Made by a program: the position numbers and the translations under genes
Part shown: positions 1-46,667 of the stretch, one piece after another
Numbering within the stretch: the stretch's first letter is position 1
Layout of the letters: each line of letters starts with the position of its first letter
Notes under the pieces: model-generated
Database searches by the model: none
The model's input: only the letters and a program-made list of their open reading frames with translations
What the model was told of the DNA's origin: nothing
IMG/VR virus record: IMGVR_UViG_3300032893_000002
Location: 1-46,667 of that record
Length of the DNA stretch: 46,667 bases
Strand: one strand, 5' to 3'
Source: a virus

Positions 1-34
1 ATTTCGACTTCTATTGTAAGCTTCATCTGTCCTC

Positions 35-277
35 CTAGTTGAGTGGATGCACTTCCTGATCGAGCTCCACTGTAAATTCGTGCTTCTCGAGATCGGGGTG
101 AGCTTCAATGTAAGCATCGATCTGTTCGTCTGTCAGTCCATTTTGCGTCACTTTCTCTTCGTTGAGAATAGGGACGCAGACAGTTAATGTATCGCCTTTC
201 TTTTTGCCTGCAAGCGATGTGATAACTGTCACTTGCCCTGTTTTTGGATTGAGTAAAGCGTAGTCGTGTTTTCTCAT
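35..277 (-). CDS. hypothetical protein (80 aa)
   Basis: Intact ATG ORF in the six-frame track; same strand and compact spacing as neighbouring minus-strand genes; no recognisable motif. Confidence 0.45.
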   Translation of the reverse strand: MRKHDYALLNPKTGQVTVITSLAGKKKGDTLTVCVPILNEEKVTQNGLTDEQIDAYIEAHPDLEKHEFTVELDQEVHPLN

Positions 278-350
278 GCTACGCGTCTCCTTTGTAGAGA
301 TTAGGAAACTTGTTGTGCAGCAGATCGAAGATCATTCTATTGTCCTTTCG

Positions 351-391
351 AAATGGTAAAAAGGGGAGCACTCAGGAAAGGTGCTCCCCTA
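351..391 (-). terminator. rho-independent terminator (minus-strand transcript)
   Basis: Perfect 10-bp GC-rich stem AGGGGAGCAC(362-371)/GTGCTCCCCT(381-390) with 9-nt loop; on the minus strand it is followed by TTTTTACCATTT; lies 20 nt downstream of the stop of the 412..924 gene. Confidence 0.65.
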
Positions 392-411
392 TCTTCTGCC
401 GCGTTGTTGGA

Positions 412-924
412 TTAAGCAGCGCTCGTCTCAGCCTCTTCGGCTTCCTCTTCGCTGCCCGTTTCGAACACTTCCTCGACCGTGCCCACTTCGTTCGCAGCAA
501 CCGTCTGCGTCTCTCCCGCAGGAGCCGCTGCCTTCTTCGCTGCCTCTTGCGCCTTCTTCACCGCACGGCCGTTCTGCGCGGCCAAGCGCGTGTCGCCTTC
601 GATTGCGGCGTCATAAGCAGTGCGCACGCCGTCTTCCGGGTAAGAACGCAGATCGTCGATCACGATTCCAGCTTTCTTGCCAATCGAGATCTGCGGCCAG
701 GGCAGAGCGTTCGGGTCCGGCTTGCCGTCGGCGCCCAGAGTCTGTCCGTGCATGATCAACTTGCTCGTCGCCATGTCGTAAGTAAGCTTGAAGTCGACGT
801 TCGTCGGCCCCTGCTTGCGGTTCGCAACGCCTTCCATAATCCGCGTCGCCTGCGCTTCCTGCTCCTTCGTCGGCCCCTTCTTCACTTCCGGTTTTACTTC
901 CGGTGTCACTGCTGCTGTCGTCAT
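412..924 (-). CDS. hypothetical protein, paralog of 5731..6228 product
   Basis: Track ORF 412..1020 trimmed to internal ATG (MTTAAVTPEV...) preceded by AACGGAGAACGAAG SD; shares motif PWPQISIGKKAGIVIDDLRSY with EWPEIAVGKQGGIVIWVRTY of the other paralog; acidic and Lys/Ala-rich tails. Confidence 0.55.
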   Translation of the reverse strand: MTTAAVTPEVKPEVKKGPTKEQEAQATRIMEGVANRKQGPTNVDFKLTYDMATSKLIMHGQTLGADGKPDPNALPWPQISIGKKAGIVIDDLRSYPEDGVRTAYDAAIEGDTRLAAQNGRAVKKAQEAAKKAAAPAGETQTVAANEVGTVEEVFETGSEEEAEEAETSAA

Positions 925-1401
925 CTTCGTTCTCCGTTTCTGGCGTTTTTCCGGTCCGCCTTGACCCTTTGATTTATTATACAAGCTATTATATATGATT
1001 TTTAAGTAAAGGTCAAGCATTTACGGGCTTAAATTAAAGAATTCTGTGGAAATCTCTAGAAAACATTGGTTGATTCTAGGCGTAATCCTCGCAGTCTTAC
1101 TTTAAGTATAGTTAATTATATGGCAGCAGTAGACTTCATACTATTCTTTTGCGTCGCGAGTCTCTTCTTATTTAAAAATCTTCTGCTTACTCCCGGAGCG
1201 CAGATAAAAAATACAGTATTTCCCCTCCTCGTTGGTTTGGCGCGTAAGCGCGCGACAGCAAGCGCGCAGCGCCAGGACGATACACCAAGGGATTCGCCCC
1301 AATTACATCGAATTGTATTTAGTCATTCAGTAAGACCACCACCTTACTGTAAGCAGAGTAGCTTACATCTATCCCCCACTGTCACTGAGGGATAGTCTAA
1401 G

Positions 1402-1617
1402 CTACGGATGCTTCATTGCTTCAGTCGCCCAGTCTTGCGCATCGTTCCAGGCACACATGAGTAAGAGATAAACTATCTCACTCCATTCTGGAGGCGTGAC
1501 TTTATCTACTGCGTCGCGAATTGTCTTGTCGTATTCGTGTCCATTCCAAGATGCTTCACGAATTTGAACTGCGCGTTGAATGTAGCCAGCGAATTGCTTG
1601 ATGTCGGTTCTAATCAT
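1402..1617 (-). CDS. hypothetical protein (71 aa)
   Basis: ATG ORF, 15-nt spacing to next minus-strand gene. Confidence 0.45.
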   Translation of the reverse strand: MIRTDIKQFAGYIQRAVQIREASWNGHEYDKTIRDAVDKVTPPEWSEIVYLLLMCAWNDAQDWATEAMKHP

Positions 1618-1632
1618 TGTTTTTCTCCTTTG

Positions 1633-1905
1633 TTAGTCGGTGAAGTCTGAATTTCCGTTTGCGTACCAGCGTTCGATCTGTTCAATCGTTGGACAGTCTT
1701 CCTCTTCGTGAAAGAGCATGTCGCCTGATTCTTCCATTTCAGCGCAAGCGTCATGCGTCCATGATTCGTTCTGCTGATCGAACGTTCCATCTTCTTGTTT
1801 CCATGCTCCTGTTATTCCGGCAATTTTACCGGATTCAACAAAGCGATGGATAGTTAACAACACCTTGTCATCATCAACATACTTCCGTTCAGCTGATTTG
1901 ATCAC
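1633..1905 (-). CDS. hypothetical protein (90 aa)
   Basis: ATG ORF, GGAG-type SD region upstream, tight packing. Confidence 0.45.
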   Translation of the reverse strand: MIKSAERKYVDDDKVLLTIHRFVESGKIAGITGAWKQEDGTFDQQNESWTHDACAEMEESGDMLFHEEEDCPTIEQIERWYANGNSDFTD

Positions 1906-1920
1906 TGTTGTTCTCCTTTG

Positions 1921-2541
1921 TTAGACATACAGCAGGGAATAGCCATTTCCGTCGAAATAGATATGAGCAGCTTCTTCCCAATAGTGATTACCCGGTCGAG
2001 GTGATCCTTTGTCAAATCCTTTCATCGCTTCCTCCAGTGTTAAGTAGTAATCGTAAACTCCATAACCAAGGGACAGAAGCTTTTCTGGCACGCTTGAATC
2101 ATCTTCAAGTTCTTGAACCACCGGTACGTATTCTTTTGTTCCTGTGTAGATATGCGCTTCGACTTCTCCAAAGATTGGATGTTCCCAGCGCTTTCCTTCG
2201 TATGTAGCTTCAAACTTAGTACGAAGGAAAAAGTCTACTGCAGTATTCGGTTTTGTTTTCATTGTTTTTTCGATTAGCGTTGTTTCTTTTGGAAATGAAA
2301 TGATTCTGAATGGTCCTCTGGGTGGAGCATAATCATCCATCATTTCGAATTCAAGTCCTGGATGAATCTTCTCCAACGCTTCGAGCGCAGGCCGTAGATC
2401 ATCTGTGCATCCGGAATTGCCGTCGTGAAAGTTTACCCATCCGTTTGCGTCCAATGATTCGGACATTTTATCTGGCCAGTCATCCGAATCGATGTCTAAG
2501 CCATGAGCCTTTGACCATTCTACAGCTGTTGTATATTTCAT
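1921..2541 (-). CDS. hypothetical protein (about 206 aa)
   Basis: Track ORF 1921..2619 trimmed to MKYTTAVEW... start at 2541 with GGAGAGTAATA SD; stop of the upstream gene abuts it. Confidence 0.5.
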   Translation of the reverse strand: MKYTTAVEWSKAHGLDIDSDDWPDKMSESLDANGWVNFHDGNSGCTDDLRPALEALEKIHPGLEFEMMDDYAPPRGPFRIISFPKETTLIEKTMKTKPNTAVDFFLRTKFEATYEGKRWEHPIFGEVEAHIYTGTKEYVPVVQELEDDSSVPEKLLSLGYGVYDYYLTLEEAMKGFDKGSPRPGNHYWEEAAHIYFDGNGYSLLYV

Positions 2542-2543
2542 TA

Positions 2544-2942
2544 TTACTCTCCATTCTCCACAATGCTGATTGCATCGTTGTATGCAACTGCCGCAGCACG
2601 GTGCTGATCGACAGTCCATCCAGGATGCAGTTGGTTTGAGCTTGAGCCATTCGCATATGCCTCAGCAATATCCTTCAGCTTATGCAATTGCTCCAAGACT
2701 ATGTTCTTGATAAACTCGGCAACTCCAATCTTGTAGACGATCTTGCCTGGATATTTGTCTCGAAGCTGTTCCATTTGCAAGTCGACTACGCCGTACGCCC
2801 AGTCGTTGCTGATAAACAATCCGACGTCTTCCACAAAGATGATAGCGCGGAATGGATCCCGCGCGTTAGAAAGACGTCCGCGATCCTGCGCTAGCAGGTT
2901 CTGAGTGTCTGAAAGAGCTTGCATTAGTTGATCTTTAGTCAT
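2544..2942 (-). CDS. hypothetical protein (132 aa)
   Basis: Track ORF 2544..3083 trimmed to MTKDQLMQAL... start at 2942 with GGAGAGGATAAC SD; avoids overlap with 2944..3177. Confidence 0.5.
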   Translation of the reverse strand: MTKDQLMQALSDTQNLLAQDRGRLSNARDPFRAIIFVEDVGLFISNDWAYGVVDLQMEQLRDKYPGKIVYKIGVAEFIKNIVLEQLHKLKDIAEAYANGSSSNQLHPGWTVDQHRAAAVAYNDAISIVENGE

Positions 2943-2943
2943 G

Positions 2944-3177
2944 TTATCCTCTCCTTGATACATAGGTTGAAAGTAGGTATTGGCACCGATTGATAGCCTT
3001 AACTCGTTCATCGAGTTTCGGGTTGATTGGAGGCGAATGCTTAATCGCTTTCCTCCAATAGTGCAATTCGTCTTCTGCATCACAAAGGTTGTCCCAAATC
3101 AAAGCTAGTGACAATCCAAGCTCATTAGCTTCGTTTTGGAGCTGCTCGAACTCCTTGTCAGTTACCTTTTGCATCAT
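2944..3177 (-). CDS. hypothetical protein (77 aa)
   Basis: ATG ORF, stop/start junction with downstream gene. Confidence 0.45.
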   Translation of the reverse strand: MMQKVTDKEFEQLQNEANELGLSLALIWDNLCDAEDELHYWRKAIKHSPPINPKLDERVKAINRCQYLLSTYVSRRG

Positions 3178-3240
3178 TGTTATTCTCCTTAAAGAAAGTT
3201 AAGGGAGGATGCTTTCCTGTTACATCCTCCCGATTGGTTG

Positions 3241-3528
3241 TTAGATGATCGGATCATCACAAATCATCGATCCATATCGTCCGCGAAGTTCTCTTCCAAG
3301 ACGGTGTTCAATATCTTCTAGAGATTTTCCTTCAACAATTTCATGCTCATTCACATGTTCTTGGAATTCTTCTTTGACGAATCCCTCTGTGATAAGCAGT
3401 TGAAGTTCTTCATACGTTACATTGACGTGCAGCATTGTTGTTGTTTTCACTTTCTTCGGTCCAAACTCCGCAGGGTAGATGTCGTAATATACTCTGTATT
3501 GTTCAGGCATTGTTGTTCTCCTTTGCAT
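3241..3528 (-). CDS. hypothetical protein (95 aa)
   Basis: ATG ORF with GGAGAACAACA SD-like sequence. Confidence 0.45.
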   Translation of the reverse strand: MQRRTTMPEQYRVYYDIYPAEFGPKKVKTTTMLHVNVTYEELQLLITEGFVKEEFQEHVNEHEIVEGKSLEDIEHRLGRELRGRYGSMICDDPII

Positions 3529-3688
3529 CCATGATGTTGAGTGTAAATACTTTCATCCAAGTTAATCCATCTTTGTGATACTGCTTTACTTCCGCCTGCG
3601 CATTTGCATACTCAAGGTATGCACAGTTGGAAGACATTGGCTCAGGACCATGCGTTCCTTGCATGGCTACGATGAAGATCTCTTTCAT
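3503..3688 (-). CDS. hypothetical protein (61 aa)
   Basis: ATG ORF overlapping neighbours by a few nt (operon-style coupling). Confidence 0.35.
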   Translation of the reverse strand: MKEIFIVAMQGTHGPEPMSSNCAYLEYANAQAEVKQYHKDGLTWMKVFTLNIMDAKENNNA

Positions 3689-4122
3689 TGTTGTTCTCCT
3701 TTTAGCGTATTCGGAGTTACACGCTTAGTTTCTGTGCATGGTTTCGCATAGCGTGGACGCCTCTTCTGTGGATTGGAATAGTCCCGCTTTCTGGTTCCAT
3801 CTAGATTCTCCCAATACAGAGGATACAATCCGAGATGTTGTCCAAATCTTCCAACAGGAATATGTCCTCCGCAGTGATTGCAGATTGCATATGTTCTGTG
3901 GAAGCGTCCAGTCGATTTTGCTTCTTCTCTGCTGATGACATAGACCCAAGTATCGCCCAGTAGCTTCTTAGGAACAGCAGTTACTGGAAGCTTCTTGGGT
4001 AAGCCCATTGCTTGTTTGATGTGATGTTCTTGAGCAATGCCGCGATGCCGATTGTCTTGATCGCCTTCGAAGCATAGCCGCAGGTCTTTTCCGATTGTGT
4101 ACTTATCCCAATTGATTGACAT
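3685..4122 (-). CDS. putative HNH-like / zinc-binding nuclease (145 aa)
   Basis: His/Asn-rich segment DNRHRGIAQEHHIK plus CNHCGGH cysteine/histidine cluster; weak resemblance to HNH motif only. Confidence 0.3.
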   Translation of the reverse strand: MSINWDKYTIGKDLRLCFEGDQDNRHRGIAQEHHIKQAMGLPKKLPVTAVPKKLLGDTWVYVISREEAKSTGRFHRTYAICNHCGGHIPVGRFGQHLGLYPLYWENLDGTRKRDYSNPQKRRPRYAKPCTETKRVTPNTLKGEQQ

Positions 4123-4133
4123 TGTTATCTCCT

Positions 4134-4565
4134 TTAGATTGTGAACTCGTCGTTCGGAAACTGATTCAGTTCTTGTTGAACTTCGTGAAGATGCAGTTGA
4201 CGTTCTTCTCCTACTTCATTCAATATATCTAGAATGAATTGAACGTTTCCTGCTTTTGTTTGAATGGTACGGAGACGAACGTTCGTAAACCATTGCTCCG
4301 TTCCGCGAGGTATCTTGCTCGCATCTCCTTGTAGATCATTATCTCTGATGTGAATTCTGAATCCTCCATCTGCTTCTTCTACTCTGTATCCATCTGTTTG
4401 TCCATGCTTCATGAACAAGACATGTGGATTACCTTCATACTTCCACGGTGAATGAGCGTTAGGCTTTGGTATCTTCATCTGGAGTGCTCCATCCTTTCCT
4501 TTGATATTCGTTTTCGAGAAGAATTTGATCTCTGATAGCATCCCAGTCTTTTGGATTCTTCTCAA
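4134..4565 (-). CDS. hypothetical protein (start uncertain, up to 143 aa)
   Basis: ATG ORF; internal start MKIPKP... at 4478 has AAAGGATGGAG SD and may be the true start. Confidence 0.45.
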   Translation of the reverse strand: MRRIQKTGMLSEIKFFSKTNIKGKDGALQMKIPKPNAHSPWKYEGNPHVLFMKHGQTDGYRVEEADGGFRIHIRDNDLQGDASKIPRGTEQWFTNVRLRTIQTKAGNVQFILDILNEVGEERQLHLHEVQQELNQFPNDEFTI

Positions 4566-4625
4566 GTTGTTGTTTTGTTTCTGCCCACCAGCGGTCGAGA
4601 GTTTCTTTGGGTATTTCGTGATAAG

Positions 4626-4838
4626 TCATATTTCTTCTCTCTTTGTTTCTGCCAGTGACATCATTCTGGCTGGTAGCTGTTCTGCTGTACAGATATTGCC
4701 TTTGGAGTCTACTATGAAAGAGACTCCTCCGACAGAATCTGGACTGAATTGGACAAGGATTAATTCACATACCCTGTCCGCTTTCGTTCCATACATCTTC
4801 TCGAGTTTGAGCAAACGTGCTTTCTGTGCAAGTGTCAC
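4626..4838 (-). CDS. hypothetical protein (70 aa)
   Basis: ATG ORF; its ATG overlaps the stop of the 4838..5017 mini-gene. Confidence 0.45.
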   Translation of the reverse strand: MTLAQKARLLKLEKMYGTKADRVCELILVQFSPDSVGGVSFIVDSKGNICTAEQLPARMMSLAETKREEI

Positions 4839-5017
4839 TATTCAACCTCCCAAGGTTCGAACACACGTGGTTCATCTGGAATTGGTACGCTTGTGCCTCC
4901 TACAACATCGAAGGGCTTTCCGCATGCGTTACACTTCCAGCTCTGTCCATATCCAGGAGCTCCGTACTCTCCTTGATACTCAGTATTGGTGCTTTTGCAG
5001 TATGCGCATTCTTTCAT
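4838..5017 (-). CDS. small zinc-ribbon-like protein (59 aa, below 60-aa track cutoff)
   Basis: Hand translation MKECAYCKSTNTEYQGEYGAPGYGQSWKCNACGKPF...; CxxC..CxxC; GGAGGACTAACA SD; fills an otherwise unexplained gap. Confidence 0.4.
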   Translation of the reverse strand: MKECAYCKSTNTEYQGEYGAPGYGQSWKCNACGKPFDVVGGTSVPIPDEPRVFEPWEVE

Positions 5018-5019
5018 TG

Positions 5020-5187
5020 TTAGTCCTCCTTCCGTCTCTCGACGATTTGTTGTGATGGTTTCAGTCTAATTACTTTCCGATGACTGTAGCCGCTCTTCCT
5101 GTTACGGGAGCTGAAACGAATTCCAGTTCCTTTACATTCGCCGCAGCCTCGTCCCATACCAAAACACTTACCACACTGTCGTTTCAT
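5020..5187 (-). CDS. small Cys-rich protein (55 aa, below track cutoff)
   Basis: Hand translation MKRQCGKCFGMGRGCGECKGTGIRF...; TAAAGGAGGTCCT SD; stop overlaps SD of the next mini-gene. Confidence 0.35.
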   Translation of the reverse strand: MKRQCGKCFGMGRGCGECKGTGIRFSSRNRKSGYSHRKVIRLKPSQQIVERRKED

Positions 5188-5197
5188 AGGACCTCCT

Positions 5198-5530
5198 TTA
5201 CTTTCCGATTTGCGCCCAGGCGTCGGATGTGTAATGTTCGTTGAGATAGTCTACGATCTCGATCAGCCGTTCGTAGTAAGCTTTGTAGTTCGGAGAGTGT
5301 TTGTCTTCAGGTTCTTGTGTGTACTCGACAAATTGAGCTCTGGTCTGCTCCATTGTCTTTCCAATTGCCAAACGGAAGCCGATTGACTCGTACCACTCGT
5401 AATAATATCTTCCGCCAAGTGGCTCCGGTTCGACTCCAAAGTGTTTGCAGATCTCTTCGTCAATTTCTACGAAGCTGACTGGACCAGCTTTAAGATTGGA
5501 CTTCCGGGTAAGCTGAAAGTAATTGGGCAT
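5198..5530 (-). CDS. hypothetical protein (110 aa)
   Basis: Track ORF 5198..5578 trimmed to MPNYFQL... with AAAAGGAGAATAAGCAA SD. Confidence 0.5.
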   Translation of the reverse strand: MPNYFQLTRKSNLKAGPVSFVEIDEEICKHFGVEPEPLGGRYYYEWYESIGFRLAIGKTMEQTRAQFVEYTQEPEDKHSPNYKAYYERLIEIVDYLNEHYTSDAWAQIGK

Positions 5531-5730
5531 TTGCTTATTCTCCTTTTGGATGATACTATGGTATAGCCCCGCGCCCAACTATGCGTTAGACGCGGGACTA
5601 TTAAGGTTTAACTAGCAGGTAATTAGCTTTGGACGATCCCGGATCGTTCTGCGTTTGAGATGTCATCGACAATCATTGTGTACTTGTCCCAACGAATGTT
5701 ATCGATCTTAACTCCTCCCTGATTGATTAA

Positions 5731-6228
5731 CTACTGTTGCTGTTGCATCTTCGGTTGCGTCTCGTCGATTGCCTTTTGGAGCATATCAGCAAGACTTCCT
5801 TGTTCCTTTGCTTTCTGTTCTTTCTCTTTCATTTCGTCTTTCGTTGAACGAACCCGTTCCTTCTTGGGTGGAGCAGGAGGGACGTTCTTCTCGACGACGA
5901 CTTCTTCCTTTCCGACGCCAGCTTTCTTTGCGTCTCGACCGACTTGCTTTGCCAAGAGCTGATCTGCTTCCAAGGCCCATTCGAAAGCAGACTTCTTCGA
6001 TTCATCGTAGGTGCGAACCCAGATGACGATTCCGCCTTGCTTTCCAACAGCAATCTCGGGCCACTCCAGCGGTCCATGTCCTTGAAGAATCACCTTGCCG
6101 TCCCGTTCGCTCTGATCGAACGTCACATCCGGACGCAGTTCTTGCATCTTAGCCAGGAACTTCGCGACCATCGTGGTCTGCTTGGTTGCGATCACAGCGA
6201 CTTGGGTAGCAGTTTGATTGTTCGTCAT
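5731..6228 (-). CDS. hypothetical protein, paralog of 412..924 product
   Basis: Track ORF 5731..6294 trimmed to MTNNQTATQ... with TAAGGAGGATAAT SD; shared G(K/Q)xGIVI motif; Lys/Glu-rich C-terminus. Confidence 0.55.
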   Translation of the reverse strand: MTNNQTATQVAVIATKQTTMVAKFLAKMQELRPDVTFDQSERDGKVILQGHGPLEWPEIAVGKQGGIVIWVRTYDESKKSAFEWALEADQLLAKQVGRDAKKAGVGKEEVVVEKNVPPAPPKKERVRSTKDEMKEKEQKAKEQGSLADMLQKAIDETQPKMQQQQ

Positions 6229-6294
6229 ATTATCCTCCTTAAGGATAAAGGTTAGAGTTGCGTTGATGGTTGGGTTGCGAGAAACTTTTTGCAA

Positions 6295-6537
6295 TCAGAG
6301 AAGCAAGATTGGATGGCCGAGAATTTCTTCAGCCTGCGCAATCCTATCCTCTAGATCCTTCGCTCCGAAGACCCAGTCAAGAAGTTTTGCACTTGTCTCT
6401 GTTCTTTCGGTTACTGATGCTGTGAACAGATGTCGCTCAGTCTGTTTACGAAAGCTGTCCACGACAGAAGAAAAAGCAGCTTTTGCTTTTTCTTCAGTTT
6501 CAGCATCAAACTGGCATTCAATTACGAAGTGTTTCAT
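6295..6537 (-). CDS. hypothetical protein (80 aa)
   Basis: Trimmed to MKHFVIECQ... with AAAAGGAGAATCAAT SD. Confidence 0.45.
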   Translation of the reverse strand: MKHFVIECQFDAETEEKAKAAFSSVVDSFRKQTERHLFTASVTERTETSAKLLDWVFGAKDLEDRIAQAEEILGHPILLL

Positions 6538-6680
6538 ATTGATTCTCCTTTTTCTGGTTAGAGTTGCGTTGATGTTAGGTATTGGGTCGCTCGCCCTTTC
6601 GGGATTCACTCTTATACCTTTAGAAGCCGAGTTCTTTCAGCTTCTCGACAGCTACGGAACAGATAGCTGCGTTCAGCATG

Positions 6681-6833
6681 TTAGTCTCCTTGCTTAGTGA
6701 GTTGTTCGTACTGCTGTTCTAGTTGAGCAAACTTGGTTTCTAGCATGCGCTTCAAATACTTGTCCTTACAGCGTTTGATTTGTATTTGAAGTACTTCTGC
6801 ATGCGTGAGCATATCTTCGCGTGCTTTATCCAT
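6681..6833 (-). CDS. hypothetical protein (50 aa)
   Basis: Trimmed to MDKAREDML... with AGAAAGGAGCTGT SD; coiled-coil-like. Confidence 0.35.
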   Translation of the reverse strand: MDKAREDMLTHAEVLQIQIKRCKDKYLKRMLETKFAQLEQQYEQLTKQGD

Positions 6834-6879
6834 ACAGCTCCTTTCTCTGCGTGGTAAGTATGCGCAGCCCGCTGTTTTG

Positions 6880-7086
6880 TTAGAACCGCCAGACTGCTTT
6901 GACGTTATCCGGCAATGGTTCCGTCTTCCTGACACGGACCGATGCCGGCAAGTCACTTGTCATTCCTGCCAAAGGTTTGACATTTGTTACGCGTGACTGG
7001 CAAGTTACGATTGGTTTGTGTGTTGACTTTTTCAAGCTTGCAACTGAGCGAGCAAGCTCTCGGTAGATTTCCTCTTGTTTGAACAT
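6880..7086 (-). CDS. hypothetical protein (68 aa)
   Basis: ATG ORF, AAGGGACAATCTGT SD-like. Confidence 0.3.
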   Translation of the reverse strand: MFKQEEIYRELARSVASLKKSTHKPIVTCQSRVTNVKPLAGMTSDLPASVRVRKTEPLPDNVKAVWRF

Positions 7087-7199
7087 ACAGATTGTCCCTT
7101 CAGGTTGGTTAAGTTAGAGGAGATGTAGGTGGAGGACTAGCCACACCATAACTCTGACAATGGCTAATCCTAAGCAGAACAGTACGTATCTGATTGGTG

Positions 7200-7430
7200 T
7201 CATCTCACATCCATGATCAGCATTGCGCCGTCTCGGGTGTAAGCAGCCATCCACATCAGAGTGCCAATGTATCCAAGCCTGTGTCGTACAAGCCTGAATA
7301 TTTGGTACAGTACGTACCACTGTTCACGTGTGAACTGCGCGTGATTCATTTGTCTTTGTCCTTTCTTTTGTAACGTTGAAGTAAGGCCATGATGCCGCAG
7401 AATATCATCATGGCCATTGATACGTAGCAT
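7200..7430 (-). CDS. hypothetical protein (start ambiguous)
   Basis: Track ORF 7200..7544 overlaps 7451..7753 by about 90 nt, so an internal start (MLRING at 7430 or MNHAQ at 7349) is more likely; weak SD. Confidence 0.25.
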   Translation of the reverse strand: MLRINGHDDILRHHGLTSTLQKKGQRQMNHAQFTREQWYVLYQIFRLVRHRLGYIGTLMWMAAYTRDGAMLIMDVR

Positions 7431-7450
7431 CCGAACAGCATGGTTCTCAA

Positions 7451-7753
7451 CTACTTCTTCCCACGCAAGACCAGTTGCGCCGGAGCGTACTTGTTCATGT
7501 TCAAGATCTGTTGAGATCCGGGAAGGTAGTGATACATTGCACATCGAAGAGCCTTGTTATATGGTTCTCCATTCGTTACCTGATCCACAACGTTCTCTTC
7601 GAACTTCCGGATGCGTTCCAGAGCCTTCTCTTTGAACTCCACAGCGAGCATTCGGCATACTAGCCCGTAGGCTTTGTCTGCCGCCTCGATGGAAGACATG
7701 TTGGTGAGAAACTCCTTGTTCATGCGAAGGAGCACTTGTGTTGTTGCGTTCAT
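7451..7753 (-). CDS. hypothetical protein (100 aa)
   Basis: ATG ORF with AGAAGAGGATAATAACA SD. Confidence 0.5.
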   Translation of the reverse strand: MNATTQVLLRMNKEFLTNMSSIEAADKAYGLVCRMLAVEFKEKALERIRKFEENVVDQVTNGEPYNKALRCAMYHYLPGSQQILNMNKYAPAQLVLRGKK

Positions 7754-7977
7754 TGTTATTATCCTCTTCTGAGTCGTTTCCTGAGCGACTCTGTTAGTTG
7801 TTATTGGAAGTCAACGTACATCTTGGCAATTTCCACGATCTCGTGTTTGCCAATACGTTTGTTGACAGTCTTCTCACGGAACGCATTTCTTTGTTCCGTA
7901 AGACCCTCACTCTGAAGACGATCCGAGATATGTCGGATGACCTCTTCTGCTTACAGGTTGACTAGCTACACTGCCAA

Positions 7978-8145
7978 TCAGATCTCGCAAGCTATCTTAC
8001 TCAGCAGCATGTGGTTATAGCACTTGCTCATCCACACAGGTACTTCGTGAATGAACGGATCAGCTGCATTACGTAACTCATGCAGCAGCTTTGGATCGTC
8101 TGTCTCGATCACCAGAACGTTCCCTTCATCAAATGCAATTACCAT
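7978..8145 (-). CDS. hypothetical protein (55 aa)
   Basis: Trimmed to MVIAFDEG... with GGAGGTAGT SD. Confidence 0.45.
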   Translation of the reverse strand: MVIAFDEGNVLVIETDDPKLLHELRNAADPFIHEVPVWMSKCYNHMLLSKIACEI

Positions 8146-8146
8146 A

Positions 8147-8341
8147 CTACCTCCTTCCATTCCACCGCTCAGCGGTATTGTTGATTGAATCGTTAAGGAT
8201 TACAGCCGGAACGACATGAGCATCGTTAGGCCGTATGTCTACTACCTTTACAGTCTCAGCACCATCCTCATTCCAGTCTATACACACTAGACGGTATGAG
8301 CCATCAGGCGAGACTAGCACTGATACGTGATCTGCCATCAT
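8147..8341 (-). CDS. hypothetical protein (64 aa)
   Basis: ATG ORF, AAAGGGGGGATGT SD, 1-nt spacing to neighbours. Confidence 0.45.
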   Translation of the reverse strand: MMADHVSVLVSPDGSYRLVCIDWNEDGAETVKVVDIRPNDAHVVPAVILNDSINNTAERWNGRR

Positions 8342-8505
8342 ACATCCCCCTTTGCAATGTGCTTGTCAAACCACTGTTCGATCTTCCGTAGAGCAAGCTC
8401 CTTGTCTTGAAGACATAGCTTACCCTCCTGATAGCGGGGATTATCCGTTACCATGATATGCAGGCTTGGATAATCCCCACGGCTTTGATACAGAGCGATT
8501 GTCAT
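8338..8505 (-). CDS. hypothetical protein (55 aa)
   Basis: Trimmed to MTIALYQ... with CTAAGGAGGCTGTA SD. Confidence 0.45.
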   Translation of the reverse strand: MTIALYQSRGDYPSLHIMVTDNPRYQEGKLCLQDKELALRKIEQWFDKHIAKGDV

Positions 8506-8515
8506 TACAGCCTCC

Positions 8516-8680
8516 TTAGAGTTGAGGATTGGTTGTGAAGATCCACACAAAGCCCATGATCAATACTGTTAGGCTTAGTGCACGTTGTACGCTCTTTGTC
8601 TCGCCTTCAGCAGCAATGGTCATTAGGCTAGGAGCGCCACAGATCAGGAACAGCACTGCGATCGTTACTTGTAGTGACAT
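8516..8680 (-). CDS. small membrane protein (54 aa, below track cutoff)
   Basis: Hand translation MSLQVTIAVLFLICGAPSLMTIAAEGETKSVQRALSLTVLIMGFVWIF...; two hydrophobic helices; GGAGGAAGAAAATAGT SD. Confidence 0.4.
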   Translation of the reverse strand: MSLQVTIAVLFLICGAPSLMTIAAEGETKSVQRALSLTVLIMGFVWIFTTNPQL

Positions 8681-8681
8681 A

Positions 8682-8810
8682 CTATTTTCTTCCTCCGATC
8701 CTTAGGATTAACCCGATACCAGTTAGTAGTAACCCGAAGCACACTGCACCGAACAGTGCAGTGGCTACTAGTTGTTTCAACGCATCTGCTGCGATTTGAA
8801 GCTCTTGCAT
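8682..8810 (-). CDS. small membrane protein (42 aa)
   Basis: Trimmed to MQELQIAADALKQLVATALFGAVCFGLLLTGIGLILRIGGRK with CGAGGAGGAAGT SD; single TM helix; first gene of the minus-strand operon. Confidence 0.4.
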   Translation of the reverse strand: MQELQIAADALKQLVATALFGAVCFGLLLTGIGLILRIGGRK

Positions 8811-9010
8811 ACTTCCTCCTCGTTGTGTGATTTCTACTACTTGTATCACCATACTATGTATGATACCAATTAAGCCCATAGTCATTATACATGCTGTGTT
8901 AACATGCTATTGGTGTAGAACCAAAAGTTATTTTTAAATTACCCGCACTGCCTTTCTTAACTATGGAGAAGTTTTTAAATTTCTACAACTGGTAAATTGT
9001 ATAATATAAT
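8811..9010. promoter_or_regulatory. divergent promoter region between the two arms
   Basis: 200-bp AT-rich gap between the first minus-strand gene and first plus-strand gene; contains TTGTATAATATAAT directly abutting ATG 9011 and several TATAAT-like hexamers on both strands. Confidence 0.5.
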
Positions 9011-9877
9011 ATGACTAGAATTTTCAAACTACTGACTCTCCTTTACAATTTCTTGTGTTCCATACTAAACTTCAGCACTTCTTCCAACGCTTGTACTAAT
9101 ACTCCCGTTTCTACTAACACTTCTGTTCCAACAGAGGCTATAAAAGACAATACTCTGCCTAATCCTATATTACATGCAGAACCAAAAATTATAGAATTGC
9201 AAGAACATGAAATACAGAAAGTACTTCGTATTGAAATTGTTCCGGATAATGCGCATATTGAGCAGAATATTAAAAAGTCCGTGGTACCGCAGAAAGAGAA
9301 GATAGCAAGTCTTATTCAGAGAAAATTTCGGCCTATTGCCTCGTGGACATATGAGGTACAAGAAGAAATTTTGCAGCATCGTGACAAATGTTGGCGTATG
9401 ACTGGCGTTAGTGAGATTGGAGGCACGCCAATGATTGGGAATTTATCTGTAATACGCATGCTGTATAAAATGTATTATGGCTGTGATGCAGACGAATGCC
9501 TTAAGGCGGGCTGCGGACTACAAGGATTTATACGTGTAGGTTGTGTTAATTTCTTTAAGCACGATAGAAATTCGGGGCACATAGAATTGCGTGCAGATCG
9601 GAAACGTAAATTAATTAGTTTACGGCCCATTGCCGCAGCTAAGAGAACGATTGGCAAAGAGTATCCTTCTTTATATAAAGAAGCGCTTAATGATGAAGAA
9701 ACTGCTATCCTCGCCGATATACAGAAAATTTTTAATAAACTGGAAAAATCTGACTGCTATCTTGGGAAGAAAATTCCGCTCGACTGCATCATTGCGCGAA
9801 GCATTTATAAAAATAAACTAGGAATCATCGCAATATTAAAGCACGATAAAAGACTCGCTGCGCGTCTTCAATACTGA
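9011..9877 (+). CDS. hypothetical protein (288 aa) encoded in AT-rich island
   Basis: Long ATG ORF, about 30% GC, hydrophobic N-terminus (possible signal/lipoprotein-like), Lys/Ile/Asn-rich; no motif recognised. Confidence 0.5.
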   Translation: MTRIFKLLTLLYNFLCSILNFSTSSNACTNTPVSTNTSVPTEAIKDNTLPNPILHAEPKIIELQEHEIQKVLRIEIVPDNAHIEQNIKKSVVPQKEKIASLIQRKFRPIASWTYEVQEEILQHRDKCWRMTGVSEIGGTPMIGNLSVIRMLYKMYYGCDADECLKAGCGLQGFIRVGCVNFFKHDRNSGHIELRADRKRKLISLRPIAAAKRTIGKEYPSLYKEALNDEETAILADIQKIFNKLEKSDCYLGKKIPLDCIIARSIYKNKLGIIAILKHDKRLAARLQY

Positions 9878-10275
9878 GTAATAAAATTTCGGTTTCACAT
9901 TCTTCTTTTTCAAAAAGTGGGTACTTCGAGTTTTTATAAAAATTTCTATAACTCGGTAATAGTATAGGTTAATGATTCAGACCAAAAGGTCTTATGCTCG
10001 TTCTCCTCTGCACTGGACAGAGCTTCATCAATGAATAATCTTAATACATTATTCTGGCATATAAAACTGTGATCAAGTCTACTGCTATCTAATAGCCAAG
10101 ACCCATGCACTAGATGAGGATAAACCAGCCCATACGGCACTCGTTCACCTAAGAGAGTACCTACATGGCTTGAGGGCACTTCGCTGCATCATCAAGTGTT
10201 CCTTATGCCACCAACATCTATTCAACGTCTTCTAACATAGATAACTAATATAGAAGAGATAATATAGAGGTAGAT

Positions 10276-10482
10276 ATGTTTAATTTACTATCATGGATAT
10301 CAGCTTCTTTAACAGTTATCGGAATGTATCTAGTAGGTAGGAAGCTATGGTATGGATGGATTGTTAATCTGTTCATTTTAGCTTATATCAATTATACATT
10401 CCGATTGTATGGCTTCCTAGTATTGAATGGATTTTTGTTTATCCTGTTCATGAAGAATGCTGTTCAATGGAGATACAAATGA
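10276..10482 (+). CDS. small membrane protein (68 aa, 2 predicted TM helices)
   Basis: ATG ORF with AGAGGTAGAT SD; strongly hydrophobic sequence. Confidence 0.4.
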   Translation: MFNLLSWISASLTVIGMYLVGRKLWYGWIVNLFILAYINYTFRLYGFLVLNGFLFILFMKNAVQWRYK

Positions 10483-10751
10483 ATATGTTCTATATACCTG
10501 AGGATGAGATGCAATTTCAATTTCCTATCTTTCGTCGTGATTGTCATCCTGTTCATTTAACTGATGATACAGTTTTATCTTTTATCACTGGTGTTCGTGT
10601 ACTATATAATGCTATGACATATCTGTTTGAGCGGTATGATGATCGTTCAGTTCTCAACGTCTTTAAACAGGATATTGGTGATTACTACGCACTCCGCATA
10701 TTAGCTGCCTTACATTTAATCGTATCACAGGGTAGGGAAGAGCGGGTTTAA
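10467..10751 (+). CDS. hypothetical protein (94 aa)
   Basis: ATG ORF overlapping previous by 16 nt. Confidence 0.4.
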   Translation: MEIQMNMFYIPEDEMQFQFPIFRRDCHPVHLTDDTVLSFITGVRVLYNAMTYLFERYDDRSVLNVFKQDIGDYYALRILAALHLIVSQGREERV

Positions 10752-10806
10752 TGCGCAATCAAAATCGTTAATGCGCAATCAAAAGCAGGATATGCGCAAT
10801 CAAAAA
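10749..10806. repeat. three direct repeats of ATGCGCAATCAAAA at 20-21 bp spacing
   Basis: Seen directly: copies at 10751-10764, 10771-10784, 10792-10805, each preceded by TA/TT; immediately upstream of the CGGTAATAGTATAATTATATG motif. Confidence 0.85.
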
Positions 10807-10819
10807 GAGCGATATAGTG

Positions 10820-10840
10820 CGGTAATAGTATAATTATATG
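10820..10840 (+). promoter_or_regulatory. conserved motif CGGTAATAGTATAATTATATG (putative promoter, extended -10 like)
   Basis: Near-identical to 13719-13740 (CGGTAATTAGTATAATTATATAT) and similar to 9954-9974 (CGGTAATAGTATAGGTTAATG), 8991-9010, 37851-37863. Confidence 0.5.
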
Positions 10841-10860
10841 TCCAAAGGTTATACCTGGCA

Positions 10861-11091
10861 ATGCCAAAATTATATTCTTTCTTTGCTCACTTCAATCGTT
10901 GTAATATGCAACGTGGACTAAATAATGTCTGGACCGTCCACTTTCGAGGTGTTTGTTATCAAGTTGAAGGGATAGACTTTCGTGTTCCTACAAAAACTAG
11001 GTATAATAAAAGCGGTCGCCAGCCTAGAGCAACCATACGTGGACGTGCTAGATTTATTACGATACATAACAACTTTGCTGTTGTTAGATAG
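10861..11091 (+). CDS. hypothetical protein (76 aa)
   Basis: ATG ORF downstream of the putative promoter; poor SD. Confidence 0.3.
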   Translation: MPKLYSFFAHFNRCNMQRGLNNVWTVHFRGVCYQVEGIDFRVPTKTRYNKSGRQPRATIRGRARFITIHNNFAVVR

Positions 11092-11099
11092 GAGATAAT

Positions 11100-11315
11100 A
11101 TGCGTGAAACACTTGTAAAATGTGATAAGTGTGGACAATCGGTTACGTTCCATGGACCAACACCTCCTTCATTCAGACTCTTTAGAACGGAATCGGCTGG
11201 GCCGGAAGGGCCAACTGAACATTTCTTCGACTGTGATCTTTGTGTAAATTGTATCGTTGCTGCGTTCAACTTGATAGGAGAAGAGAACTTCAAAATATTT
11301 CTAAATAAGAGGTAG
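11100..11315 (+). CDS. zinc-ribbon protein (71 aa)
   Basis: CDKCGQ...CDLCVNC pattern; ATAGGAGATAAT SD. Confidence 0.5.
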   Translation: MRETLVKCDKCGQSVTFHGPTPPSFRLFRTESAGPEGPTEHFFDCDLCVNCIVAAFNLIGEENFKIFLNKR

Positions 11316-11325
11316 TCTTTTTTAT

Positions 11326-11739
11326 ATGGCTTCCAAACTAGAATATTTAGATAAACCCGTTCGTACAACACATGGTATTGAAACGATTACTCAGGAAGAA
11401 CTAACGTTACTGTATAAACTCCGTTATATCGATAACGATTGTAAAAATAAGAGAAATAAGCAAGCTCGCACGTTAACGCCAGAAGAGAGACAGACGAAGA
11501 CTGCTATTCAGCGAAAAAAGAATCGTATCAAATATGCGACAGATCGGCAAAAATTAACAGAAGAAGATTTTGAGCGTAAGCTGCAGAATATAGAACGATG
11601 CCATAAGCTTCTATCTAAATACTGGAATGATAGATTAAGTAAAGATGCGAAATTAAAATTCGCTAAGCAAATTAAAAGAAAGAAGGAAATTCAGTCTGCT
11701 GTAGAGGCATATAGGAAGATAACAGGAGGCCGGCCATAG
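11326..11739 (+). CDS. basic hypothetical protein (137 aa)
   Basis: ATG ORF, Lys/Arg-rich (nucleic-acid binding plausible). Confidence 0.5.
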   Translation: MASKLEYLDKPVRTTHGIETITQEELTLLYKLRYIDNDCKNKRNKQARTLTPEERQTKTAIQRKKNRIKYATDRQKLTEEDFERKLQNIERCHKLLSKYWNDRLSKDAKLKFAKQIKRKKEIQSAVEAYRKITGGRP

Positions 11740-11930
11740 CATATACAGGTGAATGCCAGGCGTGTAAGAATACAAAAGACAAGCAGTTAGAAGTTGTAGG
11801 CGCGCAAACAAAACTTGACTACTGCGATTCTCACCTAATCGAGCTTCGTGAATATACGAAAGGCTGGATGGCAGAAATGCAAGAGTTCCTCGTAGAGATT
11901 GAAAAAGAGATTGTGAATAGAGGGTTATAA
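11736..11930 (+). CDS. coding-like ORF with no ATG/GTG/TTG start (possible AUA start or decayed gene)
   Basis: 62 stop-free codons in an AT-rich region translating to ...ECQACKNTKDKQLEVVGAQTKLDYCDSHLIELREYTKGWMAEMQEFLVEIEKEIVNRGL; AGGAGG(11724-11729)-6 nt-ATA(11736); absent from the track because it lacks a canonical start. Confidence 0.3.
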   Translation: MAYTGECQACKNTKDKQLEVVGAQTKLDYCDSHLIELREYTKGWMAEMQEFLVEIEKEIVNRGL

Positions 11931-12051
11931 GTTTTTTGCTATTCCTGGACAAAACCCAGGCCGCTCAACGGGACTAAGTTACAGAGAACCGTTCACCTAA
12001 GTGACGAGAGGTAAGCTACCTGTAACGGACTGAAATTAGCAAATTTTAAAG

Positions 12052-12351
12052 GTGAGTATGGAAGAAAAAGCTAAGTGTGAAATATGCGGTGAACCAATGC
12101 CGGAGGGAGAGGAATCGTTTAAGTATCATGGGTATAGCGGACCATGTCCTAAACCCCCATTACCCAAATCTACAGAAATGCCGGATAGTGATAGAAAGTG
12201 GGTCGATGCATTAAAACCATATATCGGTGGCGGAATTGTGCCGTTCTATACGCTTCCGGATGGATCAGTTGATGCACAGAAGACGATAGACTCCTTTTGT
12301 ATGTTGAATGATGTGAATAAGAGAGTATATCCAAAAAGGAAGAATAAGTAG
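12052..12351 (+). CDS. hypothetical protein (99 aa)
   Basis: ATG ORF; alternative start MEEKAK at 12058 after AAAGGTGAGT. Confidence 0.45.
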   Translation: MSMEEKAKCEICGEPMPEGEESFKYHGYSGPCPKPPLPKSTEMPDSDRKWVDALKPYIGGGIVPFYTLPDGSVDAQKTIDSFCMLNDVNKRVYPKRKNK

Positions 12352-12452
12352 TAAAGAAGTAAGCAGTGGTGGTAGTTGGTTTAACGATATTTTAGTTCTT
12401 GCGACTTGAAACTCGCTCCGCTCGTGAAGATAAAACTTGAAGAGGTAATAAT

Positions 12453-12791
12453 ATGTATTGTACAAATGATTTAGAAGAATCTCTAAAGAGAGTATCGCTT
12501 CGTTCTGAACCTGTATACGTATTAAGTGCGTGGGGAAAAGCTGAAAGCCCAGACGTTTGTTGTCATATGGATTGGAGCGGAGGTTTTGTTCTTCTATTAG
12601 CAGATGGAGGTTTCGCTTATTTAGAAGGATGGTGTGATTATACTGGTTGGGGATGTCAGGACGGCGCTGAAATTAGATATGCAGATAGCCTAGCAGGATT
12701 AAAGCTTAGAAAAGATGTGAAGTGGGACAAACTTCCTCAAGATTTGAATAAATGGCTTTCATCAGGACGGAAACCTTGGGAGGAAAGATAA
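12453..12791 (+). CDS. hypothetical protein (112 aa)
   Basis: ATG ORF with GAAGAGGTAATAAT SD. Confidence 0.45.
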   Translation: MYCTNDLEESLKRVSLRSEPVYVLSAWGKAESPDVCCHMDWSGGFVLLLADGGFAYLEGWCDYTGWGCQDGAEIRYADSLAGLKLRKDVKWDKLPQDLNKWLSSGRKPWEER

Positions 12792-13211
12792 TTGGATAAA
12801 GTAGTTGACAGAATTTATGTAGGCGATAATCTAGATCCTCATGAATTACGCGTTAGTAATTCGGAGCAGATTGGAGCAATATTGAATGTATGCGAAACAT
12901 TTGATCCTGCTCTAGACGTTGCATCTTTGCATATGCCATTTGCCGATTGCGCTCCAATTCCTACATACGAATTTCAAACTTGTATGTCGTGGCTTGAGCA
13001 ACAGTATCGACGATCAGACAGAAATATTTTTATTCATTGCCATTTAGGGATAAGTAGAAGTCCAACGATATGTGCTTCATTTATGTTTTTACAGAAGATT
13101 TCACCGACAATACAAGAAGCATTAGCTACGATTAAAGCAGCTAGACCAATCATAAATCCTCATCCTTTAACACTTCAGTCAGCTATTACGTATTTAGAGG
13201 AGATGAAATGA
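12792..13211 (+). CDS. CX5R-type (dual-specificity / protein-tyrosine family) phosphatase
   Basis: P-loop IHCHLGISRSPT = HC(X5)R(S/T) signature plus upstream Asp (PFADCAP); TTG start after GGGAGGAAAGATAA SD; size typical of minimal DUSP or RNA/polynucleotide phosphatases. Confidence 0.65.
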   Translation: MDKVVDRIYVGDNLDPHELRVSNSEQIGAILNVCETFDPALDVASLHMPFADCAPIPTYEFQTCMSWLEQQYRRSDRNIFIHCHLGISRSPTICASFMFLQKISPTIQEALATIKAARPIINPHPLTLQSAITYLEEMK

Positions 13212-13714
13212 AAACAGATGGACTCTGCGGAATTGAATGGTTTAAAGCAAATAAAGAACTTCAAAACGCGTCAAGAGAAAAGTGGGATGTTAGATTTTTG
13301 GAATTGGCTAAGTTTATTGCCAGTTGGTCTAAAGATCCTTCTACTAAGACTGGAGCCGTAATTGTTCGGCCTAATAAATCGGTTGCTTCTGTTGGGTTTA
13401 ACGGCTTCCCTACTAAGTTAATTGATTCCGAAAAAGATTATTCTAATCGAGATGTAAAGTATAGTAAGATCATTCATTGTGAAATGAATGCGCTTCTATT
13501 TGCGCGTGAACAAGTAACAGGATATACACTCTATACCTATCCTCTTGCTTCTTGCGAACGTTGTGCAGTTCATATGATTCAAGCCGGAATTACAAGATGT
13601 GTATTTCCAAAGATTCCACACGATCAACAAGAACGCTGGCAAGATTCAGTAAATAGGACAAAGACGTATTTAACAGAAGCAGAAGTTGACTGGCGTGAAG
13701 TAGATTTTGAATAA
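13208..13714 (+). CDS. dCMP (deoxycytidylate) deaminase
   Basis: Zinc-binding motifs HCEMNAL (H-x-E) and SCERC (C-x-x-C) at canonical spacing; length and layout of ComEB/dCMP deaminase family. Confidence 0.8.
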   Translation: MKTDGLCGIEWFKANKELQNASREKWDVRFLELAKFIASWSKDPSTKTGAVIVRPNKSVASVGFNGFPTKLIDSEKDYSNRDVKYSKIIHCEMNALLFAREQVTGYTLYTYPLASCERCAVHMIQAGITRCVFPKIPHDQQERWQDSVNRTKTYLTEAEVDWREVDFE

Positions 13715-13718
13715 GGAC

Positions 13719-13740
13719 GGTAATTAGTATAATTATATAT
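13719..13740 (+). promoter_or_regulatory. conserved motif CGGTAATTAGTATAATTATATAT (putative promoter)
   Basis: Second copy of the 10820-10840 motif; TATAAT at 13728-13733, ATG of a small ORF 5 nt downstream. Confidence 0.5.
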
Positions 13741-13900
13741 GGCAAAGATTTTTAAGCTTGTACTACCAAACGAAAAAGGTATTTTCGTAATTCCAGCGGA
13801 ATACAGTGGCTGCAAGTTTATAATTAGAGATCATAGATGTTTTGTTATTCTAGAAGAAGGTAAACAAGAAATTCTTGAAAATGTACAGGAGCTTGCATGA
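13739..13900 (+). CDS. small ORF (53 aa, below track cutoff)
   Basis: Hand translation MAKIFKLVLPNEKGIFVIPAEYSGCKFIIRDHRCFVILEEGKQEILENVQELA; stop overlaps ATG of the next gene (ATGA); no SD, so leaderless or near-leaderless if real. Confidence 0.3.
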   Translation: MAKIFKLVLPNEKGIFVIPAEYSGCKFIIRDHRCFVILEEGKQEILENVQELA

Positions 13901-14292
13901 AATTCTTTCAAAAGGCTTCCGATGGAGGAAAAGATTCGGGCGTTACAGCTTATTTCTTAGTAGAAATTAAATCTTTATTCTCGATAACGCTTTTACATTT
14001 CGAACCTAGTCACAGAGAAGCTTTTCATAGTCACGCATTTAATGCTGTGACTCTATGGTTAAAGGGCGTTGCAGTAGAAGAAGTTAGAGACGAAAAAGGA
14101 ATAACCGTTAATTTGTGGGCAGCGGGTAAGTTTAAGTATACGCCACGAGAGTTAATGCATAGGATTAAAGTATTACGAAAGGGAGCTTGGGCTTTATCTA
14201 TTCGCGGCTCTTGGCAAGAACAGTGGCAAGAGTATCATCCAAGTATACGAAAAGTAATTACTTTAACACATGGCAGAAAACAAATTAATTAA
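13897..14292 (+). CDS. hypothetical protein (131 aa), possible cupin-like His cluster
   Basis: HFEPSHREAFHSH histidine cluster; otherwise no motif. Confidence 0.4.
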   Translation: MKFFQKASDGGKDSGVTAYFLVEIKSLFSITLLHFEPSHREAFHSHAFNAVTLWLKGVAVEEVRDEKGITVNLWAAGKFKYTPRELMHRIKVLRKGAWALSIRGSWQEQWQEYHPSIRKVITLTHGRKQIN

Positions 14293-14312
14293 GGAGAACG
14301 CAGGAGATTTTT

Positions 14313-14495
14313 GTGGAAGATAATCAATTGAAGTGTAGCCTTACGACATATGATCAATTAAAAGACTATGCTTATTACTTTCTATCTCAAAAACTAATTA
14401 CAGAACCTCAATTTCATAACATCATGGAATTTTTAGGGAAGAAAGAATTACAAGAAAAGAACGCATATAAGGCAGTTTGGGGAGCAGGAGAATAA
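14313..14495 (+). CDS. hypothetical protein (60 aa)
   Basis: Non-ATG (GTG) start in track, GGAGATTTTT SD. Confidence 0.3.
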   Translation: MEDNQLKCSLTTYDQLKDYAYYFLSQKLITEPQFHNIMEFLGKKELQEKNAYKAVWGAGE

Positions 14496-14497
14496 GT

Positions 14498-14668
14498 ATG
14501 AGTAAAATAGTCGAATATACTGTTTACATAGATGACGATTCGCTATCTGTTTTTGCCGATCGTTTTGACTACTCTATTTCAGGAAATAGTATTACGTTTT
14601 ATATTGGAGATGATACAGTTGCGCTCTTTAATATGACTTATACAAGAGGCATCGTGAGAACAGGTTAG
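14498..14668 (+). CDS. hypothetical protein (56 aa)
   Basis: Trimmed to MSKIVEY... with GGAGCAGGAGAATAAGT SD. Confidence 0.4.
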   Translation: MSKIVEYTVYIDDDSLSVFADRFDYSISGNSITFYIGDDTVALFNMTYTRGIVRTG

Positions 14669-14728
14669 GAATAATTTTTAGTAACCCTTGAAAAATCACA
14701 CAACTTTTAATATAATACATATCCCGCA

Positions 14729-15490
14729 ATGCACAAACCTCTAGGCATTAAAAATTACGGAAGCATCGGCCATCTACCTCAGAGCCGTCTGGGACCAGGA
14801 GATCATAAGGTTCCAGACGGACAGGCCGCTATATGTATTGAACAAACAAGAGATGAGTATGATAGAGTAATTGTTACAGAAAAATTAGACGGTTCGAATT
14901 GTGGTGTAGCTTTACTTGATGGACAGATTTTAGCTTTAGGTAGAGCAGGATATTTAGCACAATCCTCTCCTTACGAACAGCATCAACTATTTGCCTACTG
15001 GGTTAGACAAAATGAAGCAAGTTTTCGTAAAATTCTACGAGAAGGCGAACGATGCGTCGGCGAATGGCTGGCGCAAGCACATGGAACTAAATACGACTTG
15101 CCTTGTCCGCCGTTCTGCGTTTTTGATATTATGAAAGGACGTGAGCGCGCTCCGTGGAGCGAAGTATTAGAACGTTGCTATCCTTTAGTTAATACTGTTC
15201 CAGTATTACATGATGGAGGAGCCGTAGCGATAGAAACAATTATGCATGATTTAAATGCTGTTCCAAGGGCGTATGGACAATGCGATGAAAAAAGATTTTA
15301 TGGTTGGTTTGGTGCGATGGAAGAAGTAGAAGGAGCTGTTTGGCGAGTTGAAAGAAAAGGAAAATTTGACTTTATGGCGAAGTATGTCAATCCAGATAAG
15401 CTTGATGGGAAGTACTTAGAAAAAGTAAGCGGACAGCCGCCTATATGGAATTGGAGACCAAATGCTGAAGATAGTGTTATCAATTTATAA
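14729..15490 (+). CDS. ATP-dependent polynucleotide ligase-like nucleotidyltransferase (RNA ligase-like, 253 aa)
   Basis: Covalent nucleotidyltransferase motifs in order: I VTEKLDGSN (KxDG), III CVGEWL, IV EGAVWRVERKG, V KYV; size fits small RNA-ligase family (PF09414-like) rather than DNA ligase. Confidence 0.55.
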   Translation: MHKPLGIKNYGSIGHLPQSRLGPGDHKVPDGQAAICIEQTRDEYDRVIVTEKLDGSNCGVALLDGQILALGRAGYLAQSSPYEQHQLFAYWVRQNEASFRKILREGERCVGEWLAQAHGTKYDLPCPPFCVFDIMKGRERAPWSEVLERCYPLVNTVPVLHDGGAVAIETIMHDLNAVPRAYGQCDEKRFYGWFGAMEEVEGAVWRVERKGKFDFMAKYVNPDKLDGKYLEKVSGQPPIWNWRPNAEDSVINL

Positions 15491-15653
15491 GGACGATAAT
15501 GCTCAACCGCTGTTTCAAATTCGTGGAGATGCTTTTGAATCATTATGTTGGGTGGCAGAAGATGATAAAAAAGGGATTAAAGATGATGGAAGGGTATTGA
15601 AAAATCTCGGTTATTGGCCAAATCTACCGCGCAAAGAGGAAAATAAGGATTAG
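15462..15653 (+). CDS. hypothetical protein (63 aa)
   Basis: ATG ORF with GGAGA SD, overlaps previous gene end by 29 nt. Confidence 0.35.
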   Translation: MLKIVLSIYKDDNAQPLFQIRGDAFESLCWVAEDDKKGIKDDGRVLKNLGYWPNLPRKEENKD

Positions 15654-15656
15654 TAT

Positions 15657-16055
15657 ATGGGATCGAGAGCGCCAAAACCTACAAAGAGGGAAGTTGACGC
15701 TGTACTTGCGCAATTAGAAAAATTAGATGTTCCTCCAGTAGATTATTCACAACGTTGCCTTACAGATGGTTCTCCTATAACTTCAGATCATAAAGAAATT
15801 GATCCTATTACAAAACAACAGAAAGACTATATAGTTCTGACAGCAGAGGAACGTGCTAAAGGATTCGTTCGTCCAGTTCGAGATACTTACACACATCTGA
15901 AGTGCAATTCTGATACAACAATGGGCAGAGCTATTGCAGAAACCTACGCGCGTGAACCAAAATTTTATAGCGGAACATTCTGCTGTACTTGCCAACAACA
16001 TTTCCCGCTAGACGAATTTGTCTGGAAGGGTACAGAAGAGATACTAGGAACATAG
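15657..16055 (+). CDS. hypothetical protein (132 aa)
   Basis: ATG ORF; Cys cluster FCCTCQQH near C-terminus. Confidence 0.45.
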   Translation: MGSRAPKPTKREVDAVLAQLEKLDVPPVDYSQRCLTDGSPITSDHKEIDPITKQQKDYIVLTAEERAKGFVRPVRDTYTHLKCNSDTTMGRAIAETYAREPKFYSGTFCCTCQQHFPLDEFVWKGTEEILGT

Positions 16056-16156
16056 AGTATGAGACTGAGACGTAAGTAGGCGGCAGGTTCCGCACTCAAC
16101 CAAAGCCGGTAAATTCTCAGATATAATCCGGCAGAATTAAGCAAAAAGTAAGAAAA

Positions 16157-16516
16157 ATGGAGAAAATAGCATTAATGGACTTTAATTTCTATCATGAAGA
16201 AGCATTAAAATCGGCTGTTTATCCGAATATTGGTAATAATCCGCATTATCCGCTGATGGGTTTGGCAGGAGAAGTTGGTGAAGTAGCAGAGAAGATTAAG
16301 AAACTATGGCGCGATAAGAACCAATCTAAAGGTGCAGAATTCTCTGCAGAAGATAAAGAAGCTATAGCACTAGAACTTGGCGATGTACTTTGGTATGTAT
16401 CAGCTCTGGCTAGAGAAATAGGTTTGCCATTAGAAAAAGTAGCATCTCTAAATTTGGCAAAGTTGGGTTCTCGCAAACAGAGAAATAAAGTACATGGTTC
16501 GGGGGATAATAGATAG
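16157..16516 (+). CDS. mazG: MazG-type nucleoside triphosphate pyrophosphohydrolase
   Basis: Canonical MazG motifs LAGEVGEVAEKIKK (E-x-x-E-x-x-E) and ELGDVLWYVSALA. Confidence 0.8.
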   Translation: MEKIALMDFNFYHEEALKSAVYPNIGNNPHYPLMGLAGEVGEVAEKIKKLWRDKNQSKGAEFSAEDKEAIALELGDVLWYVSALAREIGLPLEKVASLNLAKLGSRKQRNKVHGSGDNR

Positions 16517-16813
16517 ATGATGACTACAGAGAGCATGCTCAAGCAATTTGAAGAGTTAACAAAGAAGATGGTCGAAGTTGTTACAGCGAAGAATAAAGAT
16601 TACTCACGCGGGGAATCTCCATTTAAAAATCTTGTACGACACGGAACTTATGGAATAGTTGTTCGAATGGACGACAAGATTTGCAGATTAGATTCATTAA
16701 CAAGTCCGAAATATGGTGGGGAACCAGCAATAAAATCGGAATCAATTGAAGATACGGCGTTAGATTTGGCTATATATAGCTTACTTCTGATACTGTTACA
16801 TAGAGATTCATGA
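16517..16813 (+). CDS. hypothetical protein, possible second all-alpha NTP-pyrophosphatase-like protein
   Basis: Weak MazG-like helix IEDTALDLAIYSLLLIL; low-confidence functional guess. Confidence 0.3.
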   Translation: MMTTESMLKQFEELTKKMVEVVTAKNKDYSRGESPFKNLVRHGTYGIVVRMDDKICRLDSLTSPKYGGEPAIKSESIEDTALDLAIYSLLLILLHRDS

Positions 16814-16983
16814 AAGACATTGCGTATTATCCAGCTCCAAATCAGTATTTTTACGATAGAAGAGCTAAAATTAAAGAGGAAAATCGGTGTTCTAAATGCG
16901 ATGGCTTCGGATATATTTTAGTTGAGGAGCATAGCTGGGAATTATGTCTAGCATGCTATGCGACAGGACAACAGATTGACTGA
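16810..16983 (+). CDS. small zinc-ribbon protein (57 aa, below track cutoff)
   Basis: Hand translation MKDIAYYPAPNQYFYDRRAKIKEENRCSKCDGFGYILVEEHSWELCLACYATGQQID; ATGA overlap with previous stop. Confidence 0.35.
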   Translation: MKDIAYYPAPNQYFYDRRAKIKEENRCSKCDGFGYILVEEHSWELCLACYATGQQID

Positions 16984-17167
16984 CTACGAACTTGGACGGA
17001 TTGATGCTACGCGAGACATTCTTAAGGAGTGGCTTAAGTTCCGGTATAGTATAAATGGACGTCAGCCTTTTATGTTCGACCGTCGAGATATAATCGATCC
17101 AGGAGCAAAAGGTTTGATAGATGATAACTTTTTTCCAAGAGGAAATCCTAATGCTCAAGACGACTAG
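16958..17167 (+). CDS. hypothetical protein (69 aa)
   Basis: ATG ORF; overlaps the 57-aa mini-ORF so one of the two may be spurious. Confidence 0.3.
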   Translation: MRQDNRLTDYELGRIDATRDILKEWLKFRYSINGRQPFMFDRRDIIDPGAKGLIDDNFFPRGNPNAQDD

Positions 17168-17522
17168 ATGTACTCACTGCAGCGCAGAATTTACAGATCA
17201 AGAATTAGAGAATGTAACAAGTTGTCCGAAATGCGGAACAACTGGAATTCCATGTTTAATTGCAGACGATGTGTTGTTAAAAATAAATTGGCATGAACTT
17301 CGTATTCTCGGAATTTGGGCAGATAATTATGCTAAAGCAGCACATATTGAAGACAGTTCTGCAAAAGTAATTGCAGCTATTTTAGCACGTTGTGAGAAGC
17401 AATTTCCTGATAAAACGCCCCTAACTTTGGGAGGAGAAATAAGAAAAATACAAGAAGAACATCCAGAAATCAGTTTAATGCGTGGAGGAAAGATAGAAGT
17501 TTCTTCGAAACGAGTAAATTAG
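17151..17522 (+). CDS. hypothetical protein with N-terminal zinc ribbon (123 aa)
   Basis: Trimmed to MLKTTRCTHCSAEF...CPKCG with AGAGGAAATCCTA SD. Confidence 0.45.
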   Translation: MLKTTRCTHCSAEFTDQELENVTSCPKCGTTGIPCLIADDVLLKINWHELRILGIWADNYAKAAHIEDSSAKVIAAILARCEKQFPDKTPLTLGGEIRKIQEEHPEISLMRGGKIEVSSKRVN

Positions 17523-18098
17523 ATGAGAAAAGGTGGTTGGATTACTACATATTCCGGCAAGAAGTTTTGGCCATTAGATCCAAAAGCTGAAGATATTTCT
17601 ATTTATGATATTGCGCATGCTTTATCTTTAATATGTCGATTCGGAGGACACTGCAGAAATTTCTATAGCGTAGCGCAGCATAGTATTCTCGGAGCGCAGC
17701 ATATTTTATTAAAAGAAAAAAGCAACGCGTTAGCAGCTTATGAATTTCTTTTTCATGATGCATCTGAAGCTTATCTATGTGATCTTTCGCGGCCAATTAA
17801 ACACGACTCTCTATTAGGTAGTTTATATAAAAAGGCTGAGAAAAAGTTGGAGCAAGCTATTGCAGAGAGATTTAATGTTAGCTATCCGCTTTCACAAATA
17901 TGTAAAGATACAGATATGAGTATGCTCTTAACAGAAGCTCGTGATTTAGGATTAGATACAACGGGCTGGATTGTTGCACCGCAAGATCGTTGTTTTGAAG
18001 ATAAAATTGTACCTTGGTCTCCTGTCGAGTCTGAACAAGGTTTTTTACGCATGTATGATTCTCTTTCTGCGACTTTGTTTATTCAAGCAGTAGTCTAA
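17523..18098 (+). CDS. HD-domain phosphohydrolase
   Basis: HD motif FLFHDASEAYLCD preceded by conserved His (IAHALSLICRFGGH) in the order expected for HD superfamily (YfbR-like nucleotidases). Confidence 0.55.
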   Translation: MRKGGWITTYSGKKFWPLDPKAEDISIYDIAHALSLICRFGGHCRNFYSVAQHSILGAQHILLKEKSNALAAYEFLFHDASEAYLCDLSRPIKHDSLLGSLYKKAEKKLEQAIAERFNVSYPLSQICKDTDMSMLLTEARDLGLDTTGWIVAPQDRCFEDKIVPWSPVESEQGFLRMYDSLSATLFIQAVV

Positions 18099-18116
18099 TT
18101 CTACAGGAGATATTAT

Positions 18117-18647
18117 ATGGCCGAAAGAATGCAATTGCCCACTACGCGTCAAAGTATTGTTCATCATTTTGCTGTTGGCGAATATGAAGGTTATTTAACA
18201 GTTGGTTTGTATGAAACGGGACTTCCAGGCGAAGTATTTGTGAAGATGGTAAATAAAGATACAACAGTCTCAGGCTTTATGGATAGTTTTGGATTAGCCG
18301 TGTCACTTGCACTTCAGCATGGTGTTCCATTAAAATTACTTTGCGACAAGTTTAGCTATATTCAATTTGATCCAAAGGGAGAAACAGCGAATAAGAAACT
18401 TCCGACGGCGAAATCTCTTATAGATTATTTATTCAGATGGATGGATTTATACTTTATTAAAGGCGATGTCTCTGCGTTGGAAAATTATATTAAACCGGAA
18501 GTAAAGAAATCAATCAAGCACGTCGTTACAAAGTCTTCTGGAATAGGATCGGATGCGCCTCCCTGTAGACAGTGTGGAGAATTGATGCAGCCAAATGGAA
18601 GTTGTCATGTTTGTAAATACTGCGGAGAAACTAGTGGTTGTTCATAA
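18117..18647 (+). CDS. hypothetical protein with C-terminal zinc ribbon (176 aa)
   Basis: C-terminal CRQCG...CHVCKYCG; no other motif. Confidence 0.45.
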   Translation: MAERMQLPTTRQSIVHHFAVGEYEGYLTVGLYETGLPGEVFVKMVNKDTTVSGFMDSFGLAVSLALQHGVPLKLLCDKFSYIQFDPKGETANKKLPTAKSLIDYLFRWMDLYFIKGDVSALENYIKPEVKKSIKHVVTKSSGIGSDAPPCRQCGELMQPNGSCHVCKYCGETSGCS

Positions 18648-18655
18648 GGAGATAT

Positions 18656-19573
18656 ATGGCAGAAGTAGTAAAGAAAGAAGATGGGAAAGTAGCAGAAGTA
18701 AAATCTATTATAAGCGATAAGCCAGCTACTGCTACTATACAAAAGTCCGAAACTAAGTTAAGTGAAATTAAAGATGGTACTGCAGTAGCAAAGACATTTA
18801 AAGCTGAACGAGATCCAAAATCGACATACATCTATGCCGGTGTTCAGGAAGGTATGCGTGCTGCGACTGAAACTCCCTCCAATGCTAAACCAGTTGTCGA
18901 TGTTGTACCACAAGATACAGAAAAAATAGCTAAGAAAGTACAAAAATCAATAGTTCCAAAAGTCGAACAAAAGAAGAAGCCAGAAGTTCCAACATTGACG
19001 ATTGGTAAAGATATTTTCTCTGTCGATTTATCTGCATTGGCAGAGTATGTAGCATTCGATGTTGATGCGCATCGTTACTTTACGCAAGAGAATACATATA
19101 AAATTCTTGCACACCTTTCAAAACAACTGCCGAAAGGATCTAAAGTTGCAGATCTCGGAACTGCGTGTGGTTCCTCTGCGCTTGCCTTTGCATCAAATCC
19201 GGATGTTCAAGTATCTACTATTGATTCCAGGAAGTTGCTGCCACAAAACTTAAAGAATGCCTCTTCTCTTCCAAATGTATCTTTTATTCAAGGAGATATT
19301 GCAAACTATATTAGTATATATGCAGATGCTAAGATTATATATTTGGATGTTCATCCGCATGACGGCATTCAAGAAAGTAAAATATATAATGAATTAATTG
19401 CTAGCGAATTCAAAGGTATTTTAATTCTTGATGATATACATGCATTTGAAGGACTTAATTCGTTTTGGAATACAATTTCAAGGAAGAAGATTGACGCAAC
19501 AGAATATGGACATCATTCAGGAACAGGAATTGTCGTATTTTCTCCGACTGATTTAGATGTTGTTATTTCTTAG
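18656..19573 (+). CDS. class I SAM-dependent methyltransferase with N-terminal extension carrying a capsid-like peptide
   Basis: Rossmann motif I VADLGTACGSSALAFA, acidic IIYLDVH and ILILDDIH strands; ATAAGGAGATAT SD; N-terminal aa 49-76 KAERDPKSTYIYAGVQEGMRAATETPSN nearly identical to aa 125-152 of the putative capsid protein. Confidence 0.6.
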   Translation: MAEVVKKEDGKVAEVKSIISDKPATATIQKSETKLSEIKDGTAVAKTFKAERDPKSTYIYAGVQEGMRAATETPSNAKPVVDVVPQDTEKIAKKVQKSIVPKVEQKKKPEVPTLTIGKDIFSVDLSALAEYVAFDVDAHRYFTQENTYKILAHLSKQLPKGSKVADLGTACGSSALAFASNPDVQVSTIDSRKLLPQNLKNASSLPNVSFIQGDIANYISIYADAKIIYLDVHPHDGIQESKIYNELIASEFKGILILDDIHAFEGLNSFWNTISRKKIDATEYGHHSGTGIVVFSPTDLDVVIS

Positions 19574-19600
19574 AAGTAGCCAACGAATAAAAATATTTAC

Positions 19601-19630
19601 TTGACATTATCAGGTTTGGCAATATATAAT
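19601..19630 (+). promoter_or_regulatory. sigma70-like promoter
   Basis: TTGACA (19601-19606) followed 17-18 nt later by TATATAAT (19623-19630), upstream of ORF 19671. Confidence 0.5.
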
Positions 19631-19670
19631 TCAAGATTGTAAAGTTCCATCCCTATTTTCAGGAGTAAAA

Positions 19671-19904
19671 ATGTCAACTGAGCATCTCGATTTCTGGATT
19701 ATAGTAGACGAAATTAAGAAAGTCGTTATTATAACTAGACGCGACGACTTAGCCGATTTCTTAGTGACGTATTCACATCAAAATGCTAAGAAAAGTAAAA
19801 TCTATTTCAATCCGACAGAATTAAATCAAGCGATCGAGACGTATAAGTGGCACGGATTTTCAATCCTAGCCGACGAGAAGGAATTTGGAGAAATGAGTAA
19901 TTAA
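19671..19904 (+). CDS. hypothetical protein (77 aa)
   Basis: ATG ORF downstream of consensus promoter; CAGGAGTAAAA SD. Confidence 0.45.
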   Translation: MSTEHLDFWIIVDEIKKVVIITRRDDLADFLVTYSHQNAKKSKIYFNPTELNQAIETYKWHGFSILADEKEFGEMSN

Positions 19905-19905
19905 A

Positions 19906-20148
19906 ATGGGAAAAACTCCAAGTAGGGATATTAGAGAACTCGGTCCGGGAGATTTTGTGCGAGTTGGGCAAAAACTTCTGAAAATTAAGAGCGTGTATGG
20001 TGTTAACTGGGATGGCACGCTCGTACCGGTCAGTAAAGGCGGCTATGGTTGTATAACAGAAACTGACGAAGATGTTTCTATGTGGAGAGCAACTGGGTAT
20101 TTTAAGAAAGAAGATTTAGATGAGAAAGGAAATTTGATCGGCGGGTAA
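19906..20148 (+). CDS. hypothetical protein (80 aa)
   Basis: ATG ORF, 1-nt spacing. Confidence 0.45.
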   Translation: MGKTPSRDIRELGPGDFVRVGQKLLKIKSVYGVNWDGTLVPVSKGGYGCITETDEDVSMWRATGYFKKEDLDEKGNLIGG

Positions 20149-20372
20149 TGAATCCATCTACACATCCTGAAAATTTTGATTTATGCCGTTATTGCGGTGA
20201 TCCTTATTGTGATAGATTAATAGAAAAATCAGATGGTAGTATTCGTTCAAATCACGATACGGGTTATAGATTTATACCCGCAAAACATATAGTAAAACCA
20301 TTTGCAACAAAATTTACAGCTCCTCTCAGAGATAAACATTTAATGCTTGCAAAACGTAATACTCTAAGTTGA
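20148..20372 (+). CDS. hypothetical protein with CxxC..C motif (74 aa)
   Basis: ATGA overlap with previous gene; CRYCGDPYC. Confidence 0.4.
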   Translation: MNPSTHPENFDLCRYCGDPYCDRLIEKSDGSIRSNHDTGYRFIPAKHIVKPFATKFTAPLRDKHLMLAKRNTLS

Positions 20373-20423
20373 TCACGTAATTCTCTTGACAAAGTTTTAA
20401 CTTTCCCTTATTTTCATTAGTAA

Positions 20424-20966
20424 ATGTCTCGCCTTCTTCTAAGTATCTGCGCTCTAATTTCTATCTCTTTAATTGTGCTCGCTCCTATTTTATTAGGAGA
20501 TGCGCATCCGCGTCATCATATATTTGGAGATACATTTGATGTTCAGCCCCTAATTAACGCGAGCGGGCAAGTCATCCAGATGAACATCAGTGTTTTTAGT
20601 GGAGGTCTTGTAAAAGGCTCTTACAACAGTAAGAAGTATGGCGGTATTTGTAACACAAATGCCCCACATTGTTATGGAACTGATGGGCTGGGCAATTGGC
20701 GTTTTCTTTTCACTGGCCAGCATTTTTGTGTTAATACTTGTACATATACAGCTACAGGCGATTTGATAGTAAATAAGCCGATTCAATTACCGGATGGTTC
20801 TACGACTCTGCAGCTTTACGCTATACTATATGGGACTTATGTCAGCGATTCAGGTGTTGTAAGAGATAACGTGATGGCATATTACAATTCATATACAGAC
20901 CCTGCAGTTGACAGCACGACAGCGCTTGCTTACGGCGGTCTAACAATAGTATTTCAGGATAATTAA
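20424..20966 (+). CDS. secreted or membrane-anchored hypothetical protein (180 aa)
   Basis: N-terminal hydrophobic helix LLLSICALISISLIVLAPILLG; Gly/Thr/Tyr-rich beta-type composition; TTGACA-like promoter upstream at 20386. Confidence 0.45.
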   Translation: MSRLLLSICALISISLIVLAPILLGDAHPRHHIFGDTFDVQPLINASGQVIQMNISVFSGGLVKGSYNSKKYGGICNTNAPHCYGTDGLGNWRFLFTGQHFCVNTCTYTATGDLIVNKPIQLPDGSTTLQLYAILYGTYVSDSGVVRDNVMAYYNSYTDPAVDSTTALAYGGLTIVFQDN

Positions 20967-21071
20967 GCAAAGGTGAGATTATGGCAACAAAATGGCCAAT
21001 CACAACGCATTGACGCATCCTTAACAATATAAAATTACAGCTTGACATTTGAACATACCTATATTATCTTT

Positions 21072-21108
21072 ACAAGTAAGTAATATTACTTGCTACTTAC
21101 TTGTACAA
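21072..21108. promoter_or_regulatory. nested palindromes upstream of terS
   Basis: ACAAGTAAGTA(21072-21082)...TACTTACTTGT(21094-21104) inverted repeat flanking self-complementary AGTAATATTACT, followed by TTGTACAA palindrome ending at the terS ATG. Confidence 0.4.
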
Positions 21109-21843
21109 ATGCGCGTTAAACTACAAGAACAGCCTATACAAGCGCGGCCGGTAAAGTCGCTCCCGGCTCCAGCCCATCCATCTGAGACAAGTAAAAGTAT
21201 AGAAAAAACTGAGAAAATAGATGCGTTATCTAAGAAATTAGGGTTAACGCCGAAGCAAAAACTCGCCGCAGACTATTACCTTCAAAACTTCAATAAGTAT
21301 AAAGCTGCGATTAAAGCAGGTTATTCAGAGTCTGTAGCAAACTGCGCAGAAGATAATATTTTTAGTGTTCCTGCTGTTCGCGACTACATCAATCAAAAAA
21401 TAAATCGACGCTTTAGAAAAGAAGAATTTTCAGCAGAACAAGTATTGATGCAGATTGAAAATGCGGCATCAGCAAATTTGCTTGACTATGGTAATGTTAC
21501 AGAAGATGGCGGATTTGAGTTGGATCTTACGAAAGTAGATAGATATTTAGCAGCAAACATTCAAGAGTACTACATCGATGCTGCAGGCAAACCTAAGATT
21601 AAGTTAATTGACAAGAAATGGGCACTTGAGAAGAAAGCTCAGCTATTGAAGATGTTTGAAACATCTCAAGGTCCAGGCGCCGAGAGCGAGCCTTTGACAA
21701 TTCAATCGCTCGATGCAATAGTACAGAAAGTTGTTACAAATAATACAATAAACCAAAATATTACAGTTAATGTTGGAGCAAGGGAAGCTCAGCAGTTTTC
21801 TCAAATTTTAGAAGGCAGCGATGATAGTTTATCTAATTCATAA
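21109..21843 (+). CDS. terS: terminase small subunit
   Basis: Trimmed from track ORF 21049..21843 to MRVKLQ...; contains the LTPKQKLAADYY motif typical of phage small terminase subunits; lies immediately upstream of terL with only a homing endonuclease between. Confidence 0.55.
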   Translation: MRVKLQEQPIQARPVKSLPAPAHPSETSKSIEKTEKIDALSKKLGLTPKQKLAADYYLQNFNKYKAAIKAGYSESVANCAEDNIFSVPAVRDYINQKINRRFRKEEFSAEQVLMQIENAASANLLDYGNVTEDGGFELDLTKVDRYLAANIQEYYIDAAGKPKIKLIDKKWALEKKAQLLKMFETSQGPGAESEPLTIQSLDAIVQKVVTNNTINQNITVNVGAREAQQFSQILEGSDDSLSNS

Positions 21844-22486
21844 TATACAAAACGAAAAAGTCTATGTTGGTATTACGAAGCATCAGTTTAAGCATAGATG
21901 GGATGAGCATTGTGATGCAGCATATAAGTATAATATGCAGTGGCATCTTTCAAATGCAATTCGTTTGTATGGAAAAGATTCTTTCTATCATGAAATCTTA
22001 GCTGTTGTTGCTACAGAAGAAGAAGCCAAGATATTAGAAAGGCTTTGGATTATAACTTTGCGTTCTTTTGATTCAGAATTTGGCTATAATATGACTTATG
22101 GAGGAGACGGCGTAAATCCGAGTTTTTTACGCGGAACTATCAGGAAAGAAATTTATGGAATTGAATCAGAAAAGCAAAGAGGCATAGCCATAAGTCTTGC
22201 AAAAAAAGGCAAACCAAGTTGGAAAAAAGGAACAACAAATATTGAACTTTATGGAGAAATAAAGGCTGCAAAAATTGCAGAGCAGGTATCAAAAACAAAG
22301 ACAGGTAAATCGAACATAAAACGAATAGGAAAGCCGGGTGCTCTTCTTGGAACTATTAGGAAATTAGCTTACGGAGAGCAATCCGAATTTGCAAGAGCAA
22401 GAGCTATAAGTGCAGCTAAAAAAGGAAAGCCTTCTCCCCGAAAAGGAAGAATCTTTCCGAAACAGATTGTAGCTGCATCATTATAA
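21821..22486 (+). CDS. GIY-YIG homing endonuclease with NUMOD-like C-terminal repeats
   Basis: N-terminal IYLIHNIQNEKVYVGIT...HRWDEH GIY-YIG core; repeated KKGKPSWKKGT / KKGKPSPRKG DNA-binding modules; paralog of 33779..34417; inserted between terS and terL. Confidence 0.85.
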   Translation: MIVYLIHNIQNEKVYVGITKHQFKHRWDEHCDAAYKYNMQWHLSNAIRLYGKDSFYHEILAVVATEEEAKILERLWIITLRSFDSEFGYNMTYGGDGVNPSFLRGTIRKEIYGIESEKQRGIAISLAKKGKPSWKKGTTNIELYGEIKAAKIAEQVSKTKTGKSNIKRIGKPGALLGTIRKLAYGEQSEFARARAISAAKKGKPSPRKGRIFPKQIVAASL

Positions 22487-22547
22487 AAAGTTAACAGGCC
22501 GGCAGATTGCCTTTTACTGCACAGATGTAGGTTATGGAATATTGTCT

Positions 22548-22712
22548 ATGAATATTTTTAATTTTTTTGTTGTTAATCGAGAAACAGGGGAAGAGATTGC
22601 ATTAGGCGATAATCCAGAATGCTCAATAGAGCAGGTTCTGTATATGATGTCACAAGGAACTACCCGAGAAAATTACTCAGAAAAATGGGCTTTCGAAATT
22701 AGAGAAGTATAA
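22548..22712 (+). CDS. small ORF (54 aa, below track cutoff)
   Basis: Hand translation MNIFNFFVVNRETGEEIALGDNPECSIEQVLYMMSQGTTRENYSEKWAFEIREV; no SD. Confidence 0.2.
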   Translation: MNIFNFFVVNRETGEEIALGDNPECSIEQVLYMMSQGTTRENYSEKWAFEIREV

Positions 22713-22723
22713 GAGCTAGTATA

Positions 22724-22975
22724 ATGGGAATTTGCGTCATCACACATAATCAGGCAAAGAAGTGGGAAGATACAGACGTTAGGCCGAATTGTTCACATCA
22801 TTTTCATATATCTGCAAAACAGGCATATATTGCCGTAGGCGAAGATAATGCGAATTGGTTCGATGGCCCATCTTCAAGAGCAATAGTTTTTCATGATTGC
22901 GTATTAAGATATGAGTGGCAGGCTAGAAAAAGTATAGGGTTTAACGTTTTGCAGATGGTACCAATTAGAAAATGA
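22724..22975 (+). CDS. hypothetical protein (83 aa)
   Basis: ATG ORF whose ATG lies inside a TAGTATAAT motif; stop overlaps terL start. Confidence 0.4.
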   Translation: MGICVITHNQAKKWEDTDVRPNCSHHFHISAKQAYIAVGEDNANWFDGPSSRAIVFHDCVLRYEWQARKSIGFNVLQMVPIRK

Positions 22976-25908
22976 GTATATCCCCTAGAGATCGAAGAAT
23001 TGCGGATACAGTACTAGATCCAGTTAAGTTTGCTAAACTATACTTCGATATTGATTTGTGGGGAAAGCAGAAAGAGATTTTAAACTCAATTGCTGTTAAT
23101 CAACGTACGGCTGTTAAGAGTTGCCACTCAAGTGGAAAATGTGTTGCTGCAGATGAGGTTCTAACGTTAGCAGACGGTTCGAGAATAAAAGCTAAAGATC
23201 TTATTGGCAGAAGTTTTGCATTGCCTACATTAGATGAAGAAGGACATGTTGTTGCTGCAGCAGCAAAAGCAGAATTTAATGCAGTTGAAGAAGTATTTAT
23301 AATAACTACGGAATCCGGAAAGCAGATTGTAAGAAATGCGGAACACCCGCTTTGGCGCGGCGAACGGCTGCCGTGGAACTTAGGTGAGAAAGATACAAAA
23401 TTAACGTTCGGACCCGGCAAAAATTTTGGCGCAAAGAAATTCAATTTGCCAAAAAACATTAGTTGGAGTGATGTAAGAGGAACAATATTTCCCAGAGGAT
23501 GGACTTCAGTTGCGGAGTTAAAAGAAGGCGATTACGTAGCTATGGCTGCTTCATTGCCAGTTTTTGGCTCAGAAGAAATATGTGAAGCAGAATTAAAAAT
23601 TCTTGCCTATTTAATAGGTGATGGGTGCGTTTCTCAGGACGGGGCTCCTGGGTTTACTCAACAAGAAAATAAACAATTAGAAGAATTTCGTTTTTGTGTA
23701 GAAGCAATAGGCTGTAGGCTACATAGACATAACGATCTGGACTACTCAGTTTACGGACAAGGAACGAAACACGTAAAAAGAAAAAATCCTGCATCTGAAT
23801 TAGTAAGAAAGCATGGATTAGCTGGTAAAAAATCAAAAGATAAATTTGTTCCAGAAGTAGTGTTCTCTTTAACAAAAGAACAGACAGCAATTTTTTTATC
23901 GCGCTTATTTGCAACAGATGGTTGGGCAGAGATAAGGGGAATTTATTATTCTAGTACTTCATTTCGTTTAGTACAGGATATTCGAGAACTTCTTCTTCGT
24001 TTTGGAATTATTGCTGATATTAGCAAGAAAAGTACATTTTGGCTATATAAAGGAGTAGAAAAAACAGGCATAGCCTACGATCTTAGCATAAACAGAGCTG
24101 CCAATATAATAGCGTTTTGCGAAGAAATCGGAATTTACGGAAAAGAGCAACAGACTGTAAGAGCATTGGCAAATGCTCGAGAATCTATTGCACGCTGTTC
24201 TGCAGAACATTTTCACAAAACTGGAACTTCGGCACGAACAAAGACGAATTTTGGAAGAGGCCAGCATAGCAGTTTATGGAGAATGAAAACTGCTCCAAAA
24301 GGCACATACTGGGAAAAGATTAAATCTATTGAATATAGAGGTATAGAAGAAACAGTAGCAATAGAAGTTCCAGACTACGGCACGTTTTTAACACAATTTT
24401 GGGAGCATAATACATTTACATCAGCACTAGCAACACTTTGGTTTCTTGCGTCGCATCCAAAAGAAGCAATTGTAATTACAACTGCTCCTACTTATAATCA
24501 GGTTCAGAAGCAGCTATGGGGCGAAATTAAGTCGTTACTAATTAAGAGTAAGCTGAAGTGGCCAGAGCCATCGTTAACAGAATTAAGATTACATCCGAAG
24601 AGATATGCAACTGGATTAACAACATCTGTTACTAAAGGCGATGAGGGCGTTAAGTTTCAAGGTTTTCACGCCGATGACATTCTAGTAATATTAGACGAAG
24701 CTCCAGGCGTAGAGCCAAAGATTTGGGAAGCTATTGAAGGCGCACGAGCTGGTGGCAACGTAAAGATTCTTGCTATCGGAAACCCAACAATTGCTAGCGG
24801 ACCGTTTCACGATGCGTTTGTAAATAATCGTTCCGGCTGGAATTGCATATCAATTAGCGCATTTGACACACCGAACCTTCAAGGTATAGAATTAGAACAG
24901 CTTATTGATCCAAATCATCCAAAATATCTTACGGATGCGCAATTAAAAGAGAATCAGCAGAGTTTTTTAACAACAAGATTTTGGGTTAAAGAAAAGTATT
25001 TTGAATGGGGTCCAACACATCCTGCATGGGAGACTCGTGTTCTTGGCTGCTTTCCATCGCAGAGCGATGATGCTTTATTCGGGCTAATGTACCTAGAGAA
25101 AGCACGAGATAGTGATCTTAAAGCATCGCCAGCGGACAAAGTTGTAGCAGGATTAGATGTAGCTGGACCAGGAGAAGATGAAACAGCGTTAGTAATTAGA
25201 AAAGGTCCGGAGATTCTATATAGTAATGCTTGGGCAACTGCTGATCCGAGAGGCAAAGTTGTTGCGGCATTGAATCAATACAGAAGTGAGTTATCTGCTG
25301 TTAATGTGGATAAGTTAGGAATTGGATGGGGAATGTACACTCACTTAAAAGAGTTGGGATTCCCAGTTGTAGCTATTAATATTACAGAGACAAGTACTGA
25401 TCCGGAACAGTTTTTTAACTCACGCGCTGAATTTTGTTGGGGATTTAGACTTAGACTTCAACAAGGACAAGTAAGCGGCCTTCTAGATGAAAAGACAATT
25501 GGGCAATTAGCTGGAATGCGATTTAAGCAGAATGCTAGAGGACAAACAGAAATTGAATCTAAAGATGCTGCATTTAAACGCGGTGTACATAGTCCAGATA
25601 GAGCTGAAGCTGTTTTGTTAGCTTTCGCAGAGCGAAATAAATCATATAGCGCACTTGAGTATTACAAAGGAGTTATGAGTAGTATGGAGAAAGCACAAGC
25701 AGCTTTAATGATGAAGCCAGCAATGCCAGACAAACCAAAGGAATGTCCTACATGTCGAGCCGTTTGCGTTGTACAGCTTGCGAGTGGGTTTCGTTGTAAT
25801 CAGTGTGGATGTCAATTCGGCGGAAAGGGAAGTTCAATCGGACAACCTAATCAGCGTACAGAGTACTTACAAAAATTGGATGCTGGTAGACGTAACTTAT
25901 GGAAGTAA
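22972..25908 (+). CDS. terL: terminase large subunit, interrupted by an intein (exteins 22972..23139 and 24412..25908)
   Basis: Spliced sequence gives Walker A KSCHSSGK|TFTSALATLWFLA; Walker B ILVILDEAPG; C-terminal nuclease-like region and terminal CxxC cluster; intein flanked by Cys1 and His-Asn / +1 Thr. Confidence 0.85.
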   Translation: MSISPRDRRIADTVLDPVKFAKLYFDIDLWGKQKEILNSIAVNQRTAVKSCHSSGKCVAADEVLTLADGSRIKAKDLIGRSFALPTLDEEGHVVAAAAKAEFNAVEEVFIITTESGKQIVRNAEHPLWRGERLPWNLGEKDTKLTFGPGKNFGAKKFNLPKNISWSDVRGTIFPRGWTSVAELKEGDYVAMAASLPVFGSEEICEAELKILAYLIGDGCVSQDGAPGFTQQENKQLEEFRFCVEAIGCRLHRHNDLDYSVYGQGTKHVKRKNPASELVRKHGLAGKKSKDKFVPEVVFSLTKEQTAIFLSRLFATDGWAEIRGIYYSSTSFRLVQDIRELLLRFGIIADISKKSTFWLYKGVEKTGIAYDLSINRAANIIAFCEEIGIYGKEQQTVRALANARESIARCSAEHFHKTGTSARTKTNFGRGQHSSLWRMKTAPKGTYWEKIKSIEYRGIEETVAIEVPDYGTFLTQFWEHNTFTSALATLWFLASHPKEAIVITTAPTYNQVQKQLWGEIKSLLIKSKLKWPEPSLTELRLHPKRYATGLTTSVTKGDEGVKFQGFHADDILVILDEAPGVEPKIWEAIEGARAGGNVKILAIGNPTIASGPFHDAFVNNRSGWNCISISAFDTPNLQGIELEQLIDPNHPKYLTDAQLKENQQSFLTTRFWVKEKYFEWGPTHPAWETRVLGCFPSQSDDALFGLMYLEKARDSDLKASPADKVVAGLDVAGPGEDETALVIRKGPEILYSNAWATADPRGKVVAALNQYRSELSAVNVDKLGIGWGMYTHLKELGFPVVAINITETSTDPEQFFNSRAEFCWGFRLRLQQGQVSGLLDEKTIGQLAGMRFKQNARGQTEIESKDAAFKRGVHSPDRAEAVLLAFAERNKSYSALEYYKGVMSSMEKAQAALMMKPAMPDKPKECPTCRAVCVVQLASGFRCNQCGCQFGGKGSSIGQPNQRTEYLQKLDAGRRNLWK
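23140..24411 (+). mobile_element. intein (424 aa) with LAGLIDADG homing-endonuclease domain inside terL
   Basis: Begins CVAADEVLTLADGS (block A, Cys1), block B T..H (NAEHPLW), LAGLIDADG motifs LAYLIGDGCVS and LSRLFATDGWAE, ends ...FWEHN followed by Thr; in-frame with terL. Confidence 0.85.
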
Positions 25909-25931
25909 ATTTTATGGAAGGAGCTTGCACA

Positions 25932-26120
25932 ATGCGTCTAGAAAAGCGCGTAGAACTCCTGCCTCCGTTTTGTCCTCTTCACAAAGACGAAGACGGAAAT
26001 CCTATTCCAGCTCCATGTCTATTTTGTTTAGTTCCAGAAGTTTACGATATTGTATATTCTACAGGAGATCATGAGCGTGAAATTATATATTTCACTGCTA
26101 GTGATGAAAATTCGAATTAA
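25932..26120 (+). CDS. hypothetical protein (62 aa)
   Basis: Trimmed to MRLEKRVEL... with GGAAGGAGCTTGCACA SD. Confidence 0.4.
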   Translation: MRLEKRVELLPPFCPLHKDEDGNPIPAPCLFCLVPEVYDIVYSTGDHEREIIYFTASDENSN

Positions 26121-26122
26121 TT

Positions 26123-26815
26123 ATGGATATTCCGAAGTGTAGTGTCTACTCTGTCTACTTCAAAAATATCGGCCAGTCTGTTTTAGACTATCAGAGAAAA
26201 TGCGTCGAATTTTTTCTTCCAGAAGGATGGACTTTTAAACAAGTTTTAAATTCTGAGAAGGATGTTTTCGAGGATGGTAAGCTCGTATACCCGCATGCTG
26301 CTATGCTGCGTGAATGTGTTGAAACTGCTGAGAATGATGCTATTATATTTCTAGATATCGACTGCATACCTGTAAATAAATTAGCTTTTCCAATGCTTGC
26401 TATGGGAGCTAAAGACGGAATACTAACAGGAGCAATTCAGCGAGCAAATCATATTCAGAATGACGAGCATTTGTATGTTGGTCCATTCTGCATGTCGTTT
26501 TCGAGACAGAAGTATTTTGAATTTGGAGCTCCTACTTTTAATGCTACAGCGCGTGGGGATATAGGAGAAGAATTAACGTATAGATGGCATGAACGAGATG
26601 GGATGGTAGCATATTTTTGGCCTTCACAGGTGGAAAAGCCGCTTTGGAAACTCTTTAATGATGTTGATTTTGGGTTAGGAACAACTTACGATAATCTATT
26701 TTATCACTTTTTCTGTATTCGCGAGGAAGCTGCTCAAAATATTTTTGTTGAAAGATGTAAGATGTTCTTAGAAAGATTTGAAGAAGAGAAGATAGAAATT
26801 ATAGCTGCAGTTTAA
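26123..26815 (+). CDS. putative nucleotide-sugar transferase (GT-A-like), 230 aa
   Basis: DxD-type motif AIIFLDIDCIP after a beta-strand, as in GT-A folds; weak call. Confidence 0.3.
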   Translation: MDIPKCSVYSVYFKNIGQSVLDYQRKCVEFFLPEGWTFKQVLNSEKDVFEDGKLVYPHAAMLRECVETAENDAIIFLDIDCIPVNKLAFPMLAMGAKDGILTGAIQRANHIQNDEHLYVGPFCMSFSRQKYFEFGAPTFNATARGDIGEELTYRWHERDGMVAYFWPSQVEKPLWKLFNDVDFGLGTTYDNLFYHFFCIREEAAQNIFVERCKMFLERFEEEKIEIIAAV

Positions 26816-26832
26816 TAAAAGGAGATAAAAGA

Positions 26833-27093
26833 ATGTCGACGCCCGCGATGGCAACAGAAGTTTTTATTGCAGAAGCAGTTCCAAACACAGCTGCTTCACA
26901 ACCGCAACTTATGGATGGCAATACTAACTTAGCAAATACGCCGCAAGCAACAGGGTTGATTACGGTACCGCAATCGCCTTCTGGTACTTCGACTACAAAC
27001 ACAGGACGAGCACTAGAAGCAACAGCGACGTATTTAGCATCAAAGTTGAATATTTTGAATGTTGGTACAACACCTCCGCCAGCACACAATTAA
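26833..27093 (+). CDS. hypothetical Thr/Ala/Pro-rich protein (86 aa)
   Basis: AAAGGAGATAAAAGA SD; low-complexity T/A/P-rich sequence. Confidence 0.45.
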   Translation: MSTPAMATEVFIAEAVPNTAASQPQLMDGNTNLANTPQATGLITVPQSPSGTSTTNTGRALEATATYLASKLNILNVGTTPPPAHN

Positions 27094-27112
27094 TTAGAGG
27101 TCTACCCTGTCT

Positions 27113-27868
27113 ATGTCAGAGAATCCGTTAAAGGTACTTCAACCGCGTCATGCTGAATTAAACATGTATGATGTAATGAAAGGTACAATTCAAAGATTTT
27201 TTGCTGTTGTTGCAACAGAGCCAATTACGTATTCAGGCGAGACGATCGAACCTAAACCCTTAATCGTCTCGCCTGATATATTCAGAGGTACAGCATGCCC
27301 AGAGATGTGCGGCGCGTGTTGTGTTCGCGGAACATTAGATTTTCTTCCTGGCGATCCTAGACCAAAAGAAGCTACACAAAGATTTGTAGAAGTAAATGGA
27401 AAGAAAATTGAGATTTGGTCGGATATGCAAGAAGATAACGCCGATAGATGGTGTCGGCATTTGAATTTGAAAAATGGACGATGTGGCATTCATTCCGAAG
27501 CATATTATCCTTGGTTATGTGATTTTGCATTAATCAATGTAAAACATTTTAAGGATAAGTATTGGCTTGGAACTACGAAATTTTCAAGAACATGGAATTT
27601 TAGAAAGATTACAGATACAGACGAAGAATTTAAAGCGCGGAAAGCTGCACATAAGCCCGGTGCGCTATGCAGCATAGAACCTTTTGAGCCAATATCTGAA
27701 CAGACGGTTGCTAATACAAGGAGAAAGCTGAGAGGACTAGAGAAGTGGATTAACCATTTCCAAATTGCGAATCGGATGAAAAGTATTATGGCTTGGGCAA
27801 ATATGGATCCGATTCCTACAAAGCCTTTATATCTAGGAATTAAATCAGAACGAGGAGTTTTAATTTGA
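27113..27868 (+). CDS. CxxCxxCC (YkgJ/FliB-like putative Zn/Fe-chelating domain) protein
   Basis: CPEMCGACC matches the CxxCGxCC signature of the YkgJ/FliB family; additional Cys/His downstream (WCRH, RCGIH). Confidence 0.4.
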   Translation: MSENPLKVLQPRHAELNMYDVMKGTIQRFFAVVATEPITYSGETIEPKPLIVSPDIFRGTACPEMCGACCVRGTLDFLPGDPRPKEATQRFVEVNGKKIEIWSDMQEDNADRWCRHLNLKNGRCGIHSEAYYPWLCDFALINVKHFKDKYWLGTTKFSRTWNFRKITDTDEEFKARKAAHKPGALCSIEPFEPISEQTVANTRRKLRGLEKWINHFQIANRMKSIMAWANMDPIPTKPLYLGIKSERGVLI

Positions 27869-29517
27869 GTAATACACCTGTCACCCCTGTCGAAAGAAAA
27901 GTTACAATTGTTGTATTAGCTAAGTACAAAGAAATTTTTCAAGGATTTGTTGAGTCAGTAGAGAAGATAGCTCCAAATTTTCAAAAAGTTTTAGTAGCTG
28001 ATGGAACAGAGGTACTTGAAGTATTAGAAGCTTTGCCAGCAAAAGCAAAAAGCACCTGGACAGTAATTCCTGGACCAGAGAAATTTGCTATGGCAGGGAA
28101 CGGAAATCTAGGACTTAAAGCTGTTCCTTCTGATAGCGATATACTATATGTTGGCGACGATGTTAGATTTCTACATGAAAAAACTGTAGAACGCTTACAA
28201 GAGTATGCTTATAGAGAACCAACTATTGGCATACTTTCTCCTAGATTATTAGGAAGAGCAAGCAATGCGTTAGCGAATCCTTCAGCAGACATTACGTTTA
28301 TTAGACCTATGGAAATGTGGTTTCCATGTGTTTATATCAAACGTGAACTGATTGAAAAAATAGGATATTTAGATGAAAGGTTTAATGATTTTGGATCTGA
28401 TGACCTTGACTACTGCATTCGTGCTCAGATTGCGGGCTATAAATTGGCTGCAACTTCGTTTGTTACTGTTCAACATGAAATGAGTGTTGAGGGAGGACCT
28501 ACAACATTCGTTAAGAAGTTAGGTGTTGCGCAGTGGCAACAGCAGCAAGCTAAAGCACTAGAAAAATTGCGTGAGAAATATGAAGTTAGCATTCCTATAT
28601 TCGAGCGCGCACTTAGATCAGGCGATAGTAAGCTGCTTGTTAAAAAGACGATTGAAGTTATAGATCAAACGAAGAAGAAGCCGCCTACACCAGAGGAAGC
28701 TAAGAAAATTCTTGAGAAACGAAGTATATACATCGCAACGCCCGCTTATGGCGGGATGATGACTGTTAATTATGTTACTTCGTTGTTAGGCATTAATGAT
28801 ATTTGTAGGAATTACAATGTTAAGCTTGAATATTCGTTCGTTTACAATGAAAGTTTAATTACGCGTGCTCGGAATAAGATGGTGTTCGACTATCTTAATA
28901 AGAGTAGCTGTACGGATTTTTTCTTCATTGATGCTGATATATCTTTTGATCCAAAAGATATTGTAAGTTTACTGTTTCATGACGAACCAATTATCGGATG
29001 CCCTTGCGTTAGGAAGAATTTAAGATTTGATCGTGTTGCTGCGGCTGTAAAACGGAACCCCGATAAAGAATATACAATTGATGAAATGGCTCGGATGTGT
29101 GGAGAATTCGTAGTTAATTTTCCTCCGACAGGCGCGCCTCAGATGATGAATTTGGGACAGTTGATAGAAGTACAGGATGTAGGAACCGGAATAATGCGTG
29201 TTAGACGTGAAGTCTTCGAGGAGATTGAGAAGAAATTTCCGGATCGCTATTACGTGCCAATGCAAGGTGAAGGCGAAGAAACTCAGCCGCATTATATGTT
29301 CTTTCAATCATGTATAGACGCAGAATCAGGAAAATTTAATCCAGGCGGATATCCGCATTACATTGCAGAAGATTTTGCATTTTGTAGATTAGCTCAGAAA
29401 GCAGGCTTTAAGATCTACTTAGCGCCTTGGATCAAAAGTGACCATATGGGCGCCCTCTTGTTTAAGGGAGACCTCGAGATGGTAGCCAAGGTGGGAGGAG
29501 GCCTCAGGCGCGCATGA
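27865..29517 (+). CDS. two-domain glycosyltransferase (GT2-like N- and C-terminal modules)
   Basis: N-domain: YVGDDVRF (DxD) and FGSDDLDYCIRAQIAGYKL; C-domain: FFFIDADISFDPKD (DxD) and AEDFAFCRLAQKAGFKIY; both pairs follow the GT2 pattern D-x-D ... ED-x-x-x-C/R-x-x-x-x-G-x-K-I. Confidence 0.55.
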   Translation: MSNTPVTPVERKVTIVVLAKYKEIFQGFVESVEKIAPNFQKVLVADGTEVLEVLEALPAKAKSTWTVIPGPEKFAMAGNGNLGLKAVPSDSDILYVGDDVRFLHEKTVERLQEYAYREPTIGILSPRLLGRASNALANPSADITFIRPMEMWFPCVYIKRELIEKIGYLDERFNDFGSDDLDYCIRAQIAGYKLAATSFVTVQHEMSVEGGPTTFVKKLGVAQWQQQQAKALEKLREKYEVSIPIFERALRSGDSKLLVKKTIEVIDQTKKKPPTPEEAKKILEKRSIYIATPAYGGMMTVNYVTSLLGINDICRNYNVKLEYSFVYNESLITRARNKMVFDYLNKSSCTDFFFIDADISFDPKDIVSLLFHDEPIIGCPCVRKNLRFDRVAAAVKRNPDKEYTIDEMARMCGEFVVNFPPTGAPQMMNLGQLIEVQDVGTGIMRVRREVFEEIEKKFPDRYYVPMQGEGEETQPHYMFFQSCIDAESGKFNPGGYPHYIAEDFAFCRLAQKAGFKIYLAPWIKSDHMGALLFKGDLEMVAKVGGGLRRA

Positions 29518-29639
29518 TATTGGTTTATTTAGTACATTCAACTTCTAGTGGAAAGTATTATGTAGGCTGGACTAGTAAAACTTTCGCTGAGCGTTGGTCT
29601 GTTCACTTAGACTCAGCAAAACATGGAGCAAAATGGTGA
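29514..29639 (+). pseudogene. decayed GIY-YIG homing-endonuclease remnant (41 codons)
   Basis: Translates MILVYLVHSTSSGKYYVGWTSKTFAERWSVHLDSAKHGAKW*, matching the N-terminal GIY-YIG core of the two intact paralogs but truncated. Confidence 0.55.
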
Positions 29640-30051
29640 GCTGTTGGCTACCGAGCGGGCACAGGAAACCGCACCAAATATTATGGCAGACGATACACAA
29701 TTAGCTGTAGCAGATACGCTGTTAACTCCTCTGCGGTGGATTGCAGTCATTCTTGCATTACCTATTAATTTTATTGCGTCCATAACAGAATTTGTTAGAA
29801 AAAGGCGATATAATCCAGAGAAGGTAGTATGTCCTGGATGCGGCTTTAAAGGCGATAGCGGCACAGATTATAAGACATGCCGTATTGAGCATACGTTAAC
29901 AGGCGGACCAGAAAAAGCTGTTAATGAGCATACATGTTTTAGATGCGGCGCATTATATTACACATCGCTTTTCTTGCCTGCCGAAAAATGGTTGGCTAAG
30001 CAGCCTATTAGTGATAAGATAGTAAGAGCTGCGCAGCGGACAGTCCTATAA
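29623..30051 (+). CDS. hypothetical protein with TM helix and zinc-ribbon (142 aa)
   Basis: Hydrophobic segment WIAVILALPINFIASI; CPGCG...CFRCG. Confidence 0.4.
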   Translation: MEQNGELLATERAQETAPNIMADDTQLAVADTLLTPLRWIAVILALPINFIASITEFVRKRRYNPEKVVCPGCGFKGDSGTDYKTCRIEHTLTGGPEKAVNEHTCFRCGALYYTSLFLPAEKWLAKQPISDKIVRAAQRTVL

Positions 30052-30061
30052 GGAGAGTGAA

Positions 30062-30247
30062 GTGGCTTACTCGACATTAACAATAAGATTAGTTCCAAAT
30101 TCGTCTACGAATACTACTACGCTTACGCTCCAATCGTCAAGTTTAGTGGAAGCACGGTCATATGTTCAAAATCTGACTAACGGACTATTTGACGACACTG
30201 GCGTATTTTTTCCTTTGACAAATGTAATTAGTATTACGATAAGTTAA
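30062..30247 (+). CDS. hypothetical protein (61 aa)
   Basis: Non-ATG start in track; Thr/Ser-rich. Confidence 0.3.
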   Translation: MAYSTLTIRLVPNSSTNTTTLTLQSSSLVEARSYVQNLTNGLFDDTGVFFPLTNVISITIS

Positions 30248-30250
30248 ATT

Positions 30251-31843
30251 ATGGCACCGAAATCTATTTTTGGTTTTGGCGGAACTCCGAATGTAATATT
30301 TCGACAGCTTGCTCCAATTACAAATGCGGCAGCAAAATTAAAATCGTCGTTATATTCACCGCCTCAGGAAACTATTGATACGATCGTGGATGGGCTGTGG
30401 CCTAATCCGCTGCAGCCTATTACTCCGATTAGGCCTCCCGGAGCAGAACCGCTTAGTTGGCCTTTTAATTGGGGCCAGAATATTATGTATACTCCGCGCC
30501 AAGATGCGGAGTATTCTTCTGAGGAACTTCGAAGATTATCAAAGTATCCATTAGCTAGAATTTGTATTGAAAATAACAAGGATCTGCTCACTAGGATGCC
30601 TTGGAAGATTCAATTAAAGCCTCTTCCAGGAGAAACGAGTAAAGCTAGAGCTTCAAAAAGTAAGAATGATCCCAAGTTGAAGCAGCTGAATGATTTCTTT
30701 GCGCGTCCAAATTGGGAGCAAGATTGGCCAGAATTTATTCGCCCCGTATTAGAAGATATGCTCGTAATCGATGCTGCAAGCATATTTGTAGGCAGGGACA
30801 TAAAGACGAATAAAGTTACAGAATTGAGATGGGTAGAAGGTGCTTCGATCACAAGGTTAATCGACCAACATGGTTGGACACCTAAGCCGCCTAATCCTGC
30901 ATACCAGCAGAATTGGGAAGGATACCCTAGAATTGATTTAACAACAGACCAATTAGTATATAGACCTAGAAATATTTGTCCTCGCGGAACATATTCAAGC
31001 TACTTCTATGGTATGAGCCCAACAGAGCAGATAGCAAAAGAAATTCTAATTGGTATGGAACGTTTACAATACACATGGGATTTTTATTCGGAAGGATCAG
31101 TTCCAAACGCAATGTTATTTGCGCCAATTAATACTCCGCCTGATAAGATTAAAGAAGCACAACAGATTATTGATGCCGCATTAGCAGGCAAACTTGGTCC
31201 AAGACGCAGATTACAAGTAATGCAAGGATTTCAAGAAGAAGGAAAAGCAGAGCAATTGCATTTTCCAAAAGAACCTTCTATGGCAGACACATTTGATGAT
31301 CTGCATATTAGAAAAGTTTGTTTTGCATATGGAACAAGTCCACAGCGTTTACAAAGACAGATGAATAGAGCTGCTGCAGAACAAGCACAAGAATCTGCAG
31401 AAGAAGAAGGAACGTTACCTTGGTTGAAATGGATGAAAGGAACTGTAGATTATATCATCCAAGTTATAATGCAGGAACCAGATTACGAATTTGCATTTGA
31501 ACCATTTGTCGAGACAAATAGATTAAAACAAATGCAAGCAGATGAAATTGCTGTTCGTTATGGAATATATTCAATTAACGAAATTCGAGAACAGCATGGA
31601 GATGATCCGCGCCCAGAAGCAGAAGCCGATGAGATCGGAACAATGACTCCAAGTGGATTCTTGTCGATTACAGAACGTATTAAGCCGACAACAGGAGGCG
31701 GATTTGGTTCTGTAGCGAAGACTGTGAAGCCTAATGGCCGGCTTGCTTCGTTTGACGAACTTGAGTTTACTCCACACTGTAGCAGCCATGCATATAACTT
31801 TCATGGTTGTTTAGAATGTGACTATCTTAGAGATTCAAAATGA
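30251..31843 (+). CDS. putative portal protein (530 aa)
   Basis: Size, position (after terL, before protease/capsid) and acidic helical C-terminal region; no residue-level signature, so positional inference. Confidence 0.45.
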   Translation: MAPKSIFGFGGTPNVIFRQLAPITNAAAKLKSSLYSPPQETIDTIVDGLWPNPLQPITPIRPPGAEPLSWPFNWGQNIMYTPRQDAEYSSEELRRLSKYPLARICIENNKDLLTRMPWKIQLKPLPGETSKARASKSKNDPKLKQLNDFFARPNWEQDWPEFIRPVLEDMLVIDAASIFVGRDIKTNKVTELRWVEGASITRLIDQHGWTPKPPNPAYQQNWEGYPRIDLTTDQLVYRPRNICPRGTYSSYFYGMSPTEQIAKEILIGMERLQYTWDFYSEGSVPNAMLFAPINTPPDKIKEAQQIIDAALAGKLGPRRRLQVMQGFQEEGKAEQLHFPKEPSMADTFDDLHIRKVCFAYGTSPQRLQRQMNRAAAEQAQESAEEEGTLPWLKWMKGTVDYIIQVIMQEPDYEFAFEPFVETNRLKQMQADEIAVRYGIYSINEIREQHGDDPRPEAEADEIGTMTPSGFLSITERIKPTTGGGFGSVAKTVKPNGRLASFDELEFTPHCSSHAYNFHGCLECDYLRDSK

Positions 31844-32034
31844 ATATAACAAAAGAAGCACTTTTATCAGCAGGCGCACAATTGATAAAAGGCCCGAATG
31901 GTGAAGAATGGATTGTGTGTCCAAAGGGCATATACAATAATCTTGCGAGAGTAGCAGCAAGTAATAAAGTAGAGCAAGCTATTGAGAAGGCGCGAGATGA
32001 AGGATTTGAATCCTTCTTGAAGGGAGAGTTTTAA
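31840..32034 (+). CDS. hypothetical protein (64 aa)
   Basis: ATGA overlap with portal stop. Confidence 0.4.
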   Translation: MNITKEALLSAGAQLIKGPNGEEWIVCPKGIYNNLARVAASNKVEQAIEKARDEGFESFLKGEF

Positions 32035-32036
32035 GT

Positions 32037-32279
32037 ATGCCCTATACTGCTAGCACTGTGCCATCTTATGTTCCGAAGGATAAAGCAAAACAATGGGCGG
32101 CGATATGGAATTCTGCTTATGAGCAAAAACTAAAAGAAGGTGCATCAAAAGAAAAAGCAGAACAATATGCTTTCGCAGTTGCTAGCGGTAAGGCTGGTCC
32201 AAATGCTAAAGCTTACGATATCGACGAAGAATTGGCCATGCTAAAGTTGGAAGAAGGCTTAACCGGCTTCAAGTATTAA
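32037..32279 (+). CDS. hypothetical protein (80 aa)
   Basis: ATG ORF; followed by terminator. Confidence 0.4.
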   Translation: MPYTASTVPSYVPKDKAKQWAAIWNSAYEQKLKEGASKEKAEQYAFAVASGKAGPNAKAYDIDEELAMLKLEEGLTGFKY

Positions 32280-32307
32280 ATTCACCTATGGAACTTCGGT
32301 TCTATAG

Positions 32308-32339
32308 CCCCCGACTCTTCAGGGAGTCGGGTTTATTTT
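32308..32339 (+). terminator. rho-independent terminator
   Basis: Stem CCCGACTC(32310-32317)/GAGTCGGG(32324-32331), 6-nt loop, followed by TTTATTTT. Confidence 0.7.
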
Positions 32340-32362
32340 CGAATTAATAGGAGTAATTACAA

Positions 32363-33778
32363 ATGGCAGAGCAATTTAGAAAATTTGTCCAACTCATGAA
32401 GGTGGACGAAGAGAATCATATGACTTGGGGCATCGTTACGAGCGAAGTTCCCGATAAGGAAAATGAAATCTGCTCATATGCCGACGCTAAAAAAGCATAT
32501 AAAAAATGGTCTGAAGATTTTCTTGAAAAGACTACTGCCGCAGGGCAAGAACCGTCAATGGGTAATATTAGAATAATGCACGGCCTTCAGATTGGCGGAA
32601 AAGTAATTAAGTTGGAATTTAAAGATGAAGAGAAGCAAGTTTGGTTGGGAACGCAGCCTGCTACCGATGAAGTATGGAAGCTAATTAAAGGCGGGTACAT
32701 AACTGGGCTTTCTCACGGCGGGCGGTATCTCTGGAAGAAAGAAGTAGGAGAGTATACAAGATACGCACCAGAGATTTCAGAAGTGTCTTATGTTGATAAT
32801 CCGGCTAATCCTGATGCATCATTTGCTTATGTAAAGGCAGATGGTTCTATGGAATTGCGGAAATTTGCTAAAGATGTGCCTTCTGATCCAGAACTTGCAA
32901 AGCTACTTAAAGGTAGTGAGCCAGCTATACCGACAGAAGTAGGTTCTATGCCGACTGCGACAATGCCTGTGCCTGAAAAAGTAACTCCAGGAGTTAGCAC
33001 TTGTTCTTGCTCTTGTCCACAGTGTAAAGGCAGCAATTGTGGTAATTGTCAAGCAGAGGCTAAGTGTGAATCTTGTAAAACGGCTAAAGCAGCAGGATGT
33101 TCCTGCGGATGCGCGAGTTGTAAAGAAGGTAAATGCTCTAATTGCTCAGCCGAAACAAAATGTGAGATGTGCATGAGTGCAGGCGTTAGTACAGAAACAG
33201 GGTTTAACTACTACGATCTTGAAGGGCAAAAGAAGATGGCAGGTAAAGCTGTAAAGTATTTAGTTACTGACTCTGATGGGAAAGGCCATCTTCCATATAC
33301 GTCATCTAGCGGAACTCCTAGCAGACGCCTTTGTGGTGCTGCGTGGGCTGCTTTATTTTCTCCAGGCGGACATCGTGGAAATAAATACGAAGGTCCGGAC
33401 AAGGAGAAAGCAAAAGCGAAGCTAAAACAAGTGTATTCAAGTCAAGGATGGGATACTCCATCTGAGAAGACAGTTGCTGTAGAAGATATGTTAAAGGCTC
33501 TACTGGAAGACAGAATTGATAATGCAGTCCAAAGCAGATTTTATGGATTAACAAAACTCACAAAAGGATTATACAATGTTAGTAGATTTGCTGAAATAAT
33601 TGAGGCATTGAAATTTCTGTGTTTAACAATTAAAGACGAAGGAAATATAGAAGGAGGAGACGAATTTGATTTTAGTGTTTCTGCGGATTTATTGGAGGCA
33701 CTTGATGCGCTTCTCGGCTCGTTTTTAGATTATACAGAAAATCAAATTGCTGAAATTAGAAATGAACATATTTTATAA
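32363..33778 (+). CDS. prohead protease-like protein (S78/HK97-type N-domain) with metallothionein-like Cys repeats and helical C-domain
   Basis: NIRIMHGLQIGGKV...ITGLSHGG resembles the His...G-x-S-x-G layout of the HK97 prohead protease family; aa 214-270 contain two about 28-aa tandem repeats with 8 Cys each; AATAGGAGTAATTACAA SD. Confidence 0.45.
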   Translation: MAEQFRKFVQLMKVDEENHMTWGIVTSEVPDKENEICSYADAKKAYKKWSEDFLEKTTAAGQEPSMGNIRIMHGLQIGGKVIKLEFKDEEKQVWLGTQPATDEVWKLIKGGYITGLSHGGRYLWKKEVGEYTRYAPEISEVSYVDNPANPDASFAYVKADGSMELRKFAKDVPSDPELAKLLKGSEPAIPTEVGSMPTATMPVPEKVTPGVSTCSCSCPQCKGSNCGNCQAEAKCESCKTAKAAGCSCGCASCKEGKCSNCSAETKCEMCMSAGVSTETGFNYYDLEGQKKMAGKAVKYLVTDSDGKGHLPYTSSSGTPSRRLCGAAWAALFSPGGHRGNKYEGPDKEKAKAKLKQVYSSQGWDTPSEKTVAVEDMLKALLEDRIDNAVQSRFYGLTKLTKGLYNVSRFAEIIEALKFLCLTIKDEGNIEGGDEFDFSVSADLLEALDALLGSFLDYTENQIAEIRNEHIL

Positions 33779-34417
33779 ATGAATAAAAGTTGGGTTATTT
33801 ACCAAATTCAAAACGTTGTAAACGGAAAGTACTACATTGGCTATACAGAGAATTTTACTGTTCGATGGGAGTTACATCGTCAAGATGCCAAAAATGGAAA
33901 TACATGCCATTTCTACTGCGCAATCAGAAAGTATGGTGTTGCTGCATTCAAACATCAAATTCTAGCGCAAACTAGGAGCTTAGAAGACGCTAAGCAATTA
34001 GAGAAGTTATGGATAGCTGCATTGCGATCATTTGATCGTTCTATAGGTTATAACATGACCTATGGAGGCGATGGCGTTGTTCATTTACCAGAAACTAAAG
34101 AAAAAATGAGCCGTAAATGCAGAGAAGCTTGGATTAAAAGAAAACAATATAGATCCATAACAGATGGGGTTACGCAGAAACGGATTTTAATTCAGGAAGC
34201 TATTCCAATAGGATGGAGGTATGGAAGAACTCCATTTAAGAAAAAGAATTCTATAACAGCAGTTCAGAAATTGTGCTGGGCTAGGCAAAGACGAGCTGCA
34301 AAACTAGTTTGTTATTTTTGTTATAAATCATTTACGCCAAGTTCAAAAGAGCAAGTATTTTGCTCTAACTCGTGTTCAAATAAAGCGCAAAGAACACTTG
34401 GATACGAATTTAAATAA
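33779..34417 (+). CDS. GIY-YIG homing endonuclease
   Basis: WVIYQIQNVVNGKYYIGYTENFTVRWELH GIY-YIG core; LWIAALRSFDRSIGYNMTYGGDGV nearly identical to the 21821 paralog; C-terminal Cys4 zinc finger. Confidence 0.85.
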   Translation: MNKSWVIYQIQNVVNGKYYIGYTENFTVRWELHRQDAKNGNTCHFYCAIRKYGVAAFKHQILAQTRSLEDAKQLEKLWIAALRSFDRSIGYNMTYGGDGVVHLPETKEKMSRKCREAWIKRKQYRSITDGVTQKRILIQEAIPIGWRYGRTPFKKKNSITAVQKLCWARQRRAAKLVCYFCYKSFTPSSKEQVFCSNSCSNKAQRTLGYEFK

Positions 34418-34438
34418 ATTCATAAGGAGAAATAAGCA

Positions 34439-35170
34439 ATGTCTGATCTTTTCAAGATGCATCCAAAAGCTTTGGCTGCACACTTCAAGAAAGCCGCTGC
34501 TCATCATGAGAAAATGGCCGATCATCACGAAAAGTGCATGAAGGCACACGAAGCTCATGCTGACCATCATGAAGATATGCAGGATAAAACTGAGGATGTT
34601 CATAAGGGACATCACAAGGCCAGCGCGCAATTTCATAAATCGATGGCTAGTCACCACGAGAAACTTCATAAATCTCATGCTGCACACGCAGAGCATCTTC
34701 ACAAAGTATGCGCTGCATGTCAAGCAGGCGAGGATACAAAGAAAGTAGCAGAATTATTGGAAATTGAAGAAGGAGAATTAAGCATGGAAAAGGCAACAGA
34801 AGTCACAACTCAGAATCAACCAACTCCGGCAGCTCAGCCAACTGCTGCACCTCAGCCAGTTAGTACAGCTCCAGGCGCTGGAATTGATGTAAACGAAACA
34901 ATTAACAAGGCGCTGGACAACAAGCTAACAGAAGCTGTTGATTCTGCCTTTTCACGTGTTCTTAACAGCGAGGACTTCAATCGTAAGGTTGATCAGGCAA
35001 TCGCTGGTAAATTACTTGAGAAACTTGGACAGACAACTGTTCCGGGCGAGATCAAGACTTTCGCAGTCCCACGTCCAGGTGAAGGCAACCTAGGCAAAGT
35101 AAATGGACAAGTTAAGCCAGATTTCACTGGTGTAGATCCTGAACTTGCTCATTTTGCTGCAATCGAGTAA
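34439..35170 (+). CDS. His-rich protein, possible scaffolding protein (243 aa)
   Basis: N-terminal 95 aa contain repeated (A/S)HHEK / HxxH units (more than 20 His), followed by acidic coiled-coil and Pro/Ala/Gln linker; sits between protease and capsid gene; AAGGAGAAATAAGCA SD. Confidence 0.35.
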   Translation: MSDLFKMHPKALAAHFKKAAAHHEKMADHHEKCMKAHEAHADHHEDMQDKTEDVHKGHHKASAQFHKSMASHHEKLHKSHAAHAEHLHKVCAACQAGEDTKKVAELLEIEEGELSMEKATEVTTQNQPTPAAQPTAAPQPVSTAPGAGIDVNETINKALDNKLTEAVDSAFSRVLNSEDFNRKVDQAIAGKLLEKLGQTTVPGEIKTFAVPRPGEGNLGKVNGQVKPDFTGVDPELAHFAAIE

Positions 35171-35254
35171 TTTAAATCTTTCTTCTTCGCATCCTGTCGC
35201 GATGAGATTTAATAGTTTGTAATATTTTTGTTTTCATAACAGGAGAATATAGCA

Positions 35255-37222
35255 ATGAGAATTAGCGATGAAACATATGTTCAGCGAACTTTGCTAGCAC
35301 GTGCAGCAGTAGCCGAGGCACTCAAAGATCCAAAAATTACAGATCTTTGTAAGCGTGCTAAGGAGCTGAGCCCAACCTCTCAAGACGAAGCTAAGAGATG
35401 GCGAATGGACCATCCACTAGTTAAAGCTGCGACTCGTGCGATTTTAAAGGCGCAGCATGAAGCTTTACAAAAAACAAATCCCCCGGGCGTAGGAACTTGG
35501 GTAGGATTTAACTTCTACGATTTGCGTGGTCCGGCTTATTTTCTATTCCCGATTCTAACGCCTTTCATTCAGATGATTGGTAAGCGTGGAAAAGTTAATG
35601 CTGGCGTCGGCACAGTAGCGCACTGGAAGGCATCTCGCAATCCAAACTCTACATATATTTATGCTGGCGTACAGGAAGGCCAGCGAAACGCAACATCAAC
35701 ACCAAACGAAATCGACTACCTAGCAACCTACAAAGAACTCGGCATGGAAGGTGGAAACACATTCACATCGCAGTGGGCTGGTGAAGGGTATACAGATAAC
35801 CTAGCAGACGAACATTTCCGTAACCTTGCTCGCCTTCGCTTGCAAGAAGAAATGATTACTCTACTCGGTAACTCTGGTACTGCTACTGGTAACCTTGGTT
35901 TCCAACTTGGGCAAGCTCCTAACGTTACTGCTGCTCTTGTAATATCTGACTCATACAATGTCCCAGCATCAGCTGGTTTTGCTGCAAATACAAACGTTTC
36001 AGGCGCAGTAGTCGCACTAACCGGTATGGGCATCAACCCAGGCGGACAAGGTGGATACGGCGCGCCCCCAACAGTAACAACTGGATTAACTCCGACTTCT
36101 ACACGTACAAACGTAGACGGAACAACTCTGGCTGTTAATGGTGGAACTTCGGCAATTTCGAACGTTTCGAATGCGGTTATGACTAACGCAACAGCAAAGT
36201 GGGTGAAATTCACTTGCGCTGCTGTTCAAGGCGCAGTTGCATATGCTTGGTATTTTTATACAGGAGCAACATCAACTGCTGCGGGCACAATTGGTCAGAT
36301 GACTCTAGGTGCAATTACACCAGCTCCATTTTACATTGCTGGTGCCAACCCAACAGGAACTCAGCTTGGCAACGCTGCAGGCTTAAGTACTGACTACAGC
36401 TCACAGTCGACTGACTTTGATGGACTATTAACATATGCATTCAAGAATGGTTATTGGAATGACATGTCTTATGGTTCTTTCACACCAGTAGGCAATGGGC
36501 AGGTCAAGGAAGTTGAAAACGATCTTGAATACCTGTGGAATAACTATCAGGCGCAACCTGATGCAATCTGGGTTTCTGGCGATGTCCGTCAGTCACTAGA
36601 TGCAGCAATTCTATACAGCTCGAGCGGTACTAACAGCTATATCTTCCAGGTATCTCAGGCGCAGCAAGCTACCGGCTTAACCGGTGGTTTCATTGTTACT
36701 GGATACAAGTCGAAATATAGTATTAATCCTGAAGGCGGAGCGGTAATTCCAATTAGAATTCACCCGATGATGCCTCCTGGGACAATGTACTATGACATCA
36801 ATAGCAATCCGTATCCGCATAGCAGAATTCCTGCTGTGAGAGAATTTTTCACACAGCGTGATTACTATGCAATTGAATGGCCGGTCGTAACACGTGAGTG
36901 GACCTATGGTACTTACATCCATGAGGTGTTGGCACACTACCTGCCATGGATTTCAGCAGTCAGAACTGGCATTGGACCATTCGTGGCTCCTTGCTGGATT
37001 GCTGCTGTTGTATTCGACGAGGATTTTGCAACTGGCGTGAAGACAAATATTGTTCGCAACTACTTGCTAAACTGGGAGAAGAACTCTGGTCTTGGCAAGA
37101 TTGTTGTTGGGCTGTATCGTCTACACGGCGAAGCTGTCAGCGAAGTTGTAAAGAAGAGCGCACTAGTAAAGAAAGTATTTACTCGTATCTTCACCGCCGT
37201 CTTAAACAAAGCAGAAAAGTAA
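35255..37222 (+). CDS. putative major capsid protein (655 aa) with N-terminal propeptide-like region
   Basis: Largest structural ORF after portal/protease/scaffold, higher GC and strong SD (AACAGGAGAATATAGCA) consistent with high expression; Gly/Thr/Ala-rich beta composition; positional inference only. Confidence 0.45.
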   Translation: MRISDETYVQRTLLARAAVAEALKDPKITDLCKRAKELSPTSQDEAKRWRMDHPLVKAATRAILKAQHEALQKTNPPGVGTWVGFNFYDLRGPAYFLFPILTPFIQMIGKRGKVNAGVGTVAHWKASRNPNSTYIYAGVQEGQRNATSTPNEIDYLATYKELGMEGGNTFTSQWAGEGYTDNLADEHFRNLARLRLQEEMITLLGNSGTATGNLGFQLGQAPNVTAALVISDSYNVPASAGFAANTNVSGAVVALTGMGINPGGQGGYGAPPTVTTGLTPTSTRTNVDGTTLAVNGGTSAISNVSNAVMTNATAKWVKFTCAAVQGAVAYAWYFYTGATSTAAGTIGQMTLGAITPAPFYIAGANPTGTQLGNAAGLSTDYSSQSTDFDGLLTYAFKNGYWNDMSYGSFTPVGNGQVKEVENDLEYLWNNYQAQPDAIWVSGDVRQSLDAAILYSSSGTNSYIFQVSQAQQATGLTGGFIVTGYKSKYSINPEGGAVIPIRIHPMMPPGTMYYDINSNPYPHSRIPAVREFFTQRDYYAIEWPVVTREWTYGTYIHEVLAHYLPWISAVRTGIGPFVAPCWIAAVVFDEDFATGVKTNIVRNYLLNWEKNSGLGKIVVGLYRLHGEAVSEVVKKSALVKKVFTRIFTAVLNKAEK

Positions 37223-37236
37223 TTCTGCTAATGATC

Positions 37237-37302
37237 TTCTGTCGCGAGACAGATAGCCTGTGGAGTAGGGTCAGCAATCTTAGACAGGGGGTTGCTGCCC
37301 TA
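37237..37302 (+). promoter_or_regulatory. two RNA hairpins downstream of the capsid gene
   Basis: TCTGTC-GCGA-GACAGA (37237-37252) and GTAGGG(T)CAGCAA...TTGCTGCCCTAC (37265-37302); no U-tract, so a stability/processing element rather than a classic terminator. Confidence 0.35.
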
Positions 37303-37345
37303 CTTCCTCCGGACTCATAAGCTCATATTCTAGGAGAAATAAAAC

Positions 37346-37810
37346 ATGTATAGACGCTATGCTACAACTGGCTCAATGGGCGGCGCTGCAATGACTTCGT
37401 CTTACAAAACACTAATTTTGGAGACATCGACCGCTGCAATTAAGCCATATATTTATGACTTCACATTTGGTACTACAGGAACACCTTCTGATTCGGTTGT
37501 CCAGTTAACCTGTACTAGATTTTCTGCGACAGCTGCGACAGTTGGATCAGCGGCTACACCCGTAGCATTAGATGTAACAGATCCTACCTCAACTCTTACT
37601 GCTGTGTATGCTCTAACAGCAGAAGAATCAGCAGGTGTTGTTCTGTTTCAGGTTGGCCTCAACGTTCGCGCTACTTACCGCTGGGTTGCAGCTCCAGGCG
37701 GAGAACTTGTTATGGCTGCATCGACAACAACAAATGGCTCAATTGGTATTCGTGCGCAATCGCCCGCATACACTCTTGATGCTAACGCTACAGTGTATCA
37801 CGCAGAGTAA
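37346..37810 (+). CDS. Thr/Ala/Ser-rich structural protein (possible head decoration protein), 154 aa
   Basis: AGGAGAAATAAAAC SD; beta-rich T/A/S composition; directly follows capsid gene. Confidence 0.35.
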   Translation: MYRRYATTGSMGGAAMTSSYKTLILETSTAAIKPYIYDFTFGTTGTPSDSVVQLTCTRFSATAATVGSAATPVALDVTDPTSTLTAVYALTAEESAGVVLFQVGLNVRATYRWVAAPGGELVMAASTTTNGSIGIRAQSPAYTLDANATVYHAE

Positions 37811-37879
37811 TCAAAAAATTATTTTGTGGGGTGGAGCAATCTGCCCCACAAGTAATTGTATAATTGGGAAAGGAGATTT

Positions 37880-38026
37880 ATGAAAAAAGTTTGTAATGGA
37901 TGGACTTCTAATAGTTCTTCTGTAGCAGGAACGATAGGATCAACTATAGCTACTGATTCGACATGGACAAATTATGGAACTCGTGGATGTAGTACGCAGT
38001 TACATTTTTATTGTCTTCAACAGTAG
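37880..38026 (+). CDS. small ORF (48 aa, below track cutoff) with its own promoter-like motif and strong SD
   Basis: GTAATTGTATAAT (37851-37863) then AAAGGAG-7nt-ATG; translates MKKVCNGWTSNSSSVAGTIGSTIATDSTWTNYGTRGCSTQLHFYCLQQ. Confidence 0.35.
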   Translation: MKKVCNGWTSNSSSVAGTIGSTIATDSTWTNYGTRGCSTQLHFYCLQQ

Positions 38027-38040
38027 GATTGAAAGCGAAA

Positions 38041-38721
38041 ATGATTTCTATTCTACTGCCTACAAGAAAGCGGTTTTTACGTCTTCAAAAAATGGTTCTT
38101 TCTATCAAAGAGACAGCGCATACTTACCCGGAGATTGTAGTTTATATAGATGAAGACGATAGAGAAAGCATAGAGAAAGTCGTTGAGTTGGATGTAAAAG
38201 CTATAGTCGGCCCTAGATTAGTATTTTCTGATAACTGGAACAAATGTCATGAAAAGGCGATTGGCGATATTTTAATGATGGGTGCCGACGATCTAATCTT
38301 TAGGACTCCTGGGTGGGATCTTATAGTAGAGGAAGAATTTGCAAAATCAGCAGATAAGATCGTTCTTGTATACGGCGACGATCTTCAAATTCATGTTCCT
38401 TCGCATCCATTTATTCATCAACGATGGGTAGAAGCAGTCGGCTACTTCAGCCCGCCATATTTTCAATATGGCGGTTGCGATGTCTGGTTGCACGATATAG
38501 CTCGTTTTCTTGGCCGAAAACGATTTGCTAACTTTGTTATCGAACATATGCATCCTGAAACAGGGAAAGCTGCAATGGATGCTACATATTATGATCGCGT
38601 AGAAAGACAAAAGAAATATGATGTAATCAAACAATACGGCGAACTCGCATTCAAGAGAATCGAAGATGCCGCAAAACTTATGGATGTTATAGAAAGCAAT
38701 ACGAATAAAGTAATTGTATAA
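38041..38721 (+). CDS. putative glycosyltransferase (GT2-like)
   Basis: N-terminal ISILLPTRKR matches the conserved GT2 first strand (I-x-I-P-T-x-N/K-R); MGADDLIF DxD-like; trimmed from track start 38011. Confidence 0.4.
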   Translation: MISILLPTRKRFLRLQKMVLSIKETAHTYPEIVVYIDEDDRESIEKVVELDVKAIVGPRLVFSDNWNKCHEKAIGDILMMGADDLIFRTPGWDLIVEEEFAKSADKIVLVYGDDLQIHVPSHPFIHQRWVEAVGYFSPPYFQYGGCDVWLHDIARFLGRKRFANFVIEHMHPETGKAAMDATYYDRVERQKKYDVIKQYGELAFKRIEDAAKLMDVIESNTNKVIV

Positions 38722-38908
38722 TTCATTTATGGCGCTTTACTATTGTCAAGCACAAGTTTTAGCAAAGAGCGGAGCTATAAAAGTAGGCATGCATGACACT
38801 GTTAAAGCAGCGCATGAATGCGCAATTCTAAATTTAGCGCTTCGCGATAGGGGTATAGCAGAAGAGGCAGCTATATTATTACATCCAGAATTAAAAGAAG
38901 ATAACTAG
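38714..38908 (+). CDS. hypothetical protein (64 aa)
   Basis: ATG ORF overlapping previous stop. Confidence 0.3.
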   Translation: MYNSFMALYYCQAQVLAKSGAIKVGMHDTVKAAHECAILNLALRDRGIAEEAAILLHPELKEDN

Positions 38909-38922
38909 AAAGGCAACCTGTC

Positions 38923-39882
38923 ATGCCGAAATTTTACTTAGTAACAGGCTCGACCGGGTTTATCGGCCGATCTTTAGTCAGAGCTTTACTTAAGCAAGGA
39001 CATAAGGTTCGTTCGTTCGATAACGACTCGCGCGGAAGTAAAATACTTCTTAATGATGTAAAAGATGATATTGAATTTATAACAGCAGATATTAGAGATC
39101 TTGCTGCAGTTAAAGAAGCAACAAAAGATATCGATTGCGTTTGTCATTTAGCATATATCAATGGCACGCAGACATTTTACGAAAAACCTGTTCAGATTTT
39201 GGATATTGCAACAAAGGGAATGCTTAATGTTCTCGAAGCTTGCATAGAGAATAAAGTTCCTGAACTTGCCCTTGCATCTAGCCCAGAAGCTTATCAGGCA
39301 GCTTCTATAATTCCTACCGATGAAACAGTCGGGCTTAGTGTTCCCGATCCTCTCAATGCGCGCTTTAGTTATGGCGGCGGAAAGATAATTTGTGAACTGC
39401 TCGCGATTAACTACGGACGCGAATATTTTGATAAAGTTACAATCTTTCGGCCACATAGTGTTTATGGCCCAAAAATGGGCAATGCGCACGTAATTCCGCA
39501 GCTCGTTAATCGCATCAAACCTCTTCTTTCCTCTAATCCAGTAGTGAAACTGCCCATCCAAGGTGATGGATCTGAAACTCGATCTTTCTGTTATATAGAT
39601 GATTGTATTCAAGGAATTCTAATTACGATGGATCGAGGAGAACATTTAAATATCTACCATATTGGAAATGAAGAAGAAGTTACAATAGCCAAGCTCGCAG
39701 AAAAGATCGGCGCTGTATTTGGTAAAGTTGTTAGAATAATTCCAGGTCCGTTGCAGCCAGGCAGCACATTGAGGCGTTGTCCTGACATTAGAAAGATTAA
39801 AGCTTTAGGATATAATCCGACGACGAATCTTGATCGTGGATTAAGACTTACAATAGAACAAAGCATTGAGGTGCCTGTCTAG
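38923..39882 (+). CDS. NAD-dependent nucleotide-sugar epimerase/dehydratase (extended SDR family)
   Basis: N-terminal LVTGSTGFIGRSLVRAL (GxxGxxG Rossmann), catalytic YGGGK (YxxxK), overall length and layout of UDP-glucose 4-epimerase / dTDP-sugar reductase family. Confidence 0.8.
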   Translation: MPKFYLVTGSTGFIGRSLVRALLKQGHKVRSFDNDSRGSKILLNDVKDDIEFITADIRDLAAVKEATKDIDCVCHLAYINGTQTFYEKPVQILDIATKGMLNVLEACIENKVPELALASSPEAYQAASIIPTDETVGLSVPDPLNARFSYGGGKIICELLAINYGREYFDKVTIFRPHSVYGPKMGNAHVIPQLVNRIKPLLSSNPVVKLPIQGDGSETRSFCYIDDCIQGILITMDRGEHLNIYHIGNEEEVTIAKLAEKIGAVFGKVVRIIPGPLQPGSTLRRCPDIRKIKALGYNPTTNLDRGLRLTIEQSIEVPV

Positions 39883-41102
39883 TGTTCGGAAAAGTACTCT
39901 ATTGCAGAATGTGCGGGTCGGCACAGCTAAAGTCTTTCCTTAATTTGGGGCTAATGCCTCCTGCAGATCATTTCCTAAAAAGCAAGACAGAGATAGAACA
40001 GAGATTTCCTTTAGAAGTAAGAACATGTGTAGAATGTGGATTGGCGCAGCTAAGCTACGTTGTCGATCCAAAAATACTATACTGTCAAGATTACCCATAC
40101 GATGCGTCTACAGCATTAACCGCACAGAAGCATTGGCAACATTTCGCAGATGTAGTTTGCGCACGAGGTTTAGCAAAGAAGGATGATCTTGTTGTAGACA
40201 TAGGCAGTAATGTCGGCGTATTATTGCAGGCTTTTAAAAATAACGATACCAAAGTATTAGGCGTCGATCCCGCCTCGAATATAGCTAAAATTGCGCAGGC
40301 AAATGGTATCGAAACAATAGATGCTTTCTTCGATATAGAAGTAGCTAATAAAATAGTTCGGAAGTATGGACGAGCAAAAGTTATAACAGGAACTAACGTA
40401 TTTGCACACATTAACGATTTGAACGAATTTATGAAAGCTGTTCAAACTCTTCTGCTAGAAGATGGAACATTTATATTTGAAGTTCCTTATTTTGTTAATC
40501 TAGTGCGCTATATGCAGTATGACACGATTTATCATGAACACTTGTCTTACATTTCTATCATGCCTTTATTAAAATTTTTCAAGAAATTTAATATGGAGAT
40601 TTTTAATGTGGAAGACAAGAATTTTCATGGTGGGTCGATTAGAGTATTTGTAAGGAACAGAACCGGAAAAGATATTCCTTATAGAATAGACGAACTTGTT
40701 CAATTGGAAAAATCTTGTGGTATTTATGACTTCGGCAAGCTGACTAATTTTGCAGCAGATGTAGAGGCAAATAGAACAGCGCTTAGAAAATTAGTTATAG
40801 GTTTAAAGCGAGACGGAAAAAGTATAGCAGTAGTTAGCGCCCCAGCTAAGGGAATGACGCTGTTGAATTTTTGTGGTTTAGATAATTCGATAATTGATTA
40901 TGCTACGGAGAAAGCAAAGTTAAAGATTGGTAAGTATACACCAGGAACAAGAATTCCCGTTGTTCCTGACAGTTGCCTACTAGACAAAAGTCCAGATTAT
41001 GCGTTACTATTAGCTTGGAACTTCGCAGACGAGATAATCAAAAATAATCCAAGATATAGAGGCAGATATATAATTCCTATTCCAAATCCAAGGATAGTAT
41101 AA
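39882..41102 (+). CDS. NDP-hexose C-methyltransferase (Zn-ribbon + class I SAM MTase + C-terminal C-MTase domain)
   Basis: N-terminal CRMCGS...CVECGL zinc-binding domain followed by LGLMPPADHFL as in TylC3/NovU-type sugar C3-methyltransferases; SAM motif VVDIGSNVGVLL; about 400 aa. Confidence 0.65.
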   Translation: MFGKVLYCRMCGSAQLKSFLNLGLMPPADHFLKSKTEIEQRFPLEVRTCVECGLAQLSYVVDPKILYCQDYPYDASTALTAQKHWQHFADVVCARGLAKKDDLVVDIGSNVGVLLQAFKNNDTKVLGVDPASNIAKIAQANGIETIDAFFDIEVANKIVRKYGRAKVITGTNVFAHINDLNEFMKAVQTLLLEDGTFIFEVPYFVNLVRYMQYDTIYHEHLSYISIMPLLKFFKKFNMEIFNVEDKNFHGGSIRVFVRNRTGKDIPYRIDELVQLEKSCGIYDFGKLTNFAADVEANRTALRKLVIGLKRDGKSIAVVSAPAKGMTLLNFCGLDNSIIDYATEKAKLKIGKYTPGTRIPVVPDSCLLDKSPDYALLLAWNFADEIIKNNPRYRGRYIIPIPNPRIV

Positions 41103-41103
41103 A

Positions 41104-41466
41104 ATGGGACAGTATAGAGATGAACGAGGAGTCATTGCAGATCTTATTCCCAATATTATTGGTCAAGGGATAAATTCTGTAACGGCAATCGCATCGTTCA
41201 AAGGAGCAGTGCGCGGAAATCATTTTCACAAAGAAACAGATCAGTGGACATACATAGTTAGCGGAAAGACTCGAGTTGTTAGTATTATCAATGGGCAGCT
41301 TATAGATGCAGTTTACAATGCCAGAGAACTAATAATGCATCCCGCGGGAACGCCGCATGCTTTCGAAGCCATAGAAGATACAGAATGGCTTGTTTTTGCT
41401 AAAGGACCAAGAGCGGGCGATAATTATGAATTAGATACATTCCGGCTAGAAATTCCGCTAATATGA
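41104..41466 (+). CDS. small cupin-fold protein (120 aa; could be a sugar isomerase/epimerase)
   Basis: AVRGNHFHKETDQWTYIVSGK and MHPAGTPHAF form a two-motif cupin metal site; about 120 aa as in WxcM-C/FdtA-type cupins. Confidence 0.45.
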   Translation: MGQYRDERGVIADLIPNIIGQGINSVTAIASFKGAVRGNHFHKETDQWTYIVSGKTRVVSIINGQLIDAVYNARELIMHPAGTPHAFEAIEDTEWLVFAKGPRAGDNYELDTFRLEIPLI

Positions 41467-42197
41467 AAGCGATTAAAAAGACAATCTATACGTTAAACGT
41501 TAATAGCTATTCTGAGAAAATTACTGCTTTAACGTATCCTTTTATTCGAGATTATGCAGAAAAGATAGGCGCGGCCTTTCATATTATTAAAGATAGAAAA
41601 TTTCCTGACTGGCCCATAACATATGAAAAGCTCCAGATTTATGAACTTGGCCAAGAAAATGATTGGTCGATATACGTAGATAGTGACGCACTTATTCATC
41701 CGGATACTATTGACTTTACGACCTTACTAAAGAAAGATACAGTTTGCCATTTTGGTAAAGATTTGGCAGGAAATAGATGGAAGTACGACAACTACTTCTT
41801 ACGTGATGGTAGAAATATTAGTTCATGTAACTGGTTTACAATCTCGTCAGATTGGTGTATAGATCTTTGGAAACCAACTGAGCAAACATTTGGAGAAGTT
41901 TTAGCACAAATTCATCCAGTTTTAGCTGAACAGAAAGCAGGCATTCTTGCTCCGCATCTAGTAGATGACTACGTGTTAAGCAGAAATATTGCAAAGTACG
42001 GATTAAAATTTACTACATGTAAAGATATACTGGATGATGTAGATTGCGGTAATCCAGGGAAAGATAATTACTTTTTTCATGAGTATTTAGTTCCAGAAGA
42101 AAGAAAGGTTAGTTTGATAAAAGAGCGACTCAAGTTATGGGGTCTTGCTCCATGGTATTTTGATATTCCAGAAATAGTAACAAAAGGTGCATTTTAA
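41463..42197 (+). CDS. putative glycosyltransferase-like protein (244 aa)
   Basis: SIYVDSDALIHPD DxD-type motif after hydrophobic strand; weak. Confidence 0.3.
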   Translation: MKAIKKTIYTLNVNSYSEKITALTYPFIRDYAEKIGAAFHIIKDRKFPDWPITYEKLQIYELGQENDWSIYVDSDALIHPDTIDFTTLLKKDTVCHFGKDLAGNRWKYDNYFLRDGRNISSCNWFTISSDWCIDLWKPTEQTFGEVLAQIHPVLAEQKAGILAPHLVDDYVLSRNIAKYGLKFTTCKDILDDVDCGNPGKDNYFFHEYLVPEERKVSLIKERLKLWGLAPWYFDIPEIVTKGAF

Positions 42198-42205
42198 GGA
42201 GACGA

Positions 42206-42856
42206 ATGCTTCTTCCTGCGGAAGATATAGGTAAAAGTTATCTACTTGTCGGCATTCCAGCCTGCGGACGAGCTACAACAGTTCGTTGGTCGATCAATCT
42301 AGCTTCGCAGATTTATCCATTGAGTATGTCTTTCAATTATTTGAAAGTACAAGGCGCCGAAGCTGGCGATGCTAGGAATAGAATAGCTGATTTTGTAAAA
42401 GAAAGTAAAGCAAAGTTATTATGGATGGTCGACGATGATGTTCTTCCGCCACAATACGCAGTACAGAAATTGCTGTACGCAATGGTAGCAAAACCAAAGG
42501 TGTTAGCATGTGCTGGAATAGTTTATACAAAAACTCCAATTCCTGAACCTTTGGTATTTGCACATGATGGCGCTGGAGCATACCGCAATTGGAAGCAAGG
42601 TGAAATTTTCGAGGTGCCGGGCTTTATTAGTACAGGATGCATGTTAGTAAAAGCTGAAGCTTTTGAGAAGTTAGAATATCCATGGTTTAAGACAACTGAC
42701 TACCCGGATAAAATGACAGAAGATGCGTATTTCTGTTTAAAAGCAAGAGATGCGGGATATAAAATTCTTGCGCACGGCGGCGTATTGTGCGGGCATTATG
42801 ATTTTAGAACTAAGAAAGTGATTAAAGCTCCGAAGGAGTTATCGTTAATATCATGA
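42206..42856 (+). CDS. putative GT2-like glycosyltransferase, paralog A (216 aa)
   Basis: WMVDDDVLP (DxD) and TEDAYFCLKARDAGYKIL (ED...GYKI) GT2-like pair; about 30% identical to next ORF. Confidence 0.4.
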   Translation: MLLPAEDIGKSYLLVGIPACGRATTVRWSINLASQIYPLSMSFNYLKVQGAEAGDARNRIADFVKESKAKLLWMVDDDVLPPQYAVQKLLYAMVAKPKVLACAGIVYTKTPIPEPLVFAHDGAGAYRNWKQGEIFEVPGFISTGCMLVKAEAFEKLEYPWFKTTDYPDKMTEDAYFCLKARDAGYKILAHGGVLCGHYDFRTKKVIKAPKELSLIS

Positions 42857-43491
42857 GCGATAAAGTAGGATTCGGCGCAAATAAGTTAATAATTAGCGTT
42901 CCTCCGTGTGAGACTCCGGCAACAGTTGATTGGGCAATCAACCTAGCTACTCAGTATTGGCCATTAGGCATTTGTCGTGAATTTACTTCGCAGGAAGGTC
43001 TAGGCGACGATTTAGATCTTCTTCGCAATCATACTGCGGGATACGCTTTAGCAACAAAAGCAAGATATATTTGGTTTTTATCGGAACGTTGTTTACCTCC
43101 AAATTGGGCAGTTCATCGGTTACTAGAAGCTATGCGTACAGATCCGAAGATTATGATTTGTGCTGGGGTTAGTCGGACAAATACGCCAGATTCTATCGAC
43201 TATAATGAAGAAGTAGCATTATTTAAAGATGAGCAAGGCAATGAGTTCGAAGTTCTGTCACTAAAACGTAATAATTACGTAGGTTTAGAATGTACAATCG
43301 TTCGCGCTGAATTGTTTGATGTTTTGCCCGAGCCTTGGTTTAAATCGAACGATCTTGTTAAATCTAATGCCTTGCTAAGCTATAAAGCGATAGAAGAAGG
43401 ATTTAAAGTTTGTGTACATTCTGGTGTAATGTGTGGTCATGTTGATGAATCTGGCAGAGCGATTTGGCCTAGTGAGGTACTTGTTGCATGA
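42853..43491 (+). CDS. putative GT2-like glycosyltransferase, paralog B (212 aa)
   Basis: Collinear with previous ORF (V..P.C...TV.W.INLA.Q..PL...KI..CAG...T.TP); ATGA overlap. Confidence 0.4.
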   Translation: MSDKVGFGANKLIISVPPCETPATVDWAINLATQYWPLGICREFTSQEGLGDDLDLLRNHTAGYALATKARYIWFLSERCLPPNWAVHRLLEAMRTDPKIMICAGVSRTNTPDSIDYNEEVALFKDEQGNEFEVLSLKRNNYVGLECTIVRAELFDVLPEPWFKSNDLVKSNALLSYKAIEEGFKVCVHSGVMCGHVDESGRAIWPSEVLVA

Positions 43492-44234
43492 GAGATTTAA
43501 CTATTGTAGCTCCCGCATACTACCCAGATTTTCTTAAGTGCGGAATGCTTATTGATTCATGCAAACATTTTAAACTGAATTTGCATTTGTATGGACAAGG
43601 AGAAGAATGGCCTTGGTATTTTAATGCCAAAGTTATTCAACTAGCCAAAGAACTTGAGCAAATTGATTCAGAATATATAATGGTATGCGATGCAGATGAT
43701 GCATTTGTAATGGCATACGAATCTGAAATAATGCATAAATATACAAATATAACAAGTAAAATTCTTGTATCAGCTGATCGTATTGGAAAAGGAGATGAAT
43801 TATTTCCGCAATGCCTATTTCGTGATTTATATCCCCCATCAACAACGCCTTGGCGTTACTGTAACTCAGGCGGATATATAGGCAAGAAAGCAAACATATT
43901 AGATCTTTTACAAACAATGGCAAGTACTGAAGAAGCATCTTTTATTCCAGTATGGAGAAGTAAAGATTGGAGTAACGATCAATTTCGCATGTCTGTTTGT
44001 TTCTTAAATGGATACGACTTGAAGATTGATACAGAATGTAAAGTTTTTCAAACAATGGGGTGTATCGAACCTCACGAATATAAGTGGGGACCTCCAAATG
44101 GAGTTCGTACTGTAACGCAGTATTTTTTAAATACGGTAACGCATTCTTATCCATGCGTTATTCATTTCAATGGCAATGCGCCTGGAATAAAAGAGGCTTA
44201 CGATAGATGCTTCGAGCTGGCAACTACTCAATAA
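43488..44234 (+). CDS. putative glycosyltransferase-like protein (248 aa)
   Basis: YIMVCDADDAF DxD-type motif; ATGA overlap with previous gene. Confidence 0.3.
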   Translation: MRDLTIVAPAYYPDFLKCGMLIDSCKHFKLNLHLYGQGEEWPWYFNAKVIQLAKELEQIDSEYIMVCDADDAFVMAYESEIMHKYTNITSKILVSADRIGKGDELFPQCLFRDLYPPSTTPWRYCNSGGYIGKKANILDLLQTMASTEEASFIPVWRSKDWSNDQFRMSVCFLNGYDLKIDTECKVFQTMGCIEPHEYKWGPPNGVRTVTQYFLNTVTHSYPCVIHFNGNAPGIKEAYDRCFELATTQ

Positions 44235-44470
44235 TTTCTGATCCTGATGGACACAGAGTTGAACGTGATAATTTTACATGTGGGCATTGTGGTAAAATAG
44301 TTTTTGTCAAACCAGGACAACGTGGAGAGGACGTTGGAGGTATGTGTAAACTATGCTACAACCTTATTTGCGGAGAATGTGTTGATTTGCTTGTTTGTGA
44401 ACCATTAGAACGTAAATTAGAAAGAGACGAAAAACGAGAGAGATTTTTACGGCAAGCAGGGTTATTATGA
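44207..44470 (+). CDS. zinc-ribbon protein (87 aa)
   Basis: CGHCG...CKLCYNLICGEC; overlaps previous gene by 28 nt, so the true start may be internal. Confidence 0.35.
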   Translation: MLRAGNYSIISDPDGHRVERDNFTCGHCGKIVFVKPGQRGEDVGGMCKLCYNLICGECVDLLVCEPLERKLERDEKRERFLRQAGLL

Positions 44471-44775
44471 TTTATAATCTATTTCTATATATTGCGCTCG
44501 GCCATTTTGTATTAGCTCAAGGACCACAACATTCGGCAACATTGCAATGGGTTCCTTCTCCTACACAAGGAGTAACTGCTACTTATATCTACAGGGCCAA
44601 ATCTCCGTGTACCAGTTTTGCAAAGAAAGCGCAAGTGAGTAATAATATCACAATGTGGATAGATACAAGTGTGACACAAACAAAAACGTATTGTTACTAT
44701 GTCACAGGACATTGTCCAAAATGTAGTCCACAAGATTCAAATCCTTCAAATAAAGTACAAATTAAGATTCCATAG
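44467..44775 (+). CDS. secreted FN3-like protein, paralog A (102 aa)
   Basis: N-terminal signal-like hydrophobic stretch ending LAQG; ATLQWVPSPTQGVTATYIY...KTYCYYVTGHCPKCSPQDS collinear with next ORF. Confidence 0.45.
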   Translation: MIYNLFLYIALGHFVLAQGPQHSATLQWVPSPTQGVTATYIYRAKSPCTSFAKKAQVSNNITMWIDTSVTQTKTYCYYVTGHCPKCSPQDSNPSNKVQIKIP

Positions 44776-44783
44776 GAGAAAAT

Positions 44784-45137
44784 ATGAAGAAATTTGCTTT
44801 TCTATTCACTTTACTTTTTGCGTCTGCCTGCTTTGCGCAGAATACGCATACTGCAACTTTAACATGGAGCCAGTCGCCATCTTCGGGCGTTACAAGTAAT
44901 AATGTGTACTTTTCTACAACAAAGGGCGGACCTTATACTTCTGTATTTTCATCTGCATCGCCCATCACGACATATACAGTAACAAATTTGGCGCCAGCCA
45001 CAACATACTATTTTGTTGTGACTGCTGTTTGCGCAACGTGTAGTCCACAAGAATCAGCATATTCAAATGAAGCATCTGCAACAACAAAGAACGGACAGCC
45101 GCAATCGCCGTCGAGTTTAACAGTTACTGCTAACTAG
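44784..45137 (+). CDS. secreted fibronectin-type-III-like protein, paralog B (117 aa)
   Basis: Signal peptide MKKFAFLFTLLFASACFAQ; FN3 pattern ATLTWSQSPSSGVTSNNVYFS...TTYTVTNLAPATTYYFVVTAV; shared CxTCSPQES motif. Confidence 0.5.
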   Translation: MKKFAFLFTLLFASACFAQNTHTATLTWSQSPSSGVTSNNVYFSTTKGGPYTSVFSSASPITTYTVTNLAPATTYYFVVTAVCATCSPQESAYSNEASATTKNGQPQSPSSLTVTAN

Positions 45138-45147
45138 TGAGGATTCA

Positions 45148-46530
45148 GTGAGAAACAGTTTATTACTCTTAATGCTTTCTTGTTTTGCTGCTGCACAAGC
45201 TCCTACAACGTATTCCGTTGCAAGAACTGATGTAGCAGTGACACAACTCCCAAACCCTATGCCAAAATGGGGTCCAACAGGGCTAGGGCAGAAGTACTGT
45301 AATCCTGCGTTTAATGGAATATGCATTATCCGCCTAACAGATAGTACATCCTTTTCGAACAAAGGATCTGGTGTATCTGTAGAAGATGGAAAAGAAAATC
45401 CATTTTCGAAAGATAGCAAATTTATAATGGTTTCTTCACCAAACGGTTCATCAAAAATCATTTCGTTTAATCCAAAGAAAGAAACAGTAGGGACTACTCC
45501 AACAGTATTCACAAATGGGCCTGCTGAATTTTCTTATAATACTACAGGCGTTGCATTCCAAAGACAGAATAAAACGCAAATTTACAAACTCTCAACTAAG
45601 AATAATTGGACGACTTATACAAGTGTGCTCGTATACGATTTTAAGAACTGTTTGCCTGCAGGATATAATCCTTCCTGGGTAAGTTCGTGGAATGTATCCA
45701 CATCTGATACTTCGTTTGTATCTATTTACTCAAATAATGGCGGGCAAGGTTCAGGCGGAAATGTTGTAGCTTATAGAAAAGGCATAGGTTGCGCAACATT
45801 AAATACGTTAACAGGACAAGTAACTGATTTTAGCGGAAAGTCTTTGGGAACGTTTGATGATGGTGCTAATCCTTTGCCAGATAGATTCGTTGTTCATGAT
45901 GGAGGAACAGGGAAAAATGCGAATGTAATGAATATTGGTTATTCTGTACAAGATAACAGTTGGTCAGGTAAAGGAACATCGGGATGTAAGGCTGGAAATT
46001 GCGCAGATGATACTCCATATTTTTGGGAAATTGGTACTACGCATTTACGGCCATGTGGGCCATATAAGTGTGGGGGACACGGAGATTCAGGTCAGCAGCA
46101 TTATGCAGATGGCAAAAATTTAATGTTGCATTTGCTACTAAATCCTTCCCAACCGCTTTTAAAACTAGCAAAATTACCATGCTGTGGATATGATTTTCAA
46201 GGTAGTTGGAATAATGCAGATTCTACAGATGAACAACCATTAGGAGGCGTTACATCATTAGTAACAAATGTCCCGGGACCTCCATTCAACGGCCCTTATG
46301 AGGATGAAATTTTTGCTGTAGCTTCTGATGGAAGTAAAACTTGGCGATTTGGCCAGACTTTGAATACCGGAATGTCGCCGTACTATATTTGTCAAAATGC
46401 GCACACTGCATTTAGTTCAGATGGGCATTGGGCACTTTTCTCGTCAGATATGGGCGGAAATGGAGCATTAGGGTACGAAGCAGATGGGGTAACGTCACGC
46501 TGCGATGCATTTCTTATGGAGTTGAAGTAA
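45148..46530 (+). CDS. large secreted protein (460 aa), possible receptor-binding / tail-associated protein
   Basis: Signal peptide MRNSLLLLMLSCFAAAQA; Gly/Ser/Thr/Asn-rich beta composition; no catalytic motif recognised. Confidence 0.45.
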   Translation: MRNSLLLLMLSCFAAAQAPTTYSVARTDVAVTQLPNPMPKWGPTGLGQKYCNPAFNGICIIRLTDSTSFSNKGSGVSVEDGKENPFSKDSKFIMVSSPNGSSKIISFNPKKETVGTTPTVFTNGPAEFSYNTTGVAFQRQNKTQIYKLSTKNNWTTYTSVLVYDFKNCLPAGYNPSWVSSWNVSTSDTSFVSIYSNNGGQGSGGNVVAYRKGIGCATLNTLTGQVTDFSGKSLGTFDDGANPLPDRFVVHDGGTGKNANVMNIGYSVQDNSWSGKGTSGCKAGNCADDTPYFWEIGTTHLRPCGPYKCGGHGDSGQQHYADGKNLMLHLLLNPSQPLLKLAKLPCCGYDFQGSWNNADSTDEQPLGGVTSLVTNVPGPPFNGPYEDEIFAVASDGSKTWRFGQTLNTGMSPYYICQNAHTAFSSDGHWALFSSDMGGNGALGYEADGVTSRCDAFLMELK

Positions 46531-46531
46531 C

Positions 46532-46667
46532 GTGCGTAAATTTATTTTTATTGATAAAAAATCTGGAGATGATGCCAATGATGGATTATCTCCAGATAAG
46601 CCACGACGGACGTTTCTAGCGTCCACTTCAGATATCATTTATGAAATAGCAGATACCAGAATAACAT
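46532..46667 (+). CDS. 5' end of a gene for a right-handed beta-helix (pectin-lyase-fold, tailspike/depolymerase-like) protein; partial
   Basis: GTG start 3 nt after previous stop; VRKFIFIDKKSGDDANDGLSPDKPRRTFLAS matches the common N-terminal G-x-D-x-N-D-G-(S/T)-x-x-x-P-x-x-T signature of beta-helix proteins; runs off window. Confidence 0.35.
   Translation, partial: MRKFIFIDKKSGDDANDGLSPDKPRRTFLASTSDIIYEIADTRIT

Follow-up and report, generated by a model that had tools for sequence, protein, structure and literature searches.

The region from 9011 to 10850 is, in our estimation, probably the promoter-proximal start of the rightward early genes of an uncultured phage of about 180 kb, and not an island of foreign, AT-rich DNA. 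It lies within a window of 46,667 nucleotides, by which we mean the whole stretch of viral DNA analysed. The AT-rich look of the region is the baseline composition of the genome seen beside a GC-richer block: the contrast arises because the neighbouring ~9.1-kb block of leftward genes differs in GC, in GC3 and in oligonucleotide signature. The features referred to in what follows are these, in order of position:

1–8885, minus strand: the leftward block, about 24 small ORFan genes, 46% GC and GC3 47%.
8886–9010, between the arms: a divergent intergenic spacer of 125 nt, 28.8% GC, with TGTATAAT elements in both directions.
8977–9010, plus strand: P1, a promoter-like motif, AAATTTCTACAACTGGTAAATTGTATAAT.
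9011–9877, plus strand: ORF288, encoding a basic (net +13), Cys/His-rich, near-ORFan protein of 288 aa.
9940–9973, plus strand: P2, a promoter-like motif that is also a recombination joint and carries CCCGGTAATAGTATAGGTTA.
9974–10275, plus strand: a stretch of ~300 nt in which no ORF is convincing, and which probably serves the ORF68–ORF94 unit as its 5' leader.
10276–10482, plus strand: ORF68, 68 aa with three hydrophobic segments (3 TM), 31.9% GC.
10467–10751, plus strand: ORF94, an ORFan of 94 aa.
10748–10805, plus strand: a triple direct repeat, TTAATGCGCAATCAAAA three times over, with the 14-mer ATGCGCAATCAAAA at a spacing of 20–21 nt, just 5' of P3.
10813–10834, plus strand: P3, a promoter-like motif, GCGGTAATAGTATAAT, heading the ORF at 10861–11091 and the genes downstream.
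13719–13733, plus strand: P4, the fourth motif copy, CGGTAATTAGTATAAT, 5 nt 5' of the ATG of the ORF at 13739–13900.

A preliminary description of this DNA had reported an extremely AT-rich island of some 32% GC facing a minus arm of about 50%. Neither figure holds: the region has 37.2% GC, its non-overlapping 60-mers average 37.3% (range 28–52%), and the minus arm has 46.0%. The rightward arm has 39.5% GC overall (40.6% between 30 and 46.7 kb), and the region falls 1.1 SD below it. Among rightward-arm windows of the same size (mean 39.6%, sd 2.2%) it stands at the 10th percentile, and 500-nt windows with less GC than the region occur at five places in the window (14.25, 19.2, 33.4, 40.3 and 43.55 kb); it is therefore no outlier. 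The GC3 of ORF288, ORF68 and ORF94 is 30–35% (33% overall), which corresponds to the 51st–90th percentile among rightward-arm genes, and since the arm mean is 29%, these genes carry no foreign compositional mark. The tetranucleotide signature of the region, likewise, correlates better with the rightward arm (0.37) than with the leftward (0.25). Two things lower its bulk GC: the amino-acid content of its proteins, which acts at codon positions 1 and 2, and regulatory DNA that is rich in AT. Sliding-window GC, codon and k-mer analyses all place the region inside the variation of its own arm. Values near 32% are confined to the divergent spacer and ORF68.

The compositional outlier is, instead, the leftward block, because DNA of ~38–39% GC flanks it at both ends, in the window and in the contigs that extend it. 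The block reaches ~190 nt past the window start. On contig L044 a hairpin terminator closes the block; past it, GC drops to 38–39% and a fifth copy of the promoter-like motif appears, in rightward orientation. None of its genes matches a Pfam or PHROG family, and searches of its proteins against IMG/VR and a 5.8-billion-cluster database returned self-matches only. The preliminary description had put the GC difference between the arms at 18 points and suggested a mosaic genome. The bulk gap is in fact 6.5 points, but a gap of nearly the stated size, 17 points, exists in GC3 (46.7% leftward, 29.3% rightward; Mann–Whitney p = 2.5e-12). The codon-level asymmetry is real, then, and the mosaic reading reasonable, with the correction that the anomalous part is the GC-richer leftward block. 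Most likely, this block would be a separately evolved module that entered the genome, or was maintained in it, before the two sampled haplotypes split; it sits between baseline stretches that share the same rightward promoter motif, which argues for such separateness. The second block haplotype, L047, also has 46% GC (46.3%) and is 91–97% identical, so any acquisition of the block predates the strain split. The idea of a recent exchange where the two arms meet, which would have left an identical block in both haplotypes, was considered and rejected on account of this divergence and of the gene replacements peculiar to L047.

The asymmetry might, alternatively, reflect selection rather than mosaic ancestry. 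The block would then be a temporal class of genes (e.g. immediate-early) matching the host tRNA pool, and the AT-rich rest of the genome would depend on functions of the phage or be under mutational pressure towards AT. Tending in this direction are the concentration of the difference in GC3, and also GC1, with GC2 spared, and the maintenance of 46% GC in both haplotypes. Phages of ~180 kb commonly carry tRNA genes as well, although none occurs inside the window. Codon selection alone does not predict, however, that the tetranucleotide signature should also split the arms, as it does (mononucleotide-normalised correlations of 0.46–0.50 within arms and 0.29 between them), nor does it sit well with GC3 that is uneven inside the block (0.34–0.67). 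The rightward genes beside P1–P4 look early, too, and yet are AT-rich. Finally, the structural relatives of this phage group range from 41 to 67% GC, so that higher-GC donors exist. We regard selection as a possible explanation, though a rather unlikely one, and prefer that of a separate module.

What characterizes the region itself is a repeated intergenic motif, (C)GGTAA-N2–3-GTATAAT, present in four copies where 0.12 are expected. All four exact GGTAA-N2–3-GTATA matches (again ~0.12 expected) are on the plus strand, in intergenic DNA between 8991 and 13731. The motif includes a TATAAT -10 element. Because no canonical -35 hexamer is recognisable at 16–18 nt from it, we call these copies promoter-like, and only infer their promoter function and the polymerase that would use them. 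In the divergent spacer, TGTATAAT elements sit a few nucleotides from the first start codon on each side, and the sequence from 8920 to 9030 is 100% identical in a haplotype whose ORF288 has diverged by 6.6%. The ATG of ORF288 follows the TATAAT of P1 by 5 nt and has no Shine–Dalgarno sequence, for which reason the ORF288 mRNA may be leaderless. Mini-ORFs that would likewise be leaderless, 3' of P2 and P3, did not survive comparison: the sister haplotype L003 has ACG in place of the P2 ATG, and the P3 mini-ORF is cut there to 7 codons. An antisense sigma-70-like site at 10861–10833 (11 of 12 matches) was also set aside, as L003 does not preserve its -35 hexamer. A terminator scan of 8000–12500 found no site beside P1, P2 or P3; 3' of P2 there is just a 5-bp hairpin, AGACC-AAAA-GGTCT. 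The triple repeat, which like the promoter-like motifs had been noticed beforehand, is present as described. Its 14-mer has six matches at two or fewer mismatches where 1.06 are expected, and is unchanged in L003 while the spacers vary, a pattern suggesting that the repeats are probably regulator binding sites.

P2 marks a change in gene content between close relatives. The sister haplotypes L003, L018 and L002 contain an extra 892 bp, encoding ORFs of 105 and 167 aa, between two copies of CCCGGTAATAGTATAGGTTA. In the window there is a single, hybrid copy, bordered on the left by the sequence that flanks the first copy on that side and on the right by the sequence that flanks the second. Up to 9887, L002 has the alleles of the window, and it also contains the insert; it is a real haplotype because only 59 nt separate the discriminating sites, and the assembly used a k-mer of 141. 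A cassette has been gained or lost at the second promoter motif, in other words, among near-identical haplotypes, and here there is a genuine hotspot for the turnover of accessory genes, documented by one indel event and two diverged haplotypes. In a test for absence at position, the neighbouring 105-aa and 167-aa cassette alone was found to be missing from its site. The one diverged relative available for comparison (L003/L018) has all three of ORF288, ORF68 and ORF94, and there ORF288 and ORF94 retain 91–93% nucleotide identity. A DNA search with 8500–12500 against 50,697 phage records gave no match, and loci reached through the RNA-ligase homologue have no other gene in common with the window.

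Comparison with L003 establishes ORF288, ORF68 and ORF94 as real, retained genes with a clear codon-position bias in their substitutions. The differences in ORF288 fall 14/11/32 by codon position, which identifies it as protein-coding, and those in ORF94 fall 3/2/19; ORF68 has undergone one 3-codon insertion and two substitutions. The 94-aa reading frame reported earlier does exist. Its true start is likely to be the ATG at 10479, which would give 90 aa and an ATGA overlap with the ORF68 stop; variants called at 90 aa exist. ORF94 has no homologues in phage records (tblastn) and no family matches, and its AlphaFold2 model, made from a single sequence, has a pLDDT of 55 and is unusable for fold search. 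ORF68 had been described as a 2-TM mini-protein, one hydrophobic segment short of its actual three. It matches phrog_2421, a family of unknown function (E 5.7e-5), and actinophage genes annotated as PnuC-like (tblastn, E 7e-4 to 8e-3). It also aligns with positions 2–67 of the 175 of PF04973 (NMN_transporter), at 13 bits, below the cut-off of 27.3. By these similarities, ORF68 is related to the short 'PnuC-like' proteins of phages.

The leader upstream of ORF68 is constrained, since it diverges less from L003 than do neighbouring third codon positions (4.6%, i.e. 95.4% identity, compared with 13.4%; Fisher p = 7e-5). A minus-strand ORF at 9946–10179 was rejected as a gene because its substitutions fall 4/5/3 by codon position and most change the amino acid. 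Rfam gave no match at the gathering threshold for the whole window, or at E ≤ 1 for 8800–11200. The leader has a fold z-score of -2.1. The case for a conserved RNA fold is unproven and was set aside: RNAalifold gives a favourable result, but one biased by construction, and in an unbiased, single-sequence test the substitutions show no preference for unpaired sites.

ORF288 is the most distinctive of the three genes. It does encode 288 aa, as reported, and is rich in Ile, Leu and Lys (11.5, 10.1 and 9.4%) rather than in Lys, Asn and Ile, Asn being only 5.2%. The hydrophobic N-terminus attributed to it could not be confirmed: no 19-residue window of the N-terminal helix averages 1.5 on the Kyte–Doolittle scale, and nothing hydrophobic corresponds to the helix in P0002, the distant homologue, where a 10-column gap takes its place. 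An exhaustive HMMER search of 1.84 billion cluster representatives (~15 billion proteins) found just two homologue clusters, P0001 (91%) and P0002 (30%, E 1.3e-10), the latter on an unrelated, phage-like contig of 52% GC. With two lineages in so large a collection, ORF288 belongs among the rarest families to be encountered. IMG/VR contains no homologue, even on contigs that share structural genes (25 structural relatives were found there), and searches of phages with its core by tblastn gave chance-level matches or none. The distribution of ORF288 is patchy, then, and its status that of an accessory gene. Pfam, NCBIfam, PDB and PADLOC have no match to it, the first three being blank even at E 1–10. 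Its AlphaFold2 model, from a three-sequence alignment, has a pLDDT of 38, too poor for fold search. What homology and structure prediction did yield is the one distant homologue and some weak HNH-like hints.

These hints come from a conserved core, C127-W-R-x-T-G ... G167-C168 ... G177-C178-V-N-x-F-x-H184. ORF288 might be a free-standing, possibly degenerate HNH (His-Me finger) gene of the selfish, homing-endonuclease type, situated behind the first rightward promoter; this would account for its turning up sporadically, in two phage genomes that are unrelated. A pairwise hhalign comparison sets the core, CWRxTG...IRxxY...GCxLxG...GCVNxFxH, in register with a generic HNH consensus, CWxWTG...HR...DHxCxN..CVNPxH, at E 0.0046, although the hhalign probability is just 7.6% and the reference is such a consensus, not a database entry. 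P0002—and P0002 only—weakly matches phrog_826, 'HNH endonuclease' (E 0.031 and 0.083). The protein is basic, with conserved Cys and His residues, and the same genome harbours a GIY-YIG endonuclease gene and a LAGLIDADG intein. Yet C-V-N-x-F-x-H is conserved while both branches of the family have Ala-Gly or Pro-Gly at the position that aligns with the catalytic His (DH), and neither the blank database searches nor the unusable model lends the proposal any help. We consider an HNH origin doubtful. More improbable still are two separate readings: that ORF288 and P0002 form a new early-phage family built on a His-Me-finger/HNH-like zinc scaffold minus the catalytic His, and that the leader is a cis-regulatory element of a new kind, acting as RNA or DNA; both are drawn from weak hints and two diverged sequences. 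ORF288 could, if such a family exists, be a DNA-binding regulator, or a host-takeover or anti-defence factor, made first from a leaderless transcript.

That the region is a recently acquired, AT-rich moron island with genes for superinfection exclusion, defence or anti-defence, as first proposed, is very improbable: ORF288 and ORF94 are ORFans, ORF288 is patchy, the units have their own promoter-like motifs, cassettes turn over at the locus, and ORF68 is a small membrane protein, a frequent form of exclusion factor, but GC is just 1.1 SD under the arm mean, GC3 is above it, the oligonucleotide signature is closer to that of the rightward arm, all three genes are under purifying selection and kept in L003/L018, and no terminator bounds the region. 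PADLOC-DB v2, searched with these three genes, the two cassette ORFs and three downstream ORFs, gave nothing significant (best score Cas1_II, E 0.028, 11.7 bits), and the defence and anti-defence candidacy accordingly finds no match behind it.

We picture the promoter-proximal region, then, as a series of short transcription units, each of which would be headed by a copy of the phage-specific motif. P1 would drive ORF288, possibly as a leaderless mRNA; P2 would drive the constrained, 300-nt leader followed by translationally coupled ORF68 and ORF94; and P3, preceded by the three putative regulator-binding repeats, would drive the next genes, with P4 following at 13.7 kb. Low GC would simply combine the genome baseline (~38–39.5%, GC3 ~29%) with AT-rich regulatory DNA and Ile/Leu/Lys-rich proteins. 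The motifs may double as short recombination homologies, by which accessory cassettes are added or removed in the manner of the PeSLs of T4-type phages. Two points of wider interest emerge. Intragenomic anomalies are best judged by GC3 and by the DNA on both sides, because a baseline segment can look AT-rich merely by abutting a GC-richer block. And natural sister haplotypes provide a clean, non-T4 example of a cassette gained or lost exactly between two promoter-like repeat copies, in support of regulatory repeats as general shuffling points in large phage genomes.

Several known systems invite comparison. The genome of phage lambda has GC-rich and AT-rich segments, and as in lambda and other compositionally heterogeneous phages, GC changes sharply here, segment by segment, at the boundary of a functional or transcriptional module. 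The deviant segment in this case is a 9-kb ORFan block of opposite orientation in a ~180-kb genome, for which no donor lineage was found. ORF68 resembles the first three helices of the nicotinamide-riboside transporter PnuC, but with 68 aa, 3 TM and a sub-threshold Pfam score it differs from PnuC proper, a protein of ~24 kDa with nine predicted helices. In NARP3, a phage pathway of NAD+ reconstitution, a full-length PnuC-type transporter beside a NadR-like NMNAT/RNK enzyme makes up an anti-defence pair (PMC13464706). ORF68 is too short to be such a transporter, and the NadR-like neighbour was not found: a Pfam scan of ORF94 and 20 other rightward genes detected no NadR, NMNAT or kinase domain.

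Morons, in lambdoid phages, are reportedly extra genes with a promoter and terminator of their own and a composition that often deviates. Accessory genes with their own promoter-like element, at a place where gene content varies between relatives, recall them, and presence or absence at a fixed site is a pattern that the 892-bp cassette found in L003 and L002 follows. ORF288, ORF68 and ORF94 do not: they are present in the relative, lack a terminator, and are ordinary in GC3 and oligonucleotide signature. Closer in organization are the PeSL (promoter-early stem-loop) cassettes in the hyperplastic regions of T4-type phages (Arbiol et al. 2010, PMC2839356; Comeau et al. 2014, PMC4122927). This phage is not T4-like; its motif comes with no detectable stem-loop or terminator component and no canonical -35 box, and numbers 4–5 copies, compared with ~50 PeSLs in RB49 and phi1; and the homology at the joint is ~18–20 bp, not ~100 bp. 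The two systems have in common, nevertheless, a promoter-like motif that recurs between the genes of an early region rich in ORFans, a cassette that brings such a motif with it, and an indel between close relatives that is bounded by two motif copies and leaves one chimeric copy in the shorter genome.

The segment at 9011-10850, here called the island, was taken in the preliminary description for a horizontally acquired moron of about 32% GC. Measured by a sliding profile and by direct counts, its GC content is higher:

GC content by region
9011-10850 (island): 37.2%
9011 to the window end (rightward arm): 39.5%
1-9000 (leftward arm): 46.0%
30-46.7 kb: 40.6%

Non-overlapping 60-mers of the island average 37.3% GC (range 28-52%), and the value of 32% is therefore a sampling artefact; only the 125-nt spacer at 8886-9010 (28.8%) and one small gene, ORF68 (31.9%), come near it. 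Nor is the island a compositional outlier. Rightward-arm windows of the same size average 39.6% (sd 2.2%), which places it at the 10th percentile, and 500-nt windows at 19.2 kb (31.4%), 14.25, 40.3, 43.55 and 33.4 kb are richer in AT. The ORFs, promoter-like motifs and triple repeat assigned to it were all found in the sequence.

Codon-position GC, computed on a simple gene set without overlaps, separates the arms clearly:

Codon-position GC by arm
Leftward arm genes: GC3 46.7%, GC1 55.0%, GC2 37.9%
Rightward arm genes: GC3 29.3%, GC1 49.2%, GC2 40.1%

The arms differ in GC3 (p=2.5e-12, Mann-Whitney) and GC1 (p=5e-6), and show no difference in GC2 (p=0.38). The strong asymmetry described earlier is thus borne out at synonymous sites, where the reported gap of 18 points is nearly right; in bulk GC the gap is 6.5 points. 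The three island genes, ORF288, ORF68 and ORF94, have GC3 values of 0.34, 0.35 and 0.30 (51st-90th percentile of the rightward arm). Their lower bulk GC stems from codon positions 1 and 2, in keeping with proteins rich in Ile, Leu, Lys, Phe and Tyr. Tetranucleotide profiles, normalised for mononucleotide content, show correlations of 0.46-0.50 inside the arms and 0.29 across them; the chunk 9001-12000 correlates at 0.37 with the rightward arm versus 0.25 with the leftward, and so groups with the former. The island carries no mark of foreignness in GC, GC3 or tetranucleotides, and the compositional argument for acquisition fails.

The anomaly is, instead, the leftward block. This comprises ~9.1 kb (window 1-8885, minus strand) of 46.2% GC and 47% GC3, with about 24 small ORFans that have no match in Pfam or PHROG. 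One of its proteins is present on a 180,030-nt contig, and ORF94 and ORF137 occur on an equally sized record; the window is therefore part of a genome of ~180 kb. A related contig, L044, reaches 1.6 kb past the left end of the window. On it the block (L044 1-6603) runs on for ~190 nt past the window start and stops at a hairpin terminator, beyond which a rightward gene converges with the block, GC is again 38-39%, and there is a further copy of the rightward promoter motif. The block thus sits between two baseline AT-rich stretches: it is the true compositional island of the region, and the 'AT-rich island' is baseline composition starting again after it. The block also occurs as a second haplotype, L047, with 91-97% identity, gene replacements of its own and a similar GC of 46.3%; the difference in composition therefore arose before the sampled strains diverged. 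Among phages with the same structural genes (655-aa protein, 56-81% identity) GC ranges from 41 to 67%, so potential donors of higher GC exist within this group.

Further features of the block and its surroundings are these. Two minus-strand paralogues, 412-1020 and 5731-6294, are 48% identical over 52 aa (E 8e-12), share the motif WP[QE]I[SA][IV]GK..GIVI and have no family matches; the former is the GC-richest gene of the window (57% GC, GC3 67%). L047 carries an unrelated 60-aa gene (2699-2875) in place of a 206-aa gene (window 1922-2541), and two more segments are swapped; gene replacement therefore takes place in the leftward block, too. Left of the window, L044 ~6700-7300 contains many copies of GTACTAGTACTTT in and around a 151-aa gene; coding copies give STS-rich repeats, and two copies flank the gene's promoter region.

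ORF288 (9011-9877, plus strand) is coding, its differences from the related haplotype L003 being distributed 14/11/32 by codon position. The protein is basic (K+R 44, D+E 31), with 9 Cys and 7 His. A word-indexed search of 5.8 billion clusters returned only a 91% variant; HMMER, run exhaustively on 1.84 billion representatives, added one homologue, P0002 (30% identity, E 1.3e-10), on an unrelated, phage-like contig of 52% GC with no other gene in common. Pfam, NCBIfam, PDB and PADLOC yielded nothing, and the AlphaFold2 model is unusable (pLDDT 38). The invariant core, C127-W-R-x-T-G, G138-x-P-x-I, I148-R, G167-C168-x-L-x-G and G177-C178-V-N-x-F-x-H184, is similar in pattern to HNH endonucleases of the CWxWTG...CVNPxH type. 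Hhalign places the two in register (pairwise E 0.0046, probability only 7.6%), and P0002 weakly matches phrog_826 ('HNH endonuclease', E 0.031); the aligned sequences do not, however, conserve the catalytic His of HNH enzymes. ORF288 is therefore a possible member of the HNH family. It is missing from those IMG/VR contigs in which the structural module is shared, and is accordingly an accessory gene specific to this lineage, one that has been resident for a long time and has the composition of its surroundings.

ORF68 (10276-10482, plus strand) has three hydrophobic segments and matches phrog_2421 (E 5.7e-5) and short actinophage proteins labelled 'PnuC-like nicotinamide riboside transporter' (E 7e-4 to 8e-3). 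It falls under the Pfam PnuC cut-off. NARP3, a system that needs a NadR-like enzyme alongside a full-length PnuC (PMC13464706), was considered and rejected: ORF68 spans just the first third of the Pfam model, and no NadR-like domain was found among the genes scanned. ORF94, likewise without known relatives (an ORFan), evolves under purifying selection, with 3/2/19 substitutions at the three codon positions. Its start codon is most likely the one at 10479, which overlaps the stop of ORF68 as ATGA.

The motif (C)GGTAA-N2-3-GTATAAT occurs in four exact copies, versus ~0.12 expected, all intergenic and on the plus strand:

Copies of the promoter-like motif
P1: 8991 (+), (C)GGTAA-N2-3-GTATAAT
P2: 9955 (+), (C)GGTAA-N2-3-GTATAAT
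P3: 10821 (+), (C)GGTAA-N2-3-GTATAAT
P4: 13719-13733 (+), CGGTAATTAGTATAAT, before the ORF at 13739

No -35 hexamer is evident with it. The variant AAGTAATTGTATAAT occurs twice in the late region (37852 and 38710, plus strand). P1 and P2 are 76% identical across 34 nt. In L003 the stretch 8920-9030, which holds P1 and its flanks, is unchanged (100% identity), though ORF288 there differs at 6.6% of nucleotides. The ATG of ORF288, which lacks a Shine-Dalgarno sequence, comes 5 nt after the TATAAT of P1; the interval is likewise 5 nt for P4 and is 4 nt where the leftward block begins, which makes leaderless transcripts plausible. The 14-mer of the triple repeat, ATGCGCAATCAAAA, is invariant in L003 while its spacers have changed, a phylogenetic footprint of a putative binding site directly upstream of P3. 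A single near-copy, ATGCGCAATTAAAA (24935-24948, plus strand, 1 mismatch), lies inside a 978-aa replication-type gene and may be chance or another candidate site.

That gene (22972-25908, plus strand) has weak primase-like PHROG matches, a LAGLIDADG_3 domain (aa 304-387, 7.7e-15) and a weak Intein_splicing match, and probably carries an intein. A 221-aa ORF (21821-22486, plus strand), directly after a terminase-small-subunit-like gene, has an N-terminal GIY-YIG catalytic domain (4.4e-10) and is likely a free-standing homing endonuclease. The early rightward region (12792-13714, 14729-15490, 16157-16516 and 18117-18647, plus strand) codes for a dual-specificity phosphatase, dCMP deaminase, RNA-ligase-like protein, MazG protein and TSCPD-domain protein; these indicate a nucleotide-metabolism or host-takeover module.

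Downstream of P2, 300 nt (9974-10275) contain no credible ORF; a minus-strand candidate at 9946-10179 was rejected (substitutions 4/5/3 by codon position, mostly amino-acid-changing). The stretch is 95.4% identical to L003. This 4.6% divergence, versus 13.4% at third codon positions of neighbouring genes (Fisher p=7e-5), shows that it is constrained. It matches no Rfam family, and an unbiased test gave no evidence of a conserved RNA fold.

All three island genes are kept in the available relative, L003 (identical to L018), which speaks against a moron. What varies is a cassette. L003 has an extra 892 bp (1052-1943; 36.9% GC), bounded precisely by two copies of CCCGGTAATAGTATAGGTTA. The window contains one hybrid copy: to its left the sequence agrees with that beside the first L003 copy, to its right with that beside the second. 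The cassette, also present in L018 and the L002 tail, encodes two ORFans, a basic 105-aa protein and a Cys-rich 167-aa protein with a weak match to phrog_18426 (4.6e-4). In L002, which comes from a different sample, alleles of the window type run up to and including 9887 and are followed by the insert. Its discriminating sites are 59 nt apart, less than the assembler k-mer of 141, so it is a real third haplotype. Genomes that are otherwise nearly identical thus differ in whether they carry the cassette. Of the moron proposal, then, the plastic accessory-gene region stands; the argument from composition does not, and the island genes are conserved in the available relative. We class the region as the hyperplastic early part of a novel large phage, where cassettes are probably shuffled at promoter-like repeats. 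The same presence/absence signature has been described for shuffling mediated by promoter-early stem-loop (PeSL) cassettes in T4-type phages (PMC2839356). The present phage is unrelated to those, and no stem-loop component was found; like them, it has a cassette that is polymorphic exactly between repeated motif copies.

Follow-up and report, generated by a model that had tools for sequence, protein, structure and literature searches.

Genomic context of the locus

The DNA analysed here, a stretch of 46,667 nt (hereafter the window), belongs to a large and novel tailed phage rich in ORFans. It encodes a small terminase (21049), an unusually long large terminase (22972–25908), a portal (30251) and a capsid-like protein (35255), and its other recognisable genes specify a dCMP deaminase, a dual-specificity phosphatase, an RNA ligase, MazG, a dNMP phosphatase and a GIY-YIG nuclease. 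At 978 aa, the large terminase ORF shows terminase similarity only over about residues 480–900. Its first 480 residues look like hypothetical or primase-like proteins from large phages of Bacillus, making this an unusual fusion or an insertion. For the window we found no nucleotide match among GenBank phages, no tRNA and no terminal repeat. The genome extends past the window, as a further 9.9 kb of it (L036) carries genes directly after 45148–46530.

A minus-strand arm (1–8885, GC 44–53%) meets a plus-strand arm that begins at 9011 (GC about 38%). Shine-Dalgarno sequences precede genes here, and textbook sigma-70 promoters occur in several intergenic regions (for example TTGACA-17-TATAAT near 19600), which points to an ordinary sigma-70-type polymerase in the host. 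We considered and rejected a genome end at 8921, the start of two contigs from one sample (L001 and L004), as this position is a branch point of the k = 141 assembly. The first 141 nt of L001 and L004 are identical and the two then diverge, as co-occurring strains do at such a point.

Searches for close relatives returned none from GenBank phages (nucleotide) or from IMG/VR (DNA pattern and 90-aa protein). Likewise, searches with the 71-aa, 90-aa and 288-aa proteins, together with a HMMER scan with the 137-aa protein, covered billions of proteins and recovered nothing beyond the phage itself and a single sister lineage. L004 (ENA) and L018 (JGI) represent this one diverged lineage and do not differ from each other at the repeats described below. 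Three further metagenome contigs (L001–L003), from other samples, are identical to the window over the region and are uninformative for conservation.

The locus lies between small plus-strand genes. Upstream is an ORFan at 10479–10751, which encodes 90 aa from an ATGA-coupled start (94 aa from 10467). Downstream, three ORFans follow one another on the plus strand: a very basic 76-aa protein (10861–11091), a 71-aa CxxC...CxxC protein (11100–11315) and a 137-aa Lys/Arg-rich protein (11326–11739). The 76-aa gene is probably coding, since its substitutions relative to L004 are biased toward synonymous changes (7 to 5, hand count); an AF2 model of its product, built without an alignment, had a pLDDT of 43 and was unusable. 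No Pfam or PHROG function and no known DNA-binding domain was recognised in the proteins neighbouring the repeats.

Two further features follow this gene block. The stretch 11736–11930 (+) appears as unannotated coding sequence (…AIAYTGECQACKNTKDKQLEVVGAQTKLDYCDSHLIELREYTKGWMAEMQEFLVEIEKEIVNRGL*), with differences from L004 that are mostly synonymous. It has no ATG, GTG or TTG start; an AGGAGG at 11723–11728 is followed by ATA at 11736, and the stretch uses either a rare start codon or a frameshift extending the 137-aa ORF that ends at 11739. Its product has no Pfam match. Immediately beyond it, about 125 nt (11931–12051) are missing from L004/L018 exactly between two genes. CGTTCACCTAAG occurs both in this segment and at position 10143, within the ORF-poor conserved stretch 9969–10275. 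The segment has no Rfam match and might be a small mobile element or an RNA element.

Three identical 14-nt repeats at two-turn spacing

A pattern search of the 46.7-kb window located ATGCGCAATCAAAA on the plus strand as three exact copies, at 10751–10764 (repeat 1), 10771–10784 (repeat 2) and 10792–10805 (repeat 3), with start-to-start distances of 20 and 21 bp. These are the three 14-nt repeats of 20–21 bp periodicity that an earlier note on this DNA had pointed out, and its count of 14 nt between the array and a promoter-like motif is likewise exact: the last base of repeat 3 is 10805 and the first of CGGTAATAGTATAAT is 10820. The same note had placed the array at the boundary of an AT-rich island, but GC content is 0.36–0.38 on both sides and the actual shift in composition lies near 8900. 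Its suggestion that the rest of the genome be searched for further copies yielded no exact match elsewhere in the window or in the additional 9.9 kb of L036, leaving the locus unique in the 56.6 kb of genome that is readable. The nearest other match in the window, at 24935 inside the terminase ORF, has one mismatch.

The first two copies extend to 17 nt as TTAATGCGCAATCAAAA (10748–10764 and 10768–10784) and the third reads GATATGCGCAATCAAAA, giving the layout TTAATGCGCAATCAAAA-TCG-TTAATGCGCAATCAAAA-GCAG-GATATGCGCAATCAAAA over 10748–10805. Repeat 1 overlaps the TAA stop codon (10749–10751) of the upstream 90-aa gene. The span 10765–10791 holds repeat 2 and the spacers on either side of it, TCGTTA (10765–10770) and GCAGGAT (10785–10791). 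These spacers bear no relation to one another, yet the cores match exactly, a contrast that speaks for selection on the cores themselves. A first-order Markov model predicts 0.0017 copies of ATGCGCAATCAAAA per window, against the three observed within 55 bp, and Tandem Repeats Finder placed the triple repeat as the top-scoring array of the 46.7 kb (score 81).

Each core is largely asymmetric, its only dyad being the palindromic hexamer TGCGCA, and ends in an A-tract at its 3' end. The A-tracts (AAAA, AAAA and AAAAA, at 10761, 10781 and 10802) are exactly in phase at 20–21 bp. The array unit has no internal 10–11-bp periodicity and consists of a continuous 14-bp core with a free spacer of 6–7 bp.

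Shorter parts of the repeat occur elsewhere. The 9-mer core TGCGCAATC has three extra exact plus-strand copies, at 6335, 33917 and 37753, all inside coding regions; 0.54 copies are expected over both strands (P about 0.02), the flanks of these copies do not resemble the 14-mer, and they are probably due to chance. In public genomes and metagenomes, two copies of TGCGCAATCAA lie 18–22 bp apart at 31 loci, one of which is the sister phage (L018). The other 30 are on unrelated, mostly GC-rich contigs with tandem repeats of their own; the ORFs beside these repeats have nothing in common with the window and, except within groups of near-identical contigs, little similarity to one another. Several soil metagenome contigs (L017, L021, L022, L029, L031 and L032), as well as L006, L013–L016, L023 and others, carry 19–22-nt or 11-nt tandem repeats containing TGCGCAATCAA, and in one soil contig family CTATGCGCAATCAAAAAGG, the exact 14-mer, occurs twice at 21-bp spacing. 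Such collections abound in tandem repeats, and we provisionally treat these loci as coincidence. A literature search for the repeat sequence returned only PCR primers.

The repeats abut a promoter-like motif with a perfect -10 and no -35

The motif CGGTAATAGTATAAT (10820–10834, +) contains a perfect -10 hexamer, TATAAT, at 10829–10834 and has no -35. The hexamers at 16–18 bp spacing upstream of TATAAT are GAGCGA, AGAGCG and AAGAGC (AGAGCG at 17 bp), all unlike TTGACA, and a two-hexamer sigma-70 scan gave no plus-strand match at the motif. The predicted start site is near 10841, about 7 nt after the -10, and positions given relative to it hold to within about ±2 bp. With this start, the cores span -90 to -77, -70 to -57 and -49 to -36, with centres at -83.5, -63.5 and -42.5 for repeats 1, 2 and 3, respectively. 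All three cores thus lie between -90 and -36, overlapping neither the -10 nor the predicted start, and the 3' end of repeat 3 falls just upstream of the position expected for a -35 hexamer. An antisense sigma-70-like promoter (TTGCCA-17-TATAAT, 10861 to 10833) was set aside as probably a chance match, its -35 having become TTACCG in L004.

The motif recurs, in the near-identical form CGGTAATAGTATAGG, at position 9954 of the window and at positions 1033 and 1946 of L004. The copy at 9954 precedes a 300-nt stretch before a 68-aa gene, and the L004 copies bracket an insertion of two genes (105 and 167 aa); from these positions, the motif behaves as the head of a gene module. The triple repeat is found only at the 10820 copy, the sister promoters (9954 and L004 1033/1946) having no array, which makes the array an add-on specific to the 10829 promoter. 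The -10 also differs, being TATAAT at the 10820 copy and TATAGG in the sister promoters.

The sister copies have a wider context of their own. CCGGTAATAGTATAGGTTA heads the conserved 300-nt stretch (window 9954–10275), which shows 4.6% divergence and contains no plus-strand ORF, and in L004 it is found at 1033–1050 and 1946–1965, that is, at both ends of the two-gene insertion. It marks the edges of exchangeable gene cassettes, recalling promoter-associated recombination junctions in other phages.

The cores and the promoter are conserved in a diverged sister phage

The window and L004/L018 differ by 12.8% over 10276–11739. The earlier note had looked to relatives that retain the flanking genes, and in this one comparison the repeats are present there in three copies. 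Against this regional divergence, the cores show 0 of 42 differences and the spacers 5 of 13 (Fisher's exact p = 3.7e-4, for a single inter-lineage comparison). L004/L018 have TCGTTT twice in place of TCGTTA and GCAGGAT, with one base lost, and their spacing is therefore 20/20 rather than 20/21; three copies and same-face phase are kept in both. Adjoining the spacers is an invariant 58-bp block (10792–10849, +), which runs from repeat 3 through the 14-bp linker, the promoter motif and the predicted start near 10841 to about +8. It has 0 of 58 differences (P about 3e-4 at the regional rate), and differences resume at 10850.

Units 1 and 2 of L004/L018 form a perfect 20-nt tandem duplicate, ATGCGCAATCAAAATCGTTT twice, which shows that slippage or conversion operates at the array. 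Nevertheless, the contrast of 0/42 with 5/13 differences, together with the invariant 58 bp, argues for selection on the 14-mers and the promoter and against a neutral duplication. Cores kept, spacers drifting, and number and phase retained are what one expects of a functional array of sites, and this is what the one comparison shows. These patterns indicate that the array is a real, selectively maintained cis-element, in which the 14-mers, their number and their approximate phase are under selection.

The repeats probably bind a regulator of the adjacent promoter

The three 14-mers are very probably sites for a regulatory protein, and are best read as a same-face array for a sequence-specific protein controlling the adjacent promoter. 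The earlier note had proposed binding sites on one face of the DNA before a promoter-like motif; the invariant cores, variable spacers, retained copy number and phase, and invariant promoter block all lend indirect weight to this. It had left the choice between operator and iterons open, and here the evidence leans toward transcription: the array abuts a TATAAT without a -35, and the usual companions of an origin are absent.

We favour activation over repression or a roadblock, although activation of the 10829 promoter by a protein bound to the array is a tentative reading, held with clearly less than even confidence. It draws on the perfect -10, the missing -35, the proximal site abutting the -35 position and the two further sites at two-turn intervals. 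A recognisable -10 with a poor or absent -35 is characteristic of activator-dependent promoters, and the 10829 promoter has exactly this form. The region upstream of -36, where all of the array sites lie, is typical of activators. For a proximal activator site a centre near -41.5 is expected, with further sites whole helical turns upstream; the centres here are -42.5, -63.5 and -83.5 if transcription starts at the predicted 10841. Head-to-tail activator arrays around the -35 have been documented structurally for GlnR (PMC10235972).

Under activation, the bound protein would control the promoter at 10829–10834 and through it the block of 76-aa, 71-aa and 137-aa genes. The proximal protomer would substitute for the missing -35 contact via sigma region 4 or the beta flap, whereas the two upstream protomers would bind cooperatively, stabilise the proximal one and perhaps contact alpha-CTD. 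A bend may also come from the phased A4–5 tracts that close each unit on its 3' side. Counting against activation, the neighbouring ORFan proteins have no known DNA-binding domain, and the 56.6 kb readable contain the array at a single locus, as one would sooner expect of an origin or a local autoregulatory operator than of a global activator. In addition, the sister promoters carry the motif without an array, so the motif alone may suffice, in which case the array would more likely tune or repress.

Similar layouts are known from response regulators and from lambda. The OmpR boxes F1-F2-F3 at ompF have a comparable tandem arrangement. GlnR, of the OmpR/PhoB family, likewise binds direct repeats in 20–22 bp units, one to three in a row, that lie upstream of, and abut, the -35 position at promoters with a weak or absent -35, with a class II-like proximal protomer and class I-like distal ones (PMC10235972). 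Each 20–22-bp box of this family, however, comprises two short half-sites 11 bp apart, as opposed to one continuous 14-bp core, and no response-regulator or winged-helix gene was found among the phage proteins scanned. In lambda, the operators OR1-OR2-OR3 are three sites of about 17 bp that lie a little over two turns apart and are bound cooperatively, and cI activates PRM from OR2 near -42. The array resembles them in having three phased sites, one of them with a predicted centre near -42 beside a promoter. In contrast, the lambda operators are palindromic, lie between two divergent promoters and overlap them, whereas the repeats here are direct and upstream of one promoter; the antisense sigma-70-like match is not conserved, and no cI-like gene was found. 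To our knowledge, the sites of the host factors DnaA, IHF, CtrA, Spo0A, CRP, LexA, cre and PurR do not fit the array, and a scan of the array for DnaA and IHF patterns found neither. A pac or cos site was also rejected, the small terminase gene lying 10 kb from the array with no link between them.

The cognate protein is most likely phage-encoded. The 71-aa CxxC and 137-aa Lys/Arg-rich proteins are candidate binders by proximity only. Two more specific ideas were dropped: an Ogr/Delta-type zinc-finger activator for the 71-aa protein, which has no Pfam match, and a bZIP protein, suggested by the C/EBP-like look of ATGCGCAAT and the bZIP-like one of the 137-aa protein, for which there was no bZIP family match. 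The only recognisable sequence-specific DNA-binding proteins found in the phage are a pair of GerE/LuxR-type HTH proteins (PF00196, E 2.7e-9 and 2.6e-10), 36 kb from the array; as a binder they are a speculative candidate, unlinked to it. Their genes are adjacent (115 and 103 aa; window 46532–46667 and L036 2949–3582) and lie within the late/structural region, and the first (46532–46667, +) is cut by the window end.

A fuller scenario, which we consider doubtful, is that the array is the sole genomic target of a conserved local ORFan (the 76-, 71-, 137- or 90-aa protein) whose fold or family is not yet recognised as DNA-binding. Array and protein would then form a compact, self-contained switch before a -35-less promoter class defined by CGGTAATAGTATA, and would time the passage from early to middle expression in a lineage of large environmental phages that is still uncharacterised. 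As an element the array is of a textbook type, though the phage lineage that carries it is very poorly known, and it leaves current understanding unchallenged. Its value is as a small, testable entry into gene regulation in a lineage of mostly ORFan proteins; its binder, once known, would reveal what at least one orphan protein does and would define the CGGTAATAGTATA promoter class.

Possible repression or a roadblock

The closest rival to activation is that the protein-bound array acts negatively, which we judge unlikely without thinking it far-fetched. As an autoregulatory operator, it would be bound cooperatively from -36 to -90 and block the access of alpha-CTD and sigma-4; as an orientation-dependent roadblock, it would halt read-through from upstream early promoters and thereby insulate the downstream unit. 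A single locus in the genome read is as expected of a local operator, and the sister CGGTAATAGTATA promoters without an array suggest that the core motif may be self-sufficient. The better -10, moreover, belongs to the regulated copy (TATAAT against TATAGG). We found no terminator between the 90-aa gene and the array, so read-through has to pass three sites in the same orientation.

Repressor sites usually overlap the -10 or the start, and operators are generally found over the -35, -10 or +1 or in the transcribed region. The array, by contrast, has no site on the -10 or predicted start, although its sites do lie in the read-through path from upstream promoters. The missing -35 is also more naturally explained by an activator. 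Among phage repressors, C of P2 acts on 8-bp direct repeats 22 bp apart centre to centre, or two helical turns, and these sites are, like the repeats here, non-palindromic and directly oriented (PMC1904268). They are two in number, however, and flank the -10, unlike the three clustered 14-bp sites upstream of -36. The repressors of L5, phi105 and P1 use asymmetric operators, and the L5 sites also stop elongation (PMC1934351). L5 has about 30 dispersed 13-bp sites, as against three 14-bp sites at a single locus. No homologue of the P2 C, L5, phi105 or P1 type was detected among the phage proteins scanned, and Pfam and PHROGs gave no repressor (HTH_3, cI, C or gp71-like) among them, the genome being incomplete.

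A possible iteron-type origin

The main rival to a transcriptional role is an iteron-type phage origin, in which an initiator would occupy the same-face sites and the promoter would provide transcriptional activation or primer RNA. We regard this as improbable. Iterons of phages and plasmids, with P1 oriR, lambda ori and T4 oriE as the classic examples, comprise at least three direct repeats of 17–22 bp at about two-turn spacing, at a unique locus and sometimes with or beside a promoter. The array, with three direct repeats of 17–20 bp in helical phase at about two turns, a unique locus in the genome read and an adjoining promoter, shares this geometry. It also lies 1.8 kb from the minimum of cumulative GC skew and the point of divergent transcription near 9000, but this minimum coincides with the switch in coding strand, which explains it without an origin.

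Other hallmarks of iteron origins are missing. The closest DnaA-box matches, with one mismatch, are at 10115 and 11130, leaving none within 300 bp, and no AT-rich unwinding element is apparent, the 40-bp AT peak of 0.72 comparing with a local background of 0.57–0.70. Remote homologues aside, no Rep, helicase, primase or polymerase gene was recognised beside the array or among the window proteins scanned, and the flanking genes encode ORFans of 68–137 aa, far below the size of known initiators. If the array were an origin after all, it would locate the initiation of replication in this lineage.

Improbable readings: neutral duplication, DNA bending and transcript- or peptide-level roles

We consider it quite improbable that the array is a functionless tandem duplication produced by replication slippage, with its conservation only apparent through recent origin or concerted evolution. 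The perfect 20-nt duplicate of units 1 and 2 in L004/L018 shows slippage or conversion at work, the conservation rests on one inter-strain comparison, and the unrelated metagenome contigs that carry tandem repeats with TGCGCAATCAA suggest that such arrays can arise widely. Yet identical cores set between unrelated spacers, as in the window, are the opposite of a young duplication of whole units, and the significant excess of spacer over core differences, with copy number and helical phase kept despite spacer turnover, also speaks against it.

It is very unlikely that the array works without a dedicated protein, through phased A-tracts that bend the DNA or act like UP elements for host alpha-CTD and so make up for the absent -35. 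Upstream curvature and UP elements have their effect between -80 and -35, and the tracts do lie in this interval and exactly in phase at 20–21 bp. However, the G+C-rich half of the repeat, ATGCGCAATC, is as strictly conserved although neither bending nor alpha-CTD binding requires it, and the spacers, which would matter for curvature, are free to vary, including by a 1-bp indel.

Least credible of all is an element acting at the level of RNA (a 3'-UTR or leader in read-through transcripts), for which the array folds no better than shuffled sequences (z = -0.24), has no Rfam match at E ≤ 1 and contains no terminator-like site, or of peptides encoded by small ORFs. Every repeat does start with ATG (MRNQ...), and the first of these ATGs shares bases with the upstream stop as TAATG, a coupling arrangement. 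FDCA repeats are encoded on the antisense strand, within an ORF (10867 to 10748) that specifies the same first 25 residues in L004, the four changes there being synonymous. Against a peptide, the sense mini-ORFs have 6, 20 and 13 codons in the window but 21, 17 and 13 in L004, with changes of frame, and the three cores are read in different frames. The antisense ORF, in turn, stops in L004 right after core 3 (25 aa, compared with 39 aa in the window), so coding cannot explain the conservation of cores 1 and 2.

The antisense ORF has one further property. Its four synonymous substitutions (ORF at 10748–10867, -), at 10850, 10853, 10856 and 10859, are exactly 3 nt apart, and the same four changes create in L004 a near-perfect 10-nt tandem, (A/C)GGTAATGCC. 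The ORF may be a gene for a small hydrophobic peptide or a coincidence.

What the first reader, a model, noticed from the sequence alone, without database searches (positions are those of the whole stretch)
10820..10840. Recurrent 20-nt motif CGGTAAT(T)AGTATAAT... with start codons immediately downstream
CGGTAATAGTATAATTATATG (10820-10840) and CGGTAATTAGTATAATTATATAT (13719-13740) are near-identical. Related copies occur at 9954-9974 (CGGTAATAGTATAGGTTAATG), 8991-9010 (GGTAAATTGTATAATATAAT|ATG), 22712-22726 (TAGTATAATG) and 37851-37863 (GTAATTGTATAAT). All contain a consensus -10 hexamer, and an ATG follows within 0-5 nt in four of them. For the first gene of the plus arm (9011) the TATAAT hexamers abut the ATG. 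Read as promoters these would make leaderless or near-leaderless mRNAs. For 22724 the ATG lies inside the hexamer, which questions that start. Alternatively the motif is an operator for a phage regulator.
Basis: seen in the sequence. Interest (0 to 1): 0.6.

Follow-up and report, generated by a model that had tools for sequence, protein, structure and literature searches.

The report
Phage promoter family abutting start codons
The repeated motif is real and is most likely a family of six promoters without a -35 box in an uncultured soil or peat phage; three sit so close to a start codon that the mRNA would have no leader, which is a new example of known promoter kinds, not a new mechanism.

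Summary
The motif exists and is far above chance. GTAA-W(1-3)-GTATAAT occurs 5 times against 0.04 in shuffles. A position-weight scan separates six sites (18.5-21.8 bits) from everything else (14.5 or less). The six sites are 8990, 9954, 10820, 13718, 37850 and 38708.

All six lie on the + strand, co-directional with the genes. Five lie wholly in the 6% of the plus arm that is intergenic. None has a -35 box or a canonical TGn, whereas the phage also carries ordinary TTGACA-17/18-TATAAT promoters.

Three sites (ATG 9011, 13739, 38729) have TATAAT, 5-6 nt, then an ATG with no Shine-Dalgarno, which is the leaderless geometry. The ATGs at 9972 and 10838 are not gene starts.

In 89-94% identical strains the promoter regions are mutation-free. 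A 23-nt copy of the motif flanks an inserted two-gene cassette of about 890 nt, so the copies also mark recombination boundaries, as PeSLs do in T4-type phages.

A true relative (L022) has GGTATAnT-N5-ATG at unrelated genes. No phage sigma factor, RNA polymerase or regulator was found.

Function is inferred throughout; no transcript 5' ends were mapped.

The parts
8990..9005 (+). P1: TGGTAAATTGTATAAT. TATAAT is at 9000-9005, followed by 5 nt (ataat) and ATG 9011 of a 288-aa ORFan with a signal-peptide-like N-terminus. No Shine-Dalgarno. Leaderless candidate.
   Evidence: 19.9 bits. No differences from strain L005 across 8920-9060. Best -35 match is 3 of 6.
9954..9970 (+). P2: CGGTAATAGTATAGGTTA. 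It heads a conserved stretch of about 300 nt with no ORF (9975-10275) that precedes gene 10276. The -10 is TATAGG or the overlapping TAGGTT.
   Evidence: 18.5 bits. This is the exact breakpoint of L002. It is duplicated around the inserted cassette in L005.
10820..10834 (+). P3: CGGTAATAGTATAAT. The predicted start is near 10840-10841, giving a leader of about 20 nt to gene 10861.
   Evidence: 21.8 bits. 10791-10849 is identical in L005, while the leader 10850-10859 has 4 changes.
10751..10805 (+). Three exact ATGCGCAATCAAAA boxes, starting 20 and 21 bp apart, directly upstream of P3. Their centres are at about -42, -63 and -83 from the inferred start. Candidate regulator sites specific to P3.
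   Evidence: They are exact only here and in L001 and L005, and are conserved in L005.
13718..13733 (+). P4: CGGTAATTAGTATAAT. TATAAT is at 13728-13733, followed by 5 nt (tatat) and ATG 13739 of a 53-aa gene that is coupled to a 131-aa cupin-like gene. No Shine-Dalgarno. Leaderless candidate.
   Evidence: 21.8 bits. It lies in a 124-nt run free of differences (13665-13788) against strain L255, which is 11.2% divergent overall.
37850..37865 (+). P10: AAGTAATTGTATAATT. It is directly preceded by a 12-bp stem-loop (37824-37851). The predicted start is near 37870, giving a leader of about 10 nt that carries the AAGGAG Shine-Dalgarno of ATG 37880.
   Evidence: 19.3 bits. Hairpin energy is -20.3 kcal/mol with z = -4.46.
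38708..38723 (+). P11: AAGTAATTGTATAATT. TATAAT is at 38717-38722, followed by 6 nt (tcattt) and ATG 38729 of a 59-aa gene. No Shine-Dalgarno. It overlaps the stop codon of gene 38011-38721. Leaderless candidate, or translational coupling.
   Evidence: 19.3 bits. Independent gene callers start the gene at this ATG.
8879..8891 (-). Divergent partner promoter for the minus arm: TGTATAAT, 4 nt, then ATG 8879 (65 aa). No Shine-Dalgarno and no GTAAT block. Related geometry, but not a motif member.
16108..16127 (+). Possible relative: GGTAAATT, 6 nt, then TATAAT, upstream of the MazG gene (16157). The block spacing differs from the six members.
   Evidence: The intergenic run 16057-16151 is identical in L255. 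It falls below the PWM threshold.
22717..22726 (+). Not a member: TAGTATAATG with no GTAAT block, inside the operon just before gene 22724.
   Evidence: It is conserved in L004, but only within a region that is 98% identical, so this is uninformative.
19601..19630 (+). For contrast: canonical TTGACA-18-TATAAT promoter (12 of 12 matches) with a 40-nt leader and a Shine-Dalgarno. It is one of a second promoter class; the others are at 14688-14716, 20386-20414 and 21042-21070.

Best explanation
The six copies of (C/T/A)(G/A)GTAA-W(1-3)-GTATAAT are promoters of the phage's plus arm. They are read by a host sigma-70-type RNA polymerase that needs only a -10 element.

**How it works**
- The TATAAT is the -10 hexamer. 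There is no -35 box.
- The GTAAT block, at about -15 to -21, is a promoter-proximal extension. Its recognition is unknown: a sigma region 3-like contact, an accessory factor, or inherited flank.
- Transcription would start 6-7 nt after the hexamer.

**Predicted transcripts**
- At P1 (ATG 9011), P4 (13739) and P11 (38729) the start falls on the A of an ATG that has no Shine-Dalgarno. The mRNAs would be leaderless and translated directly from the 5' AUG.
- P10 would give a leader of about 10 nt that consists of the Shine-Dalgarno.
- P3 would give a leader of about 20 nt.
- P2 would give a conserved untranslated RNA of about 300 nt.

**Second role**
Each promoter heads a small gene cassette. Because the copies are near-identical, they also serve as sites of homologous recombination that insert, delete or swap cassettes between strains.

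**Shown and inferred**
- Shown: sequence, enrichment, placement, conservation and the cassette junctions.
- Inferred: promoter activity, start sites, leaderless translation and the host polymerase.
For: **Enrichment and placement**
- Enrichment is 5 against 0.04, and there is a clean PWM gap between six sites and the rest.
- All six are on the + strand. Five lie wholly in the 6.0% of the plus arm that is intergenic.

**Promoter type**
- The -35 matches (1-4 of 6) are no better than at random positions (mean 2.9). The phage's canonical promoters score 5-6 of 6.

**Leaderless geometry**
- A perfect TATAAT lies 4-6 nt before the start at exactly 4 of 85 gene starts. All four lack a Shine-Dalgarno, whereas 51 of 85 starts have one.
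- At P1, P4 and P11, -1 is T and +1 is A.
- The N-terminus at 9011 looks like a signal peptide, which supports that ATG as the true start (read from the sequence).

**Conservation**
- Against strains L005 and L255, which differ by about 11%, there are no differences across 8920-9060, 10791-10849 and 13665-13788.

**Cassette junctions**
- L002 diverges 3 nt after the P2 hexamer.
- L005 carries TAACCCGGTAATAGTATAGGTTA twice, flanking two extra genes. The first of those genes has its ATG 7-9 nt after the hexamer and no Shine-Dalgarno.

**Relatives**
- L022 shares 11 proteins with the window (portal 62% identical). It has GGTATAnT-N5-ATG three times against 0.04 expected, at non-homologous ORFs.
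- L003 has CCGGTATAAC-N6-ATG at its first plus-arm gene.

**Literature**
- TANNNT about 12 nt before the start codon marks leaderless genes. These are predicted for 9.7-19.4% of genes in Acidobacteria (PMC3160421).
- A -10 motif 6-7 bp before an ORF has been shown experimentally to act as a promoter without a -35 box in Deinococcus (PMC12340547).
- The nearest large-terminase relatives in genomes are prophages in Acidobacteriota MAGs, at up to 57% identity.
Against: - No transcript 5' ends were mapped, and the host is unknown. The host's GC content would be about 58% against 38-48% for the phage.
- A TATAAT with neither a -35 box nor TG at -15/-14 would be weak with E. coli polymerase.
- Genes 13739 and 38729 lie 24 and 7 nt after the stop of the preceding gene. 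They could be translated by re-initiation on a longer mRNA.
- The motif definition is post hoc.
- Pairs of copies may be similar simply through recent duplication: P3/P4, P10/P11 and P1/P2. The pairwise exact repeats of 14-16 nt are not by themselves longer than those in shuffles.
- The conservation evidence rests on two variant strains only.
Confidence: 0.7

Rival explanations
1. The GTAAT block, together with the AT-rich right half of the -10 region, is an operator or activator site. A phage or host DNA-binding protein would bind it and switch all six promoters together. The motif would then be a promoter plus a regulator site, not a bare promoter.
For: - The block sits at -15 to -21, where repressors occlude polymerase. 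Promoters without a -35 box often need an activator.
- Its spacing to the -10 varies by 0-1 nt, as expected for a separately recognised element.
- There is a partial dyad, read from the sequence: TAATTA-GTA-TAATTA at P4 (6 of 7 pairs) and AATT-N4-AATT at P10 and P11.
- The phage has a second, canonical promoter class, so the two classes may be regulated differently.
- P3 additionally carries three upstream repeat boxes.
Against: - The best-conserved bases (GG at -19/-20 and G at -13) have no mirror partner. AATT-type dyads are trivial in AT-rich DNA.
- All copies share one orientation relative to transcription.
- No helix-turn-helix protein, sigma factor or other regulator was detected among about 60 ORFs scanned with Pfam or PHROGs. 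Most of these are ORFans, however, so this evidence is weak.
Confidence: 0.25
2. Only the -10 hexamer is functional. The extra similarity reflects common descent of promoter cassettes that spread by duplication and recombination. On this view the 20-nt motif is a boundary or linker sequence, not a recognition element.
For: - Similarity is strongest in pairs: P1/P2 share 34 nt at 76% identity, P3/P4 share 21 nt with one indel, and P10/P11 share 16 of 16 nt.
- Copies bound an indel between strains.
- P10 and P11 flank a glycosyltransferase cassette whose homologue sits elsewhere in L022.
- Relatives use a different flank: GGTATAnT, with CGTGGGAA upstream in L022.
Against: - GTAA and G at -13 are kept across all three pairs, despite divergent surroundings and a 1-nt spacer change.
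- No point substitution was seen inside the block in the variant strains.
Confidence: 0.2
3. The motif is the promoter of a phage-encoded RNA polymerase or sigma factor, like the T7-type 23-bp promoters or the T4 late TATAAATA promoters.
For: - A conserved sequence of about 20 nt ends near the start site.
- The P2 version, AGTATAGG, superficially recalls the T7 sequence ACTATAGG.
Against: - No ORF is long enough, or similar enough, to be a single-subunit polymerase. The largest ORFs are the large terminase with its intein, the portal and structural proteins.
- There was no hit to a sigma factor or a gp55-like protein.
Confidence: 0.04
4. The similarity is a chance resemblance among AT-rich intergenic sequences and has no function.
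For: - TATAAT alone is at background frequency.
- Single 14-16-mers repeat in shuffles too.
- The 18-mer occurs at random in unrelated metagenome contigs.
Against: - The composite pattern occurs 5 times against 0.04 expected.
- All copies share one strand, and five are confined to 6% of the sequence.
- The sites are invariant in divergent strains and sit exactly at recombination junctions.
Confidence: 0.02

Closest known systems
Leaderless ('TA-led') genes, where a -10 motif lies next to the ORF. Examples: Deinococcus, Actinobacteria, predicted in Acidobacteria; lambda cI from P_RM (from my own knowledge).
   Same: TANNNT or TATAAT lies 5-7 nt before the ATG. There is no Shine-Dalgarno and no -35 box, so the promoter doubles as the translation-start signal (PMC3160421; PMC12340547).
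   Different: - Only 3 of the 6 motif copies have this geometry, plus one promoter on the minus arm that is not a member.
- Most genes of this phage use strong Shine-Dalgarno sequences.
- The extra GTAAT block is not part of the described -10 motif.
Extended -10 (TGnTATAAT) promoters, including the middle and late promoters of Thermus phages that work without a -35 box (from my own knowledge).
   Same: Both are independent of a -35 box and carry conserved bases directly upstream of a consensus -10. The relative L022 has a true TGG-TATAnT.
   Different: In the window, TG is at -14/-13 in three copies and AG in the other three, not at -15/-14. The conserved block extends further upstream, to about -21, with variable spacing.
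PeSLs (promoter-early stem-loops) of T4-type phages (Arbiol et al. 2010, PMC2839356; PMC4122927).
   Same: Both are repeated strong early-type promoters placed before ORFans in variable regions. Recombination between copies creates insertions and deletions between close strains, as seen for L005 and L002 against the window.
   Different: - PeSLs have full -35/-10 consensus promoters, an AT-rich upstream tract, a stem-loop, and a Shine-Dalgarno before the gene.
- Here there is no -35 box, a stem-loop only at P10, and several genes with no leader.
- There are six copies here, not about 50.
Operators of phage repressors that overlap early promoters (lambda O_R/O_L type).
   Same: A short conserved sequence overlaps the core promoter and recurs at several early promoters.
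   Different: The motif is not clearly palindromic. The copies are dispersed across 30 kb instead of clustered at an immunity region. No repressor gene was recognised.

Membership tests
Canonical sigma-70 -35/-10 promoter | A -10 hexamer close to TATAAT | tested here: met
   Five of six copies have a perfect TATAAT. P2 has TATAGG, overlapping TAGGTT.
Canonical sigma-70 -35/-10 promoter | A TTGACA-like hexamer 16-18 nt upstream of the -10 | tested here: not met
   The best matches are 1-4 of 6 at spacers of 15-19 nt, no better than at random positions (mean 2.9). The phage's own canonical promoters score 5-6 of 6.
Extended -10 promoter (TGn) | TG at -15/-14, one base before the hexamer | tested here: not met
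   The three bases before the hexamer are TTG in three copies and TAG in three. G is therefore at -13, not -14. The feature is met in relative L022, which has TGGTATAnT.
Leaderless / TA-led genes | A -10 hexamer ending 5-7 nt before the start codon of a real ORF | tested here: met
   - Met at P1 (5 nt, 288 aa), P4 (5 nt, 53 aa) and P11 (6 nt, 59 aa), and at the minus-arm promoter (4 nt).
- Not met at P2, P3 and P10.
Leaderless / TA-led genes | No Shine-Dalgarno before the start codon | tested here: met
   None is found within -5 to -17 at 9011, 13739, 38729 or 8879, whereas 51 of 85 starts have one.
Leaderless / TA-led genes | The transcript 5' end coincides with the A of the start codon | not testable with these tools
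   This needs 5'-RACE, differential RNA-seq or Cappable-seq.
PeSL-type mobile regulatory cassettes | A repeated promoter motif upstream of ORFans in variable regions | tested here: met
   The six copies head genes without family hits. The region differs between strains.
PeSL-type mobile regulatory cassettes | Indels between close genomes bounded by motif copies | tested here: met
   In L005 an insertion of about 890 nt is flanked by two 23-nt copies. The L002 junction lies 3 nt after the hexamer. This is one event seen in two contigs.
PeSL-type mobile regulatory cassettes | A stable stem-loop integrated in the motif | tested here: not met
   Only P10 has one (-20.3 kcal/mol, z = -4.46). The regions around P2 and P4 fold no better than shuffles.
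Phage-polymerase promoters (T7-like) or phage sigma promoters (T4 late) | The phage encodes its own RNA polymerase or sigma factor | tested here: not met
   No such ORF or family hit was found. The ORFans remain untested by structure.
Repressor operator | Dyad symmetry of the conserved bases | tested here: inconclusive
   Read from the sequence, AT-rich pseudo-dyads are present: P4 has 6 of 7 pairs and P3 has 5 of 7. The conserved G positions are unpaired.
Repressor operator | A cognate DNA-binding protein encoded nearby | tested here: not met
   No helix-turn-helix or repressor family was detected in either arm.

The most novel reading that the evidence does not exclude
The GTAAT block is a promoter-specificity element read by an as yet unrecognised phage ORFan protein, or by a peculiarity of the sigma factor of an uncultured acidobacterial-type host. 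It would define a separately regulated class of promoters without a -35 box that produce leaderless mRNAs. The same 16-23-nt units would act as portable 'promoter plus start' cassette ends that shuttle ORFan genes between phages of this soil or peat lineage.
Probability: 0.2. Interest if true: 0.55.

Novelty: new member of a known kind. Interest (0 to 1): 0.35.

Why it matters
- It gives a usable transcription map for a phage lineage with no cultured representative and almost no annotated early genes. The map consists of two promoter classes, three or four leaderless genes, and corrected calls for which ATGs are real starts.
- If confirmed, it would extend two known phenomena to an uncultured soil or peat phage. 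One is the '-10 adjacent to the ORF' mode of expression. The other is PeSL-like cassette shuffling through promoters, so far described in T4-type phages.
- It also supplies compact promoters for a poorly tractable host group.
- It does not point to a new mechanism.

Tried and rejected
**Searches for relatives that found nothing useful**
- Nucleotide and protein searches of cultured phages found no close relative.
- IMG/VR scans with the 288-aa protein, the portal protein and the exact 21-mer found nothing.
None was related to the window, so that scan was wasted.
- Homologues of the 131-aa cupin-like gene led to unrelated phages (L256, L258).
- Exact-protein look-ups mostly returned copies that were 99-100% identical and so uninformative.
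- Most large-terminase relatives have 54-72% GC and lack the motif.

**Other negative results**
- Rfam and tRNA scans found nothing.
- Pfam and PHROGs scans of about 60 ORFs found no sigma factor, RNA polymerase or regulator.

**Readings considered and rejected**
- A T7-like or T4-late promoter: the phage has no polymerase or sigma gene.
- GGTAAT as the true -10: it lacks the T at -7 in 5 of 6 copies.
- GGTAAT as a signal on its own: it occurs at background frequency on both strands.
- Sites 17053 and 22717 as family members: both fall below the PWM cut-off, and the G of 17053 is changed in L255.

Full report
**Context**

The window is a novel tailed phage.
- It carries a portal gene (30251-31843), a small terminase (about 21049-21843) and a large terminase interrupted by an intein (22972-25908).
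- A minus-strand arm (1-8885, 44-48% GC) and a plus-strand arm (9011 to the end, 38-40% GC) diverge from a 125-nt intergenic region.
- By a simple criterion, 51 of 85 gene starts have a Shine-Dalgarno of the AGGAG type.
- No cultured phage is close.
- Copies that are 99-100% identical occur in six or more metagenome samples.
- The nearest large terminases in genomes are prophages in Acidobacteriaceae, Bryobacteraceae and Terriglobia MAGs, at up to 57% identity. An acidobacterial host is therefore plausible but unproven.

Yes, with corrections. All quoted strings are present, two of them one base off.
- The composite pattern GTAA-W(1-3)-GTATAAT occurs 5 times, all on the + strand, against 0.04 in 300 dinucleotide shuffles. 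TATAAT alone is at background, 58 against 47.
- A two-block weight matrix gives six sites at 18.5-21.8 bits: 8990, 9954, 10820, 13718, 37850 and 38708. The next best site scores 14.5, which is the level of the best hit in shuffles.
- The matrix was trained on these six sites. What it shows is that the family has six members and no weaker tail.
- The 22712 copy is only TAGTATAATG and is not a member. Nor is GGTATAGTATAAAT at 17053, whose G is changed in strain L255.
- Five of the six sites lie wholly in the 6.0% of the plus arm that is intergenic. The sixth overlaps the last 12 nt of a gene.

**Anatomy**

Aligned on the hexamer, the copies read (C/T/A)(G/A)GTAA, then 1-3 A or T, then G, then TATAAT.
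- None has a -35 box. The best matches are 1-4 of 6, against a random mean of 2.9.
- None has TG at -15/-14. The G is at -13.
- The same phage also has ordinary promoters without the GTAAT block: TTGACA-18-TATAAT at 19601, TTGAAA-17-TATAAT at 14688, TTGACA-17-TATTTT at 20386 and TTGACA-17-TATCTT at 21042. A further one, TTGACC-17-TATAAT, lies on the minus arm near 1016-988.
- There are therefore two promoter classes.

**Distance to start codons**

| Site | Hexamer to ATG | Gene | Shine-Dalgarno |
|---|---|---|---|
| P1 | TATAAT-ataat-ATG (9011) | 288 aa | none |
| P4 | TATAAT-tatat-ATG (13739) | 53 aa | none |
| P11 | TATAAT-tcattt-ATG (38729) | 59 aa | none |
| Minus arm | TGTATAAT-gact-ATG (8879) | 65 aa | none |

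- In P1, P4 and P11, -1 is T and +1 is A.
- These are the only 4 of 85 starts with a perfect TATAAT 4-6 nt upstream.
- The product of 9011 begins MTRIFKLLTLLYNFLCSILNF. This looks like a signal peptide, which supports that ATG as the true start (sequence).
- This is the geometry of leaderless genes. TANNNT about 12 nt before the start codon marks such genes, which are predicted for 9.7-19.4% of genes in Acidobacteria (PMC3160421). A -10 motif 6-7 bp before the ORF acts as a promoter independent of a -35 box in Deinococcus (PMC12340547).
- The ATGs 3 nt after the hexamer at P2 (9972) and P3 (10838) are too close to be starts and open only 20 and about 29 codons. In strain L005 the first is ACG and the second ORF is 7 codons.
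- P3 would therefore serve gene 10861 through a leader of about 20 nt.
- P10 would serve ATG 37880 through a leader of about 10 nt that is essentially the AAGGAG Shine-Dalgarno.
- P2 would produce an RNA of about 300 nt with no credible ORF.

**Conservation**

Three contigs (L004, L005, L255) from a co-occurring strain are 89-95% identical to the window.
- Over 13198-18143 there are 557 differences in 4973 columns. Even so, 13665-13788 (P4), 14663-14748 (the canonical promoter at 14688) and 16057-16151 (a GGTAAATT-N6-TATAAT site) are free of differences.
- Against L005, 8920-9060 (P1) and 10791-10849 (P3 plus the nearest repeat box) are free of differences. The 20-nt leader after P3 has four changes.
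- With only two strains this is suggestive, not proof.

**Recombination junctions**

- L002 is 99.9% identical to the window up to 9971, then becomes unrelated three bases after the P2 hexamer.
- L005 explains this. It carries TAACCCGGTAATAGTATAGGTTA twice, about 890 nt apart, around two genes (105 and 167 aa) that the window lacks.
- The sequence upstream of the second copy and the sequence downstream of the first copy are unrelated to the window.
- The first inserted gene has its ATG 9 nt after TATAGG, which is 7 nt after the overlapping TAGGTT, and has no Shine-Dalgarno.
- The motif therefore travels with a cassette as its promoter, and the copies delimit an indel.
- P10 and P11 are identical 16-mers 858 nt apart. 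They flank a small ORF and a glycosyltransferase-like gene whose homologue (42% identical) sits at a different place in relative L022.
- This behaviour matches the PeSL cassettes of T4-type phages (PMC2839356). The composition differs: there is no -35 box, and only P10 has an adjacent stem-loop (-20.3 kcal/mol, z = -4.46).

**Relatives**

- L022 (40% GC, on a 175-kb IMG/VR contig) shares 11 proteins with the window (portal 62%, large terminase 49%).
- In its region of small ORFs, GGTATAnT-N5-ATG occurs three times against 0.04 expected. Each opens an ORF of 68-127 aa that is not homologous to the window's genes. Further cases have a 7-nt gap. There the upstream bases form a true TGn extended -10.
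- L003 (large terminase 52% identical) has CCGGTATAAC-N6-ATG before its first plus-arm gene.
- The lineage trait is therefore a -10-only promoter abutting the ATG. The GTAAT extension is specific to the window phage, and L022 has its own upstream element, CGTGGGAA.

**What recognises it?**

- No sigma factor, RNA polymerase or DNA-binding regulator was detected among about 60 ORFs scanned with Pfam or PHROGs, or in the precomputed hits.
- Host sigma-A holoenzyme is therefore the default reader.
- The role of the GTAAT block remains open. The options are a sigma contact, an accessory factor or inherited flank.
- P3 alone has three exact ATGCGCAATCAAAA boxes, starting 20 and 21 bp apart. Their centres are at about -42, -63 and -83 from the inferred start, positions typical of activator sites.

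**Verdict**

The motif is a genuine family of six promoters without a -35 box. Three are probable leaderless promoters, and the copies also mark cassette boundaries. The finding is a new member of known kinds. All functional statements are inferences that await mapping of transcript 5' ends.

Noticed in passing
window 22972-25908 (intein about 23130-24408) and 21772-22491; L004: The large terminase carries a LAGLIDADG intein. A GIY-YIG endonuclease gene (21821-22486) lies between the small and large terminase genes. Strain L004 is 92-95% identical and lacks both: its large terminase is 554 aa and 99% identical over the exteins. The two homing elements are therefore polymorphic in the population.
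   Followed up: partly
window 10751-10805: Three exact 14-bp boxes, ATGCGCAATCAAAA, start 20 and 21 bp apart immediately upstream of P3. They are conserved in L005 and are exact nowhere else in the window or in 134 loci. They could be regulator sites or iterons.
   Followed up: partly
window 9975-10275: The 300-nt region downstream of P2 has no ORF and is only 4.7% divergent from L005, against about 11% for the surrounding genes. It folds modestly better than shuffles (z = -2.1). The antisense 77-aa ORF accumulates mostly amino-acid-changing differences. It is a candidate non-coding RNA or long 5' UTR. Rfam gave no hit.
   Followed up: partly
window 10142-10156 and 11990-12004: CGTTCACCTAAG(A/T)GA is shared by two separate stretches that have no ORF (9975-10275 and 11740-12057). 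The rest of the two regions does not align convincingly.
   Followed up: partly
window minus arm, e.g. 3686-3702, 3508-3524, 1906-1920, 1623-1636: The minus arm has highly stereotyped translation-start cassettes, AAAGGAGAACAACA-ATG, repeated as 14-17-nt exact repeats before several genes. A 19-mer direct repeat, GGTTAGAGTTGCGTTGATG, occurs at 6250 and 6556.
   Followed up: no
window 1-8885 against 9011-46667: The two arms differ in composition: 44-48% GC and strongly negative AT skew on the minus arm, against 38-40% GC on the plus arm. All 23 minus-arm ORFs lack any significant Pfam or PHROGs family hit.
   Followed up: no
window 38011-44234; L003 13306-23016: A large cluster of sugar-nucleotide and modification genes includes glycosyltransferases, an NAD-dependent epimerase, C-methyltransferases and a cupin. 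A related cluster is present in relative L003. It may serve virion or DNA glycosylation.
   Followed up: no
window 32285-32345 and 37225-37330: Very stable stem-loops (-25.9 and -43.6 kcal/mol, z about -4) follow gene 32037-32279 and the 655-aa structural gene. They are probably terminators or processing sites of the late operon.
   Followed up: partly
window 14688-14731 and 20386-20426: Two canonical promoters also sit unusually close to start codons that lack a Shine-Dalgarno. ATG 14729 is 12 nt after the -10, and ATG 20424 is 9 nt after it. These imply leaders of about 3-6 nt, so near-leaderless expression is not restricted to the motif class.
   Followed up: partly
L022 1900-1937, 5503-5540 (minus strand), 1809-1850 (minus strand): The related phage has its own element upstream of the promoter, CGTGG(G)(G)A(A), followed by 4-5 nt before GGTATAnT. 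This suggests that each phage has its own promoter-proximal signature.
   Followed up: no

Follow-up and report, generated by a model that had tools for sequence, protein, structure and literature searches.

The 7-kb block at positions 12,792 to 19,573 of the 46.7-kb window (the whole stretch of viral DNA that was analysed, from a contig reported as 180 kb) is probably not one system but a mosaic phage early/middle region of three kinds of co-oriented, independently acting genes, and the best reading, held with moderate confidence, is a dNTP-pool module, a lone RNA-ligase-family enzyme, and an exchangeable phosphatase. All named ORFs in the ORF list of the block lie on the + strand and are tightly packed, the stop codon of one frequently overlapping the start codon of the next. 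A sequence-only reading had named a CX5R phosphatase, a dCMP deaminase, a nucleotidyltransferase, a MazG protein, and an HD hydrolase, all of which were recovered in place by Pfam and PHROG scans. It had also seen neither a polynucleotide kinase nor a thymidylate-synthase-like gene, and the Pfam and PHROG scans extended to the other sizeable ORFs of the window bore this out. Absence calls cover the 46.7-kb window, and a kinase, the N-terminal part of NrdJ, or a base-modifying enzyme could be encoded in the ~130 kb of the contig outside it. Proteins from the two window ends led to a further 10 kb of structural genes on the right and to nothing on the left. Comparison of the block DNA with cultured phages returned nothing but ~88-nt matches in the deaminase gene. 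The features are as follows.

12792..13211, + strand: dual-specificity (CX5R) phosphatase, by comparison with phage L003 a swappable accessory cassette (Pfam DSPc, PDB DUSP15)
13208..13714, + strand: dCMP deaminase (Pfam dCMP_cyt_deam_1 PF00383, E 3e-14; phrog_174, E 5e-38)
13897..14292, + strand: cupin-like protein (phrog_4786, "cysteine dioxygenase," E 2e-22)
14688..14716, + strand: promoter-like site TTGAAA-17-TATAAT (consensus scan, 11/12)
14729..15490, + strand: free-standing lysine nucleotidyltransferase of the RNA ligase family with the core domain alone, 253 aa (Pfam PF09414)
15462..16055, + strand: two ORFs with no family match, the first (63 aa) running over the 3' end of the ligase gene and the second 132 aa long
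16157..16516, + strand: MazG-type NTP pyrophosphohydrolase (Pfam MazG, E 7e-12; phrog_229, E 7e-31)
16517..16813, + strand: Nmad1/AF_0060-like three-helix protein (structural matches)
17523..18098, + strand: HD-domain YfdR/YfbR-like 5'-deoxynucleotidase (phrog_318, E 3e-59; PDB Atu1052, E 3e-12)
18117..18647, + strand: free-standing C-terminal fragment of a class II (B12) ribonucleotide reductase (PRK06556, TSCPD)
18656..19573, + strand: possible class I SAM methyltransferase, N-terminal half rich in Lys (Methyltransf_31, E 1e-3; PDB 3mgg, E 6e-4)

The 14729 product, earlier taken as RNA-ligase-like, falls with RNA ligases and away from DNA ligases and capping enzymes by both HMM and fold, matching the whole of the Pfam RNA_ligase model PF09414 (E 9e-23). 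Its membership in the covalent lysine nucleotidyltransferases follows from the KxDG element of motif I (EK52LDGS), accompanied by motifs Ia (R72), III (GE112W), IIIa (F132-D133), IV (E201-G-AVWRVER), and V; the sequence-only reading had listed motifs I, III, IV, and V, of which the first three stand and the last retains the first (K218) alone of its usual two lysines. Which family an RNA ligase belongs to depends on the domains appended to its core (PMC6379707). In the AF2 model, the 14729 core ends near residue 220 and is followed by a ~30-residue tail with no globular domain, while only ~45 mostly extended residues with one short helix precede motif I. The Rnl3 family, whose ligases of ~380 aa carry N-terminal, dimerization, and C-terminal domains, was ruled out by the length of 253 aa and by matches to Pab1020 and MthRnl that cover motif I only. 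The Rnl2 family was likewise ruled out, as no C-terminal domain follows the core; compared with the nucleotidyltransferase domain of T4 RNA ligase 2 (Rnl2), 14729 has only 16% identity and lacks the conserved second motif V lysine but has a conserved WNWRP C-terminal tail. Rnl5 is defined by an N-terminal OB-like module (PMC1807946), and the ~45 residues before motif I rule out this family with its ~125-aa module; the match to the Naegleria/Deinococcus Rnl5 ligase, which has the module, was marginal (E 0.06).

The ligase family is widespread, with ~4959 matches (229-267 aa among the 120 listed) and 297 representatives at 50% identity and E <= 1e-30, such that hundreds of 50%-identity clusters are distributed across phages and many bacterial phyla. 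Neighborhood analyses of ~75 viral and 65 genomic loci, based on crude own ORF calls within ±6 kb, identified no conserved neighbor cluster around the ligase. Pfam searches of 127 (±1) and 150 (±2/3) viral neighbors found no polynucleotide kinase, and the phosphatase/hydrolase-type matches among them were two Metallophos and one HD_4 only. The complete 46.6-kb genome of Flavobacterium phage 2A similarly carries the ligase with no annotated kinase or phosphatase. A link to tRNA genes was rejected, these being near the ligase in only 6/60 viral loci, and PADLOC showed no enrichment of defense genes among the genomic neighbors. Pfam matches among the latter occasionally included RlaP, PIN, beta-CASP/RMMBL, Macro, and PARG, and two proteins fuse an AbiEii Pol-beta nucleotidyltransferase to a ligase of the 14729 family. 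These fusions, like the RlaP, PIN, and beta-CASP neighbors, point to a link between the ligase family and RNA, and they argue against a decidedly improbable alternative, in which 14729 is not an RNA repair ligase but would seal DNA nicks or serve as an adenylyltransferase in NAD+/ADP-ribose chemistry, where it might cap or uncap ends or convert NMN to NAD+ via its lysyl-AMP. Such roles are favored by the Macro or PARG genes flanking the ligase in 8/65 genomic loci, some of which also have a PRPP-synthase-like gene, and by the core-only architecture and deviant motif V, which leave the second substrate open; however, the Macro/PARG linkage is limited to two lineages, the fold and HMM placement is that of RNA ligases, and the OB domain of DNA ligases is absent.

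The phosphatase gene product matches Pfam DSPc (E 3e-12; 47 bits against a gathering cut-off of 33.5) and, as its best PDB match, human DUSP15 (1yz4, E 2e-12), and it has the P-loop H82-C83-HLGIS-R89-S90 (HCX5RS) and a D52 aligned with the general acid in the acid loop of DUSP15/22, which together place it among the Cys-based DSPc phosphatases. The likeness to DUSP15/DUSP22, which are atypical small dual-specificity phosphatases, is full-length and extends to the size (~140-160 aa), the HCX5RS loop, and the general-acid Asp, although the 12792 enzyme is phage-encoded. RNA-specific Cys phosphatases (BVP/PIR1, PTP-SAK) are not known to carry this Asp, and the PTP-SAK Pfam model scores 17.5 bits (E 0.0045), below its cut-off of 27. 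A PNK-type phosphatase, the other class considered for 12792, was not borne out, and the enzyme would most likely act on phosphoproteins or another non-RNA substrate. The sibling phage L003 is ~90% identical on both flanks of the phosphatase and keeps the ligase, yet the blastn alignment breaks exactly at 12795-13193, and an unrelated 85-aa ORF lies exactly at the phosphatase position. More distant DSP homologs in other phages were found in tail modules without a ligase, and among cultured phages a distant relative was found only in Halogranum tailed virus 1. By these comparisons, the phosphatase gene is accessory, exchangeable, and independent of the ligase.

This bears on the split Pnkp/Rnl pair suggested by the sequence-only reading, in which anticodon nucleases would leave 3'- or 2',3'-cyclic phosphates for 12792 to strip before 14729 seals the tRNA. 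The two genes are 1.5 kb apart on one strand, the close spacing of the DSP, deaminase, and ligase genes would allow co-expression, the "Swiss Army Knife" protein, to whose Pfam model 12792 has its weak match, includes DSP-PTPase domains, and a jumbo-phage review names the "Swiss-army-knife" family among the phosphatases partnering RNA ligases. The pair is nevertheless very unlikely: besides the replacement of the DSP gene beside the same ligase in L003 and the tail-module context of its homologs, no DSP homolog was near the ligase in any of the ~140 loci analyzed (~75 viral and 65 genomic), and DSPc outscores PTP-SAK by far. The phosphatases of known Pnkp enzymes are of the HAD or metallophosphoesterase type, whereas 12792 is DSPc/DUSP15-like and its linkage to the ligase is not conserved. 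Pfam, PHROG, and NCBIfam scans of the window ORFs found no 5'-OH polynucleotide kinase, and 5'-OH breaks would therefore not be sealable. The promoter-like site at 14688..14716 also sits between the two genes, 12 nt before the ligase ATG and with no Shine-Dalgarno sequence, but a promoter role is only suggestive because the total of such sites in the consensus scan did not exceed that of shuffled controls; for the same reason, the sites were rejected as proof of separate transcription units. As judged from the loci compared, the phosphatase and the ligase do not form a conserved pair for RNA repair, and what is shared with T4 Pnkp plus Rnl1 and with bacterial Pnkp/Hen1 is a phage ATP-dependent ligase plausibly countering an RNA-cleaving defense.

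Together with the NrdJ piece, the deaminase, MazG, Nmad1-like, and HD 5'-nucleotidase genes resemble a module acting on the dNTP pool. The 13208 product belongs with the dCMP deaminases by its zinc motifs (HCE and CERC) and the family HMM, and GEVGEVAE and ELGD motifs with the HMM place 16157 among the MazG/all-alpha NTP pyrophosphohydrolases. The neighboring 16517 had been suggested as a second NTP-PPase; its similarity to the all-alpha MazG class held at the fold level only, making such a fold probable, while it lies below Pfam detection and hhalign gave no significant match between its family and the window MazG. The 17523 product would be an HD 5'-deoxynucleotidase (YfbR/YfdR) on the basis of H32, H53, H78-D79, D87, and its HMM match, although the Pfam YfbR-like model remained below cut-off; no HD relatives were found in viral contigs by single-sequence search. 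The block copies resemble phage YfdR/YfbR, MazG, and Nmad1 (DUF1599) proteins by phrog_318, phrog_229, and structural matches, respectively, but are divergent. Two genes beyond those of the sequence-only reading were the cupin-like gene (13897-14292), with no Pfam or PDB sequence match, and the NrdJ C-terminal fragment (18117-18647). The latter matches residues 741-864 of 960 in NCBIfam PRK06556 (NrdJ, E 2e-50) and Pfam TSCPD (E 4e-9) and has a Cys-rich tail. Split class II reductases (NrdJa/NrdJb) occur, e.g., in Pseudomonas, and 18117 is like them in comprising the C-terminal NrdJ region with a Cys-rich tail but, unlike that pair, has no N-terminal catalytic part visible beside it in the window.

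The earlier proposal of dNTP-pool remodeling holds as far as a generic pool module, and no feature of the window is specific to a non-canonical base. Installation of such a base by the deaminase, MazG, Nmad1-like, and HD proteins, perhaps with the cupin and methyltransferase-like ORFs that stand within the block, is improbable. It would fit the resemblance of 16517 to proteins named "Nucleotide modification associated domain 1," the combination of deaminase and NTP-PPases by which phages exclude a canonical base (a jumbo-phage review mentions MazG in this role), and the presence of glycosyltransferases elsewhere in the window. However, Pfam and PHROG scans of the sizeable ORFs of the window detected no thymidylate-synthase-like hydroxymethylase or other recognizable base-modifying enzyme, the HD gene is of the common YfdR type, which was seen in 269 phage records and includes the yfdR genes of lambdoid phages, and the glycosyltransferases adjoin sugar-nucleotide enzymes in the structural region, a setting more in keeping with glycosylation of proteins or virions. 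The SAM methyltransferase proposed at 18656 retains a DLGTACG motif I and an ATG start matching the gene call in L001, but its Pfam match is below threshold. The 63-aa and 132-aa ORFs matched nothing in Pfam, PHROG, or PDB and were found at no other ligase locus examined; the 132-aa protein has 56% identity to hypothetical proteins of Synechococcus phages.

In the favored reading of a mosaic region, the reactions of the pool genes, whose identities come from the matches above, are those expected from family membership: the deaminase would produce dUMP from dCMP, MazG and the Nmad1/AF_0060-like protein would hydrolyze selected (d)NTPs, the YfdR-like HD enzyme would dephosphorylate dNMPs, and the split-off NrdJ piece would serve ribonucleotide reduction. 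The phosphatase would act apart as a dual-specificity protein-type enzyme. By the classic ATP-dependent pathway, 14729 would self-adenylylate at K52 and transfer AMP to an RNA 5'-phosphate for attack by the 3'-OH. The RNA nicks it would reseal in this way, with tRNA the most plausible target, are those with 5'-phosphate/3'-OH ends already in place. Ends of this kind are produced by metal-dependent nucleases, Toprim and PIN enzymes for example, and would call for no kinase or phosphatase partner. The Toprim enzyme P2-OLD leaves 5'-phosphate/3'-OH ends, and a single nick was sealed by T4 Rnl1 and Rnl2 "without additional end healing" (PMC12445682). For 14729, the RNA substrate, the end chemistry, and sealing without end healing are inferred. 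On its own, the T4 Rnl2 core can form its AMP adduct and close nicks that are already adenylylated, yet it is impaired in the complete joining reaction; the core-only 14729 may accordingly depend on a partner or have a different function.

The current picture of phage RNA repair comes largely from the T4 kinase-phosphatase plus ligase paradigm, and the extra domains of the known ATP-dependent RNA ligase families give substrate specificity. A bolder and rather unlikely interpretation is that the 14729 proteins form an RNA ligase clade of their own, built of the core alone, that combines one-enzyme counter-defense in phages with unconventional healing partners in cells. The phage ligase would reseal tRNA nicked by OLD/PARIS-type Toprim or PIN nucleases, cellular versions would pair with Macro/PARG ADP-ribose hydrolases or AbiEii/RlaP-type nucleotidyltransferases rather than a kinase-phosphatase, and the clade could be seen as a present-day form of the "stand-alone adenylyltransferase" that Banerjee et al. 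reportedly postulated as ancestor. The rest of the block being ordinary phage nucleotide metabolism and an exchangeable phosphatase, the interest lies mainly in this large ligase family with a catalytic core only and no regular healing partner. If active alone, it would show how a minimal ligase recognizes RNA and would be one candidate response to the tRNA-cutting defense nucleases that leave ligatable ends, of which a growing number is known.

The gene block at ~12792-19573 is a mosaic and not one system. The genes named in the sequence-only reading were all present at their places and were matched family by family, and a cupin-like protein and a ribonucleotide reductase fragment were recognized in addition.

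Features of the block
12792-13211, plus strand: Cys-based dual-specificity phosphatase (Pfam DSPc, E 3e-12, exceeding the curated cut-off)
13208-13714, plus strand: dCMP deaminase (Pfam and PHROG family matches)
13897-14292, plus strand: cupin-like PHROG member, absent from the sequence-only reading
14729-15490, plus strand: RNA-ligase-family protein (entire Pfam RNA_ligase model matched, E 9e-23)
16157-16516, plus strand: MazG
17523-18098, plus strand: HD enzyme of the YfdR/YfbR 5'-deoxynucleotidase type (phrog_318, E 3e-59)
18117-18647, plus strand: free-standing C-terminal part of a class II (B12-dependent) ribonucleotide reductase (NCBIfam E 2e-50, residues 741-864 of 960), also absent from that reading
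18656-19573, plus strand: methyltransferase-like ORF (sub-threshold matches only)

The ORF proposed as a methyltransferase exists, but its family assignment is weak. The ribonucleotide reductase fragment comprised a TSCPD domain and a CxxC...CxxC tail, and the N-terminal catalytic part was not found within the window. As had been proposed, neither a kinase (polynucleotide kinase included) nor a thymidylate-synthase-like protein was identified among the window's other sizeable ORFs. A similarity search revealed no close relative of the block among cultured phages, and the block was carried by two metagenomic contigs, ENA contig L001 (identical over the region) and the sibling phage L003 (~90% identical).

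The deaminase, MazG, the adjoining Nmad1/AF_0060-like protein (start 16517), the YfdR-like nucleotidase, and the NrdJ fragment are of the dNTP-pool type common in phage early regions and were kept as a set in L003. Remodeling of the dNTP pool, as suggested from the sequence, is plausible in this generic form only. The more specific proposal that the block makes a non-canonical base in the phage DNA is improbable: the Nmad1 domain name and the cupin and methyltransferase-like ORFs favor it, but no enzyme for making a modified base was visible in the window, and the HD gene is common among lambdoid phages (relatives in 269 phage records, many being lambdoid yfdR genes), whose DNA is ordinary.

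From ~9000 onward, all credible genes of the window lay on the plus strand, with packaging, head, and sugar-modifying functions to the right of the block.

Features outside the block
21049, plus strand: small terminase, right of the block
21821-22486 and 33779-34417: two GIY-YIG homing-endonuclease-like ORFs, inserted in the packaging/head region
22972-25908: 978-aa ORF with an intein-type LAGLIDADG insert, directly after the small terminase and GIY-YIG gene
27865-29517 and 38011-44234: sugar-enzyme cluster within the structural region
30251, plus strand: portal, followed by a prohead protease-like protein and sugar-modifying enzymes

The LAGLIDADG/intein signals indicate that the 978-aa ORF is probably an intein-interrupted gene, and its PHROG matches were to families without known function. 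The sugar cluster included GT2 glycosyltransferases, an NAD-dependent epimerase/dehydratase (38923), a C-methyltransferase (39882), and a PLOD-type glycosyltransferase (43488), a hint that virion proteins or some other target are glycosylated. The left arm switched in both strand and composition (G+C of 44-48% over 1-9000 vs. 37-40% elsewhere), and neither Pfam nor PHROG gave a family match for its minus-strand ORFs (positions 1-8500). The minus-strand ORFs at 412-1020 and 5731-6294 were paralogues of each other with 48% identity over 52 aa (E 8e-12), and the left-arm junction should be spanned by an independent ENA contig, judging from contig coordinates. tRNA genes were not found in the window. 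A perfect sigma-70 consensus (TTGACA-18-TATAAT) was present at 19601-19630, in the gap 3' of the methyltransferase-like ORF. Downstream of the ligase, a 132-aa ORF (15657-16055) had 56% identity to hypothetical proteins of Synechococcus phages Ssp-JY42 and Yong-M4-211, and its C-terminal half also matched haloarchaeal tailed virus proteins; these relatives may point to the host.

As one possibility, the sequence-only reading also combined the phosphatase (12792) and the ligase (14729) into a split Pnkp/Rnl pair for healing and sealing RNA. The CX5R identity of the phosphatase was confirmed, its closest solved relative being human DUSP15 (E 2e-12), with an HCX5RS loop (C83, R89) and an Asp (D52) that aligned with the DUSP general acid. 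The pair itself was not supported by any of six comparative tests, nor by the superfamily of the phosphatase, and is considered highly improbable. In blastn comparison with L003, identity was 91% up to 12794 and 89% over 13194-18143, the break corresponding to the phosphatase gene. An unrelated 85-aa ORF took its place in L003, while the deaminase, ligase, MazG, Nmad1-like gene, and HD gene were kept in unchanged order; the phosphatase is therefore an exchangeable cassette, and the sibling phage retains the ligase without it. When all 24 block proteins were searched by tblastn against viral ligase loci (±6 kb), no relatives of the phosphatase, deaminase, or MazG and a single HD relative were found, and the genomic ligase loci yielded no relative whatever. 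Clustering of all predicted ligase neighbors gave no recurrent partner family. Pfam scans of the viral-locus neighbors (127 immediate and 150 in second or third position) detected no polynucleotide kinase and yielded just two calcineurin-like phosphoesterases and one HD_4 protein. Of the more distant phosphatase relatives, a genomic context could be assigned to two, both in ligase-free phage tail modules, and only one cultured virus had a relative, a remote one. Flavobacterium phage 2A, with a complete genome of 62 genes, encodes the ligase but no annotated kinase or phosphatase. Finally, known healing phosphatases belong to superfamilies other than DSPc, that of T4 being a HAD protein. The CthPnkp phosphatase likewise differs, being a metallophosphoesterase (PMC2190708). 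The 60-nt gap preceding the ligase contains a near-consensus promoter-like site at a distance of 12 nt from the ATG, with no ribosome-binding sequence; the site is only suggestive since the count of such sites did not exceed shuffled controls.

Comparison of the AlphaFold model of 14729 (pLDDT 91) with solved structures, together with the HMM match, placed the predicted fold with RNA ligases rather than DNA ligases or mRNA capping enzymes. Similarity to any solved ligase was marginal in a family-profile sequence search (E at least 0.0035), and phrog_38169, of unknown function, was a better match (E 2e-53) than the annotated RNA-ligase PHROG. Across 34 aligned family members, the invariant residues were K52 of EKLDGS (motif I), R72, E112 of GEW (motif III), F132/D133 (IIIa), E201-G202 of EGAVWRVER (IV), and K218 (V), while the second lysine of motif V was not conserved; an N-terminal KPLGxKNYGSIGHLPxSR segment and a C-terminal WNWRP tail were strongly conserved. 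The protein is confined to the catalytic core, with ~45 mostly extended residues before motif I and ~30 after motif V. RNA ligase families are set apart by domains appended to this core (Shuman group; PMC6379707), and 14729 therefore falls outside all of Rnl1-Rnl6. A 13-residue insertion (residues ~178-192, window 15260-15300), modeled with low confidence, occurred only in the window ligase and its two closest relatives and was missing from the rest of the family.

The family is large, with ~4959 matches in a 90%-clustered database (the best 120 all 229-267 aa) and 297 representatives at 50% identity with E <= 1e-30. It was detected in at least 106 viral contigs and in 277 species-representative genomes (Planctomycetota, Chloroflexota, Acidobacteriota, Bacteroidota, cyanobacteria, and others), and among cultured phages only in those of Flavobacterium psychrophilum (42% identity, annotated as hypothetical). 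Neighbors at 65 genomic loci included RlaP (1), PIN (3), beta-CASP/RMMBL (2), Macro (3), and microbial PARG (5). The ligase lay directly 3' of a microbial-type PARG or Macro-domain gene in L139, L142, L149, L162, and L163 (Calothrix-type) and L136, L137, and L152 (Bacteroidota), with a PRPP-synthase-like gene 3' of it in L136 and L152. On a Planctomycetaceae contig (L006, 6967-10051) it was flanked by a PIN-domain gene on one side and on the other by an AAA_21 ATPase and a DUF4276 protein, a pair resembling a defense module. Notable family members elsewhere were P0244, P0281, P0257, and P0172. They included two independent fusions, from separate clusters, in which an AbiEii-type Pol-beta nucleotidyltransferase toxin domain was N-terminal to the ligase, one member split by a LAGLIDADG intein, and one with an HNH domain.

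The AbiEii toxin family modifies tRNA, and the fusions parallel the RlaP-ligase association described for RNA repair. Together with the fold and HMM grouping and the occasional RNA-linked neighbors, they point to RNA as the probable substrate. From the family chemistry, ATP would adenylylate K52, the AMP would pass to a 5'-phosphate, and a 3'-OH would attack the activated 5'-phosphate, sealing the break. Since Rnl2 reduced to its core shows a defect in AMP transfer, 14729 may by analogy bind its substrate through the conserved N- and C-terminal segments or a partner. Given that the ligase gene nearly always stands by itself, the most economical model is action on breaks needing no healing, in which 14729 would seal already ligatable ends without a kinase or phosphatase partner. 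Such breaks exist: cleavage by P2-OLD, a Toprim nuclease, generates 5'-phosphate and 3'-OH ends, and a single nick was "seamlessly" mended by either T4 Rnl1 or T4 Rnl2 acting alone (PMC12445682). The Macro/PARG neighbors at genomic loci make some connection to ADP-ribose chemistry conceivable. The one unusual element of the block is this solitary, domain-minimal predicted RNA-ligase-family enzyme.

Follow-up and report, generated by a model that had tools for sequence, protein, structure and literature searches.

We found that a segment of about 29 residues of a phage major capsid protein (MCP) recurs as a conserved module in disordered regions of at least two unrelated families of non-capsid proteins, one of which is an O-methyltransferase-like protein (MTase) encoded in the same genome. 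The DNA analysed, here called the window, comprises 46,667 nucleotides, positions 1 to 46,667 of the IMG/VR virus record IMGVR_UViG_3300032893_000002, and its relevant features are listed in Table 1. The peptide is an island of purifying selection recurring in unrelated proteins, and its role is probably that of a portable docking tag rather than of a protease site. The reading that we favour, with slightly less than even confidence, is that the segment acts as a capsid-derived portable short linear motif, through which the non-capsid carriers bind whatever the capsid element binds. A preliminary description of this DNA had reported the similarity between the two proteins and had offered a prohead-protease site or a capsid-targeting sequence as its cause; the phenomenon is broader than described there, and that specific mechanism is mostly unsupported.

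Table 1. Positions of the shared module, its carriers and associated head genes in the window
Feature	Coordinates	Strand	Basis
Capsid module copy in MTase, aa 48-76, FKAERDPKSTYIYAGVQEGMRAATETPSN	18797..18883	+	BLASTP vs MCP, HMM score, residue table
Original module in MCP, aa 124-152, WKASRNPNSTYIYAGVQEGQRNATSTPNE	35624..35710	+	Near-invariant, 119 homologues
Class I SAM-dependent O-methyltransferase-like protein, 305 aa	18656..19573	+	Pfam, PDB profile, AF2, Foldseek
Replaceable cassette, 291 nt, encoding the bulk of the disordered N-terminal extension together with the module	18680..18970	+	blastn vs L001
Small terminase	21049..21843	+	Pfam Terminase_2
Prohead protease-like protein, long C-terminal region	32363..33778	+	Weak Pfam Peptidase_S78, S78_2; PHROG head maturation protease families
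Major capsid protein, HK97 fold, 655 aa	35255..37222	+	

Re-reading of the open reading frames (ORFs) returned both peptides with the coordinates and sequences originally given for them, residues 49-76 of the MTase (KAERDPKSTYIYAGVQEGMRAATETPSN, nucleotides 18800-18883, plus strand) and residues 125-152 of the 655-aa ORF (KASRNPNSTYIYAGVQEGQRNATSTPNE, nucleotides 35627-35710, plus strand). The similarity is real: BLASTP between the two proteins yields a single significant local match with 22 identities over 42 positions (E=5e-11), and 20 of 29 residues are identical over the 29-mer that starts at F48 in the MTase and at W124 in the MCP. The uninterrupted identical core, STYIYAGVQEG, is 11 residues long and not 13, as had been claimed. 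An all-against-all BLASTP of the 235 stop-to-stop ORFs of at least 60 aa each gave six pairs that match at E<1e-3. Four of these are ordinary paralogues, and two, including that of MTase and MCP, are short local matches of ORFs that are dissimilar elsewhere. The second match of this kind joins the ORFs at 5731-6294 and 412-1020 (minus strand). A six-frame scan of the window detected the MTase and MCP copies of the peptide and no third one.

The DNA of the two copies is only 62% identical. Nei-Gojobori counts give Sd of 16.5 over 20.7 synonymous sites (pS 0.80) and Nd of 16.5 over 66.3 nonsynonymous sites (pN 0.25), which bears out the earlier view that the copies do not stem from a recent DNA duplication and that purifying selection acts on the peptide. 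We also considered gene conversion between the two copies, which is ruled out by the saturation of synonymous sites within one genome. The motif can be written as [WF]KAxRxPxSxYIYAGVQEGxRxATx[TS]P, a consensus of about 29 aa in which approximately 20 positions are specified.

The same module stands in a third, unrelated protein family, which strengthens the broad notion that a non-capsid protein bears a capsid-related signal, without the protease-site mechanism that had been attached to it. When the MTase extension was searched with phmmer against 1.84 billion representative proteins, the only match was P0137, a protein of 277 aa in which a Cys4 Zn-ribbon is followed by a linker containing TWKAVRAPNSTYIYAGVQEGQRAATSTPEH and then by a MerR_1 HTH domain. 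Two orthologues, P0138 and P0139, carry the module as HWKAQRNPNSDYIYAGVQEGQRSATESPT and NWKAKRAPNSDYIYAGVQEGMRAATSTPEY, respectively. In all three, it occupies the same position in the linker, mid-protein between the Zn-ribbon and HTH domains, and the flanking linker sequence is not alignable; the peptides are identical at 21-25 of 29 positions, as compared to 48-52% identity over the whole proteins. The family has ten database members, seven of which are without the module. Decayed relics had been suspected by eye in other family members, but were rejected when the peptide HMM gave no match to them. Outside the peptide, a common origin of the HTH linker and the MTase extension is not supported.

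Module presence is all-or-none. The 29-mer HMM scores 72-78 bits for capsids, 60-64 bits for the HTH copies and 57-58 bits for the MTase copy; the best unrelated ORF stays below 10 bits, nothing else exceeds 10 bits, and decayed copies were not detected at this level. Three contigs with window-like synteny (L005, L008 and L009) have the module-bearing Zn-ribbon/MerR-HTH gene directly upstream of the small terminase. The window itself is without such a gene, and tblastn of the HTH family matched only the two peptide copies in it. Both carrier genes adjoin the terminase and head module, just upstream. P0139 and the capsid homologue P0022 probably come from one phage, as a contig of 22,447 bp is the longest for both. 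Within IMG/VR and the JGI metagenomes, collections that do not hold the window's own contig, the degenerate DNA pattern YIYAGVQEG..R[ASP]AT had 0 matches, and the general YIYAGVQEG pattern returned capsid genes plus chance out-of-frame matches only. A search for the host among genome contigs gave a chance match only.

In the MTase, the peptide lies within the first approximately 105 residues, which are disordered (AF2 pLDDT below 50 for aa 6-93) and precede a catalytic domain at about aa 110-305 that is modelled with pLDDT above 90. A conserved Shine-Dalgarno sequence, AAGGAG, precedes the start ATG at 18656, and the first eight residues, M[AT]EVVKKE, are conserved in relatives with differing extensions, which indicates that the extension is translated. 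An identical MTase protein (P0121) is recorded for two contigs from two source collections, which argues against a misassembly. The closest relative (contig L001) carries 189 unrelated nucleotides in place of positions 18680-18970, between flanks that are 92-96% identical by blastn, and the extension is thus an exchangeable cassette. Apart from this, the two genomes differ by a homing-endonuclease gene, by an intein and in a divergent stretch at 20274-21022.

The remainder of the extensions was searched for copies of other genes, with no matches. We found 16 MTase homologues, and except for the identical protein all of them are without the peptide; many have no extension at all, among them one from a 176-kb IMG/VR contig that belongs to the same phage group. 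Only one lineage is known to carry the MTase copy, and since most HTH and MTase homologues are without the module, it is dispensable.

Where the module is present, its residues are tightly constrained. K125, A126, R128, P130, S132, Y134-G142, R144, A146, T147 and P150 are kept in all four non-capsid copies, and every residue that is invariant in capsids is retained in them except W124, which is F in the MTase. At positions 134-140 the four copies are identical, while capsids vary. T127, N145, N/D151 and E152 are near-invariant in capsids and changed in all four copies; the N145 found in 112 out of 119 capsids is replaced by A in three of them and by S in the fourth. The three HTH copies differ among themselves by pS 0.58-1.0 and pN 0.12-0.24, and the MTase copy differs from any other copy by pS 0.59-0.80 and pN 0.19-0.26. 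The four copies may descend from one or two acquisition events, because A/S145 is common to all of them and M143 is common to the MTase and P0139. The divergence of the MTase copy may have built up in another protein, in which case selection may have acted there rather than in the MTase.

These substitution patterns bear on the possibility that the peptide is a functionless passenger, that is, a capsid-gene fragment put into permissive linkers by illegitimate recombination, with a likeness due to chance or to recent transfer. Hypervariable linkers that are exchanged as cassettes between near-identical genomes would accommodate such a fragment, as would the lack of the module in most homologues and the occurrence of the MTase copy in one lineage, but a passenger should not combine synonymous saturation with few replacements that avoid the capsid-invariant positions. 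The same fragment moreover has the same boundaries in two unrelated proteins, the HMM revealed no decayed intermediates, and the rest of the extensions does not come from other genes. We thus regard a passenger as quite improbable.

The enzyme that carries the module resembles O-methyltransferases in sequence and fold. Pfam gave only weak generic matches to Methyltransf_31 and Methyltransf_25, the PDB profile search matched O-MTases of the caffeoyl-CoA/COMT type, and the top Foldseek matches were caffeoyl-CoA OMT-like proteins, TrmR, MeT1 and fibrillarin, with MycE also matched. One homologue (P0125) is named 'O-methyltransferase YrrM' by its source database. Neither membership in a DNA-MTase family (N6_N4_Mtase, MethyltransfD12, DNA_methylase) nor a DNA-MTase fold neighbour was found by Pfam, PDB profile search or Foldseek, and the proposal that the MTase modifies incoming DNA loses its footing with an O-MTase-like enzyme of this kind. 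Glycan-synthesis genes are interleaved with head genes in the window: a GT-like protein of 550 aa is encoded between the probable TerL and the portal, and a GT2, an epimerase, a C-MTase, a cupin and a PLOD-type GT follow downstream of the MCP. Related contigs have the same head-plus-glycan arrangement. This gene setting suggests virion glycosylation, and in such a setting the methylation of a sugar or small molecule at oxygen would be the more natural guess for the role of the MTase.

The abundance of glycan genes among the head genes, both in the window and in related contigs, also lends some appeal to a pseudosubstrate or enzyme-docking role of the peptide, which we consider rather unlikely. 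The capsid segment would then be the recognition site of a capsid-modifying enzyme (for example one of the many phage glycosyltransferases, or a cross-linking reaction) that acts at or near N145, and the copies without N145 would bind this enzyme while remaining unmodified, bringing the O-MTase into a glycan-tailoring complex or coupling HTH activity to capsid supply. The replacement of the capsid asparagine by A, A, A and S amid retained invariant neighbours is what such a role could produce, and the MTase fold resembles the sugar and small-molecule O-MTases MeT1 and MycE. However, T127, N/D151 and E152 are changed in all copies as well, so that N145 is not singled out, and common ancestry of the four copies may explain its replacement. 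An N-x-S/T sequon is not conserved either: in 32 of 119 capsids, position 147 has I, L or V instead of T, which weakens N145-A-T as a candidate for N-glycosylation.

The 655-aa ORF, from which the module derives, shows the A and P domains and the spine helix of the HK97 fold, it follows the portal (30251-31843) and the S78-like protease in the order of the head module, and it matches the annotated 'major capsid protein' of Arthrobacter phage Mufasa8 by tblastn. Its family had no match in Pfam at E<=10, and a PDB profile search with it gave nothing relevant. Alignment with HK97 gp5 was not significant by hhalign, nor was a global alignment with HK97; a local alignment pairs TVAHWKASR of the MCP with TIAHWVQASR of HK97, at a score that 1 of 300 shuffles reaches. 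Two different registers compete.

Across 119 homologues, conservation of the MCP is about 0.5 for aa 1-80 and rises to 0.86-0.97 for aa 81-220, which form one continuous block and the most conserved part of the protein. The switch from variable to conserved falls at about aa 78-81, and the segment 124-152 lies around 45 residues downstream of it, in the middle of the block. The AF2 model contains helices in aa 5-73 and a long helix at 181-204, which corresponds to the spine helix, while pLDDT is below 50 for aa 113-186. The segment is thus located between an N-arm-like block and the spine helix, in a stretch that is poorly predicted in the monomer, and the fold topology would place it in the E-loop region. 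E-loops and N-arms are known to be poorly predicted in monomers, as they fold via contacts with other subunits, and being conserved yet unmodelled in the monomer would be typical of elements that fold through such inter-subunit contacts (10.1101/2022.09.09.507160).

This position is at odds with the preliminary description, which had put the segment at the boundary of a propeptide of about 125 aa. The conservation switch lies well upstream of the segment, which is inside the block 81-220, and the distant MCPs of Brevundimonas phage Polewnik and of Mufasa8 align through it. The Mufasa8 protein is without the N-terminal helical region (delta-less), yet aligns through the segment all the same. 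If a delta-like domain is removed from the MCP, the junction is likely near residue 75-80. Cleavage at the segment would cost the near-invariant residues 81-123, and some 20 specified positions out of 29 far exceed the requirements of a protease site.

It is consequently improbable that the peptide is a protease site or a T4/P1-type targeting sequence by which the MTase enters the prohead, undergoes processing inside it and leaves with the DNA on ejection. Several observations had made this an attractive proposal: the peptide is within an N-terminal extension, a prohead protease-like gene is present, the carrier genes are neighbours of the packaging and head module, T4 IPIII and P1 DarB are sent to heads by N-terminal signals of up to 30 aa (PMC9024508), and recurrence in a second protein is to be expected of a shared targeting signal. 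The segment is nevertheless part of the conserved capsid core and is kept in the delta-less MCP homologue, and known cleavage sites are much shorter and less specific than the motif. Within the HTH protein, cleavage at the module would split two folded domains. The known targeting signals stand at the extreme N-terminus, whereas the module starts at residue 48 of the MTase and is mid-protein in the HTH carriers; they bind scaffold or core and are unlike the capsid protein in sequence. Also, the enzyme is not DNA-MTase-like. Encapsidation of the MTase as such may still occur.

We return to docking by mimicry, for which three features argue: the approximately 20 specified positions of the motif, its source in a capsid element that would depend on assembly, and its placement in disordered linkers of two proteins whose genes adjoin the head genes. 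The peptide sits in disordered, fast-evolving regions of both the MTase and the HTH carriers, as is characteristic of short linear motifs. According to this mechanism, a motif copied from the most conserved, assembly-dependent part of the MCP, between N-arm and spine helix, would have been placed into linkers that are disordered and hypervariable, in at least two non-capsid proteins unrelated to each other, where the copy could bind the same surface as the capsid element. This surface might belong to an adjacent capsid subunit of the (pro)capsid lattice, which the copy would join by adding a beta-strand, or to a factor that binds the capsid element or modifies it. Such binding would tether an enzyme or a DNA-binding protein to assembling heads, and depending on the partner we would expect surface tethering, encapsidation, competition or pseudosubstrate regulation as the outcome. 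There are also points against docking. Capsid subunits normally fill all lattice sites, so that a free mimic needs a special site or moment, and the known non-capsid copies number only four, in two families in which most homologues are without the module.

A more specific and rather doubtful version is that the large uncultivated phages of this clade have turned a piece of their MCP into a new address tag. It could act as a capsid-subunit mimic, a strand or hairpin by which enzymes and DNA-binding proteins plug into lattice sites whose own element is absent or not yet engaged, such as around the portal vertex or in the procapsid. Alternatively, it could be a non-reactive pseudosubstrate with N145 replaced, which would couple packaging or regulatory proteins to capsid maturation. 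In a limited literature search, we found no description of a capsid segment that is reused as a conserved module in non-structural phage proteins. If docking holds true, the module would provide a ready-made 29-residue tag to load or decorate HK97-fold shells, and disordered linkers of phage proteins would represent slots in which functional peptides are swapped between genomes. Our results also single out residues 124-152 as a key element for interactions in an abundant, uncharacterised capsid family.

A capsid segment that functions as a ligand on its own has a parallel in the Gol peptide of T4 gp23, a stretch of about 29 residues in the N-terminal part of the MCP that is sensed together with EF-Tu by the Lit protease. 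The segment described here likewise comprises around 29 residues of an MCP, and to our knowledge Gol is not duplicated in other phage proteins. By analogy, a host factor or immune sensor might read the capsid segment, and the copies might serve as decoys or antagonists that titrate or blunt this recognition. The most conserved part of the capsid would be a good sensor target, the copies are similar in length to Gol, and their systematic differences from capsids at four near-invariant positions are such as a non-activating ligand might show. There is, however, no obvious rationale for placing a decoy in the tail of an enzyme or in the linker of a DNA-binding protein, and we hold this possibility to be highly improbable.

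Encapsulin cargo-loading peptides are short, conserved and disordered, and direct the enzymes to which they are appended to an HK97-fold shell. These peptides have a terminal position and a length of about 10 aa, bind to an interior pocket and show no sequence relationship to the shell protein. Among phages, the T4 IPIII capsid-targeting sequence and the 30 residues at the N-terminus of P1 DarB are capsid-targeting sequences of packaged proteins (PMC9024508). With these the module shares the setting, a short peptide in the N-terminal extension of a non-structural protein, possibly with several cargoes, in a large phage with a prohead protease. Unlike the module, the T4 and P1 sequences have no similarity to the capsid protein, act from the extreme N-terminus via scaffold or core and are cleaved off in T4; the peptide described here is a copy of a capsid segment, internal in both kinds of carrier, and its targeting function is putative.

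Two further systems illustrate how non-capsid proteins engage an HK97-fold shell. The 80alpha SP and SaPI1 CpmB have a C-terminal helix-and-hook (RIIK) motif in common, which binds the capsid protein (PMC5644958). As in our case, two unrelated proteins bear one short motif (approximately 16 aa there), and those carriers compete for one capsid site; unlike the module, that motif stems from the scaffold, forms a helix at the C-terminus and is backed by structural and genetic proof (PMC5644958). In a thermophilic Oshimavirus, the N-arm of Dec and a portal-vertex protein contribute beta-strands to the E-loop sheet, and extra strands are recruited at the portal vertex, where penton contacts are left unsatisfied (PMC12407722). 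Extended non-capsid arms thus dock there by becoming part of the sheet that the E-loop builds with the N-arm of a neighbour, in the manner that beta-strand addition by the module would follow. Those arms are not copies of capsid sequence, in contrast to the module, and belong to dedicated structural proteins and not to enzymes or regulators. If docking by mimicry is correct, the shell protein itself would be the source of a targeting or regulatory signal, by a mechanism that differs from both scaffold-dependent targeting sequences and encapsulin cargo peptides.

The methyltransferase-like gene that carries a capsid-like peptide is preceded by genes for a TSCPD-domain protein, a YfbR-like 5'-deoxynucleotidase-like protein and a dCMP deaminase, and therefore sits where a block of nucleotide-metabolism genes meets the packaging module. 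Within the packaging module, the 978-aa ORF is probably the large terminase, judged by position only, and it harbours a LAGLIDADG intein. Its counterpart on the contig of the closest relative (L001), which is otherwise 92-95% identical, comprises 554 aa and lacks the intein; versions of this probable terminase from two related phages (L008 and L009) also contain an intein. Two homing-endonuclease genes of the GIY-YIG type, paralogues with 49% identity over 99 aa, lie among the packaging and head genes, and the first of them is missing from L001.

Features in the neighbourhood of the methyltransferase and head genes, and in related phages
Feature	Position	Strand	Remarks
dCMP deaminase	13208-13714		
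YfbR-like (HD) 5'-deoxynucleotidase-like protein	17523-18098	+	directly 5' of methyltransferase, with TSCPD gene
TSCPD-domain protein with C-terminal Cys cluster	18117-18647	+	directly 5' of methyltransferase
GIY-YIG homing-endonuclease gene 1	21821-22486	+	between small terminase and probable large terminase
978-aa ORF	22972-25908	+	3' of small terminase
LAGLIDADG intein	about 23129-24409	+	inside 978-aa ORF; PF14528, E=7.7e-15
550-aa GT-like protein	27865-29517	+	between probable TerL and portal
GIY-YIG homing-endonuclease gene 2	33779-34417	+	between prohead protease and His-rich protein
243-aa protein	34439-35170	+	directly 5' of major capsid protein
Capsid protein C-terminal extension, aa 580-655	36992-37222	+	about 75 aa, from conserved Cys580
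Glycan set, transferases	38011-46530	+	family-2 glycosyltransferase, second weak GT2-like match, PLOD-type GT (PF25342)
Glycan set, others	38011-46530	+	NAD epimerase/dehydratase, C-methyltransferase (PF08484), cupin, two FN3-like ORFs
Cys/His-rich insert region	P0137 aa ~96-145, P0138 aa ~131-185		loci L004, L008

The C-terminal extension of the major capsid protein shows low conservation (~0.4) and is confidently predicted to be helical; it is found in homologues of ~650 aa and is missing from those of ~550-580 aa. It may serve as a decoration domain or resemble a scaffold. The 243-aa protein encoded just 5' of the capsid gene matched no family and is strikingly His-rich in its N-terminal half, with repeated HH/HxxxH motifs. 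Its position would suit either a scaffolding protein or a head protein that binds metal.

P0137 and P0138, two of the three HTH proteins of related phages that bear the module, have an additional Cys/His-rich insertion, about 45 aa long, C-terminal to the capsid-like peptide (…C.MPEHG.C…LG.SSD.DI..FGNGWH.R…; 56% identity between the two). This insertion is missing from the third, P0139, and nothing in the window matches it. Separately, the minus-strand ORFs at 5731-6294 and 412-1020, neither of which matched Pfam, have a 47-aa segment in common (47% identity, E=2e-10) but are otherwise largely dissimilar; the segment may be a second shared module, or the two ORFs may be distant paralogues.

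A large set of glycan genes lies within and 3' of the head module, which suggests that the virion is glycosylated. Similar glycan genes are located directly 3' of the terminase on the related contigs L008 and L009.
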